Source of the DNA: an uncultured delta proteobacterium
GTDB lineage: Bacteria > Desulfobacterota > Binatia > JACPRU01
NCBI GenBank assembly: GCA_963745025.1
Contig: CAVUWD010000002.1
Span: 32,001 to 96,000, forward strand
DNA length: 64,000 nt
Reading direction: 5' to 3'
The position numbers were made by a program, and so were the translations under genes. Below the pieces are notes generated by a model. That model did no database searches. It saw only the letters and a program-made list of their open reading frames with translations, and was not told the DNA's origin. The stretch's first letter is position 1. Every line of letters starts with the position of its first letter. Of the stretch, positions 1 through 64,000 are shown one piece after another.

Positions 1-120
1 CGCGCTGCGACGGTAGGGCGTCAGTCTCGATAGAATGCTCGGCGATACGAAAAGCGCGCTTGGTGTTCGTCGATCCGTACTCGGATCGACGAAGAACCAA
101 GCGCAACAGCGCTAAACGCA

Positions 121-370
121 ATCTCGGTAGCTCAATCGATCGGAGACGGGATCGCGACCAGCGGGAGCGATCCGACACGGACGCTGATCTCGGTAGCTCA
201 GCCCAAAAACCTCAATTACCTACCCCGGTCTGCATGAAATCCAACTGTGGCGCAGTTCGATTCTTCAGCGATAACTCTTTGAACCTGCGGGGGTTTCCCG
301 CACCATTTTCTATGGAATTGAGGGTTTTGGGCTCAGTCGATCGGAGATGAGTCGCGACCGGCAGGAGCGA
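121..370 (+). repeat. Two imperfect ~50-bp direct repeats, the second split by the MITE
   Basis: ATCTCGGTAGCTCA-ATCGATCGGAGA...CGCGACCAGCGGGAGCGA (121-170) versus 187-200 joined to 336-370. Confidence 0.7.
201..332. mobile_element. MITE-like element, 17-bp terminal inverted repeats, 3-bp TCA target duplication
   Basis: Left GCCCAAAAACCTCAATT (201-217) and right AATTGAGGGTTTTGGGC (316-332) are 16/17 complementary; TCA flanks both sides (198-200, 333-335); removing it restores a copy of the repeat at 121-170. Confidence 0.75.
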
Positions 371-514
371 CTGTGAAAGACGTAGACCGATTCGGTGGGT
401 TATCGTTTTCCGCGCTGCGCGCGGTTGCGGTCGGTTGTGACCGACTCGAGTACGGGCCGATCACAACCGACCGCGCTCTCGATCTTCCCGAAGGATTCGG
501 AGGTGAGGTGATCG

Positions 515-1423
515 GTGACGCACGCTCCTGACGTCGTGCCGTCCCGGTCGCAGCGCGCACGGAAGGTCCTCGCGACCGCTGCCGTACTGGCGGCCGTCGG
601 CGCCGCCCTCGTCGTGCCGCTCTGGCGGGCGAGCCCGCGGCTCCACGGCGCGGCGGAGGCCGAGATCGCGCCCCACGCCTACGCGGCGAGCGAGCCGATC
701 GCCTGCGCGGGCGCTTCTCGAGCCGGGCCCGCGGGCGCCTCCCGACACGAGGCGACTCCCCGCGGGCTTCGCTACATGGTGAAGACTCCCGCCAACTATG
801 ACCCGACGCGGGCGCATCCGCTGCTCGTCGTTTACGCGTCCCACGGAGCGAATCGGTTTCTATCCGAGCGTTACGTGGGTCTCACGCGCGCGGCCACGGC
901 CGAGGGATTCATCGTCGTTTACGCGGACAGCCGTACGCTCGATCGGGCGACGATCGAAGATCTCGGCGGCATTCCCGAGAGCGTGGCGGCGCGGTGGTGC
1001 GTCGATCGCGGCCGAATCTATTTCACCGGGCACTCCGACGGCGGTACGGCGGCGACCGCGATCACGGTCCTCGGCACGTCGCCGGCCGCTCCGGCAGCGA
1101 TCGCGCCGAGCGCCGCCGGATTCCGCCGCGAGGACCTGACGGCGCTCGCCTGCCCACCGCCGGTCTCCGTCATGGTGCTGCACAGCCGTGACGACGAGCT
1201 CTTTCCCTCGTTCGGCCGCGCGGCGGCCGAATGGTGGGCCGCCTGCAACGGTTGCGGGGCGAAGCCGGTGCCGCGCGCCGACGGCTGCCTCGTCTTCCCG
1301 GACTGTCAGCCACAGGGCGCAACGCTCTACTGCGAGGGCGAGGGTAGACACGTGGATTGGCCGGACCGCAACCGGGCGCTGCTCGAGTTCTTTGGGTCGG
1401 CGAGAATCGTCGGTCGGCAATGA
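515..1423 (+). CDS. Alpha/beta-hydrolase, PHB depolymerase/LpqC-like esterase with N-terminal anchor
   Basis: GHSDGG nucleophile elbow, PANYDP..PLLVVY, H-S-x-x-D and WAACNGC motifs. Confidence 0.75.
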   Translation: MTHAPDVVPSRSQRARKVLATAAVLAAVGAALVVPLWRASPRLHGAAEAEIAPHAYAASEPIACAGASRAGPAGASRHEATPRGLRYMVKTPANYDPTRAHPLLVVYASHGANRFLSERYVGLTRAATAEGFIVVYADSRTLDRATIEDLGGIPESVAARWCVDRGRIYFTGHSDGGTAATAITVLGTSPAAPAAIAPSAAGFRREDLTALACPPPVSVMVLHSRDDELFPSFGRAAAEWWAACNGCGAKPVPRADGCLVFPDCQPQGATLYCEGEGRHVDWPDRNRALLEFFGSARIVGRQ

Positions 1424-1645
1424 GCTGACGCATCTGCGGAGCAAACTTGCAGACGGGGGTGTCTTCGAGTAGTTGCGTCATGAAGAGGAGTTGCGCGGCG
1501 GGGTGGATGGCGCTCCCGCCGCATATCGCCGATAGTCACCGTGCGATGGAGTGAAACTTGCTTGAGTTCTGGCTCGAGCGCTGACTGAATTCAAGCGTCC
1601 GGCGCTGCGGCCCGATTTTTCCGACGTCTTCTCCGGGAGAGCTAG

Positions 1646-1672
1646 TTAGTAGCGGCCTTCGAGCGGTGGCTG
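1646..1672 (+). promoter_or_regulatory. Possible degenerate ops/JUMPStart-like element
   Basis: TTAGTAGC...GAGCGGTGGCTG loosely resembles TTGGTAGC...GGGCGGTAGCGTG; lies just upstream of the RfaH-like gene. Confidence 0.25.
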
Positions 1673-1693
1673 GTCGGGCAGGGGAGGAGGCAA

Positions 1694-2278
1694 ATGTACA
1701 ATTCTTGGGCAACCGGCAGGATAACCTCCCCGACGGATGGGCGGACGCTCATCCGTTCTTCGAATGAGATCAGTGAAAGCGCGGTCGCCTGGTATATCGT
1801 GCAGACCAAGCCGCACAAGGAGGGATCGGTCGAGAGCTTTCTCAGGGGCAAGGCGCGAGATGTATTTCTGCCGCGGATCGTCGAGCGAGTGAGAGCGGGT
1901 CGGACGATGCAACGTCGCGTCTCGCCGATGTTCCCGTCTTATCTATTCGCGCGTCTATCGCTCGATTCTCTCGGCAAGACCGTACGTTACACGCAAGGTG
2001 TGCGGGATTTCGTGCGCTTCGGCGGTCGTGCCCAGCCGGTCGCACCCGAAATCATCGACGCTCTCCGCATGCGAACTGAACCGCTAGGGTTCTACGAGCC
2101 TCCGCCGATCCGCTTCCGGGCGGGGGAGCGGCTCGAGATCAACGAGGGGCCGCTCCGCGGTCTAGCGGTGGTCTTCGAGCGCGAGATGAAAGGGCCCGAG
2201 CGGGTCGCCGTGCTGCTGGCCGAAATGTGTCTCGCCGCACGCGTGATTCTGGGATCCGAAGCTCTCTCGAGGGCGTAA
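1694..2278 (+). CDS. NusG/RfaH-family transcription antiterminator heading the polysaccharide operon
   Basis: WYIVQTKP, PMFPSYLF, YTQGVRDFVRFG, KOW-like GERLEINEGPLRG; GGAGGAGG RBS. Confidence 0.9.
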   Translation: MYNSWATGRITSPTDGRTLIRSSNEISESAVAWYIVQTKPHKEGSVESFLRGKARDVFLPRIVERVRAGRTMQRRVSPMFPSYLFARLSLDSLGKTVRYTQGVRDFVRFGGRAQPVAPEIIDALRMRTEPLGFYEPPPIRFRAGERLEINEGPLRGLAVVFEREMKGPERVAVLLAEMCLAARVILGSEALSRA

Positions 2279-2334
2279 CGATTCGATCGGCAGTCGTTCG
2301 ACGTGCCGACCTGGCTCTCTCGTAGCGATCGACG

Positions 2335-3319
2335 GTGCACTATCTGATCACAGGCGGGGCGGGGTTCATCGGCTCGCACCTCGCCGAGCGTCTGATCTCG
2401 CTCGGTGACAGTGTCACCATCATCGACGACCTCTCGACCGGGTCGATCGATAACATCACGCATCTTCGAGCCTCACCCGAAATTTCACTACGTGATCGAC
2501 GTCGATCGAGGAAAAGAGCCTACTCGGCCGAGCTCGTGGACGAGGCGGACGTCGTCTACCACCTCGCCGCCGCGGTCGGCGTTCGGCTGATCGTCGAGAG
2601 CCCGGTCGCGCACCATCGAGACGAACGTCCACGGCACGGAGGTCGTGCTCGAGCTGCGCCGACGAAGAAGAAGAAGCGCGTGCTGATCGCCTCGCACGTC
2701 CGAGGTGTACGGCAAGCGCGAAGCGAGTGCCCTTCCGCGAGGACGACGACCTCGTCCTCGGCCGCACCGACGAAGGGCCGCTGGAGCTACGCGTGCTCGA
2801 AGGCGATCGACGAGTTCCTCGCGCTCGCGTACTGGCACGAGAAGAAGCTGCCGATCGGTGGTCGTGCGCCTCTTCAACACCGTCGGCCCGCGCCAGACCG
2901 GCCGCTACGGCATGGTGATCCCGAACTTCGTCCCGCAGGCGCTCGCCGGCCGCGACCGATCACCGTCTACGGCGACGGCACGCAGATCGCGCTGCTTCAC
3001 GCCACGTCCCCGACGTGGTCGGCGCGTCATCGTCGCTCGTCATCGCCGCCGGAGCGCCCGTCGGCGAGGTCTTCAACGTCGGCAGCGACCACGAGATCAC
3101 GATCAATGCGCTCGCTGCGATGGTGCGGGAAATGACGGAGAGCACGTCCGAGATCGTCCACATTCCCTACGATCAGGCGTACGCCGACGGTTTCGAGGAC
3201 ATGCGCCGGCGGATCCCGACCTGACGAAGCTCCGGCGCTTCACCGGGCACGCGCCGAGCAACGGCATCCGCGAAATCCTCCGGGACGTGATCGAATCCAT
3301 GCGCGCGAGCGTGCCATGA
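2335..3319 (+). CDS. NAD-dependent nucleotide-sugar epimerase/dehydratase (several frameshifts)
   Basis: ITGGAGFIGSHL, YHLAAAVG, YACSKAIDE (YxxxK), RLFNTVGPRQ spread over three frames. Confidence 0.85.
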
Positions 3320-5175
3320 GCCCCTGGCTTCCTTGGTTGGCGTCCTTCGCCGCCGGAGTGATTCTGGTACCGGCGGTTCGCGGGATCGCGCGCAAGCGAG
3401 ACTGGATCGCGCCGCCCAAGCCGGACCGCTGGCACCGTGCGCCGACGGCGTTGATGGGCGGCGTCGCGATCTGGATGGCCGTGCTCGCCGGCGTCGCGCC
3501 GGCGGCGATCCATGACATGGGCCGCTGGGAAGCCTGGATCGCGCTCCTCGCGGGAGGATCGTTCCTCTGCGCGATCGGCGCCATCGACGATCGGCTGAAC
3601 CTGAAGCCCGCGAGCAAGGTTGTCGCGCAGCTCGTCGCGGCCGCCGTCGCAGTCGGAGCGGGATACCAGATCCGCTTCTTCCATAGCCAGCTCCTGAACC
3701 TCGCCGTCTCGTTCTTCTGGATCGTGGCCATCACCAATGCCGTGAACCTGCTCGACAACATGGACGGTCTCGCGGCGGGCATCGTGATGATCGCCGGCCG
3801 GGTACATCGGCTGGATGCGCGCCGGGAGCAGCGATTCGGTGCTCGCCATGGCGCTCGCCGGCAGCCTCGGCGCGTTCCTGATCTTCAACTTCAACCCGGC
3901 GTCGATCTTCATGGGCGACTCGGGAGCATGTTCATCGGCTACACGCTGGCCGGCCTCTCGCTCGCTCGCGACGATGCCTCCAACATCGTCTCCTTCGTCG
4001 CCGTGCCGGCGGCGACGCTTCTCGTGCCGATCCTCGACACCAGCCTCGTCACCGTCACGCGCCTCGTGCGCGGCCGCTCGATCGCCGAGGGCGGGCGGGA
4101 CCATGCCTCGCACCGTCTCGTCATGCTGGGCCTCAGCGAGCGCGAGGCCGTCGGCGTACTCTGGTTCCTGGCGCTCGTCGCCGGCGCCGCCGCGAATTTC
4201 ACCAAGGCCTACTCGTACCAGCTCGGCCTCGGCCTCCTGCCGGTGATCATCATCGGCTTCGGCCTCCTCGGCATCTATCTCTCCCGGCTGAGCTTCGTCG
4301 AGGAAGGAAATGCCGGGCTCGACAAGCAGGGATACGTCCGCCTGGCGCTCGACATCTCGTACAAGCGCCGCGTGCTCGAAGTGCTGCTCGACTTCGTGCT
4401 GATCGTCGTTTGCTACTATCTCGCCTACGGCCTGCGGTTCGAGTTCCAGATGCCTCGCGGGATGTTCGCGCTCTTCGAGAAATCGCTGCCCATAGTGGTG
4501 GCGATGACGATGCTCGCGTTCTTCTACCAGGGCGTGTACCGGGGTTCTGGACGTACGTGAGCACGGAGGATCTGACCAAGTACGTCAAAGCCTGCGCTCT
4601 CGCGGTCTTGCTCACAGTGCTCTCGATCGTGCTGATCCACCGATTCGACGGGTATCCGCGGTCGGTTTTCGCCATCTACGGGCTTCCTGATGTTCGTCGG
4701 CGTGGGCGGCACGCGCGTTTCGTTCCGCTTGATGGACGAGGCGCTGCAGCGCCGGCGTCCCGGCCATCCGGTGCTGATCGTCGGCGCGGGCAGCGGCGGC
4801 GAGATGGCGGCTCGCGAGCTGCTGCGCAACCCCGAGCTCGGACGCAAGGTCGCGGGCTTCGTCGACGACGACCGGCTGAAGCAGGGGCGGAGGATTCACG
4901 GGTACGCGGTGCTCGGGGGCACAGCCGATCTCGAGCGGGTGCGCGAGCTCGTGCCGTTCGAGGAGGTGGTGCTGACGACTCACAAGCTCTCGCCGGCCGC
5001 GCTCGAGCGGCTCAAGGAGTTCAGCCAGCGACGCCGGGTTCCGCTTCGCCGCTTCCGCGTCGAGCTCCTCCACGATTTCGCGCCGCTTGCTCCGCGAGTC
5101 GAGCCCGAGCGTGCGGCCGAGCGGCCGGTTGAGCCGCTCGGGGTGGCGCTCGCCCGTTTGCCGAGGGCGCGATAA
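3316..5175 (+). CDS. MraY/WecA-family polyprenyl-phosphate sugar-1-P transferase fused to a CapD-N/CoA-binding-like domain (frameshifted)
   Basis: GAIDD, ITNAVNLLDNMDGLAAG, FNFNPASIFMGDSG, DHASHRL; then YQGVYRG, LIVGAGSGG, GFVDDD. Confidence 0.85.
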
Positions 5176-5176
5176 C

Positions 5177-6256
5177 TTGCGGAACGGCACGGGCGTGGTC
5201 GTGGCTTCTCTCCTCCTATCGGGGATCGTTCCCGAGCTCGGATGCGGGACGGCCGTGTCGCGACCGCCCGCCGCGGACGATGCGGCACACCAAGCAGAGC
5301 TGGCGCGTTTGGTAGAGGAGCGCTCTCGACCGACCGACCGCGTGAACTACGTGATCGGCCCGGGCGACAAGATCGACGTGCGCGTGCAGAACCTCCAAGA
5401 GCTCACGGGAACGTGGGAGGTCTCCGAAGAGGGCACGGTGGTCTTTCCGCTGCTGGGATCGGTGAAGCTCGCGGGATCGACCGAGCGAGAAGCCGCCGAA
5501 CGCATACGCGGCCAGCTCGTCGACTTCATGGTGGCGCCCGAGATCGCGCTGTCGGTCAAGGAGTTCCACGGCCAGCAGGTCTCGGTCATCGGCGCGGTCG
5601 GGAAGCCCGGCGTCTATGCGCTTCATGGCTTCGACGAGACGATCGCCGACGTCATCACCGAGGCCGGCGGCGTCAGCCAGAACGCCGAAACGCGCATCTA
5701 CTTCACGCCCGCAACCGGGGCTCCCGAAGCCTTGGGTAGCGAGGCGGCGGCACGCCTGGCGATCAGCGGTCCGCCCGGGAGCTTCGGGCCGAAGACCAAG
5801 GCGGTGTCGATCGACTTCGCGCCGGTCTACCGTGGGCACGAGGTGCCGGAGCTCCGCATCCCGGTTCGCGGCGGAGACGTCATCCTCGTTCCGCAGAGCG
5901 GAGAAGTCTACGTCGACGGCTGGGTGAACGCGCCCGGGGCCTTTCCCGTCACACGCGCGCACACGCTCAGCGAGGCGATCGTCAACGCGGGCGATCTTCA
6001 CTTCGCGGCCTCGACCGGGCCGCTCACGCTCCAGCGCGCGGGCGCCGACGGCGAAGTGAAAACGTACCAGGTCGACTATGAGCGCATCTTGAGCGGGCAA
6101 GATCCGGACTTGCCGCTGGACACCGGCGACAAGATCAAGGTGGCGTCGAACCCGGTGAAGGTCGTTCCGTGGTCGGTGTTCGCCTTGATCAAGGGGCTCG
6201 TGACTTTCTCAGTCGGCGGATCTCAGACCAAGACGGTCGGGCCCGGGGCCGAGTGA
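5177..6256 (+). CDS. wza: Polysaccharide export (OPX) lipoprotein 1
   Basis: YVIGPGDKIDV, FPLLGSV, SLBB repeats (IGAVGKPG..EAGG), lipobox-like LGC. Confidence 0.9.
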   Translation: MRNGTGVVVASLLLSGIVPELGCGTAVSRPPAADDAAHQAELARLVEERSRPTDRVNYVIGPGDKIDVRVQNLQELTGTWEVSEEGTVVFPLLGSVKLAGSTEREAAERIRGQLVDFMVAPEIALSVKEFHGQQVSVIGAVGKPGVYALHGFDETIADVITEAGGVSQNAETRIYFTPATGAPEALGSEAAARLAISGPPGSFGPKTKAVSIDFAPVYRGHEVPELRIPVRGGDVILVPQSGEVYVDGWVNAPGAFPVTRAHTLSEAIVNAGDLHFAASTGPLTLQRAGADGEVKTYQVDYERILSGQDPDLPLDTGDKIKVASNPVKVVPWSVFALIKGLVTFSVGGSQTKTVGPGAE

Positions 6257-7293
6257 GGATCCACGAATATCTGGTGGCACTAGTCGGCCTCGTCTTGGCT
6301 GGCTGTGCCGCAGCGCAGCGGCCTCCGGTGGTGCGCGCCACGCCAGCCGAAACCGCGCGCGTCCAGCAGCTTCTCGCCGAGCGCACGACGAGCGCGCCCT
6401 CGAGCCGGACCATCGCCCCCGGCGACCGGCTCAACGTCAAGGTCGCGAACCTCGACGAGCTGAGCGGGGAGTTCTTGGTCGCCAAGGATGGGACGATATC
6501 GCTGCCGCTCGTCGGCGACCTCGCGGTCTCGGGGAAGCGCGACGTGGACGTCGCCGAGATGCTGCGCGACCGGCTCGCTGCGCAGTACCTGCAAGCACCG
6601 CAAGTTCTCGTGTCGCTCGTTGGCTATCAAGGCCAGCGAGTGGCGGTGATCGGGGCGGTGCGCACCCCCGGATTCTACGAGATCGATAAGCAGGGCGAGA
6701 CGATTCTCGATCTCATCACCAAGGCGGGAGGAATCGCCGGAGCTGCCGGTCCGAAGGTATATTTCTCCCCCGCGGAAGGAGCAAATTCCGCTTTCGAGCC
6801 CGCCGTGCTTTCGTCGGGGGACTCGGATCTAGGCACGGCTCTCAAGGGAAGAAACCCCCTCGAGATCGATCTCACCGACCTCTACCAGGGACGCGCGGTC
6901 GCCGCGCTCGGCATCCCGGTGCGCGACGGCGACCTCATCGCCGTGCAGCAGGGCGGCGAGATCTTCGTAGGGGGGTGGGTCGAGAAGCCGAATCTGTATT
7001 CGCTGCAACCGGCAATGACCGTGACGCAGGTGATCACCAAGGCCGGTGGCCTTCACGTGGCGGCTTCGTCTGACTCCGTGACGATCAGCCGCGGGGATGC
7101 CGACGGCCATCTGCGCGACTACCGCGTCGACTACCCGGCGATGGTTGCCGGTAGCGAGCAGGATGTCTTGCTCGAGCCGGGCGACAAGGTCTACGTCGGA
7201 GTGAGCCCGGTGAAGGTCGTGCCGTGGAGCGTTTACGCAGTCCTGGCCACCGTCATTCGCGTGGGCGTCGGGGCTAGTGTAGCGTTGTTCTGA
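6253..7293 (+). CDS. wza: Polysaccharide export (OPX) lipoprotein 2
   Basis: LAGC lipobox, IAPGDRLNV, ISLPLVG, YLQAPQV, SLBB repeats. Confidence 0.9.
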   Translation: MRIHEYLVALVGLVLAGCAAAQRPPVVRATPAETARVQQLLAERTTSAPSSRTIAPGDRLNVKVANLDELSGEFLVAKDGTISLPLVGDLAVSGKRDVDVAEMLRDRLAAQYLQAPQVLVSLVGYQGQRVAVIGAVRTPGFYEIDKQGETILDLITKAGGIAGAAGPKVYFSPAEGANSAFEPAVLSSGDSDLGTALKGRNPLEIDLTDLYQGRAVAALGIPVRDGDLIAVQQGGEIFVGGWVEKPNLYSLQPAMTVTQVITKAGGLHVAASSDSVTISRGDADGHLRDYRVDYPAMVAGSEQDVLLEPGDKVYVGVSPVKVVPWSVYAVLATVIRVGVGASVALF

Positions 7294-7298
7294 GGGGG

Positions 7299-9839
7299 AT
7301 GATGACCGACGAGCGTCAAGTGAGCGTGCAGCGCGTCGAGCCGGGGCTGCCGAGCCCGTGGCTGGTCGACCACGGTGGACCGGCACGGATCGCCAACCTC
7401 GACCTCCGACGCTTCTGGGTCACGCTGTACAAGCGGCGCTGGTTGATCGCCGCCGCGACGCTGGCCGTGGTGCTCGTCACCGGCTTGGTCGAGCGCTCCG
7501 CTCCCCTGATGTATTCGGCATCGGCGAAGATCCGCATCGACCCCGTGACGCCGACCCTCAGCAGCTTGAGCGACATCGCGTCGCTGATGGTCGACAGCTC
7601 CTACTATCAGACCGAATACGTGATCCTGCAGGGCGCCGCGCTCGCCGAGCGCGTCATCGACTCGCTCAGGCTGTATGACGACCCACGGTTCACGAATCCT
7701 CCGGCGGAAGTCGGTGTCGTGGCCGACGCGCACGACTCCGCCGTGCGCGCTTGGCGGGCATTGAAGAGGCGCTTGTCGTCGTTGGGCTTGCCGGTCGCTG
7801 CTCAACCGGCCCCTCAACGGCCGGCGACGATCGCCTCCGGCAACCGTGCCGAAACATGGGTCGGGACCTACCTCTCCGGCCTGACGATCAGCCCGATCGA
7901 GAACTCGCGGCTCGTGACCATCACGTATTCGAGCACGTCGCCGGAGCTCTCCGCGGCGATCGCCGACGAGCATGCCAAGCAGTTCATCCGCACCAGCCTC
8001 GAGGCGCGCGACGACCTGAACTCCGAGGCGCAAAAGATCCTCGAGAAGCGGCTCGAAGAGATACGCAAGCACTCCGAAGAGTCGGAAGCAAAACTGAACG
8101 AATTCCGGCGTCAGCATCGCGTGCTCGCCGTCGGTGGAAGCGAGAAGGAGAACGTCGCGCTCGAGCAGCTGTCGGCGCTGAGCGCCGACTACGCGAAGGC
8201 GCAATCGGAACGCATCGCGGCGGAATCGGACTACACGCTGGTCAAGAAGCGCCGCTACGACCAGCTCGCCAGCGTGCAGCGCGACCCGACCTACAACGCT
8301 CTGAAGGATCAGCTCGAGCAGCTTCGAGGCGACTACGATCGGCAGCTGCAGATCTACAAGCCGACCTATCCGAAGATGGTCGAGCTCTCGGGACAGATCT
8401 CGCGCCTCGAGGCGCGCGTCGGCGAGCAGATCCATAAGAGCGTGGCCGGAGTCGAATCCCAGTATCTCGCAGCCAAGGAGAGGGAGAACGCTCTCGCCGC
8501 GGAAATCGAGAAGCAGCGCAAGGCGGTTCTCGACGTCAACGATCTCGGCGTCGAGTACCAGGTCTTGTACCGCGAGGCCGAGGCCAACCGCGAGCTCTAC
8601 AAGAATATAGTGACGCGGGCGAGCGAGGCGGCGATCGCCGGCACGATCGAAACCAGCAACATCCGCGTCGTCGAGCACGCCGCGCTGCCGCGCTCGCCGT
8701 CGCTTCTCGGCGTCCGGCGGAACCTGTCGCGCGCATTGTTTCTTGGGCTGCTCTTCGGCATCGCGCTCGCTTTCGGCCTCGAGTACCTCGACAGCACGGT
8801 CAAGAATCCGGACGACGCCGAGGCGCTGCTCCGGCTGCCGACACTGGCCGTCGTGCCGAACTTCTCCTATCGCGATTCCTCGATGAACGCGGAAAACGGT
8901 TCCGCCTGGCGGCGTTGGCTCGCTCCGCCCAAGATGGCTCGTCGTCGCCGCAAGCACGTGATCGTCCTACGCCGCGACGAGCAATTGGACGCGCTGGCGC
9001 AGGACGTCGTCCGAGGCGAAGTGGAGCCCGGAGCGACGCCTCACGACATCATCGTAGTCGAGCGTCCCCACTCGGTCATGGCCGAGGCGTACCGCACGCT
9101 GCGCACCGCGGTGCTGCTGAGCAGCGCGGACAATCCGCCGCGCCTCATCCAGCTCACCTCGTCGAGCAGCCGCGAGGGCAAGACGGTGACGAGCATCAAC
9201 ACCGCCTTCACGCTCGCTCAGTCCGGCGCGCGCGTGCTGCTCCTCGACGCGGACCTTCGCCGGCCTCGCTGCCACCGCGCGGTCGGCGCGGTGCGCGCCC
9301 CCGGCCTGGTCGACTATCTCGTCGGGCATTCGCCGCTCGAGCAGTGCGTGCGCCAGCTGGCGCTCGACGGCAGCGGTTGGCATGCCGTGCCGGCCGTCGG
9401 TCTCGACAACGGCAACGGTCGCGCCAATGGCGACGGCAAGGTCAACCGGTTTCTCGTCGGCCGCGTCGATCTGCTTCCATCGGGAACGCCGGCGCCCAAT
9501 CCCGCCGAGCTTCTCGGGAGCGAGCGGATGAAGGAAACCCTCCAGCAGCTCCGGGAAGCCTACGACTACGTGGTCGTCGACTCGCCGCCGGTGCTGCCGG
9601 TCGCCGACAGCGTCATCCTCGGCACCATGGTCGACGCGCTCGTTCTCGTCATCAAGGGGCAGGCGACCTCCAAGGAGATGGTGCGGCAGGCGTATTCCAA
9701 GCTCGCGCGCTTGAACGTCCACGTCATCGGCAGCGTGCTGAACGACGTCGACGTGACGAGCGGCGATTACTACTACTACCGCGGGTACTACGCCTCGTAC
9801 GGGGGCTACCTCGAGGACCACCTGCAGCAGCGACCCTGA
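7299..9839 (+). CDS. wzc: Polysaccharide co-polymerase / BY tyrosine kinase
   Basis: Two TM segments, coiled-coil, EAYRTLRT, Walker A SREGKT, DADLRRP, VVVDSPP, C-terminal Tyr cluster YYYYRGYYASYGGY. Confidence 0.95.
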   Translation: MMTDERQVSVQRVEPGLPSPWLVDHGGPARIANLDLRRFWVTLYKRRWLIAAATLAVVLVTGLVERSAPLMYSASAKIRIDPVTPTLSSLSDIASLMVDSSYYQTEYVILQGAALAERVIDSLRLYDDPRFTNPPAEVGVVADAHDSAVRAWRALKRRLSSLGLPVAAQPAPQRPATIASGNRAETWVGTYLSGLTISPIENSRLVTITYSSTSPELSAAIADEHAKQFIRTSLEARDDLNSEAQKILEKRLEEIRKHSEESEAKLNEFRRQHRVLAVGGSEKENVALEQLSALSADYAKAQSERIAAESDYTLVKKRRYDQLASVQRDPTYNALKDQLEQLRGDYDRQLQIYKPTYPKMVELSGQISRLEARVGEQIHKSVAGVESQYLAAKERENALAAEIEKQRKAVLDVNDLGVEYQVLYREAEANRELYKNIVTRASEAAIAGTIETSNIRVVEHAALPRSPSLLGVRRNLSRALFLGLLFGIALAFGLEYLDSTVKNPDDAEALLRLPTLAVVPNFSYRDSSMNAENGSAWRRWLAPPKMARRRRKHVIVLRRDEQLDALAQDVVRGEVEPGATPHDIIVVERPHSVMAEAYRTLRTAVLLSSADNPPRLIQLTSSSSREGKTVTSINTAFTLAQSGARVLLLDADLRRPRCHRAVGAVRAPGLVDYLVGHSPLEQCVRQLALDGSGWHAVPAVGLDNGNGRANGDGKVNRFLVGRVDLLPSGTPAPNPAELLGSERMKETLQQLREAYDYVVVDSPPVLPVADSVILGTMVDALVLVIKGQATSKEMVRQAYSKLARLNVHVIGSVLNDVDVTSGDYYYYRGYYASYGGYLEDHLQQRP

Positions 9840-9879
9840 GCCGGATCCGGAAGCCGACGCGGAGCGGATCGCGCTCTCC

Positions 9880-10830
9880 GTGATCGTGGTGAGCTGGAAC
9901 ACCAAGGCACTGCTGCGCAGGTGCCTGGTCTCGGTCGGCCGATTCCTCTCGAGCGTGCCGCATGAGGTGCTGGTCGTCGACAACGCCTCGCGCGACGGCT
10001 CGGCCGACATGGTCGCGGAGGAGTTTCCAGAGGCGCGACTCTTCCGCAACCCCGAGAACCTCGGCTTCGGCCGCGCCAACAATCAGGCGATGGCGGTGGC
10101 GCGGGGAGAGTTCTTCCTGCTGCTCAACAGCGATGCCGAGTTGCTCGACGACGGCGCCGCACGATTGCTCGAACGGGTGCGGGCACGCCCCGAGGTCGGC
10201 GTCGCCGGGCTCCGCATCCTGCGGCCGGACGGCCGGGTGCAGGCGAGCGCGCGCCGCTTTCCCACCTTGCGCCGCCTCTGCGTCGCCGGATTCTGGCTGA
10301 ACCGCGTTCTACCCCGTCCCGTCACCGAGGATCTCCTGCTCGGCCACTACTGGGACCACTGCGGGGAGCGCGAGGCGGACTGGGTGATCGGCGCTTGCAT
10401 GCTCGTGCGCGGCGAAGTCTTTCGCGAGACCGGCGGCTTCGATCCTTCGATATTCCTCTATGGCGAGGAGGTCGAATGGTGCTACCGCATCCGCGAGCGC
10501 GGCTGGAAAGTGCTGTTCTCCCCGGTCGGCAGCATCCTTCATCTCGACCACCAGAGCGCGAACCAGCTGCTCCAGGAAGCCGGCCGCGTCGACCTCTGCC
10601 TGATCGCGGAGGACGCGCTCATCGCGCGCTGGGAGGGTCCGTTGGCCGCCGCACTGGTGCCGCCGGCGCGCATCGGCGCGGCGCTGCTGCGCATCGGCGT
10701 CTTCGGGCTACGCGGCTTGCTCGGCCGTGACGATGCGTATGGGCGCGACGTGCGGAGCGAGGCGCGGGGGGTGCTGGGACACTACCGGCGCCGCTGGCTC
10801 GGTGGGGCCGGGGGAGCCGAGGCCTTGTGA
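9880..10830 (+). CDS. Glycosyltransferase family 2
   Basis: IVVSWN, VVDNASRDGS, NLGFGRANNQ, LLNSDA, FLYGEEVEWC. Confidence 0.9.
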   Translation: MIVVSWNTKALLRRCLVSVGRFLSSVPHEVLVVDNASRDGSADMVAEEFPEARLFRNPENLGFGRANNQAMAVARGEFFLLLNSDAELLDDGAARLLERVRARPEVGVAGLRILRPDGRVQASARRFPTLRRLCVAGFWLNRVLPRPVTEDLLLGHYWDHCGEREADWVIGACMLVRGEVFRETGGFDPSIFLYGEEVEWCYRIRERGWKVLFSPVGSILHLDHQSANQLLQEAGRVDLCLIAEDALIARWEGPLAAALVPPARIGAALLRIGVFGLRGLLGRDDAYGRDVRSEARGVLGHYRRRWLGGAGGAEAL

Positions 10831-10988
10831 GAACCTCCCCGGAGACAGCGCACGCTTCCATCTGTAGGTCGCTGCGGCGACCCGTGACCGCATCTACGGT
10901 CTCGCGTTCTCTCTCCGCGGCGAAGACGCGTTCAACGTCCTCCCGCGCGTGACACCGCGCGGCGACACTGTGCTCAGCTCGGGCTGCG

Positions 10989-11996
10989 ATGAGGGAAGGA
11001 GCACTCAAGACGTGGCTTTTCCGTGCCGCGACTGAGCTTCGTTTGCCGGCAATCGCTGGGGCGTGGATCCGTGGGGTGCCCATTCTCGCCTACCACGGAG
11101 TTACGGCCAGCCCCTCATTACCGCTCGCCAATCTTCGCCGCTTGCACGTTCCGGCTCCGCGCTTCGAGGAGCATTTGCGAGTGCTCAGCTCGGAGTGGCA
11201 CCCAGTCGCGCTGCGTGATCTCGTCGAGGCGATCGAGGCTCGCCGGCAACTTCCGGCTCAGAGCGTTGTGGTCACGTTCGACGATGGCTACCGGAACGTC
11301 CTCACGACTGCTCTACCATTGCTGCGCCAGTACTCCGTCCCCGCGACTGTGTTCGTCGTGACTCACAACGCGCGCCGCATGTGGGAGGACGAGGTCGAGG
11401 TGGCGGTGGAACTCGCCGAGGTCGAGGCGCTTCGCTGGAACGGGGCCGTATACGGGCTGCACTCGCTTGAAGAGAAGCGCCGTACGCTGGCAGCCGTCAT
11501 GACGGCGTTGCAGCATCTCGGTCCGGCGCGCGAGCGCGCGATAGAAGAGCTGGTGAAGGCGCTCGGGGCGCAGTGCTTTCCGAAGGATGACGATCGCGAC
11601 CTTCTCGATTGGGAAGAGGTCACCACGCTGCAACACGAGGGCGTGGAGATCGGCTCGCACGCCGACAGGCACGATCCCCTGACGGAGCGGGCGATCCCCG
11701 ACGTGCGAGCGGGGCTCTGCAAGAGCCACGAGGCGCTCGCGAGCCACCTCGGCCCGCGACGCTACCCGCTTGCGTATCCGTACGGCGCCAGTGGCGACGC
11801 AATCTCCGCGGCGGCCCGCGACGCGGGCTTCTCCTGCGCCGTGATCAGTCGGCCGGGATTCAACGACTCGAAGGCGGACCTCTTCGCCCTCAAGCGGTTC
11901 CTGATCGGCGCCGACGACGACGAGCTCCGGCTGCGCGCTTCGCTGTCGGGACTGCGGGCCCTTGGTCAGTCGGGCCGCGCCTGGGGCCTCGCATGA
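10989..11996 (+). CDS. Polysaccharide deacetylase (CE4)
   Basis: ILAYHGV, VTFDDGY, EIGSH, AYPYG. Confidence 0.9.
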   Translation: MREGALKTWLFRAATELRLPAIAGAWIRGVPILAYHGVTASPSLPLANLRRLHVPAPRFEEHLRVLSSEWHPVALRDLVEAIEARRQLPAQSVVVTFDDGYRNVLTTALPLLRQYSVPATVFVVTHNARRMWEDEVEVAVELAEVEALRWNGAVYGLHSLEEKRRTLAAVMTALQHLGPARERAIEELVKALGAQCFPKDDDRDLLDWEEVTTLQHEGVEIGSHADRHDPLTERAIPDVRAGLCKSHEALASHLGPRRYPLAYPYGASGDAISAAARDAGFSCAVISRPGFNDSKADLFALKRFLIGADDDELRLRASLSGLRALGQSGRAWGLA

Positions 11997-12751
11997 GTGT
12001 GGCGAGCGGTGCCGGGATGTATCGACGACCGGAGATCGTTGCCTACTACGATCGCCACCAGGATTTGCAGGGCGCAGAGCGCCTGCTCTTTGATCGCTAC
12101 GTCAAACCGGGCGCCGAGATCCTCGACCTCGGCGTCGGCGCCGGACGGACGACCCCTCACCTCGCTCGGATAGCTTCACGCTACGTCGGCGTCGATTGCT
12201 CCGACGCGATGGTCGCGCGCTGCCGCGAGAGGTTCCCCGACCTCGAGGTTCTTCAGCTCGACGCGACAGACCTTTCGGCCATCGAAGCCGGCTCCTTCGA
12301 CACGGTTGTTTTCTCTTTCAACGGCATCGACGACATTCCCACCCGCGAAGGCCGTCGGTGCTGCCTCGCGGAGTGCGCGCGCGTGCTGCGGTCGAACGGC
12401 TGCTTTCTCTTCTCCGTGCACAATCCGCGCTACCTCGTCTTCGCCCCGCAGCTCGACGGCGTTGGGCCGATGCGGGCGGCGTGGCGGCTCAGCTACGCGG
12501 CGCTGCATACCGCCGCGTGTGTCGCGACTCGACTGCCTTCAACGGCGTTCTGGCGGGGATCGGGGTACGTTTTCGATCCGATGGGCCCAGCGATCGCCAA
12601 GATTTACGTCGCCGCCCCTGACGAAGTGAGCCGCGAGCTAGCCGAGGCGGGCCTCGAGGTTGATCAGCGAGTCCCTGGGCAGTTCCCTCGCGGCGGCGGC
12701 CGCTTCCGCACCCCCTGGTACTACTATGCGTGCGTCAAGCGCGGCGATTGA
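11993..12751 (+). CDS. Class I SAM-dependent methyltransferase
   Basis: ILDLGVGAGRTT, FSFNGID, RVLRSNG. Confidence 0.85.
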   Translation: MSVASGAGMYRRPEIVAYYDRHQDLQGAERLLFDRYVKPGAEILDLGVGAGRTTPHLARIASRYVGVDCSDAMVARCRERFPDLEVLQLDATDLSAIEAGSFDTVVFSFNGIDDIPTREGRRCCLAECARVLRSNGCFLFSVHNPRYLVFAPQLDGVGPMRAAWRLSYAALHTAACVATRLPSTAFWRGSGYVFDPMGPAIAKIYVAAPDEVSRELAEAGLEVDQRVPGQFPRGGGRFRTPWYYYACVKRGD

Positions 12752-13670
12752 GGGCGGCAGAGCGGCGGCGCCGGGCGGCTACGTTCCGCTCGCGCTCCAG
12801 CCCGACTGGGTTCTCGAGCGCTACTACGGCTGGTCGGTCCTACACCACGACTCCTGCCTGAAACTCCTCGCGCGTCGCTCGTCTCCGGTAGCTCGGTATC
12901 TGTTGCTCGCCAAAGGCGTGTCTCGCGAGCGAGTCGATGAGGTTATCGCATCTCATCACATCTTTCGGGCGGCGAGCATCGTGTCGTTCAACGACTTCTC
13001 GGGGACCGACAGTGAGCGGACCCGCGCCGTCGCTGGACGAACGATGCGTCGAGTGAGCGGCTCTCGATGGTTCGGCATCGGGACATTCGTGCTCGATCTG
13101 GACGAGGAGGAACCCGCTCTCTGGCGCAGGATCACCGCTCGCGAGCGCGGCAACTGCGAGAGCGCGGGCCGGCGGGGAGTGCGGATCGAGCTAACCAAGC
13201 GTCCGTCGCGGCACGAGCTCAACCACTTTCTGAAGCTCTACGAGCCAATGGCCCGTGAGCGCGGGCTCGAGCGTATCGGTGAGGAATTTGTCAACGCAAT
13301 CTCGGGCTCGGAATCCTTCACGCTTGCACGCTGCCTCGATACCGCTGGTCGAACGGCCATTGCGAACCTAGTCTACCGCGCCCACGATCAGGGCTATTTC
13401 TTGGCAAGCGCGCGAGCGGCTGAGACGCCGGCCGGTGGTGGGCGCCTAGTCCATTGGGAGGTCGCAAGACAGCTCAAACGTGAGCGGTACCGCTTCTATG
13501 ATCTCGGCCTGGTCGCGAGCCTCGACCGCGCAGATGGAATCTCCAGTTTCAAGCGCTCTCTCGGCGGCGCGTTCGTCTCTTCGGGGGCCGAATTCGAATG
13601 GGTCTCGCCGCTACTCGCGCCCTTGGTGAAGCTCTTCGAGCTGCGGAGGATGGCGTATGCGTCTCGCTAG
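12726..13670 (+). CDS. FemAB/GNAT-like acyl or aminoacyl transferase (start uncertain)
   Basis: TFVLDL..EEPALW, VHWEV..YRFYDLG, GISSFKRSLGG. Confidence 0.7.
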   Translation: MRASSAAIEGGRAAAPGGYVPLALQPDWVLERYYGWSVLHHDSCLKLLARRSSPVARYLLLAKGVSRERVDEVIASHHIFRAASIVSFNDFSGTDSERTRAVAGRTMRRVSGSRWFGIGTFVLDLDEEEPALWRRITARERGNCESAGRRGVRIELTKRPSRHELNHFLKLYEPMARERGLERIGEEFVNAISGSESFTLARCLDTAGRTAIANLVYRAHDQGYFLASARAAETPAGGGRLVHWEVARQLKRERYRFYDLGLVASLDRADGISSFKRSLGGAFVSSGAEFEWVSPLLAPLVKLFELRRMAYASR

Positions 13671-14838
13671 CTCTGCGGTCGGCGCGGGTGTGGCGCAGCA
13701 TCAGCGCCTAGGCGCCGCTCGCTCGCGAGACTGGCGCTGCTTGCTCGTTGGCGTATCGGGGCACGGTGGCGAGGAGGTCTATTCCACCCTGCTGCGCGAT
13801 CACGTGCCCGAGGGATTCCGCTCGGTCGCGACGTTCGACTTCCACTCCTCCTGCGGGCTCGGCCGCTGCCGCGTCCTTCAGGAGATCGCGCTCAATCGCC
13901 TCGCGCATCCGCTGGTGCCCTTTGACATGGGGTTCCGTGTCCTCGACGTGGCTCGCGAGGCCGACCTCGTGCACGTGCACACCCACCCGACCGTCTTGCG
14001 TGGCCTCGGCGCGCGGCCCGTCGTGTACAGCGCGGGCTCGAGCCACTACCACTACGTTCGCTACTACGAGGGCTGGAGCGAAGAGCGGATCGATGCAGCC
14101 TACGCGCGAGCGCGCCGGCTTTACCGTAGGCTCGGCGTGCTCGATGCGCTGCTCAACCACGAGCGCATCACGCTTGCTTACACGTTTTCGAGCTGGGCGC
14201 GCGAAAGGTATCTGCAGGAGGGCGTGCCCGAGTGGAAGATCCGCGTCCTTCCTCCGGGCTTCGACATCTCCGAGCCGCCCGTTCGAGCCGCGAGGTCGAC
14301 GGTCACGTTTCTGTTTCTCGGGCGCCAGCCGAGGCGGAAGGGTGGAGACGCCGTCCTCGAAGCGTTTGCGCGGCTGCGCGCTTCGCGTCCGGAAGCGCGG
14401 CTTCTCTACGTGAGCGATGAATTGCCCGCGCCGCCCACGAAAGGTGTGGAGCCGAGGCCGCTGGTGCCCGCGGCGGAGGTCGGCGCGCTCTACCGCGCGG
14501 CCGACGTGTTCGTAAATCCAACCCGCGCCGAGGGATTCGGGTTCACCAACGTCGAAGCGCAGGGACACGGCCTGCCGGTCATCAGCAGCCGGCTCGGGGC
14601 GATCCCGGAGGTGGTCGAAGACGGGCGAACGGGCATCCTGCTCGACCCGCAGAGGCCGGACGAGCTCCTCTCGGCCATGGAGCGATTCGCGGCGGACGGC
14701 ACGATGCGCCGCGCGATGGCTGCGGCGGCCCGCCGCCGGTTCGACGAGCGCTTCTCCCTCTCCGTCTTCCGCTCGGCGCTGCGAGATCTGTACCAAGAAG
14801 CCACGGAACGGGCCCAAGCAGGCGCGCGCCATGACTGA
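13657..14838 (+). CDS. Glycosyltransferase family 4
   Basis: RKGG, DVFVNPTRAEGFGFTNVEAQGHGLPVI (E-x7-E). Confidence 0.9.
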   Translation: MRLASSAVGAGVAQHQRLGAARSRDWRCLLVGVSGHGGEEVYSTLLRDHVPEGFRSVATFDFHSSCGLGRCRVLQEIALNRLAHPLVPFDMGFRVLDVAREADLVHVHTHPTVLRGLGARPVVYSAGSSHYHYVRYYEGWSEERIDAAYARARRLYRRLGVLDALLNHERITLAYTFSSWARERYLQEGVPEWKIRVLPPGFDISEPPVRAARSTVTFLFLGRQPRRKGGDAVLEAFARLRASRPEARLLYVSDELPAPPTKGVEPRPLVPAAEVGALYRAADVFVNPTRAEGFGFTNVEAQGHGLPVISSRLGAIPEVVEDGRTGILLDPQRPDELLSAMERFAADGTMRRAMAAAARRRFDERFSLSVFRSALRDLYQEATERAQAGARHD

Positions 14839-15841
14839 AGCGAATCATCCAGCGAGCGCAGAGCGCACCCTCGTGTCCGTGGTCATCGTCAACTGGAATA
14901 CGAGGGACCTCCTCGAGGATTGCATCGCTTCCGTGGAGAGACATCTCGTGGGAACGCCGCACGAGGTGATCGTCGTCGACAACGGCTCCACCGACGGATC
15001 GGCGGAGTTCGTTGCCAGGCGTTTTCCCGAGACTCGGCTCCTGACGAACTCCGAGAACCTCGGATTCGGCCGGGCCAATAATCAAGGAATGGCGGTCGCC
15101 TGCGGCGACTTCCTGCTGCTCCTGAACAGCGACGCGCGTCTGCCGGACGGGTCGGTTCGCGCGCTGCTCGAGTTGCTGCGCGACAGGCCCGACGTGGGCG
15201 TGGTCGGTCCGCGCCTCGAAGACGCGACCGGCAATCTCCAGCCGAGTGCCTATCGCTTCGGCTCCATCCCTCTGATGCTCGTCGAGGAGCTCGGCCTCTA
15301 CAAGCTACTGCCCCGCGAGCGCGCGGCAAGCCTACTGCTCGGCGGCTACTGGAGCCACGACGCGGAGCGGCCCGTCGACTGGATCGTCGGTGCCTGCATG
15401 CTGGTTCGCGCCGAGGTGTTCCGCGCGACCGGCGGTTTCGATCCGAGCATCTTCCTGTACGGCGAGGAGGAAGAGTGGTGCGCCAGGATCGCCGCCGCCG
15501 GATGGCGCATCGTCTACTCGCCGCGCGCGCGGGTCACGCACCTCGGCCACCAGACCACGCGGAGGTTCTTCGGGGAGACCTCGCGGGTCGAGCGCTGTCT
15601 GGAAGCGTCCGACAGGTTGCTTGCGCGCCGCAGCGGATTGGCGGGCTCGGTCGCCGGCCCGGCCGTACGCGTCGCGGGGGCGCTCCTCAAATTAGCGAAA
15701 ATCTCCGTCGCGCGCTCGATCGGCCGCGCGCGTGCGAGCGACGCTGAAGTGCGTGCGCTCGCCACCACTGTGCTGCGTTACTACGGGCGGCAACTTCGCT
15801 GGCAGAGATCGGCGATCGGAGCCGATCCCGGGACACGATAG
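14831..15841 (+). CDS. Glycosyltransferase family 2, paralogue of 9880-10830
   Basis: VSVVIVNWN, VVDNGSTDGS, NLGFGRANNQ, GGFDPSIFLYGEE. Confidence 0.9.
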   Translation: MTEANHPASAERTLVSVVIVNWNTRDLLEDCIASVERHLVGTPHEVIVVDNGSTDGSAEFVARRFPETRLLTNSENLGFGRANNQGMAVACGDFLLLLNSDARLPDGSVRALLELLRDRPDVGVVGPRLEDATGNLQPSAYRFGSIPLMLVEELGLYKLLPRERAASLLLGGYWSHDAERPVDWIVGACMLVRAEVFRATGGFDPSIFLYGEEEEWCARIAAAGWRIVYSPRARVTHLGHQTTRRFFGETSRVERCLEASDRLLARRSGLAGSVAGPAVRVAGALLKLAKISVARSIGRARASDAEVRALATTVLRYYGRQLRWQRSAIGADPGTR

Positions 15842-15850
15842 GCATTCGTC

Positions 15851-17100
15851 GTGCACCGCGTCCTTATGATCCACTACAACTTCCCGCCGCTCGGCGGAGT
15901 CGCCAGCCTGCGGGCGGCGAAGATGGCGCGTTACCTCGAAGAGTTCGGCTGGGCGCCGATCATCGTTGCGCCGCAGGCGGCGGCGTATCACGAGGACTGG
16001 AGCCTCGCCGTTCGCGACGCCCAGGTGATTCGCACGGCGAGCCTCGAGTGGGCGAAGACCGGCAAGCGCACGGCGCCGATGGCCGGAGTGAACGGGGCGG
16101 CGAAGTCGCCCGCCCGAATTTCCGACGCCCTGAGGACCTGGTGCACCGCGCGCTCTACGTTCCGGATGCGCAGATCGGCTGGTATCCCTTCGCGCTGCGC
16201 TCCGCGCGGCGGGCGATGCGTGAAGAGCGCGTCGACGCCCTTTTCTCCTCGTCGCCTCCGGTGAGCGCTCACCTGATCGCGCGACGCCTCCACCGCGAGT
16301 CGGGCGTCCCGTGGATCGCCGAGTTCCGCGATCTGTGGACGGACTGGCGGTGGAACGGGGCCTGGCGGCAGAGGATCGACGATCGATTCGAAAGGACGAT
16401 CGTCGAAACGGCGACCGGCGTGGTGACCGTCTCGCCGACCTACGCGTCGGTTCTCCAGAGTCGTGGAGCGCGGGCCGTCTGCACGATCACGAACGGGTTC
16501 GATCCGGAAGATTTTTCCGCCACCAACGGTACTCGAGCACGACGTGCTGACGTACGTGGGCGACGTACTACCCGCACAGTCAGGACCTCGGCACGATCCT
16601 GACCGCGTTCGGAAGCCTGAAGCAGGAAGGCCAGCTCCCGCGCTGTCGATTGCAGATCGTCGGCGACTTCCCGTACGAGCTCGCCCACCTGATCGACGAG
16701 ACGCGGCTCGGCGCATCGGTGGAGTGGACCGGGATTCGTTTCACACGAGGAATCGATCCGCCGAATCCTCGCGTCGCGCGCGCTGCTCCTGGCCGGGTCG
16801 GTCGTGTCGGACGAACCGGCGCTGCGTGGTCACATTCCCGGCAAGACCTTCGAGTACCTCGGGTCCGGCAAGCCGATCGTGTTCGCCGGGGATCTGGCGA
16901 GCGACGTCGCACAACTGCTGCGCCCGTTCCCTCAGGCGCGCATGGTCGGTCTCGGCGATGTCTGACGCCGCTCGGGCCGCGCTGCGGTCGCTCGAAGAGG
17001 ATTCCGCCTGCGCACGGCGCCGGTACATTGGAGCGCGTTCACGCACCGCTGTCTCAGCGAGTCGCTCGCGCGATATCTGACCGAGGTCTGCGACCGATGA
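15851..17100 (+). CDS. GT4-like glycosyltransferase (several frameshifts)
   Basis: YNFPPLGG..RAAKMARYL, VPDAQIGW, PWIAEFRDLW, ITNGFD, IPGKTFEYL in different frames; stop overlaps the wzm ATG. Confidence 0.8.
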
Positions 17101-17954
17101 CCGAGATCGCCACGACTCCGGCGTCGGCCGACGATCTGCCTCTGCTGCGCATCCGTCCCTCTTCGGCCAGTCTCCCGACGGCACTCGGCGAGCTCTGGGC
17201 GCACCGCGAGCTGCTCGTCTTCTTCGCCTGGCGCGACCTCAAGGTGCGCTACAAGCAGACGGCGCTCGGCGTGGCGTGGGCGGTGCTGCAGCCGCTTTTC
17301 ATGATGGTCGTCTTCAGCGTGTTCTTCGGGAACCTCGCGAAGGTCTCGTCGGATGGGTTGCCCTATCCGATCTTCGCTTACTGCGGGCTGTTGCCGTGGC
17401 AGCTCTTCGCCTACGCGCTCATCAATGCGGCGAACAGTTTGGTGGTGAACGAGCGGCTGGTGACGAAGGTGTACTTCTCGCGGGTGACGCTCCCCGTCTC
17501 TTCCGTGCTCGCCGGGCTCGTCGACTTCGCGATTGCCTTCGTCCTGCTTCTCGCCCTGATGGCGTACTACGGCTGCGCTCCATCTCCGGCCATTCTCGCG
17601 CTGCCGTTCTTCCTGCTTCTGGCAATCGGTGCCGCCATCGCTGTCGGCCTCGGCCTCTCGGCGCTGAACGTTCGCTACCGCGACGTCCGCTACACGCTGC
17701 CGTTTCTGACGCAGGTCTGGCTGTTCGCCACGCCGATCGCTTACCCGAGCAGTCTCGTGCCTGATCGATGGCGGCCTCTGTATGCTCTCAATCCGATGGT
17801 GAGCGTCGTGGACGGCTTCCGCTGGGCGCTGCTCGGTGCCCCGCGGCCGCTCGCGACGACGGTCGCCGTGTCGTCCCTGGTGGTCGTCGCCGGGCTCTTC
17901 GCGAGCCTGCGATATTTCGTGCGCGTCGAGCGCAGCTTCGCCGACGTGGTGTGA
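17097..17954 (+). CDS. wzm: ABC-2 polysaccharide exporter permease
   Basis: [37 protein letters not shown]. Confidence 0.95.
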
Positions 17955-19267
17955 TGGGCTCCCTGGCGATCCGAGCGCGCGGCATCGGCAAGCAGTACCG
18001 CATCGGGGCGGCCGAGCCCTACCGGACGTTCCGCGAGGCTCTCGTCCTCGCCGCCCGCGCGTCGCTGCGCGCGCTACGCGGGGAGCGCGAGGAGCCGCCG
18101 ACCGTCTGGGCGCTGCGCGACGTCTCCTTCGACGTTCGCCCGGGGAGATCGTCGGCATCATCGGCCGCAACGGCGCGGGCAAGAGCACGCTGCTCAAGAT
18201 TCTGTCGCGCATCACCGCGCCGACCACCGGACGAGATCGAGCTCCGCGGCCGCGTCGGCGCTCTGCTCGAGGTCGGCACCGGTTTCCATCCCGAGCTGAC
18301 CGGACGCGAGAACATCTACCTGAACGGCGCGATCCTCGGCATGAAGCGCGCCGAGATCCGGCGCAAGTTCGACGACATCGTCGCGTTCTCGGAGATCGAG
18401 AAGTTCCTCGACACCCCGGTCAAGCACTACTCGAGCGGCATGTACATGCGGCTGGCGTTCGCGGTGGCGGCGCACCTCGAACCGGAGATCCTGATCGTCG
18501 ACGAGGTGCTGGCGGTGGGCGACGCGAGCTTCCAGAAGAAGTGCTTGAACAAGATGGAGGACGTCAGTCGCGAAGGGCGGACGGTGCTGTTCGTCTCCCA
18601 CAATATGCCCGCCGTGACTCGTCTTTGTCCGCGGACCATTCTTTTGGACAATGGCCGAGTGAAGAAGGACGGTCCTTCGCACGAGATCGTGAGCGCCTAC
18701 CTCACTTCGGGCTTGGGCACGACGGCTTGCCGTGAGTGGCGAGACGCATCCGGAGCCCCCGGAGACGAGTTCGTGCGAATGCTGGCGGTGTCCGTTCGGG
18801 ACGAGCAGGGCGCCGTAGTCGATTCCGTATCGATAACGACCCCGGTGGCGCTCGAGATCGAATATCAAGTGCTCGAAGGCGGACGGCGGTTGGTGCCGAA
18901 CTTTCACGTTCTGAATCAGGAAGGCGCCTACGTCTTCGTCACGAGCGAGGTCGACTCGCCGTGGTATCGACGCGAGCGTCCCCCCGGGCGATACGTGAGC
19001 CGAGCGTGGATTCCCGGCAACTTTCTCGCCGAGGGAACCTTCGTCGTAGGCGCAGCCATCAGCACCATGGATCCCGTTCGTGTCCACGCCTGGGAGCGCG
19101 ACGCGGTGGCGTTTCAGGTGGTCGACGACTTCGGCGGAAACACCGCACGCGGGGAATACGGCGGCCCGATACCCGGCCCGGTTCGTCCACTTCTCAAATG
19201 GGAAACGATCTTCGAGCCGGCGGCGTCTTCCCTCCGTAACGCAGCCGGTGTCCGGGGCACCCGATGA
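17954..19267 (+). CDS. wzt: ABC polysaccharide exporter ATPase with C-terminal Wzt_C carbohydrate-binding domain (frameshifts near Walker A)
   Basis: [20 protein letters not shown] (other frame), [24 protein letters not shown]. Confidence 0.92.
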
Positions 19268-20033
19268 AGGTCGTGATTCTCGCCGGCGGACTCGGCACGC
19301 GGCTCTCCGAGGAGACCGAGGTCAAGCCGAAGCCGATGGTCGAGATCGGCGGCCGGCCGATTCTCTGGCACATCATGAAGCACTACGCCCACCACGGCTT
19401 CAAGGAGTTCGTCATCGCCCTTGGCTACAAGGGCGAGGTCATCAAGCGCTACTTCCTCGACTATGCGGCGATCTCCGGCAGCATGACCGTCCATCTCGCG
19501 ACCGGGCGCGTCGAGCAACACGAATCACCGCCGGAGGATTGGACGGTCCAGCTCTTCGACACGGGACTGCACACCCTCACCGGCGGTCGGGTGAAGCGGC
19601 TGCAGCACGCGCTCGGCCGCGAGACGTTCATGGTCACCTACGGCGACGGCGTCTGCAACGTCGATCTCGGCGCCTTGCTGCGCTTCCACCAGTCGCACGG
19701 CAAGCTCGCGACGGTCACCGCGGTGCGGCCGCCGGCGCGCTTCGGCGGCCTCGTGTTCGATGGCGACAGCGTGGCGAGTTCACGGAGAAGCCGCAGATCG
19801 GCGAAGGCTGGATCAACGGGGGCTTCCTCGTCTTCGAGCCGGGGATTCTCGACCACCTGGCGGAGGACGGCTCGAGCCTGGAGGGGGATCTCCTGGAGCG
19901 GCTCGCGAGCGACGGGCAGCTCGCGGCGTATCGCCACGACGGCTTCTGGCAGTGCATGGACACGCTGCGCGACGTGAGGCTCCTCGAGTCGCTGTGGCAG
20001 GGGGGCTCTCCACCCTGGAAGGTCTGGCGGTGA
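19264..20033 (+). CDS. rfbF: Glucose-1-phosphate cytidylyltransferase (one frameshift)
   Basis: [51 protein letters not shown]. Confidence 0.92.
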
Positions 20034-21013
20034 CGGCGAGCGGATTCTGGCGCGACCGGCCGACGCTGGTCACCGGCGCCACCGGGCTCGTCGGCGGCGC
20101 TCTCGTTCCGCGGCTGGTGGACTCCGGCGCCGACGTGACTTGCCTGGTACGCGATTGGGTGCCGCAATCCGAGCTCGTCCGCTCGGCCATGATCGACCGC
20201 GTCAAGACCGCTCGCGGCGACGTGTGCGACCAGGCGCTGCTCGAGCGCGTGCTCGGCGAGTACGAGATCGACACGGTCATCCATCTCGCCGCGCAGACCA
20301 TCGTCGGCATCGCCAACCGCAATCCCGTCTCGACCTTCGAGACCAACATCGCCGGCACCTGGGCGCTGCTCGAGGCCTGCCGCCGGAGCCCCAGCGTCAA
20401 GCAGATCGTGCTCGCCTCGTCCGACAAGGCCTACGGCGAGCAGGAGGAGCTTCCCTACACGGAGGAGACGCCGCTGCTCGCGCGTCATCCCTACGACGTG
20501 AGCAAGTCGTGCGCCGACCTGATCGCGCGAGCCTACGCCGACACCTTCGGTCTGCCGGTCGTCATCACCCGCTGCGGCAACTTCTACGGCGGCGGCGATC
20601 TCAACTGGAATCGCATCGTGCCCGGCACGATCCGCTCCGTGCTGCGCGGCGAACGGCCGGTGATCCGCTCCGACGGAACCTTCGTCCGCGACTACTTCTA
20701 CGTCGAGGACGGCGCCGCCGCCTACATGCTTCTCGCCGAACGCCTGGCGGAGAATCCCGAGCTGCGCGGCCAGGCGTTCAACTTCTCCAACGAGACCCAG
20801 GTCACTGCCGCGGACCTGGTCAAACGGATCCTCGAGCTGATGGGAAGTCGGCTCGAGCCGGAGATCCGCAACGAAGCGACCCACGAGATCCGCCAGCAGT
20901 ACCTGAGCGCCGCGCAGGCTCGGAACGAGCTCGGCTGGAAGCCGCTCTTCACCCTCGACGAAGGTCTCGGGCGAACCATCGCATGGTACCGGAAGCTGCT
21001 GGCGACCCCGTGA
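20030..21013 (+). CDS. rfbG: CDP-glucose 4,6-dehydratase-like
   Basis: [49 protein letters not shown]. Confidence 0.8.
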
Positions 21014-22248
21014 CGGGCAGCGCATTCCGCTGTCGCTCCTGCGGCTCGGCCGACATCGTGCCCGTGCTCTCGCTCGGGCGGACGCCCCTCGCCAACGCGC
21101 TCCTGACGGAGGGCCAACTCGAAGGGGAAGAGGATACTTATCCGCTCGACCTCGTGTTCTGCCGAAGCTGCACGCTCGTGCAGATCACCGAGACGGTGCC
21201 GCCGGAGCGGCTGTTTCGCGAGTACCTCTATTTCTCGTCGTTCTCGGACACCATGCTCGGCCACGCGCAAGCTCTCGTCGGGCGGATCGTGGGGGAGCGC
21301 CGCTTGGGTCGCGATCACCTGGTCATCGAGGTCGCAAGCAACGACGGCTATCTCCTGCAGTACTACAGGGATCGAGGAGTGCCGGTCCTCGGCATCGAGC
21401 CCGCGACCAACGTCGCGCAGGTTGCGCGGGAAGAGCGTGGCATCCCGACTCTGTGCGAGTTCTTCGGGGAGGAACTCGCTCGGCAGCTCCACGGGGAGGG
21501 CCGGGGCGCCGACGTCATCCACGCCAACAACGTGCTCGCCCACGTGGCCGACCTCAACGGTTTCGTCGCCGGCCTGCGCCTCCTCCTGAAGCCCGACGGC
21601 GTGGCGGTCATCGAGGTCCCGTACGTCAAGGACATGATCGACCGCTGCGAGTTCGACACGATCTACCACGAGCACCTCTGCTACTTCTCGCTGACCGCGC
21701 TCGAGCACCTGCTGCGCCGGCACGGCCTCGCGCTCCGGGCCGTCGAGCGTCTTCCGATCCACGGCGGTTCGCTGCGGCTCTTCGTCGTCCACGCCGACGA
21801 CGCTCAGCCCGATGACTCGGTGAGCGCGTTGCGACGAGAAGAGGAGGCCTGGGGTGTGGACCGGCCCGACTTCTACGAAGGCTTCGCTGCTCATGTGCGA
21901 GCCCTCGGGGCCTCGCTGCGAGCGCTCCTCGAGCAGCTCGCCGGCAACGGCTCGCGGATCGCCGGCTACGGTGCGGCCGCGAAGGCCACCGTGCTTCTGA
22001 ACTTCGCAGGCTTGAGCCGAGACCTGGTGAGCTTCGTCGTCGATCGAAGTCCCCACAAACAGGGACGCTTCATTCCCGGGCCTCGCGTACCAGTTTGTCC
22101 TCCGGAGCGGCTGCTCGAGACTCAGCCCGACTACGTCCTTCTCTTGGCGTGGAACCTCGCCGAGGAAGTTCTCGCGCAGCAGCTGGAGTACCGGCGGCGA
22201 GGCGGGCGGTTCATCATCCCCGTCCCCGAGGTCCGAATCGTTTCGTGA
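21010..22248 (+). CDS. NDP-hexose C-methyltransferase with zinc-binding N-terminus
   Basis: CRSC..PLAN..CRSC, EVASNDG, NNVLAHV, DTIYHEH, IHGGSLR, GYGAAAK. Confidence 0.9.
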
Positions 22249-22790
22249 TCTTCACGGAGACCGAGCTCCCCGGAGCGTACGTCGTCGAGGCCGACCGCTT
22301 CGAAGACGAGCGAGGCTACTTCGAGCGGACCTTCGTCCGCGAGGAGTTCGAGGCCCGCGGGCTGGACACCCGCATCGTGCAGACGGCGGTTTCCTACAAT
22401 CGTCATAAGGGGACGATTCGAGGCATGCACTACCAGGCCGATCCTCACGGGCAGGCGAAGCTCGTCCGCTGCCTGCGCGGCGCGGTCTACGACGTCATCA
22501 TCGACTTGCGGGCGGACTCGGCCACGCACCGCTCTTGGTGCGCCGTGGAGCTGGCCGCAGGGAGTCGCCGGGCGCTCTATGTCCCAAACGGGTTCGCCCA
22601 CGGCTTTCAAACTCTCGAAGACGATACGGAGGTCACGTACCAGATCTCCACCGTGTACAACCCAGCGTCGGAACGCGGCTTCACTTGGAACGACCCAGCG
22701 TTCGGCATCGAATGGCCGTTGCCCGCCACACATCTCTCGGATCGAGACCGCTCGTTTCCCCCTGCGCCGACAAGTAAGGCCGGCCGGTGA
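22245..22790 (+). CDS. rfbC: NDP-4-keto-6-deoxyhexose 3,5-epimerase (RmlC family)
   Basis: DERGYF, GTIRGMHYQ, KLVRC, GFAHGFQTL, WNDP. Confidence 0.9.
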   Translation: MIFTETELPGAYVVEADRFEDERGYFERTFVREEFEARGLDTRIVQTAVSYNRHKGTIRGMHYQADPHGQAKLVRCLRGAVYDVIIDLRADSATHRSWCAVELAAGSRRALYVPNGFAHGFQTLEDDTEVTYQISTVYNPASERGFTWNDPAFGIEWPLPATHLSDRDRSFPPAPTSKAGR

Positions 22791-22820
22791 GGGTTCTCCT
22801 CGTCACGGCGGCTCGCTCGC

Positions 22821-23753
22821 ATGACGGCAGCCGCTGAGCGCGTCCTGGTCACGGGAGCTTCCGGCTTTGTCGGCCGGCAGGCCGTAGCTGCATTGCGTTC
22901 GTCCGGATTCGAGGTCGTTGCCGTCTCCTCGCACGAACGAGTCGGCGCGCCCGATGTCGTCTGGAGGCAATGCGACTTGCTCGACGCCGTGCAAACCGAG
23001 CGCCTCCTCGCCGAGGTTCACCCGACTCGTCTTCTGCATCTCGCCTGGTACACGGAGGCCGGCAAGTATTGGGAATCACCCGAGAACCCACGGTGGCTCG
23101 ACGCCACCCGCACGATCGCGCGTGCCTTCGGCTCGATCGGCGGTCAGCGCTTCGTCGGCGCCGGTTCCTGTGCCGAGTACGACTGGACCGTTGGCGACGG
23201 CATCTGCCGCGAGACATCGACGCCACTGCGGCCCTGTTCATTGTACGGGCGCTCCAAGGATGCGGCTCGCGCTGCCGTCGAGTCGGAGGCGCGCGAGTTC
23301 GGGTTCTCTGCGGTGTGGGGACGAATTTTCCATCTCTACGGGCCATTCGAGCATCCGTCGCGGCTCATCTCCTCGATGATCGTTGCACTGCTCAGCGGCG
23401 GTGATGCGCGCACGTCGCACGGCGAGCAGGTGCGTGACTTCATGCACGTCGCGGACGTGGGTGCGGCCTTCGCGTCCCTCCTCGACAGCTCTGTCGAGGG
23501 GGCCGTCAACCTCGGCACAGGCCGCTCCCTGCCGATCAGGGAGGTCGCGCTCGCTATCGCTGACCGTCTCGGCGCGCGAGATCGTCTGCGGCCCGGCGCG
23601 ATCCCGGCAAGAGCCGACGACCCGCCGCGGCTGGTGCCCGACGTTCGACGCCTCCAGGACGAGGTGGGGTTCTCGCCGCGCTACGTGCTCGAGGATGGGC
23701 TCGAGCAGACCATCGCCTGGTGGCGCGAGGCGGTATCCGTGCGCGCTCGATGA
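22821..23753 (+). CDS. NAD-dependent epimerase / 4-ketoreductase
   Basis: VTGASGFVG, LHLAW, GSCAEY, YGRSK, RDFMHV. Confidence 0.85.
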   Translation: MTAAAERVLVTGASGFVGRQAVAALRSSGFEVVAVSSHERVGAPDVVWRQCDLLDAVQTERLLAEVHPTRLLHLAWYTEAGKYWESPENPRWLDATRTIARAFGSIGGQRFVGAGSCAEYDWTVGDGICRETSTPLRPCSLYGRSKDAARAAVESEAREFGFSAVWGRIFHLYGPFEHPSRLISSMIVALLSGGDARTSHGEQVRDFMHVADVGAAFASLLDSSVEGAVNLGTGRSLPIREVALAIADRLGARDRLRPGAIPARADDPPRLVPDVRRLQDEVGFSPRYVLEDGLEQTIAWWREAVSVRAR

Positions 23754-24919
23754 CGATGAAAGTCTCCTGCCCTGTCTGCGGCTCGGGCCGTCTCGAAGTA
23801 TTCCTCGAGAGGCGCGGCGTGCCCGTGCACCAGAACCTGCTGGTCTCCACGCAGGCCGAGGCCGTCGCCGTCGCGCGCGGAGATCTTGCCATGACCGTCT
23901 GTGCGGAGTGCGAATTCGTCTTCAACGCCGCATTCGACTCCTCGCTGCTGACCTACGGGCACAACTACGACAACACACAGACGCACTCCCCGCACTTTGC
24001 GACCTATGTCGACGAGCTCGCAATACTCGTCAACGGAAATGACCTACGAGACCGCCGTCTAGTCGAGGTGGGGTGCGGCAAAGGTTATTTTCTCAGGAAG
24101 CTGGTTTCGCTCGACGCTGCCAACACAGGTGTCGGTTTCGATCCGAGTTACAGCGGTCTTGAATCCGATCTCGACGACCGCATCCGATTCGAACGGCGAT
24201 TCTATGGCCCTGACTGTGCGGTGCCCGCCGATGCGGTGGTCTGCCGCCACGTCATCGAACACGTCGAGGATCCCGTCGCGCTGCTGCAATCGGTGCGTGG
24301 CGCGCTCGACCAATCACCCGCCGCCCTCGTCTTCTTTGAAACCCCCTGCGTCGAATGGATCCTCCAAGGCGGTGTCGTCTGGGATTTCTTCTACGAACAT
24401 TGTTCGCTCTTTTCAGAGCACTCCCTTGCGTCGGCATTCGCGGCAGCGGGCTTTTCGGTACGCCGGACACGGCGGTTGTTCGGCGACCAGTACCTCTGGC
24501 TCGAGGCCGAGCCTGTCGCAGATTGGAGGATGCGTCGCTGTCGTGGGGGTGTTCTCGAACTCGCCCGGCGTTTCGCATCGACTGAGGCCTCGATCAAGCA
24601 CGCCATCGTGGCGAAGCTCTCTGATCTGGGGCGGAACAGCGGCGGCATTGCGCTTTGGGGCGCGGGCGCAAAGGGTTCCACGCTCGCCAACCTCGCCGAT
24701 CCCGAACGCCACATCTTCGATTGCGTCGTCGACATCAACCCGAGCAAGCACGGGTGCTTCGTCCCGGGCACGGGCCATCCGATCGTCGATTTTCGAGAGC
24801 TGCCGCGGCGCGGCGTCCGCCACGCCGTCCTCACCAACCCTAACTACCGCAGCGAGATCAATGAGCTGTTGGCGCAAGCCGAGGTCAATGTCACGCTTCT
24901 CGAGCTGGAGACGAGATGA
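23750..24919 (+). CDS. Second NDP-sugar C-methyltransferase-like protein
   Basis: CPVC..CAEC, EVGCGKG, RHVIEH, FYEH, WGAGAKG, VDINP. Confidence 0.85.
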   Translation: MTMKVSCPVCGSGRLEVFLERRGVPVHQNLLVSTQAEAVAVARGDLAMTVCAECEFVFNAAFDSSLLTYGHNYDNTQTHSPHFATYVDELAILVNGNDLRDRRLVEVGCGKGYFLRKLVSLDAANTGVGFDPSYSGLESDLDDRIRFERRFYGPDCAVPADAVVCRHVIEHVEDPVALLQSVRGALDQSPAALVFFETPCVEWILQGGVVWDFFYEHCSLFSEHSLASAFAAAGFSVRRTRRLFGDQYLWLEAEPVADWRMRRCRGGVLELARRFASTEASIKHAIVAKLSDLGRNSGGIALWGAGAKGSTLANLADPERHIFDCVVDINPSKHGCFVPGTGHPIVDFRELPRRGVRHAVLTNPNYRSEINELLAQAEVNVTLLELETR

Positions 24920-25689
24920 AGCTCAGCGTAGACACCGATGCTCGGACCCTTGTCGAAGAGCGCGACGGCCGCACGCGAACCCTCGACCTTTATACGCCCG
25001 AGGCGTTCGAATTGCTGTCCTTACAGTGGCTCCGTGTGGGCTGGGCGGAGAAGTATTCGCACACCTTCACCTGGCTCGGCCGGCCCATAATCCAACTGCC
25101 AGAGGACATAGTCCGGACGCAGGAGGTGATCTATAGGGTCAAGCCGGACGTCATCATCGAGACAGGTGTGGCGCACGGAGGCTCACTGGTGTTCTATGCA
25201 AGCCTCTGCAAGATCCTTGGCAAGGGGCGTGTCATCGGAGTCGACATCGATATTCGTTTCCACAACCGCGAGGCGATCGAGGCCCATGAACTAGCGCCGT
25301 ATATCACGCTCGTCCGAGGCAGCTCGACGGCACCGGATATCGTGAAACGTGTTCACGACCTCGTCACGCCCGGCGAGAGAGCGTTCGTGGTCCTTGATTC
25401 CAACCACGCGAAAAACCATGTCCAAGACGAACTCGCGGCCTACCACGATCTCGTTGCCCCGGGGTCTTACATCGTGGCGGCGGATGGCATCATGAAGGAC
25501 CTTCACGACGTGCGGCGCGGCAAGCCAGAGTGGACGTGGAATCACCCTATGGCGGCCGCTGCCGATTTTGCCGCCGCCCACCCCGAATTCGTCCTCGAGC
25601 AGCCGCCGTGGTTGTTCTCGGAAAGCGGGCTAAAGATGAACGTCACGCACTGGCCTGGAGCCTGGTTGCGTCGCACGGAGAAGCGATGA
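24916..25689 (+). CDS. CmcI / cephalosporin-hydroxylase family (sugar O-methyltransferase-like)
   Basis: WLGRPIIQLPED, IIETGVAHGGS, VLDSNH. Confidence 0.88.
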   Translation: MKLSVDTDARTLVEERDGRTRTLDLYTPEAFELLSLQWLRVGWAEKYSHTFTWLGRPIIQLPEDIVRTQEVIYRVKPDVIIETGVAHGGSLVFYASLCKILGKGRVIGVDIDIRFHNREAIEAHELAPYITLVRGSSTAPDIVKRVHDLVTPGERAFVVLDSNHAKNHVQDELAAYHDLVAPGSYIVAADGIMKDLHDVRRGKPEWTWNHPMAAAADFAAAHPEFVLEQPPWLFSESGLKMNVTHWPGAWLRRTEKR

Positions 25690-25750
25690 TGACTGCAAGC
25701 CATTAGATGTCGTTTTCGAAGCTCCTATTAATATGAACGGCGATTCTGAT

Positions 25751-25846
25751 TTTTTCGTATCCGGCGATCTCCATTTCGCCACGCACAGTCATGAAGTCTT
25801 GGCCGACACGATCGCGACCTGGGTCGAGAAGCATCGCGTGTTGTAG
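25751..25846 (+). pseudogene. Orphan C-terminus of an SGNH/AlgJ-like O-acetyltransferase
   Basis: Own translation FFVSGDLHFATHSHEVLADTIATWVEKHRVL*: D-x-H followed by the terminal helix; no upstream body. Confidence 0.45.
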
Positions 25847-25874
25847 GAGCGCGCCCCGATACCAGCTGGAAGAC

Positions 25875-26840
25875 ATGATCGAAAACCCTGACCGCCTTAA
25901 CTCCCCTCGGCCCCTCGTCAGCGTGGGGATGCCGGTTCGAAACGGCGCTCGCACGCTCGAGCGCGCCGTTCGCTCGATCACCGGACAATCGTACGGGAAC
26001 CTCGAAATCGTGGTCTCTGACAACGCCTCGAGCGACGAGACGCCCGAAATTTTGCGCCGGCTCGCCGTAGAGGATCATCGGATCCGCGTCGTTCGGCATG
26101 AGACGGCGACGACGGCGCTGGAGAACTTCCGTGCAGCCTTCGAGGCAACTACCGGGGAGTTCTTTCTATGGGCTGCACATGACGATCTGCGCTCGACGAA
26201 CTACGTGGAGGTTCTGCTTAACGGGCTTCTGGATTCGCAGAGCGCCTCCATCGCGTTCTCCGATGTGATTGTCTTTGACGAATTGGAAAGCGATCCCCGA
26301 ATGTCGGGCGGACAGTGCGCGTTGGCCCACGATTTCGCGTTTCGAGACCTTCCGCTTGCGGAGCGCCTAAAGAAACAGGCGTGCTGCGCCCCGTATCACA
26401 TCTACGGACTCATTCGAGCTCGGTATCTACGGCAGTATCGCTGGTACGATTGCGATCATGCCGCAGACTGGGCGCTGATAGCGTATCTGGCGTGCCGCGG
26501 CGATTTCATCGTCGTTCCGGGTGCGACGTTCTACTACCACTACGTCGGCCGGAAGACGGTTCGGGCGATGGCGCTGGCGAACATGCTTCGCAAAGAGCGA
26601 CCGTTCCGGAGCGAGAGGATCGCATGGATCTGCGCGAGCGCCGTCCGCGATGCGGAGCGAGTGTCCGGTCGTTCGATCAACCGCTTTTCAATGTTCGCTC
26701 GCATCTACGTGTGGCAACATCGCGGCTGGAAGAACCTGCTGTATACTCGTGCCCCTCCATTGCTGCGAAGGGGATGGGACCGGTGGAGGGTGATCCGGTC
26801 AAGTTTCTCCGCGCCGGACGACGAGCTTCGAGCCGACTGA
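25875..26840 (+). CDS. Glycosyltransferase family 2
   Basis: VSVGMPVRNG, VSDNASSDET, FLWAAHDD. Confidence 0.88.
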   Translation: MIENPDRLNSPRPLVSVGMPVRNGARTLERAVRSITGQSYGNLEIVVSDNASSDETPEILRRLAVEDHRIRVVRHETATTALENFRAAFEATTGEFFLWAAHDDLRSTNYVEVLLNGLLDSQSASIAFSDVIVFDELESDPRMSGGQCALAHDFAFRDLPLAERLKKQACCAPYHIYGLIRARYLRQYRWYDCDHAADWALIAYLACRGDFIVVPGATFYYHYVGRKTVRAMALANMLRKERPFRSERIAWICASAVRDAERVSGRSINRFSMFARIYVWQHRGWKNLLYTRAPPLLRRGWDRWRVIRSSFSAPDDELRAD

Positions 26841-26846
26841 AGCACT

Positions 26847-27212
26847 TTGGAGCAAGCGGTGAACGTAAATGGCTTCGGGGTCGAGTATTTGCGCTTTACG
26901 GCCCCCGAGGGCGAGCCAGTGGTAACACCCGGTTCAGCTCGAGATACGCTAGCTTGGATCCTTGCCCGGAAGGAACGCGAGCTTGTGGACTTTCGTTGCC
27001 CCGAACAACGCGGGTGGGATGAGCTCTATCGGGAGCGCGAACCGTCGCGCCCAACAACGAGTCAAGAGCGTCTCGAACGCGTCAAGGGCTGGGTCGTCTG
27101 GATGCTGCCTCCGGCCGTACTGGATGCCTACCGCTTGTTGGGCGGCCATCGCCGGAGCTCGGTCGTCGCTCGGGACATCGGGGGAGATCGACGCGGGGCT
27201 GAACGCGTGTGA
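26847..27212 (+). CDS. Hypothetical protein, possibly a methyltransferase C-terminal remnant
   Basis: Fills the gap in operon orientation; stop overlaps the next start. Confidence 0.35.
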   Translation: MEQAVNVNGFGVEYLRFTAPEGEPVVTPGSARDTLAWILARKERELVDFRCPEQRGWDELYREREPSRPTTSQERLERVKGWVVWMLPPAVLDAYRLLGGHRRSSVVARDIGGDRRGAERV

Positions 27213-27974
27213 CCCACGAAGCGAGTAAGACCCGCCGGATTTGGGACGAACGGGTGCTAGGTCTCCTGGCGGGTGAGGGGATCGACATCGGCTGCGGAGA
27301 TGATCCGAGTCCTTCCGGGCGTGGATCGATTCGACCGGTCGGACGGCGACGCGAACAACATCTCCGCTGTCGTGAGCAAGCGTTACGACTTCGTCTTCGC
27401 GGCGCACTGTCTCGAGCATATGGTCGACGCCCGCGCAGCGTTGGCCGAGTGGTTTTCGCTGGTGAGGCCGGGGGGACACTTGATCGTCCTCGTGCCCGAC
27501 GAGGATCTTTACGAGCAGGGGATCTTTCCGAGCCTTTTCAACGACGACCACAAGTGGACCTTCACGATCCACAAGAATTGCTCTTGGTCCCCTGTTTCCC
27601 AGAACCTGCTGGACCTCGCGCGCTCGCTGCCAGGAGAGATCGTCAATCTCGAGCTGCAAGACCGCGGCTACGATCGTCGTCTCGTCCGGCACACGCCCGG
27701 CCGCTGGGCGCTGCGTCTGTTCACGCTCTATCGGTGGCTGTCGAGGCGGATCGAATCTGCCACGGCCAGGCGGAGGCTCGGTATTCTCTTCAATGCCTTG
27801 GGCATGCCGATCGACCAGACGACGTTTCCCGACGATCGGATGGCACAGATCCAGTTGATCGTGCGGAAGCCCGAGCGAGCGAACGGCGTGGATCAGCCCG
27901 CAGACCCGCAACGCGGATGGTCGAGCAGCGCGAGCGCGCCGGCCGCGGCCGCAGCCGGAGGGTCCTCGAAGTGA
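27209..27974 (+). CDS. SAM-dependent methyltransferase type 11 (frameshifted)
   Basis: GIDIGCGDD, then DFVFAAHCLEHM, VRPGGHL in the next frame. Confidence 0.8.
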
Positions 27975-28880
27975 GCGACGCGGTGGCGCTCGCCACGTGG
28001 TCCGGCGAAGCCCGGCGCGCTGGGCCCCCAGAACGAGAGCGTGGGCGTTCCCACGGCCTCGGCGAGCTTGAGCGGCCCAGAGTCGTTACCGACGAAGAGA
28101 TCCGCCCGAGCCAACAACGCCGCCGTCTCGACGAGCGAGAGTTCTCCCGCCCAAGAGCTGCCGTGGGGCGTGGAGGGAAGAGCTTCGAGCAGCGAGGCGG
28201 CGAGCAGCTTTTCCGCAGCGTTCCCGACGACTGCGATAGCGACGGGACGCTCCGCGGCGATCCGCGCCAGCGTCTCGGCGAAGAGCGGCAATGGCGCGCG
28301 TCGGGCATGGCTGGAAGACCCCGGATGAGCGACGACCAGCGGGCGCGAGGCGTCGACCGTAAGCGCATCGAGGCGTTCTGCGATGCGCGCGAGCGCCCCC
28401 GGCGGCAACTTCAACCGCGGCCGCGGAGGATCATCGGTCGGCAGTCCGACGGCTCCAGCATAGTAGGAGCTCCGATGAGGCAGAGCGACGGGTGCCTTGC
28501 GCAGCGCGTTCAGCTCGTCCGCTTGCAGGGACGGAAGATCGATTGCGCGCGCCTCGCAGGATCCCCATCGGCAGAGAGCACGCAGGAACCGCCAGCGGGG
28601 TGGGTACACTTCCAGGTTGATGATCCGTTCGCCGGCGCGCTTCGCCCGCGCGAATTCCCTCACCACCTCGGCGCACCAGATGAGCGCTCGCGACGAGCGC
28701 ACCAGACGCACCGCTCGCACGCGGGGATCGGCGGTGAGCAGCGGTGCCGGCGCGGGTGCGGTCACCACGGTCAATGGATGCCCCGATCGCTTTGCCAGTG
28801 CGTCGAACGTCAGGGTCGCGAGGACGAGATCCCCGATGTACGTGACGCTGAAAACTACGATCGGCCTGGCGATGCCCTTC
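27893..28880 (-). CDS. GT9 (heptosyltransferase-like) glycosyltransferase, antisense to the operon, no clear start codon
   Basis: YIGDLVLAT upstream in frame, HPGS, LFVGNDSGPLKLAEAVGTP, FWGPS. Confidence 0.8.
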
Positions 28881-28945
28881 TATAGGTGGGAGCACAGATC
28901 GTTGTCCAGGTGGTTCGAAGGCGGGTAGAAGCCGCGCGGCGGAAC

Positions 28946-29659
28946 ATGAGCACGGAATCGATCGAACGCGAGAGGGAGCCGATATCCCTCGCCATCACCG
29001 GGTCGCGTCTCCATCAGTTGCTGCACGCCCTGCGCATGGTCTTGCGATCGGTGGTCAACAGCGCGACGAGCCGATCCCGGGTCCGGGGACGGCGGAACTC
29101 GGTCGTCACGTGGGGTGCGGTCCTCCGCGGCTGCGTGATCGAGATCCGAGGCGACGACAATTCGGTCGAGATCATGCCGAACGCTCGGCTGGTCGGAACG
29201 CGAATCCTAGTGCAGGGCTCTCGCCACCGTCTGTGGATCGGCAGGGACGCGTCCGCTCGAGGCGGCGAATTCGCCTTTCACAATGATGGGGGAACCGTGA
29301 GGGTGGGATCGCGGAGCAGCTTCTACGGTGTCGAAATCGGCGTGACCGAAGGTGGCCGGGTGGAAATCGGGGAAGACTGTTTGTTTTCGAATGGAGTCGA
29401 GATCCGAAACGGGGACTCCCATTCCATCATCGATCGTGCGACGAAGGAGCGCATCAACCCGGCCGCGGACGTGACGATCGGAGCCCACGTGTGGCTCGGA
29501 ACACGTGTGTTGGTGCTCAAGGGAAGCAGGATCGGCAACGGGTCCGTCGTCGGTGGAGCGTCGGTTGTGACCGGAGAGCTCCCCGAGAACTCGCTCGGGG
29601 TGGGGTCTCCGGCGAAGCTCCTGCGCGACGACATACACTGGGATCGAGAGATCCTTTGA
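28946..29659 (+). CDS. Hexapeptide-repeat (LbH) O-acyltransferase
   Basis: IGEDCLFS..DSHSI..RINPAADVTIGAHVWLG..LKGSRIG. Confidence 0.9.
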   Translation: MSTESIEREREPISLAITGSRLHQLLHALRMVLRSVVNSATSRSRVRGRRNSVVTWGAVLRGCVIEIRGDDNSVEIMPNARLVGTRILVQGSRHRLWIGRDASARGGEFAFHNDGGTVRVGSRSSFYGVEIGVTEGGRVEIGEDCLFSNGVEIRNGDSHSIIDRATKERINPAADVTIGAHVWLGTRVLVLKGSRIGNGSVVGGASVVTGELPENSLGVGSPAKLLRDDIHWDREIL

Positions 29660-30942
29660 CCTGTGGTGCGCTTGCGGGTTTGACCCGCGATGCTGGGCTG
29701 AAGGGATCGAGCGCGGGGCCCTCGCGGGTGCTCTACGTGTCCTACGACGGCCTGTTGGAGCCGCTCGGCGCCGCGCAGGTGCTGCCCTACGTCGAGGGCC
29801 TCGCGGCCCAGGGGTTTTCCATCGAAGTCCTCTCGTTCGAGAAGGCGAGGGACCTGAACGATGCTCCCCGCCGCGAGACGTTAAGGCGCCGATTCGCGAG
29901 CAGTGGCGTCACCTGGCGATGTCTCCGCTACCACCGCCGGCCCACGGTGCCGGCGACGTTGCTCGACGCGGCCCTCGGCGCTCGGGAAATCGTCCGATGG
30001 TCGCGACGGCACCGCGGAGCGAAGATCCTTCACCTTCGGGGGTACGTGCCGGGGCTCATGGGTCTTCTCTCGCAACGCTTACATGCCACGAGGTTGGTCT
30101 TCGACACTCGCAGCTTCATGGTGGATGAAAGGATCGAGTCGGGAATGTGGCGTGCCGGCTCTGCCGTGGTTCGACTGGCCCGCTTGGTTGAGCGTCGGCT
30201 TCTTGCCAGCGCCGATGCGGTCACCGTTGTCAGCCGAGCCGGGGCGCGCGCGTTGCCCGGAGCCCATCGAGACGCCGCACCGGCTCGGGTCCGGGTCATT
30301 CCCCCTTGCGTGGACCTCGATGCGTTCCGCCCCAGCAGCGATTCAGCGGCGGCTAAAGCCGAGCTCGGGCTGGCGGCGGGTCCCGCGATCGTGCATGCCG
30401 GTGCGCTCAGCACTTGGTACCTGGCGCCCTACACGTTCCAGGTCGGTGCAGAATTTGCGCGCCGGTCAGGAGGCAGCTTCGTCGTTCTCACCCGTGAGTT
30501 GGATCTCGCTCGTTCGCTCAACGAAACCTTTCGGGCAGGGGCTCTGGTGCGTCGCGTCGATCACTCCGACATGCCGCGCTGGCTCGGTGCGTGTGACGCC
30601 GGCCTGGCCGTCGTCCGGCCGGACCCGGCAAAGCGCGGCAGCATGCCGGTGAAGCTCGGGGAGTACCTCGCATGCGGGCTCGCCGCAGCGGCTACCGGCT
30701 GCGTGGGAGACGTTGCGGAGCACCTGTCTGGATCGCCCGTGGCGCTCCCCTTCGATCCCGGGTCGGAGTCTCCGTCGGAGATTGCCGCTCGCCTCTTGGC
30801 CGCTACCGCTCGCCCCGATCGCGCCGTAGCGGCACGCGCGCTCGCCCAGCGCTTGTACTCGCTCGCGCACGGTGTGGAAGCCTACGCCGCTCTCTACGAG
30901 GAGATTTGTTCAGTAAACCGTAGCGGTGTTGAGTTGGATTAG
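29656..30942 (+). CDS. Glycosyltransferase family 4-like
   Basis: LYVSYDGLLEPLGAAQVLPY, SFEK, PVKLGEYLACG. Confidence 0.85.
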   Translation: MTCGALAGLTRDAGLKGSSAGPSRVLYVSYDGLLEPLGAAQVLPYVEGLAAQGFSIEVLSFEKARDLNDAPRRETLRRRFASSGVTWRCLRYHRRPTVPATLLDAALGAREIVRWSRRHRGAKILHLRGYVPGLMGLLSQRLHATRLVFDTRSFMVDERIESGMWRAGSAVVRLARLVERRLLASADAVTVVSRAGARALPGAHRDAAPARVRVIPPCVDLDAFRPSSDSAAAKAELGLAAGPAIVHAGALSTWYLAPYTFQVGAEFARRSGGSFVVLTRELDLARSLNETFRAGALVRRVDHSDMPRWLGACDAGLAVVRPDPAKRGSMPVKLGEYLACGLAAAATGCVGDVAEHLSGSPVALPFDPGSESPSEIAARLLAATARPDRAVAARALAQRLYSLAHGVEAYAALYEEICSVNRSGVELD

Positions 30943-30954
30943 GGATCCGAAACG

Positions 30955-31782
30955 ATGAACACAGAGAAGAGTTGGGATTCGACGCCTTTGAAGCCGTGGA
31001 AGGATCTCGCTGACGATCCTGACTATTGGTTTCGCGGTTATTTTCACACCGCCCGAATCGCGTGGGACGGCACGTATAGGCGGGATTTCGACGAGTTGAG
31101 ACGAAGAGATCTCGCACTATTCGCACTCGGTGACGTGCGCGACAGAGCCATCCTGGACGTGGCGTGCGGTTCCGGCCTCTACATGGTCGTCCTAGCCAAG
31201 ATGGGCGCCCTCGTGTCGGGCCAAGACATCTCGGAGCAGGCAACGACAGAAGCTCAGGCCGCATTGGAGCGTCACGGCCTGCAGGGATCCTTGCGGGTAG
31301 GCACGGCAACTCGACTTCTGTTCGAAGACGCGTCCCTTGATGGCGTGATCAGCGGAGACTTCGTCGAGCACATCTCGCGGGACGAGAAGCGCACCTTTTT
31401 TTCAGAAGTCTACAGAGTCCTCAGACCCGGCGGCACCTTTGTCATCAAGACGCCAAATCTCATTTACCTCAGGCTAACGAACCTGCTGAAGAGAATGGCT
31501 GCGCTGGTTCGAGGGCGCTCGCCACTCGGGATTCACATCGAGCACACTCGAAACAATCCTGACAATCAACACCACGGCCTTACCACGTACAATGAGCTGA
31601 GCAGGATGCTTCGCGAGCAGCTCTTCCACTCCCCACAATTGACGTTTCAACCCTTGTCGAAGCGGCCCCTGCCGCAATACTGGCAGGAAACCCTTCCGAC
31701 CCTTCCAATTCTCTGGAGGCTGTTCAACCGCGATCTCATCGTCTCCAGTCGGAAGTCACTCTTATGCGGGCACTTCCCTTGA
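30955..31782 (+). CDS. Class I SAM-dependent methyltransferase
   Basis: ILDVACGSG, DFVEH, RVLRPGG..TPN. Confidence 0.88.
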   Translation: MNTEKSWDSTPLKPWKDLADDPDYWFRGYFHTARIAWDGTYRRDFDELRRRDLALFALGDVRDRAILDVACGSGLYMVVLAKMGALVSGQDISEQATTEAQAALERHGLQGSLRVGTATRLLFEDASLDGVISGDFVEHISRDEKRTFFSEVYRVLRPGGTFVIKTPNLIYLRLTNLLKRMAALVRGRSPLGIHIEHTRNNPDNQHHGLTTYNELSRMLREQLFHSPQLTFQPLSKRPLPQYWQETLPTLPILWRLFNRDLIVSSRKSLLCGHFP

Positions 31783-31807
31783 CCGTTGCCAATGTAGGAG
31801 CGGGCTC

Positions 31808-33679
31808 GTGTGCGGCATAGCGGGCGAGGTCTCATGGTCCGGCGTCGATCGGGACGCTGCGATCCGCATGGCCGAGCGCCTCCACCACCGCGGCCCTGAC
31901 TGCCGCTCGACCTACGTCGCACCCAGTGGCCGCTGTGTTCTCGGCCACACGCGGTTGCGCATCATCGACCTCGAGACCGGCGAGCAGCCGATGTCGAACG
32001 AGGACGGCTCGGTGTGGGTGGTCTTCAACGGCGAGGTCTACAACTTCACGGAGCTCCGCGGAGAGCTCGAAGCGCACGGCCACGCGTTCCGCAGCCGCAG
32101 CGACACCGAGGTCATCGTTCACGGCTACGAGCAATGGGGCGACCGCTTGCCCGAGCGCCTCGACGGCATGTTCGCGCTGGCGGTCTGGGACGAGCGGCGG
32201 CAGCGCCTATTCCTCGCCCGCGACCGAGCCGGTAAGAAGCCACTCTACATCTATCGCGACGACGAGCGGCTGCTGTTCGCTTCGGAGATCAAGGCGATCC
32301 TCAAGCATCCGGCGGCGGACGGCGCGATTGACCCGAGCGCGTTGCCGCTCTACCTGACCTACGGCTACGTGCCGGCGCCGCTCACCTTCTACCGGCGCAT
32401 CCGCAAGCTGTCGCCGGCGAGCTGCCTCGTGCTCGAGACAGACCGCGGCGCCCGCGAGTGGTCGTACTGGGATCTTGACTTCACGCCTCGGCCGATTCGC
32501 GCCGAAGAGGCGGAGGAAGAACTGCGCACACGCATGCGGGCCGCGGTGCGCCGGCGCATGATCGCTGATGTCCCGCTCGGCGCGTTTCTATCCGGCGGCG
32601 TCGACTCGACGATCGTCGTCGGCCTGATGAGCGAGGCCGCGAGCACTCCCGCGCGCACCTTCAGCATCGGCTACTCGGACGATCCCGCCTACGACGAGAC
32701 GTCGTACGCGCGGCTCGCGGCGGGCCGCTTCGGCGCGCAGCACACCGAGTTCATGGTCGGTCCGCAGTCGATCGACCTCGTCGACCGGCTCGTCGACGCC
32801 TACGACGAGCCCTTCGGCGACTCCTCCGCGATCCCGACGTACGTCGTATCGGAGCTGGCGCGGCGCGAGGTCACCGTGGCGCTCGTCGGCGACGGCGGGG
32901 ACGAGCTGTTCGCGGGCTATCTCCGCTTCTACGCGGCGGTGCTCTCGGAGCGCGTGCCGGCGGCTCTGTTCGGGCTTGCCGCGTCGCTGGCCCGGCGGCT
33001 GCCGCACCACGTCAATCCGCGCAGCGCCTCACGCCGCTTCGCACGTTTCGTCGAGGCCGCGTCGCTGCCTCTCGAGGAGCGGATGCTCCGCTGGATCGGC
33101 TTCTTCGCGGGCGAGGTCGGCTCGCTACTGCGCCCGGAGCTGACGGCCGAGATCGATGATCGTAAGCTCGCGGACAGCTTCCGCGAGCCGCTCGAGCGGA
33201 CGCGCGAGCTGTCGCCGCTGGCGCGTGTCCTCGATCTCAACTTTCGCACCTACCTGCTCGACGACCTACTCCCCAAAGCCGACCGCTGCAGCATGGCGCA
33301 CGGCCTCGAGCTGCGCTCGCCATTCCTCGATACGGCGGTGATGGAGCTGGCGGCGAGCTTGCCGGATCGGTTGAAGCTCCGCACTGGTACGACGAAGGTC
33401 ATCCTGCGGCGCGCCTTTCATGATCTTCTTCCCGACGAGATCCAGAAGCGTGGCAAGATGGGCTTCGGCATTCCGTTGCCGACCTGGTTCCGCAAGGAAT
33501 GGCGCCCGCTCGTCGAGGAGCGCCTGCTCGATCCCGGCGCGCGCATCTACGAGTGGCTCCGCCCCGAGCCCGTCCGCTCGATGGCCGAGCAACACTTCGC
33601 GGCGACCGCGGACTACGGGCATCAGCTCTGGGCGCTGCTCACGCTCGAGACTTGGCTCGAGCACAACCGGTGCTCGTGA
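31808..33679 (+). CDS. asnB: Asparagine-synthase-like glutamine amidotransferase (polysaccharide amidation)
   Basis: MCGIAG Ntn start, RGPD, FNGEVYNF, FLSGGVDS, GDGGDELF, ELRSPFLD. Confidence 0.92.
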   Translation: MCGIAGEVSWSGVDRDAAIRMAERLHHRGPDCRSTYVAPSGRCVLGHTRLRIIDLETGEQPMSNEDGSVWVVFNGEVYNFTELRGELEAHGHAFRSRSDTEVIVHGYEQWGDRLPERLDGMFALAVWDERRQRLFLARDRAGKKPLYIYRDDERLLFASEIKAILKHPAADGAIDPSALPLYLTYGYVPAPLTFYRRIRKLSPASCLVLETDRGAREWSYWDLDFTPRPIRAEEAEEELRTRMRAAVRRRMIADVPLGAFLSGGVDSTIVVGLMSEAASTPARTFSIGYSDDPAYDETSYARLAAGRFGAQHTEFMVGPQSIDLVDRLVDAYDEPFGDSSAIPTYVVSELARREVTVALVGDGGDELFAGYLRFYAAVLSERVPAALFGLAASLARRLPHHVNPRSASRRFARFVEAASLPLEERMLRWIGFFAGEVGSLLRPELTAEIDDRKLADSFREPLERTRELSPLARVLDLNFRTYLLDDLLPKADRCSMAHGLELRSPFLDTAVMELAASLPDRLKLRTGTTKVILRRAFHDLLPDEIQKRGKMGFGIPLPTWFRKEWRPLVEERLLDPGARIYEWLRPEPVRSMAEQHFAATADYGHQLWALLTLETWLEHNRCS

Positions 33680-34833
33680 TCTCGCTCAGGGCAGCCGTCG
33701 TCGAAAGCGCGATCCGATCGATCGGAGATCCGGGTTCGGCCAGAAGGCTCTCGGTTTGCGCCTTGGTGCCGTATCCTCAAGGCATCACGCCGAGCCAGCG
33801 CTACCGCATCGAGCAGTGGCAGCCGATCCTCGCGAGCGACGGGATCGACGTCGAGCTCTGGCCGTTTCTGGAGGAGAAAGACCTCGAGCTGCTCTACAGC
33901 CCGCGGCGCTGGCCTGAAAAAGCTCGCATGGTCACGCGCGCGACAGCGCGCCGTCTCGCAGCGGTGAGCCAGGTCGGGCGATTCGACGTCGTGCTGCTCC
34001 ATCGGGCTGCTTGCCTTGCGGGGCCGGCCTTGATCGAACGGCTGATTGCTCGCAAGAAACCGATGGTGTTCGACTTCGACGACGCCATTTACTTGCTCGA
34101 CACGACCGTGGCGAACCGGATCTTCGGATGGCTCAAGTTTCCGGGCAAGACCGCTTCGCTCTGCCGGATGAGCCGACACGTCGTGACCGGTAACGAGCAC
34201 CTCGCGAGCTATGCGCGGCGGTACAACGGGAACGTCACCGTCGTGCCGAGCAGCATCGATACCGATCTCTATGCGCCGAAGCGGCCCGCTCGCGCGGTGG
34301 GCAGGGTCGTCATCGGCTGGACGGGCAGCGCGACATCGCAGGCCCACCTCGAAGCTTTCACGCCCGTGCTGCGGCGGATCGTCGAGCGGCATCGCGTCGA
34401 AGTCCGCGTCGTGTCTGCGCACCGGCCTGCGCTCGACGGCGTGCCGGTCACCTGGAAGCGCTGGTCGGCCGCCCGAGAGGTCGAAGACCTCGCGGAATTC
34501 GACATCGGTATCGTGCCGCTCCCCGATGACGAGTGGACGCGGGGCAAGTCTGCGTTCAAGGCGCTTCAGTGCATGGGAATGGGCATTCCCGTGGTGTGCT
34601 CGGCGGCGGGCGCCAGCGTGGAGCTGATCCGACATGGTGAAAACGGCCTGCTGGCTTCGACGGCGCGAGACTGGGAAGAGAGCATCGGGCTCCTTATTGC
34701 GGAGCGATCGTTGCGAGAGCGGCTAGGCGCAGCGGGCAGGCGCACGATCGAGGAAGGGTTCTCGATGAAGCGATCGGCCCGCTCGCTGGCGGAGGTTCTG
34801 CGAGCCGCCGCCGGAAACGGCGGATCGATATGA
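33676..34833 (+). CDS. Glycosyltransferase family 4
   Basis: PSQRYRIEQ, FDFDDAI, IGWTGS, GKSAFKALQCMGMGIPVV. Confidence 0.9.
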   Translation: MISLRAAVVESAIRSIGDPGSARRLSVCALVPYPQGITPSQRYRIEQWQPILASDGIDVELWPFLEEKDLELLYSPRRWPEKARMVTRATARRLAAVSQVGRFDVVLLHRAACLAGPALIERLIARKKPMVFDFDDAIYLLDTTVANRIFGWLKFPGKTASLCRMSRHVVTGNEHLASYARRYNGNVTVVPSSIDTDLYAPKRPARAVGRVVIGWTGSATSQAHLEAFTPVLRRIVERHRVEVRVVSAHRPALDGVPVTWKRWSAAREVEDLAEFDIGIVPLPDDEWTRGKSAFKALQCMGMGIPVVCSAAGASVELIRHGENGLLASTARDWEESIGLLIAERSLRERLGAAGRRTIEEGFSMKRSARSLAEVLRAAAGNGGSI

Positions 34834-36194
34834 ATCATCTGCTCGATACTCTGCCGGAGATCCTGAATGAAACGGGATTCGTTCAGTCCCTCGTCGTGCT
34901 CATGATCCTCGGTTTGACGTTCGCGAAGGTTATCGCGCTAACAGCTAAGGATGAGGCAACCAAGAGGTTCGAGCTGTCACTCTTTGTGGCCGCACTCTTG
35001 ACCCGCTTCGTGGCCTCGCTCCTCATCTACGAGTTCGGGCTGTTGGATGTCATCAAGGAAGAGGACTCCTGGGGCTGGATGGGTGGCGTCGTCCTCCACG
35101 GTGATTGGGTTCGCCGCGACCTCAGCATCTTCGAGGTGGCTTACGAGTGCAACGCGCCGTTCCTTCATCCCTTCGGTAACTACGGCTACGAGTACCTGAT
35201 CGGGGTCGTCTTCTATCTCACTAACCTACCTGCACGGCTGCCCGCCGCGGTGGTGAGCAACGTCTGCGGCGCCGCCACCGCCGTGGTGGTGTATCGGGCC
35301 GGCGCACTGCTGTTTTCCGAGTGGGTCGCCAGGCGGGCGGCCTGGTGGACGTGCGTGATGCCGTCGCTCGTCGTCTGGGCCGCGCAGACCATCAAGGAGC
35401 CGATCGTCATCCTTCTCGAGGCTCTGGCTCTGTACATTTGCCTCCAGCTCAAGCGCAGCGGCTTCTCGATCGCCCGAGTGTTCCTCTGCGGAGCCATCGT
35501 CATCCTGCTCGTCGCCTTTCGCTTCTACGCCGCGTACATGACCGCCGGCGTGGTGGTCTTGTCCCTAGTCGTCGGAAGGACGGGGAGGACGGGTGAGACG
35601 GGAGCATCGGCATTCGTGATCGCCGCGATCGTCGTAGGCGTCATGCTGGGTTCGGGAATGGCCGCTCAGCACATGCCCGCGGTCGAGCAGTACAACCTGA
35701 AGACTCTTCAGGAGACCCGCGACTACACCGCGCGAACGGCGGGCTCGGGCGTGATCATCGACTACGACATGCAGACGCCACAGGGCTTCGGCATGTCGGT
35801 TCTCGTGGGTGGCGCGAATCTGTTGCTCGCGCCGTTCCCCTGGCAGCTCGGCGGCGCGAGCCTGAGGCTGTTGCTGACGCTGCCCGAGGTCGTCGTCTGG
35901 TGGTGGCTCGTCGTGTGTGGGCTCCTTCCGGGTATGGCGTGGTGTGTGCGGAAACGGGCCCTCGACGTGATGCCTCTGCTTCTTTTCCTGCTGGCGATGG
36001 GCACGCTCTACAGTCTCATCTTCAGCAACATCGGCCTCGGCTATCGCTATCGCGCCACACTGATGCCGTGGCTCTTGATCTTCGCGATGGTCGGGCTCGA
36101 GCGACGCAGGTTCCGACGCCTGGCCGTGGGCGAAGGCATTTCCTTCGCGCAACCCCGCGCCCCGCGGCAGCTGGTCGGCCACTTCGCCCCTTGA
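34830..36194 (+). CDS. Polytopic membrane protein, probable Wzy/GT-C-like polymerase
   Basis: About 10 hydrophobic segments, APFPWQ, NIGLGYRYR loop; operon position. Confidence 0.65.
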   Translation: MNHLLDTLPEILNETGFVQSLVVLMILGLTFAKVIALTAKDEATKRFELSLFVAALLTRFVASLLIYEFGLLDVIKEEDSWGWMGGVVLHGDWVRRDLSIFEVAYECNAPFLHPFGNYGYEYLIGVVFYLTNLPARLPAAVVSNVCGAATAVVVYRAGALLFSEWVARRAAWWTCVMPSLVVWAAQTIKEPIVILLEALALYICLQLKRSGFSIARVFLCGAIVILLVAFRFYAAYMTAGVVVLSLVVGRTGRTGETGASAFVIAAIVVGVMLGSGMAAQHMPAVEQYNLKTLQETRDYTARTAGSGVIIDYDMQTPQGFGMSVLVGGANLLLAPFPWQLGGASLRLLLTLPEVVVWWWLVVCGLLPGMAWCVRKRALDVMPLLLFLLAMGTLYSLIFSNIGLGYRYRATLMPWLLIFAMVGLERRRFRRLAVGEGISFAQPRAPRQLVGHFAP

Positions 36195-36270
36195 AAGTTC
36201 TTCGCATCATCGACCGCCTGAACGTCGGCGGCCCGGCCCAGCACGTCGCGTGGCTTGAGGCGGGTTGCTT
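36191..36270 (+). pseudogene. Truncated N-terminus of a GT4 glycosyltransferase
   Basis: TTG overlapping the previous stop; KVLRIIDRLNVGGPAQHVAWLEAG, then the GT4 pattern stops. Confidence 0.7.
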
Positions 36271-36390
36271 GTGGTTAAGCAAGTCGAGGCAGATAGGCGC
36301 CTTGGTCGAGCAGAGTGTGGCGACCTTCGCCCACGCGTAGAGGCCTGAGTCGTGTCACGATTGCCGAAGCTCAGATGGGAGTCCGGTTGA

Positions 36391-37290
36391 ATGGAGAAGA
36401 TCGACCGCCTCGGGTGGGCGGCAGGATTCTCCTTGGTTTCCTATGGAGTCCGGGTAGGGATCCGGACCAACAGGCCGGAGATGTTGGGGCGGCTCCGGGA
36501 GCTTCTACCGCCTGGCTGGAAGCCTACGGCTTCACCAGTTGTCGAACGACTGTATTCGCTCCTGGTCGGCAAAGGCGCGCCGCGACCCGGTTTGCGCCGC
36601 TTCCACCTGCTTTATGGGGATTCCGACGTCGTAGGTCGGGCGTCGAATCTGGACTCGATCTGTGAAACTCTCGAGTCGAACCTGCAACTCCATGTCGCGG
36701 AAAACGCGCGCCGCCGAACCTTCATCCACGCAGGCGTGGTGGGATGGCGAGGGTGCGCCGTCGTGATCCCGGGGCGAAGCTTCACGGGCAAGACCACGCT
36801 GGTCCGGGAGCTCGTCCGCGCGGGCGCAACTTTCTACTCGGACGAGTACGCGGTTCTGGATGCACGTGGCCTCGTGCATCCGTTCCCGAAGCCTCTCGGC
36901 ATCCGCAACGAGGGCGCGACGAAGCAGACGAAACAGTGGGCGGAGGCGCTCGGCGGCCGTACTGGAGTCGAGCCTCTACCGGTGGGATTGATTCTGCTGA
37001 CTCACTACAAAGCCGGCGCGACGTGGCGAGCTCGCCGATTGTCCGCCGGGGAGGGCGCATTGGCGCTGCTCGCGAATGCGGTGCCCGCCCGCCGGCAGCC
37101 CGGCCGCACTCTGGCGGCACTCCGGGCGGTAGTGCTGGGAGCGCAAGTGCTGAAAGGCCCTCGCGGCGATGCTGCTGAGGTCGTAGAAACATTGCTCGAT
37201 CGAGTGCGGACCTGGCATGGCGCGATAGTAACCCCGAAGGGCCAGCGCCAGATCGAGTTGGAGAACTCGCAGATGGAGTATCGATCATGA
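36391..37290 (+). CDS. HPr kinase-related P-loop kinase
   Basis: FIHAGVV, Walker A GRSFTGKTT, YSDE, VHPFPKPL. Confidence 0.8.
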   Translation: MEKIDRLGWAAGFSLVSYGVRVGIRTNRPEMLGRLRELLPPGWKPTASPVVERLYSLLVGKGAPRPGLRRFHLLYGDSDVVGRASNLDSICETLESNLQLHVAENARRRTFIHAGVVGWRGCAVVIPGRSFTGKTTLVRELVRAGATFYSDEYAVLDARGLVHPFPKPLGIRNEGATKQTKQWAEALGGRTGVEPLPVGLILLTHYKAGATWRARRLSAGEGALALLANAVPARRQPGRTLAALRAVVLGAQVLKGPRGDAAEVVETLLDRVRTWHGAIVTPKGQRQIELENSQMEYRS

Positions 37291-37784
37291 CCGACACAAG
37301 ACGACCATTGCCTGAGGCGCGTAGAGAAGACATCGTTGTCCAGGAGTTGCCGGATGAGACGCTTGTTTACGACCTGAAGCGCCATAAGGCGCTTTGCCTG
37401 AATCGTGCAGCCGGCCTCGTCTGGAAGCACTGCGACGGACGGACGAGTGTCGCCGAAATGGCCGTGCTCCTCGAACGGGAGCTGCAGACACCCGTGAAGC
37501 ATGAGGTGGTGTGGTTCGCGCTGGAGCGACTGGAGAAGGCTCGCCTGCTCGAAGAGAAGCTGGACCTGCGGTCTGGCGTGAAACGACTGTCGCGACGGGA
37601 GTTGGTTCAAATGGGGCTCGCCGCCGCTATTGCCGTGCCTGCCATCTTGTCGGTGGTTGCTCCGAGGGCAGCTCAAGCGGCTACCTGCCTTGCATTAGGT
37701 TCACCTTGCACCAAGAACAATCAGTGTTGCTCCAATCACTGCCGCTTTCCAACCCCGGGCCAGAGCGATGTCTGTGTGCCGTGA
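37287..37784 (+). CDS. PqqD/RRE domain fused to a Tat-like signal and a 6-Cys knottin-like peptide
   Basis: ETLVYD..LNRAAGLVWKHCDGRTSVAEM..LERLEKARLL (RRE); SRRELV + hydrophobic + AQA; C-X6-C-X5-CC-X3-C-X10-C. Confidence 0.8.
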   Translation: MTDTRRPLPEARREDIVVQELPDETLVYDLKRHKALCLNRAAGLVWKHCDGRTSVAEMAVLLERELQTPVKHEVVWFALERLEKARLLEEKLDLRSGVKRLSRRELVQMGLAAAIAVPAILSVVAPRAAQAATCLALGSPCTKNNQCCSNHCRFPTPGQSDVCVP

Positions 37785-37956
37785 ATGCTAGCAAGATCAT
37801 CATCCTCTCTCGTGCGAGCCTTTTCTCCCGCGCCACCCGCTGACGCCTGCGCCGACTCGTACCCCGAGCGGCATCGCCGGAGGCGCAATAATGGGCCTCG
37901 CAGTAATCTCGACGACGGTCTCGGTTGGTTGTGGTAGGTGAATGTTCGTTGTGGCG

Positions 37957-39006
37957 ATGAAACGAGGTAGGCGAATAGCTAGGATATTGGAGCATTGGTT
38001 GAGCCGGTCGACTTCGGGGATCGACAGGTGCACTGGGGAACTCCGCGAGATCGCACCGCTCCTTTTCCAAACCGGAACGGCGGCTTTGGCGTGGAGAGCC
38101 CTATGCCATCTCGATTCCGGGTCGTTTCCATTCGCGCGCGAGCTTCGGCAAGCGTACCGGCTGCAGGTCCTTCAGGCGGCTCTAAATGAGCGCGACATCA
38201 GCCAGCTCGGTATCTTTCTCAAGACATCCGGACTAACGGCCCTATTGGGAAAAGGATGGGCAGTAGCACGGCTGTACCCGGAGCCTGCACTTCGCCCTTA
38301 CGGGGATTTCGACTTGTACATGCGCCCACAGGACTACGCTGCCGCAGCAGCAGCGTTCGCGGGATCCGACGCTCCGCGATGCCCGGTGGACTTGCACTGT
38401 GGGTCGCTCGAGCTCGACGATCGCGGGTTCGACGAGGTGTATACCCGCTCGCAGGTGGTCAAATGCGGCGAAATGGAGGTGCGGATCTTCGGGCCGGAGG
38501 ACCACCTCCGCTTGCTGTGCGTGCACATGCTTCATCACGGTGCATGGCGGCCGCTCTGGCTTTGCGATATCGCGGTGGCGCTGGAGTCGCGCCCGGCAGA
38601 CTTCGACTGGGCCTATTTTTTGAGCGGCGATCCACGCCGTTCGGACTGGGTCGCTTGCGCCATCGGATTGGCGCATCAGTTGCTCGGCGCGCGCGTAGAA
38701 GGGACGCCGGTCGAACAGCGGTCGACGTGTCTACCGCGCTGGCTCGTGGCCGCGATTCTCAGGCAATGGGGCAGGAGGCGCTTACCTGACGGAATGCTCG
38801 CTCCGATGGAGCATCATCTGCGCAATCCTCGCGGGGTGCTCGAGGCTCTCCGCCTACGTTGGCCGAACCCGATTGAGGCGACCGTCAGAAGGGGTGGCCG
38901 ATTCAATGAGGTCCCCAGGCTACCGTTTCAGATTCGCGAGTGTCTGATGCGCACGATGCGCTTCGCTACACGACTACCAGGCTTGCTGCGCGAACCGGTC
39001 ATTTGA
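37957..39006 (+). CDS. Nucleotidyltransferase (NTP_transf_5-like)
   Basis: KGWAVARLYPEPALRPYGDFDLY, VDLH, PEDHLRLLCVH..LWLCDIA. Confidence 0.82.
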   Translation: MKRGRRIARILEHWLSRSTSGIDRCTGELREIAPLLFQTGTAALAWRALCHLDSGSFPFARELRQAYRLQVLQAALNERDISQLGIFLKTSGLTALLGKGWAVARLYPEPALRPYGDFDLYMRPQDYAAAAAAFAGSDAPRCPVDLHCGSLELDDRGFDEVYTRSQVVKCGEMEVRIFGPEDHLRLLCVHMLHHGAWRPLWLCDIAVALESRPADFDWAYFLSGDPRRSDWVACAIGLAHQLLGARVEGTPVEQRSTCLPRWLVAAILRQWGRRRLPDGMLAPMEHHLRNPRGVLEALRLRWPNPIEATVRRGGRFNEVPRLPFQIRECLMRTMRFATRLPGLLREPVI

Positions 39007-39034
39007 CGCTAGCAGGCAGACGCGTATCCTCTTT

Positions 39035-39172
39035 TGCATGTTTCGGCCGATCGTGAACACGGGGATCGGAGCGACGCGATCACCGGGATCGGTCGATGGT
39101 GAACACGAAGCTCGGCCTCGTGATCAGCCGGATCGGAGTCGTGATCACGCGGATCGGTCCGATGAACACGAG
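39035..39172. mobile_element. IS21-family-like terminus with six iterated 21-23-bp repeats, no istAB
   Basis: TG start, then TCGG-N-GTGAACAC/GTGATCAC units repeated. Confidence 0.6.
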
Positions 39173-39544
39173 CCACGACGCTCTTCGATCTCAGCCAAGC
39201 ATCTCGTCGTCATTTCTCGCCGGCAGTAGCCGCGAGGGCCCTCGTGCCTTCGGCTGCTGCCGGGCCTCCCCTCTTTTTCTTGGCTCGAGTTCGCCCTGGC
39301 GAAGGCACTCATGCTCGCGATCGCGATGCTGCTGCCGGCGCGCGAGATCCTCCGCAGCGGCGCCCCAGGCCCAAGAGGAGGCAGGGGCTACTACATCGCA
39401 GGAGCGGCGGTCGTTACTTCTTGCGGCCCTGCGACAGCATCATGTCGAGGAGCTTGTTCAGCGCCGCCTCGGTGAGCTTCTCCGGCTCCGGCGGCAGCAT
39501 CGCGGTCGTCAGGCACTGGCGTCCGAGCGCATCGCCCGTGTCGG

Positions 39545-40032
39545 GGAGCTGCGCAGCACGGAGTCGGCGCCGATCGTGAAGGACATCCGCGACTGGCTGC
39601 TTACCCGCAGGGCGCTTCCCCGCTCCTCGCTCGGCCGAGCGATCGGCTACACGCTCGAGCTCTGGCCGGGGCTGACGAGATTTCTCGTCGATCCGGCGAT
39701 CCCGAGCGACAACAATCACACCGAGCGCGCAATGCGCGGCGTCGCCGTGGGCCGCAAGAACCACTACGGGTCCCGATCCCAGCGGGGAACCGAGGTCGCC
39801 GCGCTCTTCTACAGCCTCATCGAGTCGGCCAAGCTCGTCGAAGGAGTCGAGCCCGCTCAATATCTCCGTCAGGCCGCGCGACGCGCGATCGACAATCCCG
39901 GTACGGTTACCCTGCCCGCCGATCTCCTCGCGCCGTAGGCTTCGCTGTTCGCCTCCCGCCACCCCATCTCATCCGCGCCGATCCTCGGCCATCCCCTTAC
40001 GCTGTGCTACACGGGGCGCGGCGAGCACTTAC
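39545..40032 (+). mobile_element. IS66 remnant: transposase C-terminus (to 39938) plus right end
   Basis: SSLGRAIGY..DNNHTERAMRGVAVGRKN..YSLIESAKL; terminus ..GAGCACTTAC (GTAAG on the reverse strand). Confidence 0.85.
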
Positions 40033-40057
40033 GCTCAACCGCAGGCCGTTGACAGCC
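40033..40057 (-). other. Left half of a putative attC site, cut by IS66
   Basis: Directly after the doc stop: GGCTGTCAAC-GGCCTGCGG-TTGAGC; partially complementary to the cassette start GTTAGCCAGCC. Confidence 0.45.
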
Positions 40058-40468
40058 TCAACGTGACCTCGTCTTTACGACATGAGCTCGCAGCCATGCG
40101 GCGAGTTCTCGTTCACTGACGCGGTGCGCCGCCACACCGAGCATGACCTGAACGACGTCGGGTTCTGGCGCTTCCAGCCGCCAGCCGTTCAGCTCGAGGA
40201 AGATCGCCATCGCAAGAAAGGCAACTCGCTTGTTCCCGTCGCGGTAGGGGTGGCTCGTTGCCAGTCCCCATCCGTAGGTCGCTGCCAGCCTCGGAAGGTC
40301 GCACTTCGGCTCGTAGTGCCAGCGCTGCTTGGCACGCGCGACGGCGGATTCGAGCGCGTTCTCGTCCCGAATCCCGGGCAGGCCGCCGTGCTCCCGCAGT
40401 TGGTCGAGATGAACCGCGTCGAGAACGACGCGCTCTACCCACGCGGGTTCCCAACGGCGGCGGGGCAT
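40058..40468 (-). CDS. doc: Doc/Fic toxin
   Basis: HGGLPGIRD, HPYRDGNKR. Confidence 0.92.
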   Translation of the reverse strand: MPRRRWEPAWVERVVLDAVHLDQLREHGGLPGIRDENALESAVARAKQRWHYEPKCDLPRLAATYGWGLATSHPYRDGNKRVAFLAMAIFLELNGWRLEAPEPDVVQVMLGVAAHRVSERELAAWLRAHVVKTRSR

Positions 40469-40471
40469 GAG

Positions 40472-40699
40472 TTACTTCGCCAGCTCGCGCAGGGCGTTTC
40501 GGTACTTCTTGGCGACCCGTCGTGCAATCGCCAGGGCTCGCTCAACCTCGGGATCGTAGGGCGTAATCAGGATTCCCTGCTCGCTTTCCACGGCCAGCAC
40601 GCGATCTCCGGGCTCCAGGTGTAGCCGGTCAACCATGTCCTTCGGCAGGGTCGCACCGATAGACCCCCCCGCCCGTCGCAGAGTAAGCTGCTTCACCAT
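40472..40699 (-). CDS. AbrB/MazE-type antitoxin partner of Doc
   Basis: LRRAGGSIGATLPK..L..GD..ITPYDP..YRNALRELAK. Confidence 0.88.
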   Translation of the reverse strand: MVKQLTLRRAGGSIGATLPKDMVDRLHLEPGDRVLAVESEQGILITPYDPEVERALAIARRVAKKYRNALRELAK

Positions 40700-40707
40700 G
40701 CTTTCTA

Positions 40708-40725
40708 GTAGCACTTCCGTACTAC
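40708..40725. promoter_or_regulatory. Palindromic operator of the Doc TA pair
   Basis: GTAGCAC-TTCC-GTACTAC upstream of the antitoxin start. Confidence 0.5.
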
Positions 40726-40738
40726 ACGGACAACGGCT

Positions 40739-40764
40739 GGCTAACAGTAAGTAGATAGCCCAAC
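40739..40764 (-). other. Putative integron attI / cassette core site
   Basis: Minus strand GTTGGGCTATCTACTTACT-GTTAGCC: AT-rich spacer before a GTTAG core. Confidence 0.45.
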
Positions 40765-40782
40765 GATGGAGGTTTGTCTGGA

Positions 40783-40820
40783 GCCCCAGGAGGCATGGCC
40801 TCTGGGGCGTTTTTGTTTTC
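40783..40820 (+). terminator. Rho-independent terminator-like hairpin
   Basis: GCCCCAGGAGGC-ATG-GCCTCTGGGGC followed by GTTTTTGTTTT. Confidence 0.45.
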
Positions 40821-41186
40821 GACCAACCGCCGGCAAAGGCGGGCGACCAGGGGGGCAGTCCATGTCCGAACCATTGTGGAAGAAACTGGGCGAGGTCGGT
40901 CGGACCAGAGCATCGCTGCAAAAGGTGTGGAGTAATAGGCGAGTGATCTATGAGGAGAATTTCAGCTCTCCACACCCCTAGACCAGCAGCTTCCTGAAAA
41001 ACTCGGTATCCCCGGGTCGATAAGACATCGGAACTGCGCCGCTTGTACGAGTGCGACAAATGCTTGTTCAGGGCTCAGTCCGTTGCACCAGTTGCGCCGA
41101 CCACGAGCGGTCGCAATACCTGCTCGTGGAGAGCTACTCATGCTAGGGGCGAGGATCAGCAGGCGCAGACTTCCTGTCGCGTTTCT

Positions 41187-41501
41187 CTATGCCGGCGCGC
41201 GGTCTGCGCTGCCGGTCGGTGCTGTGATTCTGTGGACCTTGATGCGGTGAGCCGTCTTCTCGGCCTGGGCAAGATCGTACTGCATCTGGAGGCCAAGCCA
41301 GACCTCCGGGCGGCTGCCGAAGGCCTTGGACAGACGTATCGACATCTGCGGGGAGATCCCGGCCTTGCCGTTGACGAGGTTATTGAGGGTCTGGCGCTTC
41401 ACGCCAAGCCGCTCGGCCGCCTCAGTGATGCTGAGGCCCAGAGGTTCAATGCACTCTTGCCGGACGATTCTGCCGGGATGCGGTGGGTTCTTCATGGGCA
41501 T
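41187..41501 (-). CDS. higA: HigA antitoxin
   Basis: MKNPPHPG..LSITEAAERLGV..ISPQMSIRLSKAFG..WLGLQMQYD. Confidence 0.92.
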   Translation of the reverse strand: MPMKNPPHPGRIVRQECIEPLGLSITEAAERLGVKRQTLNNLVNGKAGISPQMSIRLSKAFGSRPEVWLGLQMQYDLAQAEKTAHRIKVHRITAPTGSADRAPA

Positions 41502-41515
41502 CGCCTTTTTCCTTC

Positions 41516-41680
41516 TTAGTGGTAGTCGATCAGGTCGACGTCGTAAGTGTCGCCTTCCTGGAATCGGAAGATGACGCACCAGTTCGCCCGACTGTCACGC
41601 TCCAAAACCCTTGAGATCGCCTTTCAGGGGGTGGAGCCGGAAACCGCGCAGGTTCATGTCTTCAGGTTGGCGGATGCTCG
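41516..41680 (-). pseudogene. higB: HigB toxin C-terminal remnant
   Basis: Own translation PEDMNLRGFRLHPLKGDLKGF/WSVTV/NWCVIFRFQEGDTYDVDLIDYH*; N-terminus missing. Confidence 0.8.
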
Positions 41681-41810
41681 AGGAGCTCTTTGGAGACTTT
41701 CCGTTTTCGGTGGACGCCGACCGAGCGCATGCACTGGGCGCGCTTCTCTACCCATTCGCTCGTGAGGTCATCGACTCGCCGTTGCCGCTTCACATGGTCG
41801 ATGCCCCCAA
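41674..41810 (+). pseudogene. Fragment resembling a phage/plasmid primase-helicase segment just before Walker A
   Basis: LEELFGDFPF..DADRAHALGALLYPFAREVI..PLHMVDAP. Confidence 0.5.
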
Positions 41811-41911
41811 CGCCCTGACCGAGCTTTCGTGTCCTTATTGTAGGATTTCCGCATGGGGTGGTGTCGGAGGTAGTCCGCGAGCTCAACGACCTTCGAGCAT
41901 CCCGCTCCTCA

Positions 41912-41946
41912 TTGACGTAGTCACCGCGACCGCCTATCGTGACTAC
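41912..41946 (+). promoter_or_regulatory. Sigma70 promoter with overlapping operator, leaderless start
   Basis: TTGACG-N17-TATCGT; inverted repeat GTAGTCAC/GTGACTAC; ATG 6 nt after the -10. Confidence 0.75.
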
Positions 41947-42234
41947 ATGAGTAAGGTCGACAAGATCGTCGGCGTCCGCGAGGTCCGTGCCAGGATGAGC
42001 GCTTACCTTCGTGCCGTGGCGCATGGGGAGTCGATCACGATCGCCGACCGCCGCAAGAAGCCCATCGCGCGTCTGGTTCCCATAGAGACGAATCCCGAGC
42101 GGGAAGCGCTGCGCCGCCTCGCATCGATGGGCGCGATTACACTGGGAGTCGGCAGGCCCGGACGAAACCCGCCGCTGAGATTGCGGCGCAAGGGACGTCT
42201 CGTCTCCGACATGATAATCGAAGATCGGCGGTGA
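41947..42234 (+). CDS. vapB: Phd/YefM antitoxin
   Basis: VGVREVRARMSAYLRAV..GESITI..PIARLVP. Confidence 0.88.
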   Translation: MSKVDKIVGVREVRARMSAYLRAVAHGESITIADRRKKPIARLVPIETNPEREALRRLASMGAITLGVGRPGRNPPLRLRRKGRLVSDMIIEDRR

Positions 42235-42653
42235 TCCTCTATCTCGACGCCAGCGCGGTCGTGAAGGTTTACGTGGCCGAGACGGCGTCCGACAGGGTTC
42301 GCGAGCTCGTTGTCGCGGCCGATGGTCTCTTGACGGTGCGCATCAGCTACGCGGAGGTGCGCGCCGCCTTTGCTCGCGCTCGCCGCGAGCGTCTGCTTTC
42401 CGCGGCAGATCTCCGCGCGCTGACTCGAGCATTCGATGAGGACTGGGCGCGATACTCGATCGTCGAGGTGAGCGATGCCGTCGTTCGTCAGGCAGCCTCG
42501 CTCAGCGAGCGTCACGCGCTGCGTGGATATGATGCCGTGCAGCTCGCGGCCGCACTCGCCGCGGGTCAGGCGATCGACACGATTCGATTCGTGTGCTTCG
42601 ACGAGCGGCTGGCGCGCGCTGCGCGTCGAGAGGGCCTGGCGATCGCGGTGTGA
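42231..42653 (+). CDS. vapC: PIN-domain toxin
   Basis: YLDASAVVK, YAEV, LRGYDAVQLA, FDERL. Confidence 0.92.
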   Translation: MILYLDASAVVKVYVAETASDRVRELVVAADGLLTVRISYAEVRAAFARARRERLLSAADLRALTRAFDEDWARYSIVEVSDAVVRQAASLSERHALRGYDAVQLAAALAAGQAIDTIRFVCFDERLARAARREGLAIAV

Positions 42654-42730
42654 ACGGCGGTCGCTTCTAGCTCAGGCGTCCGAAACACTGACCCGTCCTC
42701 TCAGTAGATGAGATCTTCGGTCCACCTTGC

Positions 42731-42774
42731 TGTCGCGGTAGGGGCCGAGGGCAACCCCAGTCCCTACCGCGACA
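42731..42774. repeat. 13-bp perfect hairpin resembling a group II intron domain VI end
   Basis: TGTCGCGGTAGGG..GCAA..CCCTACCGCGACA. Confidence 0.5.
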
Positions 42775-42847
42775 CACACAGGAGGTGAGGGAGAGCGAAG
42801 CGGTTCCGTCCAAAGGACGATCCGGCAGCTGGCCGAGCGTGCAATAC

Positions 42848-43288
42848 TCAGCGCGTCCGTTTCCCGGGCGTCCTTCGCGGGGCGCCGAGACGCTTCTCGG
42901 CTCGCCGTAAGAGGATAGATTTCGCCGGTCTTCCCGGGAATGTGCGCCTTAGAAGCGCGTACCGGTCAGCTCGATTCTTGCAGCCCTTGAGGAGCGCGCG
43001 AACGCGACGAAGGTCTTCCTCGCGCCTTCTCGCCCGATAGGCGATGACGTATTCCGAACGCTTCTTGGCGGACGGCACTCCGCGGCCCTTGCAAGCTGCG
43101 GAGCAATACTTTTGAGGTCTCCCCCTGACGCTTCGCGTGAAGATCCGCCGACAGCCACGCACGAGGCAGACTCCGAAAGCAAACTTCCGGTCCCTAGTTA
43201 CTGCCAGCAGCGCGGCCGCGGTGAGGTCACCTAGCTCCGCCGATGCGATCTGCCACGAGATCCTATCCCCACTTCTGCGCAACACCAT
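42848..43288 (-). CDS. CGNR-like zinc-finger protein, probably truncated
   Basis: CLVRGC.RIF..RGRPQKYCSAAC. Confidence 0.5.
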   Translation of the reverse strand: MVLRRSGDRISWQIASAELGDLTAAALLAVTRDRKFAFGVCLVRGCRRIFTRSVRGRPQKYCSAACKGRGVPSAKKRSEYVIAYRARRREEDLRRVRALLKGCKNRADRYALLRRTFPGRPAKSILLRRAEKRLGAPRRTPGKRTR

Positions 43289-43513
43289 CTCAGCCGAACT
43301 GGATGCTCGATGTCAGCCCCGATGGCAGAGCCGGTACTAACGCGCCGAAAGCCAAACGGCGCCGAGGGTCTGTGCTAGCAGTTCCTTGAATTGCTGTTGT
43401 CGCAAGCAAAGGCGGTCGAGAAGCCGGTCTCTCGGTATCGCTGCGACTAGGTTCGTGACGGCTTCGCCAGTCATCGCGATCAGCACGTTCCTGAATCTGT
43501 CGAGCATTTGATC

Positions 43514-43657
43514 GACCGCGTCCTCGAGGCGGCGGCAGAGGGCAAGGCCGACGTGATCGTGTCGGGCGACCGACATCTCTTGCGCCTCAAGGCCTGGCGG
43601 AGCATCTCGATCGAGTCACCGGCCGCGTTCATCGCGCGGTTGGGCGAGCCGGCGTGA
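43514..43657 (+). pseudogene. PIN toxin C-terminal remnant
   Basis: Own translation DRVLEAAAEGKADVIVSGDRHLLRL..SPAAF. Confidence 0.7.
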
Positions 43658-43715
43658 AGGGGCAAGGGGTAAGGAAGGACGGCGACGCGGCGAGAAAGAA
43701 CCCGGGTTGCCGATC

Positions 43716-43947
43716 TCAGGGATTAGGGACCTCGTGTTCTTGCACGAGCAGCGGCCAGTGCCTCCTCCGGGCCGGGACCGTGGCTCGGAAGTGGCGAAAA
43801 TCCCAGGTGAGAATCAGGCCGCCGCGGGTCGCGGCCATCGCCATCACGATCGCATCGACCAAATCGAGCCCGCTCTGTCCGTACCTCTCGACCAGGTCGA
43901 GAGCGCGACCGTGTTCGCCGTCCGTCGGCCTGTCGAGCGAGTGCTGC
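43716..43947 (-). pseudogene. Second PIN toxin C-terminal remnant
   Basis: Own translation RALDLVERYGQSGLDLVDAIVMAMAA..ILTWDFRHF. Confidence 0.7.
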
Positions 43948-44067
43948 CTCGACGCAGGCGTCGAAAAGCCGTGCCATCGCCAAGGCTTTAGACATGACCC
44001 CCTTCTCGAATGGGCAGACGAACATCGCGGTGAACTCGGCAGCGCCGCGATCTGGTTTGCCCTCGCA

Positions 44068-44081
44068 TAGCACGCGTGCTA
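44068..44081. promoter_or_regulatory. Perfect 14-bp palindromic operator
   Basis: TAGCACGCGTGCTA just upstream of the antitoxin ATG. Confidence 0.65.
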
Positions 44082-44092
44082 CACGAGAGGAC

Positions 44093-44344
44093 ATGTCGCG
44101 CACCATCACGCAACGCGAGCTCCGCAACGACAGCGGAAAGATCATGCGCGCGCTCGACGCTGGCAAGACGTTCATCGTGACGCGCAACGGCGTGCCGGCG
44201 GCGGAGCTGCGTCCAATCGAGCGCCGCAGGTTCGTGTTGACGTCCACCCTGCTCGAGACCGCGGCCGTGCTGGCGCGGGTGAAAGCCGACCGGTTCTTCG
44301 CCGACCTCGACAGGCGTCTCGATCAGCACCTCCGCAATGGCTGA
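44093..44344 (+). CDS. vapB: Phd/YefM antitoxin
   Basis: ITQRELRNDSGKIMR..FIVTRNGVPAAELRP. Confidence 0.9.
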   Translation: MSRTITQRELRNDSGKIMRALDAGKTFIVTRNGVPAAELRPIERRRFVLTSTLLETAAVLARVKADRFFADLDRRLDQHLRNG

Positions 44345-44747
44345 AGCCGCCACTCGCGACCGCGGCCTCCTCGACACCTCGGTGGTGATCGACCTCCCGA
44401 GCATCGATCCTTCGCACCTGCCGGCCGAGTCTGCGATTTCCGCGCTAACGCTTGCGGAACTTGCCGCCGGACCACACGCCACACGGGACCCGGGTGAGCG
44501 CGCCCGGCGCCAGCAGCGTCTCCAGTGGGCCGAGGCGACGTTCGATCCACTCCCGTTCGACCTAAGCGCAGCGCGCACCTTTGGCGTCGTGTTCGCAGCG
44601 GTCCAGAGGGCGGGCCGCAGAGGCCGTCGCCGAGTCGTCGACCTAATGATCGCGTCGGTTGCCGTCGCGAACGGTCTGCCGCTCTACACGCGCAACGCAG
44701 AAGACTTTCGAGGGCTCGCACGAGTCGTCCAGGTCATCGAGTGCTGA
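44337..44747 (+). CDS. vapC: PIN-domain toxin
   Basis: LLDTSVVID, TLAEL, DLMIA, LYTRNAEDF. Confidence 0.92.
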   Translation: MAEAATRDRGLLDTSVVIDLPSIDPSHLPAESAISALTLAELAAGPHATRDPGERARRQQRLQWAEATFDPLPFDLSAARTFGVVFAAVQRAGRRGRRRVVDLMIASVAVANGLPLYTRNAEDFRGLARVVQVIEC

Positions 44748-44774
44748 GTCGGTGCCTCTGAGGCTTTCGGCCCC

Positions 44775-44940
44775 GAGCCGATCGGCACGCCGCCGAGGCC
44801 GATCGCTTCAGGTCGCCGTCCTGGTTGAACACGAAGAGTGGACGATAGCAGGGGCAGGCGAAGTGGCCGCTGTACACGGTGCCTTTCTGCGTCCCGTACG
44901 TCGGGCTCACGCTGCCGTCGATGTCGAGCACCAGCACCGT
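44775..44940 (-). mobile_element. IS1380-family transposase fragment
   Basis: VLDIDGSVSPTYGTQKGTVYSGHFACPCYRPLFVFNQDGDL. Confidence 0.75.
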
Positions 44941-45067
44941 CCCGACACGTCGAGCTTGCGCGACACCGCGAACTACGACCCCGCGCGTGGCCCCGAGCTG
45001 GATCTGGATCTGCTGCGCGACTATTATCGGCTCTTCGATCGCGAGGCAGAGTTCGAAAAGTGGATTC

Positions 45068-45271
45068 GTGAATCGAGCAGACGCTGATCCACGGGCAAAC
45101 GCTCGCCCGCCCATCGTCGGGAGTCGATTTCGACGCCGCGAGGAACTGCGGTCTACCCGGCCGGTCGACGACCTTGACGAGTTCCTAGCGTTTCTTGCCG
45201 AGTTGGAGAAGGTATTCGGCCCGGTCCCGAAGTCGCCGCGCATTACCCGGGGAAGTCGCTTCGTCCTGTGA
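45068..45271 (+). CDS. Small hypothetical protein downstream of a truncated ORF; possible NTase-type TA remnant
   Basis: LDEFLAFLAELEKVFG; overlaps the stub LDLDLLRDYYRLFDRE. Confidence 0.35.
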   Translation: MNRADADPRANARPPIVGSRFRRREELRSTRPVDDLDEFLAFLAELEKVFGPVPKSPRITRGSRFVL

Positions 45272-45449
45272 GCCGTCAACACGTTGTCGTCTCGGGATGC
45301 GAGGACGCGAGCCGAACGACATGGAGCTGAGACTTCTACTGACCCATGCCCTCTTGGTTGACTGGAGAATAGGACAACGATTACGCCTCGGGCTGCGGCC
45401 CTGACTCCATCGCACTGGGCGAAAACAACAGGTGAGGCGGAAACCTAGG

Positions 45450-45767
45450 ATGAAAAGGCGCGGCGAGAGGCGGACAGAGAAGACTTTTTCGCTCCACTGG
45501 AGAAGCGGGGTGATCGAGGAAGAGGTGCGGATCGCCACGCCCTATCACTTGCCCACGATCCAGCTCCTCAAGTTCACAGCGGGACCAGCGTCGGGGAGCC
45601 ACGCGGTTCGCTTCTGCCACTACGACGCCCGCGGGCGGTTCCAGCGCTCGCCGCTGATCGTCGAGGAGAAGGACTTCGCGATGCTCTCGAAGGCGCTGGC
45701 GAAGGCTCGAAAACTGCGAACGATCTTGGCCACGTTCGGCTCATCGCGGCGCCGAGCGTTTCGCTAG
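45450..45767 (+). CDS. Hypothetical protein
   Basis: ATG ORF with protein-like composition (TIQLLKF..VRFCHY..FQRSPLIV). Confidence 0.5.
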   Translation: MKRRGERRTEKTFSLHWRSGVIEEEVRIATPYHLPTIQLLKFTAGPASGSHAVRFCHYDARGRFQRSPLIVEEKDFAMLSKALAKARKLRTILATFGSSRRRAFR

Positions 45768-45811
45768 CCGCGTGATGGCAGGAGAGCGCAGATGACCATC
45801 GAACTCAGGAC

Positions 45812-46243
45812 GTGAAATTGAACTACATCACAGTCGCCGAAGCGCGCAGGATGTCAGGCTTGCGTATCGTCCTGGGTGCCTATCCGATCCCGGGGCCGTG
45901 GCGCGAATCGTGTAAAGGCGTCTTTTACGTGAAGGGTCTGAGATACGTGCCGGTGCGCACCGGGAACGACGGCTCGTCCGATCTTTCGGTCGGCATGGGC
46001 GGCACGCAGACGGAACTGATCGATTGGACCGGACAGGCTAGCGCCCCGGTCGTCGCCTGGAACGACGAACGACCGCGCGCGAGCTGGATCGATCAGTTGA
46101 ACCTCGCCGAGCGCCTGGCGCCGAACCCGCCCTTGATTCCAGTGGACATCGACGAGCGCGCCCGGATGTTCGGTCTCGCCAACGAACTCCTCGGCGAGAA
46201 CGGGCTGGTCTGGGTGAAGCCGCATCGGCCGGAAGCGTTGTGA
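45812..46243 (+). pseudogene. GST-N/thioredoxin-like protein, C-terminally truncated
   Basis: PGPWRESCKGVFYVKG, WTGQASAPV, LAERLAP.PPLIP; ends abruptly. Confidence 0.5.
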
Positions 46244-46335
46244 CTCGTGGTGCCCGATCTGCAATTGCGGGCATGTAACTTGCTGCTGCCGATATTTCAA
46301 AAGGTCATAGCAGCATTGCCATTGATGCCGCGACG

Positions 46336-46461
46336 CGCAGCGCGTCACGCTCGCTGAGCGAGGCTGCCTCACGAACGACGGCATCGCTCACCGCGACGAT
46401 CGAGTATCGCGCCCAGTCCTCATCGAATGCTCGAGTTCAGCGCGCGGAGATCCGCCGCGGA
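46336..46461 (-). repeat. Inverted partial copy of the vapC at 42399-42523
   Basis: Reverse complement near-identical over ~125 bp. Confidence 0.85.
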
Positions 46462-47110
46462 CATCCTAGATTTGAGAAATATTGGCTGGCTTTGTCCCAT
46501 TGATAAGAAGCAAACGAGATGGAGCGCTGCGGCGTGCACCACAGCCGGGTTTGGGAGATGAGAAGGAGATGAGAAGCTGAACCGCGCTCGCATCGTCTCC
46601 GACAACTATTTCGCCAGCGGAGCTCGACGGCCGTTAGCTCTGCGACGGCGGCGTGTCGAGCAACACACCGATCGCGACGGCGATCGGGCTCGGCGCGGCG
46701 GCGAGCAAGGCGAAGCTCGCGGGCAAGAGGGCGGGAACGAGGTAAGGCGTGCGGCGGGCCGGTCGGAGAGGCGCGAGCGCCAGCCAGTCGTAGAGCAAGC
46801 CTGCGATTTTCGTCGTCGTGACGAGGCGCCAGCCTCCGTTACCGCCGGCGCCGGCGGCATCTTCTCTTGGACATGCGGGAGGAAACCCAAGCGGCTGTGG
46901 AACTCGGACGACTCCTCGAGCACCGCGTGCTCAGGCTCCGGCGTCGAGACGAGGAAGGCCGAGAATCTTCCGCGATGGCGCGAAAGGGTGCGTGCGATTG
47001 GTGCGAAACGAGTCAGCAGTCCGACGTGGTACGTCGTAATAGGGAAGTCGAGGTTCGGCAACCGCTACACCGGCACAGCGTATGCTAACGCTCATGGTGA
47101 GGAGGATGCT

Positions 47111-48346
47111 ATGCGAATCCCTATCGTGCCGATCTTGGTCGCAATGTTAGCCGCAAGCGTGAGCGCGGTGGCTGGGAGCGGAGACGTCAGGGACGATACC
47201 GAACGGTCCTTCTTCCCGTACCAGGAGGCCGCCGCACTACCGGAAGTGCCGCCGGTGCTTTCCAAGGGGAATTGGCAAAAGGCGGAGGGCCTGCTCCCCG
47301 TCGAGCTCCTCGAGAAGGTCAAGAGCGGAGAGCTCGAGATTCGCACGCAACAGACCACCGATCTGCCGCTGAGCGCGGCGTACATCGAAGCGACGCGGCG
47401 AAACGGCGATCAGGTGCGGCTTGGCCAGGATGGAAACCTCGTAGGCTACGTCGCCGGTCGTCCGTTTCCACGAATCGACCCAGCCGACCCTCAAGCGGGT
47501 CTCAAGCTCGCCTGGAACTCTCGCTATCGCGACACGGTCGGTTCCGCGCAGGCGTGGGGAGTGTTCCGATTCATCGGCCCATCCGGGGAAGAGATCCGGC
47601 ATCAGATCGAGTTTTACTATGCCATAGCCTACGGTATGCACCGTGGCGACCCGAAGGCCAACCTCTGGGATGGCTCGGGGATCCTGTTCAAGGAACTCTA
47701 TCAATGCCTGGCGCCCGAGGACGTCAAGAACGTGATGCAGCTCACGTTCCGCTACGACGACGATAGGAGCAGCGATCTGAATTTCGCCTACGTGCGGGAG
47801 ATGCACAAGGTGCGTCAGATCAACGTCGACCCGCGAGAGCGGGCAATGTCGAGCGAGATCTTGAACGAGGATTTCTACGGCTTCTGGGGATATCTCCACG
47901 AGCACGACTGGCGCTTGCTCGGCCGCGCGACGCTGCTGGCGCCGGTTGGGGTGAAGGCCGCGAAGTCCACCTACTCACCGGGTCGCGGGTACCCGGCCGA
48001 CCCTTGGGAGCCCAGGAGGATGCTCGTGCTGGAAGCTACGCCCAGAGTGCCGAGCCACCCCTATGGGAAGCGGGTGCTCTACGTCGACGAGCAGATGGGT
48101 GTGCCGCTGTACGTGCTGGCCTACGATCAGCAGGGGCGGCACTACAAGACCCTCTTCACGCTCTATGGGAATCCGGCCTTCAGCCCCGGCAACGAACAGG
48201 TCCGCGCGCCGCTGTGGTTGGGAACTTCAGCGGTCAATCATGCAAGCCACGAGGCTTCGGTAACGGTGATGAACCGGATCGTCCTGCAGACGCGGGTCCA
48301 AGAAGACCTCTTCACCATCGGCCAGCTCGCTCAACTCGCCCGATAA
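47111..48346 (+). CDS. DUF1329 family exported protein
   Basis: Signal peptide; YVAGRPFP.IDPADPQAGLKLAWN, RKVR-like motif, WEPR, HPYGKRVLYVD. Confidence 0.85.
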   Translation: MRIPIVPILVAMLAASVSAVAGSGDVRDDTERSFFPYQEAAALPEVPPVLSKGNWQKAEGLLPVELLEKVKSGELEIRTQQTTDLPLSAAYIEATRRNGDQVRLGQDGNLVGYVAGRPFPRIDPADPQAGLKLAWNSRYRDTVGSAQAWGVFRFIGPSGEEIRHQIEFYYAIAYGMHRGDPKANLWDGSGILFKELYQCLAPEDVKNVMQLTFRYDDDRSSDLNFAYVREMHKVRQINVDPRERAMSSEILNEDFYGFWGYLHEHDWRLLGRATLLAPVGVKAAKSTYSPGRGYPADPWEPRRMLVLEATPRVPSHPYGKRVLYVDEQMGVPLYVLAYDQQGRHYKTLFTLYGNPAFSPGNEQVRAPLWLGTSAVNHASHEASVTVMNRIVLQTRVQEDLFTIGQLAQLAR

Positions 48347-48465
48347 CCCGCCAGCCCCATATCGTGTTCGCGGAACGTCGTTCTCGGCGACGAGCTTACG
48401 TATTGTCGGGTCCTCCTCGCAGTTTGAACCACGTGGTGCAAATTCAGTCGATCGGGTCCAGAAGT

Positions 48466-48897
48466 TCAGGGCACTATCTCGAGCGGATGGTCGTAGCGCT
48501 CACCGACCAAGATCGCGCCGAAGTCTCTGCGGTCGATCGTGAGGACCCGGTATACACCTCGCCGCTCTGCAACGGCTCCGACCATCCCATCGACGAGGCC
48601 GAGCCGCAGCGATGCGAATCGTGCGTCGATTTCCAGCGCGCGAACCAGGTCGAGCGGCTCCACCGGCTCGAGCTCGTATCGCGTTCGCGGGTCGAGAATC
48701 TCGGCGACGAGCTTTCGCATCGCCCGGCGCTCCTCGCGTAAGAAGTAGTCGACCTCCGCAAGCACGAGAGCTGGAACGATGATTGCCGACGCCGTACGTA
48801 GCGCGCGCGCGTATTCGGGCCAAGTCGGCCGATCGTCGGCACGCGCCGCCAACGCGCGGAGCAGACCTCCGGTATCGGCAACGAGTGGTCGGCTCAA
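48466..48897 (-). CDS. vapC: PIN-domain toxin
   Basis: VADTGGL, VLAEVDY, LGLVDG, LTIDRRDF. Confidence 0.9.
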   Translation of the reverse strand: MSRPLVADTGGLLRALAARADDRPTWPEYARALRTASAIIVPALVLAEVDYFLREERRAMRKLVAEILDPRTRYELEPVEPLDLVRALEIDARFASLRLGLVDGMVGAVAERRGVYRVLTIDRRDFGAILVGERYDHPLEIVP

Positions 48898-49121
48898 TGT
48901 TCGAGCTCGGCGAAGAGCTCTGACTCGTCACCGAGCTTCAGCGATGTCGAGACGAATAGACCTGTCGTCGGGGGTTTGCGCCGCTTGTAGTAACGCGCCG
49001 CCACGATGCGCAGGCCCTTGCGGAGCAGTTCCGATGCCGAATGCCCGTCCGCACGCGCCCGAGCCAGGGCATCGGCGTCCTCGGGATCGAGACGGATGGT
49101 CGTGCTCACCTTCGTTGCCAT
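48894..49121 (-). CDS. vapB: Ribbon-helix-helix antitoxin; TGTATGGC direct repeat at its start
   Basis: TTIRLD..SASELLRKGL; overlaps vapC. Confidence 0.8.
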   Translation of the reverse strand: MATKVSTTIRLDPEDADALARARADGHSASELLRKGLRIVAARYYKRRKPPTTGLFVSTSLKLGDESELFAELEH

Positions 49122-49458
49122 ACATTCGCCATACAACACGACGCTGGGGCAATCAACCAAAGTCTGGGGCGGGCGCGGCCGACCGCGGGGCGAACGCTGG
49201 TAACCAACCGTGACCACACGGTTCCTGACGTCGAAGGCGATGTCTGGGCGCCTCATCATCAGCCCAGAAGGGGTAGTCCCCCCGAGACCGTCGCAGTCGC
49301 ATCCCCGTTCGCCCAAACCCCTTCACCCATCTCGATCCTGGGCTTCACCTTTTGATAGGTTTCATGAAGCAGTTCGGAACCTTCCCGACCGACGAAAGAC
49401 GAGGCATGACCGAGTCCCGCGCCATCGCCGTTGCGATACTTGGAGATCCTCCCACGCC

Positions 49459-50769
49459 ATGCGCCTCTACCGCGGCTTGAAGACCCCCTACCGGCCCGAG
49501 CGAGTCGGGGGGACGGGCCGCTTCTTCGGCACGGACTTCACGGATTGTCCCTTCACGGCTCTGCAATACGCTTCGGGACGCGGAGGGGAGGTGTTGGTCC
49601 TCGACGTCGATCCCGAGGCCGGCCCGAAGATCAGCGAAGAACTCTGGCCCGGGACGCGGGCCAGACGCCTGATGGTTTGGGGAAGGTTCGACGAGCTGCT
49701 GGCCGGGATATTTCCCGCAGCGCAACTCCGCGCCGAGGTGCGCAGGAAAGGAATCGCCGGTCGGCCGGACGAGTACAAAGCGTACGTGCTGAAGAGCTTC
49801 ATCGACAAAGAGCTGAGCGAACGGGGGCCGCAGGGCTTCCCGAACCCGGCCGTCTTACGCCGCTCATCCACCACGCGGGAAAGGTCGCGCTCGGCACGCG
49901 GTCGTCTCACCACGTCGACCGTTGCCGAGGACGGCCGTCTCGTGCCGTGGCTGGCTGCTACCGGGCCGCTCTCCTACACTCCGGAGAACCCGCCCGACCG
50001 CGACTACTACTTCCAGTACGGTTGGATCATTCCGGATATCCTCGCCGACGGAACGAACCGGCGCCGGCATTACTTCTTCGGTGCCTCGCGCAAGGACGCG
50101 AGGCACCTCTTCTCCTTCTGGAGGGCAGCCCGGGAGCACAGCCCAACGCGCCTGGCGTTGTGTTTTGGAACCGTCGACGCGGAAGCCGTGACGGCACCGA
50201 TCGCCGTCTACGCTGCGCCGCCGGCCTACCCCCGCGGACCAGCCTGCGTCTTCATGCAACACGGCAGCTACCAGATCGTCGAGGCGGCGGACCAGCCGCT
50301 CCTCGGGTCCGATGAGGTCGTCCTGTATCGCGGCCTCGGGGATGCCCGGCTCTTTCAGACGGGGGATCTCGACGCCCGGGACCGATGCGTTTGGCGCTGC
50401 TACGTTCGAGTGCAGGCGGATGTGCTGTCCGACTCGGTGCGCTCGTTCAACTCGATCCACGACCGCGCGAAGAGGTGCGAGACCGGGTACATCCGCGATC
50501 GGACGTGGATGAGCGACGACCTTGCCCGCCGGCACGGGCTCGACATCGACGGCGACGGATTCGCCCGCGACCTCTGGAAAGCGACACACCAGAGCTTCTC
50601 GCTCGCCCGGTGGGTGGCCGAGCGCAAGTTTGGGCCCCACTACGTCGTCTGTAGGACGCCGCTCGACAACATCCGCCTCACGACGTTCTTTGCCGGAGAG
50701 CACGAGGTGCGCATCATCTCCCCGGACCGGGTCGTCCTTCTCGAGAGACACGGTTGTCGAGTCGGGTAA
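49459..50769 (+). CDS. Hypothetical protein with two ADP-ribosyltransferase-like domains
   Basis: N-terminal LYRG..TDFTD..ALQYA; C-terminal LYRG..SFS..AERKF..EHEV (R-S-ExE). Confidence 0.6.
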   Translation: MRLYRGLKTPYRPERVGGTGRFFGTDFTDCPFTALQYASGRGGEVLVLDVDPEAGPKISEELWPGTRARRLMVWGRFDELLAGIFPAAQLRAEVRRKGIAGRPDEYKAYVLKSFIDKELSERGPQGFPNPAVLRRSSTTRERSRSARGRLTTSTVAEDGRLVPWLAATGPLSYTPENPPDRDYYFQYGWIIPDILADGTNRRRHYFFGASRKDARHLFSFWRAAREHSPTRLALCFGTVDAEAVTAPIAVYAAPPAYPRGPACVFMQHGSYQIVEAADQPLLGSDEVVLYRGLGDARLFQTGDLDARDRCVWRCYVRVQADVLSDSVRSFNSIHDRAKRCETGYIRDRTWMSDDLARRHGLDIDGDGFARDLWKATHQSFSLARWVAERKFGPHYVVCRTPLDNIRLTTFFAGEHEVRIISPDRVVLLERHGCRVG

Positions 50770-50875
50770 CCTGCTGCACAGGATGCGGCGACGTTCGACA
50801 TCAGCGCTCGCGGCAGGCAGAGATCGGAACGAGCTGGCTGTACTCTCGAGCGTCGCCGGGGCTGATCAAGCACCT

Positions 50876-51152
50876 GTGAGCAGGCAACGGAAGCGACGAG
50901 GCCACTTCTGCTGGTCGTGTGGCCGGATCAGGGCGAACGAACGGTTCTCGGGCACCGGACGCGCTCGCCATCTCTGCAAGGATTGCTCGAAGCTCGGCAA
51001 GGATGAGCTCGCTTACCGCCAGGGCTCTCCGTGACATCGAGCGCATGGTCGACTGGAGCGGCCTCATCCGCAGGAAGCAGAGAGAGAGCTTCGAGCGGTT
51101 CCTCTTGCATCCTGACGAGCGAGTCAGCCGGAGAACGAAATCCCCGCGGTGA
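50876..51152 (+). pseudogene. Small CxxC/CxxC zinc-binding protein, frameshifted or truncated
   Basis: GHFCWSCGR..NERFSG..HLCKDC. Confidence 0.45.
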
Positions 51153-51190
51153 ACCTGCTCGGGAAGATCGATCAGTTGCCGGATCAGCAT
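51122..51190 (-). pseudogene. pglY: N-terminal stub resembling the BREX-2/Pgl ATPase PglY
   Basis: MLIRQLIDLPEQVHRGDFVLRLT immediately after the DUF5615 stop. Confidence 0.55.
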
Positions 51191-51544
51191 TCAGATCTCT
51201 TCGTCCTCCGGTCGGGCCAACGCCAGGAGCGCCTCCTCTGTGTCGGCCACGAACCGCTCGAGCCGCCGTCGATTCTCGAGAAGGAGCTTCCGAATCGCGC
51301 TCGTACCCGCATTGCCAACCATCAGCCACACGACCTTGGGCGGCGCTCCATGGATGGAGGCCAGCTCGCGAAAGTCGGAGTCCTTCGAAACCAGGACATA
51401 GTCATGATCACGGACGAAGCTCCAGATTCGATCGTCGCGCTCGCCGTGGAGCCCGACCTGATCCACGTGCCGGCTACCCGGGTACTCCGCCGCGAGCTGA
51501 TCGACGAGGGTTGGGCTCAGGTTCTCGTCGAGAAGCAGCTTCAC
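51191..51544 (-). CDS. DUF5615 (Mut7-C/PIN-like) toxin
   Basis: MKLLLDENLS, DDRIW, VSKDSDF, PPKVVWL..GN. Confidence 0.9.
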   Translation of the reverse strand: MKLLLDENLSPTLVDQLAAEYPGSRHVDQVGLHGERDDRIWSFVRDHDYVLVSKDSDFRELASIHGAPPKVVWLMVGNAGTSAIRKLLLENRRRLERFVADTEEALLALARPEDEEI

Positions 51545-51777
51545 CCGCCGCCCGAGGCTCGAAGATGGCGCTCACGCCGCTCGCGAGCGGCCGCGAAAGC
51601 GAGGGCGGCGCGAATGTGTTCGGGCTTGAGGCTCGGAAAATCCTTGACGATCTGCTCCTCCGTCATGCCCCCGGCCAGATACTCGAGGATGTCGGAGACG
51701 GTAATGCGGGTCCCCTTGATGCAGGGCTTGCCGCTGCGAACACCTGGCGTGACCGTGATGTGCTCTTCGAATCGCAT
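51541..51777 (-). CDS. DUF433 antitoxin
   Basis: PGVRSGKPCIKGTRITVSDILEYLAGGM..DFP.L..IRAAL. Confidence 0.92.
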   Translation of the reverse strand: MRFEEHITVTPGVRSGKPCIKGTRITVSDILEYLAGGMTEEQIVKDFPSLKPEHIRAALAFAAARERRERHLRASGGG

Positions 51778-52181
51778 GGCTATTTCGGAGGTTACGACCG
51801 CCCGTGGGCGGTTTGCAAGTGCTACCGGCGCACGGAGCGCCACGGGAGAAGCTCCGCGGTACTCGGCGGCAAGGCGCCCGCAGGGCTCGGCAAGGACGCG
51901 TCTATCACGCGCTTCGCAATCTCGAACGTTCACCCGAAGAGCGCCTGCGGCGCGCGTTGATCTGTGGCCGACTCCGCGCTGACCGAGCCTGAGCGCCGGT
52001 TCCTTCGGGAGCAACGGAATCCGATACTCCTCGTTGAAGCAGCTCTTCGGCGGCCGGCGCTCCACCCAGCGCCGCGACCTGGTTTTCATCTAATCGGGCG
52101 CAAAGAAGCGCCGCCACCTTGGGTCCGTGGAGGACCTGTGCCAGTCTCCGCCGACCGCGTGACGTAACGGAGGGACTCTCT

Positions 52182-53108
52182 ATGGCGCAGCCGCAATCCG
52201 GAATCGTTCCCGAACCGAGCGCCAGCGCGCTCTTCCTGATCCTCCGCGTCCGCGACCCAGCGGCGAACCGCATGGCAGTGGGCGGCGTCTTGGCGCAGAC
52301 ACCTCGGCTCGCAGCTAAGGTCGCTGCACTCGATCGGCGCGCCAGGCTCGTCTGCACAGCTAGCATCGGCCCGGAGTTCTGGGACGTGCTCTCGCCCGGC
52401 AAACGGCCGGCGGGACTTCGGCCCTTCAAGGCGATCGACGCCGGAGCGCTGAGCGCTCCAAATACCGGCGGCGATCTCCTCTTCCACGTCATCTCCACTC
52501 GCCACGACCTGAACTTCGAGCTGGCGAGCCGGCTCAGGGCGGCGCTCGGCGAGCGGGTCGAGGTGACCCAGGAAGTGCACGGCTTCCGCTATCTGGACGG
52601 CCGCGACCTCACCGGGTTCATCGACGGCACCGCAAACCCGAAGGGGAAGGCGCGCGCCGCGGTCGCGCTGATCGGCGCGGAGGACCAGGCGTTCGCGGGC
52701 GGGAGCTACGTCTTCACGCAACGCTATGTCCACGACCTGGCTGGCTGGTCACGCCTCGGCACTGCGGAGCAGGAGGGAGCGGTCGGGCGGCGCAAGCGCG
52801 ATAGCAAGGAGCTTTCCGGCAGGGCGAAGCTCCCGACTGCGCACATCGGCCGGGTAGTCATCGAGGAGGGAGGCAAGGAGCTCGAGATCGTCCGCCACAG
52901 CTTCCCCTACGGCACGGTCAGCGAGGCGGGTCTCCTCTTCATCGCCTACACCAAGGCGCTCGATACAACCGAGAAGATGCTTGCCAGGATGTACGGCACC
53001 GCGGGTGACGGGCTCCGCGACCGCCTGATGGACTTCACTCGCGCGGTGTCGGGGGCGACCTTCTTTGCGCCCTCGCTCCAGGGGCTTTCGAGGCTCGGCA
53101 GGGGCTGA
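52182..53108 (+). CDS. DyP-type heme peroxidase
   Basis: GGDLLFH, RDLTGFIDGTANP, QRYVHDL, AHIGR, IVRHSFPYG. Confidence 0.93.
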   Translation: MAQPQSGIVPEPSASALFLILRVRDPAANRMAVGGVLAQTPRLAAKVAALDRRARLVCTASIGPEFWDVLSPGKRPAGLRPFKAIDAGALSAPNTGGDLLFHVISTRHDLNFELASRLRAALGERVEVTQEVHGFRYLDGRDLTGFIDGTANPKGKARAAVALIGAEDQAFAGGSYVFTQRYVHDLAGWSRLGTAEQEGAVGRRKRDSKELSGRAKLPTAHIGRVVIEEGGKELEIVRHSFPYGTVSEAGLLFIAYTKALDTTEKMLARMYGTAGDGLRDRLMDFTRAVSGATFFAPSLQGLSRLGRG

Positions 53109-53322
53109 GCGTGGCGACGACCACTCGTAACGAGATCGCGAAGGGCCAGACCGGAACGAAACACCTCGCTCTCCGAGCGCACGCCGATCGCGATGTCGCC
53201 GATCTCGATCGTCACGCCGCGGCGTACTTCCCGGCGGGTGGATTTCTTCGCCAACCATCGAAGTCGCAGCGTAGCGGGTTTGTGTGTGCGGCGACGGCTA
53301 GACTTCCCGCACAACGGGTCGC

Positions 53323-53360
53323 TTGACATCATGATGCCATCATACTAGGCATCGTGATGT
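53323..53360 (+). promoter_or_regulatory. TTGACA promoter box overlapped by a 13-bp inverted-repeat operator
   Basis: ACATCATGATGCC-N9-GGCATCGTGATGT abutting the GTG start. Confidence 0.7.
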
Positions 53361-53604
53361 GCGGACGACTCTGACTCTCGATGAAGACGTGGTTGCCCAG
53401 TTGCGGACCGAGACGCGGCGCACCGGCCGCTCCTTCAAAGAGATCGTCAACACCGTGTTGCGCCGGGGGTTGGCTTCCCAGAAGCAACGCGGCGCCCTGC
53501 CGCGCTTCGCGGTGAGGGCGCGGCCGCTGGGTCTGCGGCCGGGACTCGACTACGACAAGACGAGTGACCTACTCGAGCAGATCGAAGGGCCGCTGCGCCG
53601 CTGA
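53359..53604 (+). CDS. vapB: RHH/CopG-type antitoxin
   Basis: MRTTLTLDEDV..SFKEIVN.VLRRGL. Confidence 0.88.
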   Translation: MRTTLTLDEDVVAQLRTETRRTGRSFKEIVNTVLRRGLASQKQRGALPRFAVRARPLGLRPGLDYDKTSDLLEQIEGPLRR

Positions 53605-54029
53605 TCCTGATCGACGCAAATCTGCTGCTCTACGCGTACAATCCGTCTTTCGAGCGGCACGTGCGGGCGCGGCGGTGGCTCGAAGACGTCCTGTCGCGGC
53701 CGGAGCGTGTATGGCTCACCTGGGTCACGCTGCTCGCCTTCCTCCGAATCAGCACGAATTCGCGAGCCTTCGCACATCCTCTCGCGATCGACGAGGCGGT
53801 CGCGATCGTCTCTGCATGGCTGGAGCGACCGATGGTCGGGGTTTTGGAGCCGGGCGAGCGTCATTGGGAGATCCTCAAGCCGCTGTTGGTCGGCACGCCG
53901 GTCCGCGCCGCAGCGGTGATGGACGCTGAATTGGCGGCGATCGCGATCGAGCACGGCGTCGCGCTTCACACCACGGACCGTGACTTCAATCGGTTTGCAG
54001 GCCTGCGCGTCGTCGATCCGCTACGGTAG
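53601..54029 (+). CDS. vapC: PIN-domain toxin (apparent CTG start)
   Basis: LIDANLLLYA, FLRISTN, DAELAAIAIEHG, TTDRDF. Confidence 0.88.
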   Translation: MILIDANLLLYAYNPSFERHVRARRWLEDVLSRPERVWLTWVTLLAFLRISTNSRAFAHPLAIDEAVAIVSAWLERPMVGVLEPGERHWEILKPLLVGTPVRAAAVMDAELAAIAIEHGVALHTTDRDFNRFAGLRVVDPLR

Positions 54030-54148
54030 GGCGGGGTGCCTGAGATGCGTGCGCTCGACGGCGGGGCGTTCGCGCACACACGGGCGGTCGACGGCGTGCT
54101 GCCTCTCGCGCGAACCCCGGTCGGTTGACGGTGGGGCGAACGCGTCGC

Positions 54149-54579
54149 TCAACGTCGGACGTCGAGTGTCCGAAGCCCTTCCTCCTCAGCAGCCGTCAGC
54201 AGCCGGTCGTCGGAAGCGATGACGCGAACCTCCTCGCCTAGCTGCTGTTGGAGACAAATCGCGACGCGAGGTGAATCGCGTCGAAGCCACGCAGCGGGTG
54301 GCGCCGCACCAGGTCGCGAACGAGGAGCAGAAGCGGGTCGGCCAGATCGATCCGCACGTAGGCGCGCCATTCGCGGTCGAAAGTGCGCGACGTCGTGCGA
54401 TAGGCGGCCGTGGTGAGCGCCTTCTCGCGGAGCTTCCTCGCGAGTCCCGCGTGGACTTCGGCGTAGGCTACCTTGGAGGTAGCCATGAGGGGTTCCCCAG
54501 AGAGGACAGCGTCGACACGCTTCGAGCCCTGCTTTTCGACGAACCGCTTGATGAGCGCGCTGGTGTCGAAGTAGTTCAT
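54149..54579 (-). CDS. vapC: PIN-domain toxin (one frameshift)
   Basis: YFDTSALIK, YAEV, LRGFDAIHLAS / SDDRLLTAAEEEGL. Confidence 0.85.
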
Positions 54580-54871
54580 CGCCGTTCGGCGACGATTTCC
54601 TCCGAGAGGGGGCGACCGCTGATTCGGATGCGCCGGATCCGCGGCACCAGGCTTCCCTCGGGGGCGCTGACTTCACCCCGGGAGGAGAGCGCGGCGATCC
54701 GAGCCTCCAGGCTCTGCGGGGTTCCGGTCGAACCGATCGGTCGTATGACTGCGATCGGCTTTCCTCGCTCCGTCACGATCACCTCGTGGTTGGCCTTGGT
54801 GAGCTTCAGGTACGAGGTGAGGCGATTCTTTAGATCTCGCACTCCGACGCGACGGCTACCGAACGCTTCAT
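54576..54871 (-). CDS. vapB: Phd/YefM antitoxin (1-nt frameshift near the start)
   Basis: VGVRDLKNRLTSYL..VTERGKPIA. Confidence 0.85.
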
Positions 54872-54889
54872 GTAGCTACTGTAGCTACA
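54871..54889. promoter_or_regulatory. Tandem palindromic operator
   Basis: TGTAGCTAC-TGTAGCTACA adjacent to the ATG. Confidence 0.7.
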
Positions 54890-55087
54890 CGAAGATGCGA
54901 CCGTCAACTGAGAAAGCTGCGCACGAGCGGCGCATGGCTGCGAGTGTGAACTCGATCGTATGCGAGGCGACCCGATCAACCCGTGCGTGCAGTAGCCGCC
55001 ATGCGGGCCGTCGATTCAGGACTGCGCGAGGTCCGAGCGCATCCCCATGGCTAGCATGTTCGCCCGAGAGGCGGCGGCGCGCACGCC

Positions 55088-56317
55088 CTACGGTCCGTCC
55101 GACGCCGCGAAGCCGCGCCGCGCGGCTGATTCCGCCCCTGGGCCCTCGAAGAGCCGCACTTCGATGAGCCGCGACATCGCCTCCACCCGGCGGTCCCAAC
55201 TGTTCGTCTCCGCGACGGCACGGCGCTCGAGGCGGCGGGTCCGAGCATCTTCGGCGAGCGCGGCTTCGACCTGAGCGACGAACTCGTCGCGGGTCGCGCC
55301 GATGCGCACCACCGCCCCGTGCGTCTCGTTGAAGCGCCGCACCTCGGCGAGGTCGGTAGAGACGATGGGCTTCCCGAGCGCGAGGTACTCGTTGAGCTTG
55401 GCGGGCGAGATGTTGTTCGTGAATGCGTCGACGGCGTAGGGAATCAGGCAGACATCGAAGGCCCTGATGTAGTCGGGGATCAGTTCGTGCGGCTTGGCAC
55501 CGAGAAGGTGAACGTTCAGCAGGCCGCGGAGCTCCGTCATCGGCGCTTGTTCGGGGCCGACGAGCGCGAGCGTCGCATGCGGCAGACGGCGGCTCAGCTC
55601 CCGCAGCAACGGTTGATCGACGCATCGCCGCAGCCCCCCGGCCAGGCCGATCACGGGTCGCGGAAGCCCGGCCATGTCCTCGGGGACGGACGACTCGCCG
55701 CGCCACGCGCGCTCGAACTTCTCGAGACTGACTCCGATCGGAAAGAGCTGCGTCTCGGGATTGTATGCCCGGCAGTACTCGACGAGCCGGTCCGAACTTG
55801 CGAACACCAGGTCGACACGCTCGATCACCCGTCGCTCGTAGGGAAGAATGCGCCTCGCGGCGCGCGACGTCTCGGAGAGCTTGTCGGTGCAGTAGAAGAT
55901 CGAGAGCGATGGCGCAATCGCGTCCATCAGGTCGAGCGTGAACTGCGTGGGCAGGAACGTGAAGAGGATCGGGCGTTCGAACGCGTTGCGCCGAAGCCAG
56001 CGGCGGATCGAGCCGCAGACCAGCGCTCGGTTGATGCGCTGGGCGAGCGGCGAGTAGGGGAACGGAAGCGCGAGCGGCGAGTACAGCGCCACGTTATCTG
56101 CGACCGATCGAAAGCGCCCGCGGCCGCTCACCCACTTGCGCAGGCGTGCGAGCACTCGGTTGCGGTCCTTCCACCCGGGAGCGCGCACGCCGGTGTTCTC
56201 GATGAAGAGCACGCGATTGCCGGCCCGCGCCAGCACCGACATCACGCCTTGATGCTCCTGCCAGAGGAAATCCCAGTCGATCGTCGAGACGCAGACGATG
56301 TTTCGATCGCGGAGCAT
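55088..56317 (-). CDS. GT-B glycosyltransferase (TuaH/GumK-like)
   Basis: DWDFLWQEHQ, FYCTD, DVCLIPY..SPAKLNEYLALGKPIVST. Confidence 0.88.
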   Translation of the reverse strand: MLRDRNIVCVSTIDWDFLWQEHQGVMSVLARAGNRVLFIENTGVRAPGWKDRNRVLARLRKWVSGRGRFRSVADNVALYSPLALPFPYSPLAQRINRALVCGSIRRWLRRNAFERPILFTFLPTQFTLDLMDAIAPSLSIFYCTDKLSETSRAARRILPYERRVIERVDLVFASSDRLVEYCRAYNPETQLFPIGVSLEKFERAWRGESSVPEDMAGLPRPVIGLAGGLRRCVDQPLLRELSRRLPHATLALVGPEQAPMTELRGLLNVHLLGAKPHELIPDYIRAFDVCLIPYAVDAFTNNISPAKLNEYLALGKPIVSTDLAEVRRFNETHGAVVRIGATRDEFVAQVEAALAEDARTRRLERRAVAETNSWDRRVEAMSRLIEVRLFEGPGAESAARRGFAASDGP

Positions 56318-56486
56318 CGAGCGGTTATCGTGCGCCTCTGCCAACCAACCCCTTTACCCATGCCGCCACGACCCGATCCTCTCATGGACCGACCGCAGTC
56401 AGCTACGCACGCGGCTGCGCGGTCGAGAGAATCGTCACCCTCCTCGTGCTCTCCGAGGCTCTATGGTCCGCACGGCGCTGCCGCTT

Positions 56487-58670
56487 TCAGGCCGCGTCGC
56501 CGCCCTCCTTGCTCGTGAACGTATAGACTCCATCCCAGGCCTCGTCCGGGGGATTCTCGATCAGCAGCCGACAACGCTCCACGTAGATCCGCCCGGGAGT
56601 GTCGTCGGGATACTCGTTCATGAACGCTTCGAATCGCCGGAGCGCGAGCGGCCAGTCCCGCTCCTGGTATGCGCGCAGCGCGTCCTCGAACGCCGCGGTG
56701 AACGGGACGAGCAGCGCCGAGTCGCCCCGCTTCGCGAGCAACTCGAAGACGCGCACCGGCTGGCGCTTCCCCTTGACGCGGACCGAGTCGATCTCGCGCA
56801 GGAGGAACTCGTCGCCGATCGCATTGCGCGTGTTCTCGCCGATCAGGATGCGGGTGCCGTAGAGCTTGTTGCAGGCCTCGAGTCGTGAGGCCAGGTTCAC
56901 GGCGTCGCCCATCACGGTGTAGTTGAAGCGCCGCTGCGAGCCGATGTTGCCGACGACCATCGGACCGGTGTTGATGCCGACGCCGATGCGTAGGCGGGGG
57001 GTCCGCGGAAGGTCGGCTCCGCCATGCTCCGCGCCGCCGATCCGCCGCCACGCGTCCTGCAAGGACTCAAGGCAGCCCACCATGTCGAGCGCCGCCTGGC
57101 ATGCCTTGACGGCGTGGTCGGGAGTCGTCACCGGCGCGCCCCAGAGCGCCATGATCGCGTCACCGATGTACTTGTCGACGAGGCCATCGTGCCTGAAGAT
57201 TTCCTCGGTCATCGTGCCGAAGTACTCGTTCATGAACTCGACGAGCTTCTCGGCGTCCAACGCCTCGGACGCGGTCGTGAAGTCGCGCAGATCGGAGAAG
57301 AGGACGGTGAGATCCTTCTTCTCGCCGTGCAGGCGGAGCTGCGACGGATCCTCGCTCACCAGGCGCGCGACGCTCGGCTCGAGGTAGAGGTTGAAGGCGC
57401 TGCGGATGCGGTGCTTCTCGCGAACCTCGGTCATGTAGTGGAAGATACCGACGGCGCCGAATTGGGAGACGACCGACAAGGTCTGATAGACCATACCGAG
57501 CGGGATCCCTCGGCGGATGAACAGCAGCTGCGATGCGCCGAAGGACGCGGTGAGCGCGCCGAGCAGGAACAGGATGCTGCGGGTGCCCTTGAAAAACGTG
57601 AGCGCAATTCCGAGCGCGATCCCGGTGAAGAGGATGACGGCGATGTCGGCCGAGGCGAGCCAGCGCGGGACGACGATGAAGCGTCCGCGCAGCACGTCCT
57701 CGATGACGTTGGCATGGATCTCCACGCCCGGCGAGACGGGATCGAACGGCGTCGAGCGGATGTCGTAGGCGCCGGTCGCGGTCGTGCCGACGAGCAGGAT
57801 GCGGTCGCGCAGTGCGTCGCCTTGCACGCGCCCGGCCAGGACGTCCGCCGCGGAGAAGTGCGCGAACGTGTGGGCCGGGCCGGAGTAGTTCACCCAGAGG
57901 TTGCCGTCTGCGTCGACGGGGATGGGGATACCGGCGATCGCCACGCCGGCCACGCCGTCGTCGTCGAGCGCCATACCGAGGGTCGCGTTCCGTTGCGTGC
58001 GGCGGATCGCCTCGATGCTGAGGGGCGAGAGGATCTGCGGCCCGCGGCTTGGCGGGGCGTAGCGGATGCCGAGCGGGACGCGGCGGAAGATGCCGTCGTC
58101 GTCGGGGAGCATGTTGAAGTATCCGGCGCGCCTTGCGGCGGCGGCGATCTCGGGGATGTTGCCGACGACGCGAGGCGCCTTCGGCAGCCGCTCTTCGCCC
58201 GGAGATTTGCCGAGGCCCGGCTTCAGCAGATTGTAAGACGAGAGCCCGAACGGCGATTCGTGCTCGCCGAGCGAGGCGAAGTCGATGAAGTAGCCGAGCA
58301 CGACCTTGCCGGAGTCGCGGATCGCCTCGGCGAGCTTCGGGTCGTCGTCGGGCTGCGGCTCGGCGAAGACGATATCGAGAGCGATCGCGGCGGCGCCGAG
58401 GTCCGTGAGTTTGGTGACGAGGTCCGCCACTCGGGAGCGCGGCCAGGGCCAGCGGCCGAGCTCGGTCAGGCTCTTCTCGTCGATGCCGATGATTGCGACC
58501 TCGCCGCCGACGGCGAGCGGGCCGCGGAACTGCTGCCGGGCGTCGATGCCGCGAAGCTCGAGCATGTGGAGCGGGTGCGGGTCGAAGTAGCGGAGGAGCG
58601 CGAAGAAGAGCGCGAAGACGAGACAGAGCGAGAGGGCGTTGAGACGCAGGACGGTGGGCCAGCGAGTCAT
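56487..58670 (-). CDS. CHASE2-domain class III adenylate/guanylate cyclase
   Basis: IDEKSL..GRWPWPR, PGVEIHAN, three TMs, FSDLRDFT, DKYIGDAIMA, GDAVNLASRLE. Confidence 0.95.
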   Translation of the reverse strand: MTRWPTVLRLNALSLCLVFALFFALLRYFDPHPLHMLELRGIDARQQFRGPLAVGGEVAIIGIDEKSLTELGRWPWPRSRVADLVTKLTDLGAAAIALDIVFAEPQPDDDPKLAEAIRDSGKVVLGYFIDFASLGEHESPFGLSSYNLLKPGLGKSPGEERLPKAPRVVGNIPEIAAAARRAGYFNMLPDDDGIFRRVPLGIRYAPPSRGPQILSPLSIEAIRRTQRNATLGMALDDDGVAGVAIAGIPIPVDADGNLWVNYSGPAHTFAHFSAADVLAGRVQGDALRDRILLVGTTATGAYDIRSTPFDPVSPGVEIHANVIEDVLRGRFIVVPRWLASADIAVILFTGIALGIALTFFKGTRSILFLLGALTASFGASQLLFIRRGIPLGMVYQTLSVVSQFGAVGIFHYMTEVREKHRIRSAFNLYLEPSVARLVSEDPSQLRLHGEKKDLTVLFSDLRDFTTASEALDAEKLVEFMNEYFGTMTEEIFRHDGLVDKYIGDAIMALWGAPVTTPDHAVKACQAALDMVGCLESLQDAWRRIGGAEHGGADLPRTPRLRIGVGINTGPMVVGNIGSQRRFNYTVMGDAVNLASRLEACNKLYGTRILIGENTRNAIGDEFLLREIDSVRVKGKRQPVRVFELLAKRGDSALLVPFTAAFEDALRAYQERDWPLALRRFEAFMNEYPDDTPGRIYVERCRLLIENPPDEAWDGVYTFTSKEGGDAA

Positions 58671-58864
58671 GCGTCACGATTATCGTGTGGGAAGGGTTCG
58701 GCGGCAACCGGTCGTGGAGACGGCCTCTCTGGGGCTGAGGTGGATTCCTACGGCAGATCGTCGCGTTGCTCGGAGCGAGCGGCTCGGCCCCGCGGAATCG
58801 CTTCGTGACCCCTGAGCTTGCCGTGCTGGCCAGTCCGGTGTATCCCGGACGTTACCAGGGGAAG

Positions 58865-59329
58865 ATGATATGCGCGCAGAACATCGTGAGAAAATGCCTC
58901 CGAATTCTCGGCGCCGGCTCGATCCTTCTCGCGGTCTCGGCCTGGGCGGATGTAGCGGGAAAGGTGAGCAGTGTCGCAGGGAGCGCGGAGGTTCAACCGG
59001 GCGGCGTCGGATCCTGGAAGCAGCTCTCCGTCGATGACGCGGTTTCGGTAGGAGATCATCTGCGCACCACGGATGAAGGCCGTCTCTCGGTAGTCTATCG
59101 CGACGGGTCTACCATCGCCCTTGAGCCGGGCAGCGAGTTGGTCATCGACGATCAATCATTGCCGTCGGGCGGTCCGCCCGTCTCACTCTTCAGCCTCAAT
59201 CGCGGAAAGCTCGACGTGGCGGTTCCTAAGAACCTTTACAACACCCAAGGCGCCCGATTCGAGGTGAAGACGACGACTGCAGTCGCCGGGGTTCGCGGAA
59301 CGCACTTCACGATCGAAGCGAAAGAGTAG
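58865..59329 (+). CDS. Short exported FecR-domain protein
   Basis: Signal peptide; VGDHLRT, DGSTIAL, TTTAVAGVRGTHF. Confidence 0.85.
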   Translation: MICAQNIVRKCLRILGAGSILLAVSAWADVAGKVSSVAGSAEVQPGGVGSWKQLSVDDAVSVGDHLRTTDEGRLSVVYRDGSTIALEPGSELVIDDQSLPSGGPPVSLFSLNRGKLDVAVPKNLYNTQGARFEVKTTTAVAGVRGTHFTIEAKE

Positions 59330-59835
59330 TGCCGCCGACAAGCCTGCGTCCGAAGGTCGTCGCCTTCGTTGTGTTGGTGGCGTTCGTTTGTCCAGTGTTC
59401 GGGCAGCAGACGCCCATACCGGAGAAGGAAAAGAAGCGGAAGACGCGCGTCTGCGCAATCGAAGACGAGACGAGAGTAAATTCACCCGACAATCCGAGTA
59501 CGTCCCGAACCCTCACACCGGGTTACTGCATCGACTGCTGGGAGGGCTTTGGGTGTGGAGAGCCGTTCTTGGCGGCCGGATTGCTTGGCCTCATCGGTGG
59601 GTCGGCGACATCCGCCGCGGGGGCCGTCGTAGCGGGGGCCGTCGCAGTGGGTGGGGTTCTCGGCGGCTTGGCCGCAACGGGCAACCTGGGTGGTGGTGGC
59701 GGCGGTCATGGGAATCCTACTCCGACCATCTTTCCGCCGCCGCCTCCTCCTCCACCAACTACTCCTCCGTTGCCAACGGTGATCCCGCTGCCGAAGCCGT
59801 CTCCCACGAACCCGCCGGTCTCGCCGTTCCACTAA
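59329..59835 (+). CDS. Exported Gly/Pro-rich protein; N-terminal part resembles the missing FecR strands
   Basis: Signal peptide, TRVCAIEDETRV..TLTPG, hydrophobic Gly/Ala segment, poly-Pro tail. Confidence 0.6.
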   Translation: MPPTSLRPKVVAFVVLVAFVCPVFGQQTPIPEKEKKRKTRVCAIEDETRVNSPDNPSTSRTLTPGYCIDCWEGFGCGEPFLAAGLLGLIGGSATSAAGAVVAGAVAVGGVLGGLAATGNLGGGGGGHGNPTPTIFPPPPPPPPTTPPLPTVIPLPKPSPTNPPVSPFH

Positions 59836-59952
59836 GCTCGCGCCTCGGCGAAGCACCGCATCGTGCGGTTCGGATGGCCGGCCGATTGCCCGACCATCGC
59901 GATCACCTCTACTCAGCTCGGTAGACTTTTGGCGCCGAGACGCGATGCGAGA

Positions 59953-60750
59953 TCACCTGCCTGCCGCGCCCTCTGTCAACCAACCCCTCCACCAATACAC
60001 CAACAACCCGATCCTCTCGTGGACCGCCTTCGAGAAGGCGCGGCGGCGCTCGTCGGAGCGGACGAGCCCGTTCGAATCGAACGCCGTCTCGACCGACGGC
60101 GAGCACACCACCGAGAGCTCCTCGTGCTCGACGGCGGCGCAGGCGCGGCGCGAGTGATAGGGCGAGGTGACGACGATCACGCGCTGCCAGCCGCGCTCGC
60201 GGCAGATGCGGGCGAGCGACAGCGCCTCGTCGCGCGTGTTTTCGTTCGGCCCGACCGTTTGGAGCTCGCTCGCGATGCCCAGATGCTCCATCAGCGACTT
60301 GGCCGCGCCGGCATAGGACGGGGACGGGCGCTTCAGGTCGGAGAGCACGAGCGCCGGGGCCTGCCGCTCCGCGACGAGCTCGATGCCGTGCACGAGGCGG
60401 GCCATCGCGATCGACGTCAGCTCGCCGGTCGGGTGAATGCTCGAGGCTGTGACGAACACGGCGTCGGCGGAGGCGGGCGGATCGCGGCGCACCAGGCCGT
60501 TCGCAAGCCAGCCGGTCAGCGGCGTGAATACGACGAGCAGCCAGAGGACGCCGAGCGCGGCGGCGAGCGCGCCGGCCAACCGGCGGGCCGGCGTCGTCCA
60601 CAGCAGCGCGCCGGCGACGGCGCAGCCGACGACGAGCGGTCCCGAGTCGCCCCAGAACGACACGGTCGAGGTCAGGCCGAGGTCGTCGACGATGAGGCCC
60701 GCGAGGGCGCCGGCCGTGAGCCCGACGAGTGGCGATGCCCTCACGCTCAC
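59953..60750 (-). CDS. YdcF/DUF218 family membrane protein
   Basis: ADAVFV, ARLVHG, NTRDEA, VVTSPYHSRRA, HERIGLLVY. Confidence 0.88.
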   Translation of the reverse strand: MSVRASPLVGLTAGALAGLIVDDLGLTSTVSFWGDSGPLVVGCAVAGALLWTTPARRLAGALAAALGVLWLLVVFTPLTGWLANGLVRRDPPASADAVFVTASSIHPTGELTSIAMARLVHGIELVAERQAPALVLSDLKRPSPSYAGAAKSLMEHLGIASELQTVGPNENTRDEALSLARICRERGWQRVIVVTSPYHSRRACAAVEHEELSVVCSPSVETAFDSNGLVRSDERRRAFSKAVHERIGLLVYWWRGWLTEGAAGR

Positions 60751-62192
60751 GAGAACGGATACCAGAGCGGGAACGTCGCGATCCGCACGACGCCTCTCAC
60801 TCCCGCGTAGATGCTCCACGGCAGCATGCGCGCCGTTGACGCCGGGACGCGCACGACGTCGCCCGCGCGAAGGGGCACGTCCGCGATCTCGCCCGCGTCG
60901 ATCGACTCGACGTCGACGAGCACCGTCTTCGGCTCCGCTCCGGTCGGTTCGTGCCGGATCTCGACGTCGCGCAGGTTTCCCGGGAACAGGCTGCCGCCCG
61001 CCGCGGCGATGGCGGCCGTCACCGTCGATCGGTGCGTGACCTCGTAGACGCCCGGGGAAGCGACCCAGCCCTCGACCGTGCAGAGCTGTCTCTCGGGCAC
61101 GTGGATGTGGTCGCCCGCAGCGACCGGTAGCTTGAGCTCGGCGCCTGCGGCGGGGGGCAGATCGACGACGATCGGCTCCTCCGCGGTCGCTCCAGCTTCG
61201 CCCTTTGCCTTGGCGCGGGTGAGCTCGACCACGCTCGCCGCGGCGCGTGTCCTTCCGCCGGCGTGGGCGATCACCTCGAGAATCGTCGTCGAACCTTCGG
61301 GTAGTGGATACGCGCCCGGCCGGCCGACCGCGCCGTCCACCGTCACCTGCGGCTCCCGCGCGCCGCGCTGCAGCGCTACGTCCACCTCCGGCGTTAGCAG
61401 GTAGGCCGTCAGGCGCTTCGCGAGGTCGGCGACGAGCTCCCCCTGGTTCCTGCCCGCGGCCGGGACGCGGCCGAGAATCGGCAGCTCGATCTGCCCGTCG
61501 CTCGCCACCTCCACGGTGCGGCACACCTCGTCCATGTGCTCGACGCGGATCGCGAGTCGGTCGCCCGGCGCGATGCGGGCGGTCTCCGGCGCCTCGGCGG
61601 GCTGCCGCGCGAGTTCGCGGGCGCGCTCCTGGTCCTGCTCGATCGAGCCGGGTGCTCTGCTCGAAGGCGGCGGCCGCTTCGGCAGCTCGGCCTCCGCCGC
61701 CGCCTCCTCCTCCGAATCGCGCGCCGCCTTGGCGACTTCTTCCCGAGCCTCGCGCCGCGCTTCGGCCGCTTCGTTCTCGGCCTTGCGGCGCGCCGCGATG
61801 GCCTCTTCGAGAGCCGCCTTGAGCGTGACGAGCTCCTTCTTGGCCTTTTCGGGATCGAAGCCTTCGACCTTCTTGAGCTGCTGTTTCGCGGCGTCGAGCT
61901 CGGCGGCGCACGTGCGCATCCGCTGCGCGACCGCGTCGTCCTGCCGCGATCGCTCGGCGGCCAGGCTCTGGAGCCTTCGCTCCGCGTCGGCTCGCTCGGT
62001 GAGGTGAGCTTCCATCTCCGCGTCGAGCTGCCCCTCGAGCTGATGGATACGATCGAGCAAGCCTCGCAGATAGCTCTCGCCCTCGGGGCCAAGGCAGGAT
62101 ACGGACGGCGGCGCGGACGGCTCCTTCGCCGCTGCCTCGAGGGCGATGGCGAGAACGATGAGTACCGGCAGCAGTTTCTTCGTCGTGGTCAT
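60747..62192 (-). CDS. wza: Polysaccharide export (OPX) protein 3 with a long N-terminal coiled coil
   Basis: IAPGDRL, IELPILG, YLLTPEV, SLBB repeats; ~150-aa Ala/Glu/Arg helical insert. Confidence 0.85.
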   Translation of the reverse strand: MTTTKKLLPVLIVLAIALEAAAKEPSAPPSVSCLGPEGESYLRGLLDRIHQLEGQLDAEMEAHLTERADAERRLQSLAAERSRQDDAVAQRMRTCAAELDAAKQQLKKVEGFDPEKAKKELVTLKAALEEAIAARRKAENEAAEARREAREEVAKAARDSEEEAAAEAELPKRPPPSSRAPGSIEQDQERARELARQPAEAPETARIAPGDRLAIRVEHMDEVCRTVEVASDGQIELPILGRVPAAGRNQGELVADLAKRLTAYLLTPEVDVALQRGAREPQVTVDGAVGRPGAYPLPEGSTTILEVIAHAGGRTRAAASVVELTRAKAKGEAGATAEEPIVVDLPPAAGAELKLPVAAGDHIHVPERQLCTVEGWVASPGVYEVTHRSTVTAAIAAAGGSLFPGNLRDVEIRHEPTGAEPKTVLVDVESIDAGEIADVPLRAGDVVRVPASTARMLPWSIYAGVRGVVRIATFPLWYPFS

Positions 62193-62344
62193 GGGTGCGA
62201 GCGCGGCGCGCATCCTCCATACAGGAACGGCGTGAGCTCAACAACGAAAAGTATCCGTTGTCTGCTCGCGATTCGCGCTCCTCGAGCCGCTCGTTTCGTG
62301 AGCCTATCCGAGGGTGTGCCAAACGCACACGCGAGGAGCCACCC

Positions 62345-64000
62345 ATGATGGGGGCGAAGCCGCCGTCTTCGAAGCCGTGGGTCACAGGCGGGACGGCGCG
62401 GGTCGCGAGACGAAGCGCGCTGGCTTGGCTGGCGGCGATTGCCTTGCTCGTGCCCGTCGCTCCGCGAGCCGCCGCGGCCGACGCCCCGAACCTGCTCCGC
62501 AACGGCGATTTCCAAGACGACTGGATCACGCTGCTGCCCGAGAACCTGACTCTTCACTGGAGCTACTCGCCGGTCTTCGCCAACCGGCGCGACTTCAACC
62601 CCGACGGCTGGTCGCTGAGGGGGAGCTGGCGGTGGCTCGACGCCGACGCGCCCGCCGGAAATCGGCGGCTCGTCATCGAGGGGCCGCAGACGGAAGTCTG
62701 GCAGCGCATCAACTGGGTTGCGGTCAACGACGATCGGCAGCTCGAGGGCTTTCCCGACGCCGGCGGTTTCCCGAGCTTCGCGGCCTTGCGGAGCTTACGA
62801 CCGCTCGCGCTCGTGCGCGATCTCGTCCTCCGCGCGCGCGTCAAGGGCACTGACGTGCCGCCCGGAGCGGCGACGATCGAGATCGGACTCGCTCCTCCCG
62901 GCAAGGTGGCGTCCGGTGATCCGCTCGGCACGGTCGTGCCGCCGACGGCATCGGCCTCCGTCGCTCTCCCCGAGGGCAGCTTCGACTGGCTCTCTGTCGA
63001 AGTCCGGCTCGCCGCATCCGACTGGGTGCGGTCGGCCGGCGCTGCAGACGCCGAGGCGGCGAAGTCCGGGCCCGTTCTTCCGGGCACCGCATCGGTTGCG
63101 CTCCGCTATCGCGGCGCGAGCGGCCGCGTCGAGGTGGATCGCGCCGAGCTCGTCAGCGCCGAGCCGTCGTCGCCGAACCTGCTGCCGCACGGTAGCTTCG
63201 AGGAGATCGACGGCAGCGGGTGGGCGGCGGGATGGAAACCCGCCGAGAAGTACACCTACTTTCCGCCGGGTCTCTACTATCTCTTCAACAGTTGGCACAA
63301 CGAGGGCTTCTCGAACCGCGGCGCTCCGGGGCTAGACTCGCTCGTCGTGCGCCGCGGGCGGTGGAGCCTACGCATGCCCGTGCTTGCGGGAGACGAGCTC
63401 GCGGTGTCGTCGGCGCCGGTCGTGCTGAACCAGAAGGAGCCGCGGCTCATCGAGGCGAGCGTCTGGGTGAAGACCGACCGCGTGAACGAGATCCAGATCG
63501 ACGCGCGGAACGAGAAGGGAGAGCGCCTCGACGGCTTCGACTTCATCAGCAAGTCGCCGACCTCGATCGGCACCGACGAATGGCGGCTCCTTCGCCAGGT
63601 CTTCCGGCCGCGCGAGCCGGTGGCGGAGCTCACGCTCGTGCTCGCCGTCCGCGGCGTGAACGGCTACACGCTCGGCTCGACCTCCGAGGAGCCGCAGAAC
63701 AACGTCGCCGGAACGGTCTGGTGGGACGACGCCCGCCTCTACGAGCCCGAGAGCTCCGCCGCGGAGCTCTCGGCGCGAGGCGTGAAGCCGCCGTCCGACG
63801 AGCGCCCGCCCGCGACGCTTCATCTCGCGGATCTCGACGTCGGCGAGCGCTTGCTCGGCGAGAACCACCTCCGCGCGACGGTCGTCAACCCGGGAGAGGC
63901 GCGGGAGCTCGCGCTCGAGTGGCAGCTCACTTCGCCGGCAGGCCGAGTGGCGAAGTTTCAGAGCGCGCGCGTGGACGTTCCGGCGCGCGGCGAGAAGTCG
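62345..64000 (+). CDS. Large secreted protein with repeated CBM4/9-like modules (runs off the window)
   Basis: Own translation: GAGGAG RBS, signal peptide, PNLLRNGDFQD and PNLLPHGSFEE, VWWDDA. Confidence 0.7.
   Translation, partial: MMGAKPPSSKPWVTGGTARVARRSALAWLAAIALLVPVAPRAAAADAPNLLRNGDFQDDWITLLPENLTLHWSYSPVFANRRDFNPDGWSLRGSWRWLDADAPAGNRRLVIEGPQTEVWQRINWVAVNDDRQLEGFPDAGGFPSFAALRSLRPLALVRDLVLRARVKGTDVPPGAATIEIGLAPPGKVASGDPLGTVVPPTASASVALPEGSFDWLSVEVRLAASDWVRSAGAADAEAAKSGPVLPGTASVALRYRGASGRVEVDRAELVSAEPSSPNLLPHGSFEEIDGSGWAAGWKPAEKYTYFPPGLYYLFNSWHNEGFSNRGAPGLDSLVVRRGRWSLRMPVLAGDELAVSSAPVVLNQKEPRLIEASVWVKTDRVNEIQIDARNEKGERLDGFDFISKSPTSIGTDEWRLLRQVFRPREPVAELTLVLAVRGVNGYTLGSTSEEPQNNVAGTVWWDDARLYEPESSAAELSARGVKPPSDERPPATLHLADLDVGERLLGENHLRATVVNPGEARELALEWQLTSPAGRVAKFQSARVDVPARGEKS

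Follow-up and report, generated by a model that had tools for sequence, protein, structure and literature searches.

The cassette described here forms the end of a surface polysaccharide locus of about 33 kb (3316..36194, plus strand) in the window, that is, the whole stretch of 64,000 nucleotides that was analysed. It consists of three plus-strand genes: an HprK/PEPCK-fold kinase gene (36391..37290, 299 amino acids), a gene for a 165-residue predicted precursor in which an RRE, a leader and a core are fused (37287..37784), and a Pol-beta-type nucleotidyltransferase gene of the NTP_transf_5 family (37942..39006, 354 amino acids). All three open reading frames are intact, at the place and in the order given by the first-pass annotation. 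According to profile matches, the polysaccharide locus encodes a WecA/MraY-like protein, two Wza-like proteins, Wzc, a sugar nucleotidyltransferase, glycosyltransferases, an amidotransferase and a membrane protein, and an IS66 transposase remnant lies directly downstream of the cassette (39096..39938, plus strand). Scanning for promoters and terminators gave one site of each, which is chance level, and no plasmid record matched. The kinase and fusion frames overlap by an ATGA at 37287-37290, which had been read as translational coupling. The overlap is indeed present, but it recurs in only 1 of 46 adjacent kinase-fusion pairs; 43 pairs are separated by gaps of 5-167 bp, and the other 2 overlap differently and may be start-calling errors. 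Because the window kinase is about 25 residues longer than most of its homologues, the ATGA overlap is local to this window: adjacency of the two genes is conserved, translational coupling is not.

The best NCBIfam match of the kinase is TIGR04352 (HprK_rel_A), at 48.9 bits against a cut-off of 200, and its AlphaFold model (pLDDT 90.9) matches the PEPCK/HprK fold. His113, the Walker-A Lys134, Asp151 and Glu152 are invariant in 35 aligned sequences, and the gene is present as a single copy in the genome. An identity as the HPr kinase/phosphorylase of carbon regulation was rejected, with TIGR00679 giving 16.4 bits against a cut-off of 240 and PF07475 13.1 against 33.3, though the fold is shared. 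The third gene product matches PF14907 (NTP_transf_5) at 92 bits, its K104-G105, D122-x-D124 and D150 are invariant in 35 sequences, and no solved structure was related to it by sequence below an E-value of 0.36.

What is the protein encoded between the two enzymes? As read from its sequence, the order of the fusion is an RRE, a lasso-like recognition strand, a twin-arginine/AxA signal and an even-cysteine core. The RRE is a PqqD-like domain (residues 9-89, 37311..37553, plus strand) that matches PF05402 at 25.9 bits, above the cut-off of 23.4, and structurally it is closest to lasso B1-leader complexes, TbiB1 (5V1V, E 0.003, the best) and 6JX3. The predicted recognition strand, I115-x-x-P118-x-I120-x-S122-V123 (37629..37655, plus strand), lies within the hydrophobic stretch of the leader, which AlphaFold places in the RRE as a strand, residues 120-123 sitting inside the protein's own domain with a pLDDT of 87. 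Conservation and covariation point to the same strand, since the RRE-leader pairs 36-122, 39-118 and 33-128 appear at ranks 4, 7 and 10 in an antiparallel register, with the proviso that covariation and AlphaFold rest on overlapping alignments. The fusion has the look of a precursor that its RRE binds in cis. A single frame holds both RRE and leader in 141 cases, compared with three leader-only frames and one RRE-only frame. The fused family, found mainly in Acidobacteriota, comprises 2,050 clusters at 50% identity (E up to 1e-30), and no paper describing it was returned by a search of mostly open-access literature.

The twin-arginine motif, S102-R-R-E-L-V107 (37590..37607, plus strand), begins its arginine pair at residue 103, about 100 residues from the N-terminus, and the consensus Phe is replaced. 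R103 is found in 100% and R104 in about 100% of 397 sequences, and the pair is never replaced by Lys. A TatFind-like rule, applied with its N-terminal position requirement dropped, is passed by 359 of 393 family members, and 348 of 393 have an AxA-like site. In the window protein the S/T-R-R-x-hydrophobic motif is followed by an uncharged stretch and by A-Q-A (37671..37679, plus strand), where general signal-peptidase rules predict cleavage by signal peptidase I after Ala131; both TatC and signal peptidase I are encoded in the genome. None of the NCBIfam Tat-signal models matched the excised leader (residues 97-165). This putative export signal is the most distinctive part of the fusion and was absent from the first-pass annotation.

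Cleavage after Ala131 would leave a 34-residue core (37680..37781, plus strand) with six cysteines, C134, C141, C147, C148, C152 and C163, in a spacing that fits a knottin. The top covarying pair of the family is C134-C148 (Cys I-IV), the cysteine count is even in 382 of 390 members, and the fusion tail gives weak knottin-type profile matches and weak structural matches (E 0.86 or worse). Most known disulfide-knotted mini-proteins of the knottin type come from animals, plants and fungi. Thr133 (37683..37685, plus strand) lies 15 residues past Pro118, a position (P+15) at which 356 of 390 members have Ser or Thr, compared with 22, 31 and 23 at +13, +14 and +16. About half of the fused family has Thr there. 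Of 391 members, 35 have another residue, among which 18 have Ser or Thr at +14 or +16, and Asn occupies P+15 at three loci that have both enzymes (L111, L113 and L115). Because a hydroxyl residue at P+15 is in the register of Ser3 of LppA, which LppK phosphorylates in the linear polyphosphorylated peptides (LPP) of Bacillota (Popov et al. 2026, PMC13381572), Thr133 is the likely phosphorylation site, and the suggestion that the core holds a Ser/Thr phospho-acceptor thus gains a conserved candidate. A C-terminal Ser as acceptor, as in lasso peptides, was rejected: the window core ends in Pro and only 22 of 390 members end in Ser.

It had been claimed that the cassette is unaccompanied by a B2 protease, a lasso cyclase or a separate precursor, and genome profile searches together with a pattern scan of the window bear this out for a source genome that is 92.65% complete. 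The sole genome match to PF13471, considered as a B2 candidate, is a 487-residue membrane transglutaminase-like protein on another contig, and none of nine NF033535 matches in the genome reaches the cyclase cut-off. The asparagine synthase encoded 2.7 kb upstream is not a hidden cyclase, scoring 600 bits with an EPS amidotransferase model and 257 with the cyclase model. The second PqqD/RRE gene of the genome was discarded as a cassette partner since it belongs to a PQQ operon, and the pattern scan gave no separate lasso-like precursor in the window. Across the family, 63 fusion genes have 3 kb of sequence on both sides, and only 3 of them have a lasso B2 gene no more than 10 kb away; one such cluster (L089) was checked, and its RRE is a separate, discrete one.

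The three genes travel together. Among 151 genomes of one acidobacterial class the fusion is found in 80, the kinase in 76, the transferase in 82 and all three in 73, a profile that overstates co-occurrence because related genomes are not independent. Every one of the 76 kinase genomes carries the fusion, and none of the 71 fusion-negative genomes carries the kinase. Within 3 kb of the same 63 fusion genes lie both enzymes in 28 cases, the transferase only in 18, the kinase only in 2 and neither in 15, so the wide co-occurrence that the first-pass annotation proposed to look for is borne out. Its proposed cell-surface link also gains support, as the cassette closes a polysaccharide locus here and 35 of 63 fusions have a glycan marker no more than 10 kb away, a number that rises to 49 if C25 genes are counted as well.

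How might these parts work together? We favor, as reasonably probable, an LPP-like system for making a phospho-peptide, with RRE and precursor joined in one chain whose leader also serves as a Tat signal. The leader strand I115-V123 would bind its own RRE as a fourth strand, in the lasso B1 mode, as the model and covariation suggest. The kinase would then probably phosphorylate Thr133, spaced from the recognition Pro like LppA Ser3. Whether the transferase, placed by the model on the outer RRE face, would extend that phosphate is to our minds an evenly balanced question; its product would most likely be a sugar-phosphodiester, as with PsmN, formed directly or through an NMP-activated intermediate from sugars drawn from the neighboring polysaccharide locus. 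The docking comes from a complex model of transferase and fusion that scores 0.81, the best of three controls reaching 0.02; the mark applied to such scores was attained by 116 of 157 solved complexes, compared with 2 of 215 mismatched pairs. Model runs share at least 84% of contacts with a partner pLDDT of at least 78. The modeled docking site lies on the outer sheet face of the RRE (V17/Q19/L26/Y28/A35/C37), and the modeled interface includes the catalytic D122 and, from the core, residues 144, 149-152 and 164-165, Thr133 not being among them. It is quite probable that the twin-arginine leader then directs the modified chain to Tat, with a housekeeping signal peptidase cutting after A-Q-A, and a good case can likewise be made that the RRE stays inside while outside the 34-residue core acquires its three disulfides. 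What results would be a variable knottin, phospho-glycosylated and located on the cell surface or close to it, and surface or matrix decoration is our best guess at its role. Should export hold, an RRE would be acting on a Tat signal of its own chain, and hypervariable mini-proteins knotted by disulfides would have a source in bacteria. Counting against this reading are the internal place of the twin-arginine motif and its replaced Phe, the lack of a Tat-model match, the modeling of the hydrophobic stretch inside the RRE, the members with no Ser or Thr at P+15, the absence of Thr133 from the modeled interface, Asp-Glu in the kinase, kinase-transferase pairs at glycan loci with no fusion nearby, the missing LppN product and the rejection of an S3T variant by LppK.

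A bolder possibility, which we put forward tentatively, is that export is gated from within the chain by the fused RRE, which would hide the hydrophobic part of the Tat signal and dock the enzymes until the core is phosphorylated, after which kinase and transferase would activate the peptide (Thr-P, then NDP-like) for phosphodiester joining to a surface polysaccharide or lipid carrier. If true, soil bacteria would widely use an undescribed route to the covalent display of variable knottin mini-proteins, thousands of them in all, and the role of LPP and paeninodin clusters in capsule loci would be explained.

The transferase could instead leave NMP on the phosphorylated core as the end product (peptide-O-P-P-nucleoside). 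Its Pol-beta-type motif is intact, the complex model places it on the RRE, and reviews leave room for PsmN to nucleotidylate in an intermediate step (PMC9266682). However, PsmN, the only characterized homologue in such a cluster, is needed for the hexose on phospho-Ser and yields a sugar-phosphate (PMC6993621), and no product of LppN was detected (PMC13381572), so the nucleotidylation suggested by the first-pass annotation finds no support as an end product; it would also leave the recurring linkage to WecA, Wza/Wzc and WaaL unexplained, and we consider it improbable. To this question of PsmN and LppN chemistry the fusion brings a defined substrate in one chain, for which the place of binding is modeled and the acceptor residue predicted.

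That the enzymes serve a surface glycan or other secreted proteins, such as C25-domain proteins, with the RRE a mere adaptor and the knottin exported unmodified, would suit four genomes (G001, G125, G175 and G202; loci L129-L132) in which kinase and transferase end WecA-WaaL-TPR loci that have no fusion nearby, as well as the C25 genes that 26 of 63 fusions have no more than 5 kb away and the five of the 151 genomes in which the transferase but no fusion was found. Yet all four genomes carry fusions elsewhere, the kinase never occurs in the absence of a fusion among the 151 genomes, the hydroxyl residue is conserved in the LPP register, and tblastn found no C25 gene in the source genome, which makes this explanation rather improbable too. 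It is very improbable that the fusion is modified and stays in the cytoplasm, its RR helix being an enzyme-recognition element and its cysteines binding metal: the internal position of the motif, the silence of the Tat models and a CxxCxxxCC-family gene adjoining 4 of 63 fusions could be read in this way, but an arginine pair that never becomes Lys and is followed by a hydrophobic stretch and AxA argues for export, and even cysteine counts and I-IV covariation fit disulfides. A hidden internal start, giving a separate ordinary Tat precursor with the RRE part as a second product of the gene, is hardly credible, since a start codon with a Shine-Dalgarno-like word within 20 codons before RR exists in 24 of 127 genes (3 of 127 for a control stretch) but is missing from the other 103, leaving it unsupported as a family-wide feature, while 84 of 113 N-terminal starts have such a word and RRE and leader keep their shared frame.

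The LPP-like reading can be set against several known systems. HPr-rel-A cassettes (TIGR04352 kinase, TIGR04353 PqqD-like protein) also pair an HprK-related kinase with a PqqD-like protein, but their PqqD partner is a discrete 74-residue domain and the fusion has no TIGR04353 match at E 0.1. These cassettes also hold a nucleotidyltransferase and sit in exopolysaccharide loci. DUF2063-RRE systems with DUF2282 precursors (PMC12710340) likewise use RRE-dependent precursors with an export signal, although there the signal is Sec, the RRE is on another protein and the enzymes are different. Paeninodin and pseudomycoidin lasso clusters contain the same three protein families (PadeK/PsmK, PsmN and B1; PMC6993621, PMC9266682), share the DxD motif of the transferase and have the type of RRE, B1, to which that of the window is closest, whereas the window RRE is fused, not discrete, and its cassette is without B2, cyclase or separate precursor. 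The kinases share a His-Lys-Asp-acidic motif, with Asp-Glu in the window kinase where lasso kinases have Asp-Asp (PMC9266682), and lasso kinases act on a C-terminal Ser, a residue rare in the fused family.

The closest relative is LPP (lppA-K-B-S-D-N), in which a kinase, an RRE and an NTP transferase that occur without a cyclase had already been published in 2026 (PMC13381572), and the proposal of a distinct new RiPP class cannot stand in that form. Common to both are an RRE, an HprK-like kinase and an NTP transferase, the lack of a cyclase, polysaccharide loci, a lasso-like recognition motif, a hydroxyl residue at P+15, a variable C-terminus and signal-peptidase-type cleavage, here predicted, just before the hydroxyl residue. 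The LPP motif is YxxPxVLxHQxIxFETxxS (PMC13381572), compared with V/I/L-x-x-P here, and only P, the hydrophobic residue at P+2 and S/T at P+15 agree. LppK rejected an S3T variant (PMC13381572), whereas Thr is as common as Ser in the fused family. An LppS-like peptidase and an MsbA-like exporter are absent from the window cassette; the single S26 and single S24 genes of the genome are both on other contigs, and an S24/S26-like query taken from L150, which is not LppS itself, had no match in the other 149 loci. Unlike LPP, with its discrete RRE, separate precursor and linear core, the cassette has no dedicated peptidase or exporter, and what is new in it is the fusion of RRE and precursor, a Tat-type leader with twin arginines and AxA, and a core predicted to be a cysteine knot of the knottin type.

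The cassette is real and conserved, and it is probably a peptide-modifying system. An ORF check of the window bears out the first-pass annotation, which had placed on the forward strand an HprK-like kinase gene (36391-37290; TIGR04352, 48.9 bits against a cut-off of 200), the gene for the RRE-leader-core fusion (37287-37784; PF05402, 25.9 bits, cut-off 23.4) and an NTP_transf_5 transferase gene (37942-39006; PF14907, 92 bits). The polysaccharide locus said to adjoin them begins with a WecA/MraY-like gene (3316), continues via Wza- and Wzc-like genes to 36194, and has the cassette as its last part. The kinase stop and fusion start overlap as ATGA (37287-37290); the coupling claimed from this holds for the window copy but not as a conserved trait, the overlap being private to that copy (1 of 46 adjacent kinase-fusion pairs). 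An IS66 remnant directly follows the cassette and is succeeded by small genes that, judged by eye, look like toxin-antitoxin pairs (Doc-, PIN- and HigA-like), and this region (39096-44747) suggests a mobile edge. The full fusion was found in none of 300 genomes of the window's phylum and is rare in its lineage (1 of 60 relatives); this rarity and the IS66 remnant point to a cassette acquired together with the glycan locus. A CxxCxxCC-family gene lies beside the cassette at several loci (L128:7317-8525, L047, L090, L094), the sole same-family relative carrying the cassette among them.

Fusion homologues number 732 among 1,203 candidates, the 50% library yields 2,050 representatives with E no higher than 1e-30, and the named matches are chiefly Blastocatellia/Pyrinomonadaceae. 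Among 151 genomes sampled from the class to which a Pyrinomonadaceae genome belongs (one of them, G193, unpublished), fusion, kinase and transferase occur in 80, 76 and 82, respectively; the fusion accompanies the kinase in 76/76 genomes, the kinase is found in 0/71 fusion-negative genomes, and the transferase is present in 77/80 fusion genomes, a match that overstates independence, given the relatedness of the genomes, the many drafts among them and a scoring confined to the top candidates in each. At the gene level, 63 of 134 fusion genes had 3 kb on both flanks and were kept, drawn from 80 metagenome loci, 40 hand-picked genome regions (mostly long contigs) and three further loci. Within 3 kb, 28 of the 63 have both enzymes, 18 the transferase only, two the kinase only and 15 neither. 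The trio is complete in 73/151 genomes, and co-occurrence of its genes is widespread. Of the 63 genes, 35 lie within 10 kb of a glycan marker, 26 are no more than 5 kb from a C25 gene, and three are within 10 kb of a B2 (lasso leader peptidase) gene. The C25 genes encode large secreted proteins with a C-terminal, PorU-like Peptidase_C25 domain (e.g. L057:9881-13003, L090, L108, L111); no such gene turned up in the genome of the window. A further recurring block, often upstream of tsaB, comprises WecA-like, WaaL/Wzy-like and TPR genes, a secreted-looking protein of ~200-230 aa without Pfam or NCBIfam match, another TPR gene and then kinase, fusion and transferase (L129-L132, L148, L057, L064, L108).

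The gene trio, its conservation, the intact motifs and the leader and core pattern are all evident at the sequence level. In an alignment of 397 distinct fusion sequences, the twin-arginine pair is essentially fixed (R103 100%, R104 ~100%), followed by P118 (99%), an invariable V/I at 120, S122 (88%), P126 (98%), A131 (85%) and S/T at 133 (95%). A TatFind-like rule with its position requirement relaxed is satisfied by 359/393 members, an AxA-like site occurs in 348/393, and both TatC and signal peptidase I are encoded in the genome. What speaks against an ordinary Tat signal is that the twin-arginine motif is internal to the chain and that the excised leader has no match to curated Tat models. 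An internal start before the leader, possible in 24 of 127 genes, is not supported as a family-wide feature; RRE and leader share one frame in 141 cases (leader-only 3, RRE-only 1). Cysteine count is even in 382 of 390 complete cores, and 259 of those have six. Two loci carry a MauE-thioredoxin fusion gene, a possible disulfide helper, within the cassette (L015:11004-12719, L091:7308-8858). Some family members run beyond the core; among them, P0371 continues with a self-cleaving chaperone domain (Peptidase_S74) and P0295 with a Hint-like stretch (by eye, without Pfam match).

How the leader meets its RRE is indicated by the AlphaFold model of the fusion (pLDDT 87), which pairs the RRE with strand 120-123 and most closely matches solved lasso B1-leader complexes (best E 0.003). 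In direct-coupling analysis of the 397 sequences, the top pair is C134-C148, knottin I-IV, and the RRE-leader couplings 36-122 (rank 4), 39-118 (rank 7) and 33-128 (rank 10) describe an antiparallel register against strand 3. Model and couplings, which are not independent since they share sequences, place the canonical RRE-leader geometry here inside a single chain. The modeled kinase (pLDDT 90.9) adopts the PEPCK/HprK fold, with H113, K134, D151 and E152 invariant in 35 sequences; it fits the His-Lys-Asp-Asp motif given for lasso kinases in the accessible text of PMC9266682, but Glu replaces the second Asp. The transferase retains K104-G105, D122-x-D124 and D150, and sequence search found no solved relative. 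Its modeled complex with the fusion scored 0.81 (best of three controls 0.02; the score mark is reached by 116/157 solved complexes and 2/215 mismatched pairs), with at least 84% contact agreement between runs and partner pLDDT of at least 78, which supports, short of proof, binding of the transferase to the fusion. In this model, the transferase docks on the RRE: helix 66-84 (R73 in 30/35 sequences, L77 in 29/35) packs against the outer sheet face (17, 19, 26, 28, 35, 37) and leader 123-129, and the interface includes transferase D122 and core residues 144, 149-152 and 164-165, with T133 absent.

T133 is the best candidate phospho-acceptor by analogy with the linear polyphosphorylated peptides (LPP) of Bacillota. 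In their description (PMC13381572), the kinase LppK phosphorylates core Ser3, 15 residues past Pro in the motif YxxPxVLxHQxIxFETxxS; S/T occupies that register in 356/390 fusion sequences, compared with 22, 31 and 23 at +13, +14 and +16. Counting against T133, LppK rejects Thr in the same account, 35 members lack S/T at this position and three complete cassettes have Asn. The kinase would phosphorylate T133, and the phosphate may be extended to a sugar phosphodiester, perhaps via an NMP intermediate; the one result for such a transferase concerns PsmN of pseudomycoidin, without which the phospho-Ser does not receive its one or two hexoses (PMC6993621), and the LPP transferase LppN yielded no product (PMC13381572). 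The leader would then be released to Tat, a route that would be apt for a bulkily modified chain, cleavage would follow A-Q-A, and the core would fold oxidatively outside the cell. Alternatively, the kinase and transferase may act on glycan or other proteins: four genomes have both beside WecA-WaaL genes and the fusion genes elsewhere. This layout is the chief objection to a simple operon model and ties the two enzymes to the glycan pathway; it equally fits enzymes acting in trans on scattered precursors. As a whole, an LPP-like phospho-peptide system, with the RRE fused to the precursor and the leader as Tat signal, is the best explanation and a moderately probable one. Covalent display of the core on surface glycan, with the cis RRE as its gate, seems rather unlikely. 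In the genome (92.65% complete), as the first-pass annotation had it for B2 and cyclase, no lasso machinery was found: the sole PF13471 match is an unrelated membrane protein, all cyclase matches fall below the cut-off, and the second PqqD gene sits in a PQQ operon. Lasso-like clusters with a discrete RRE, B2, cyclase-like gene, methyltransferases and ABC genes do adjoin fusion genes in a few genomes (L089:12850-15513, L121:525-9043, L076:13307-16327).

Lasso tailoring genes without lasso machinery, initially proposed as a distinct class, are already in print as LPP (PMC13381572). A literature search returned no description of the fused RRE-precursor family, nor was it found in the accessible portions of RRE-Finder (PMC7470986) or its 2025 update (PMC12710340), the latter describing 21% of PF05402 proteins as long and otherwise unannotated; 'twin-arginine' and 'knottin' are absent from the six LPP supplement files searched (PMC13381572). 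An LPP-like cluster without fused core occurs in the window's phylum (L150:8261-16914, genome G494), with a stand-alone homologous RRE, radical SAM/SPASM, C25 peptidase, S24/S26-like peptidase and ABC genes and a kinase bearing the Ser-Asp-Glu motif of the cassette kinase. Compared with LPP and paeninodin tailoring, the cassette works alike, yet belongs to neither. LPP has a dedicated exporter and peptidase, whose place Tat would take in the cassette, and the novelty lies in the precursor, which holds RRE, predicted export signal and putative knottin core within one chain.
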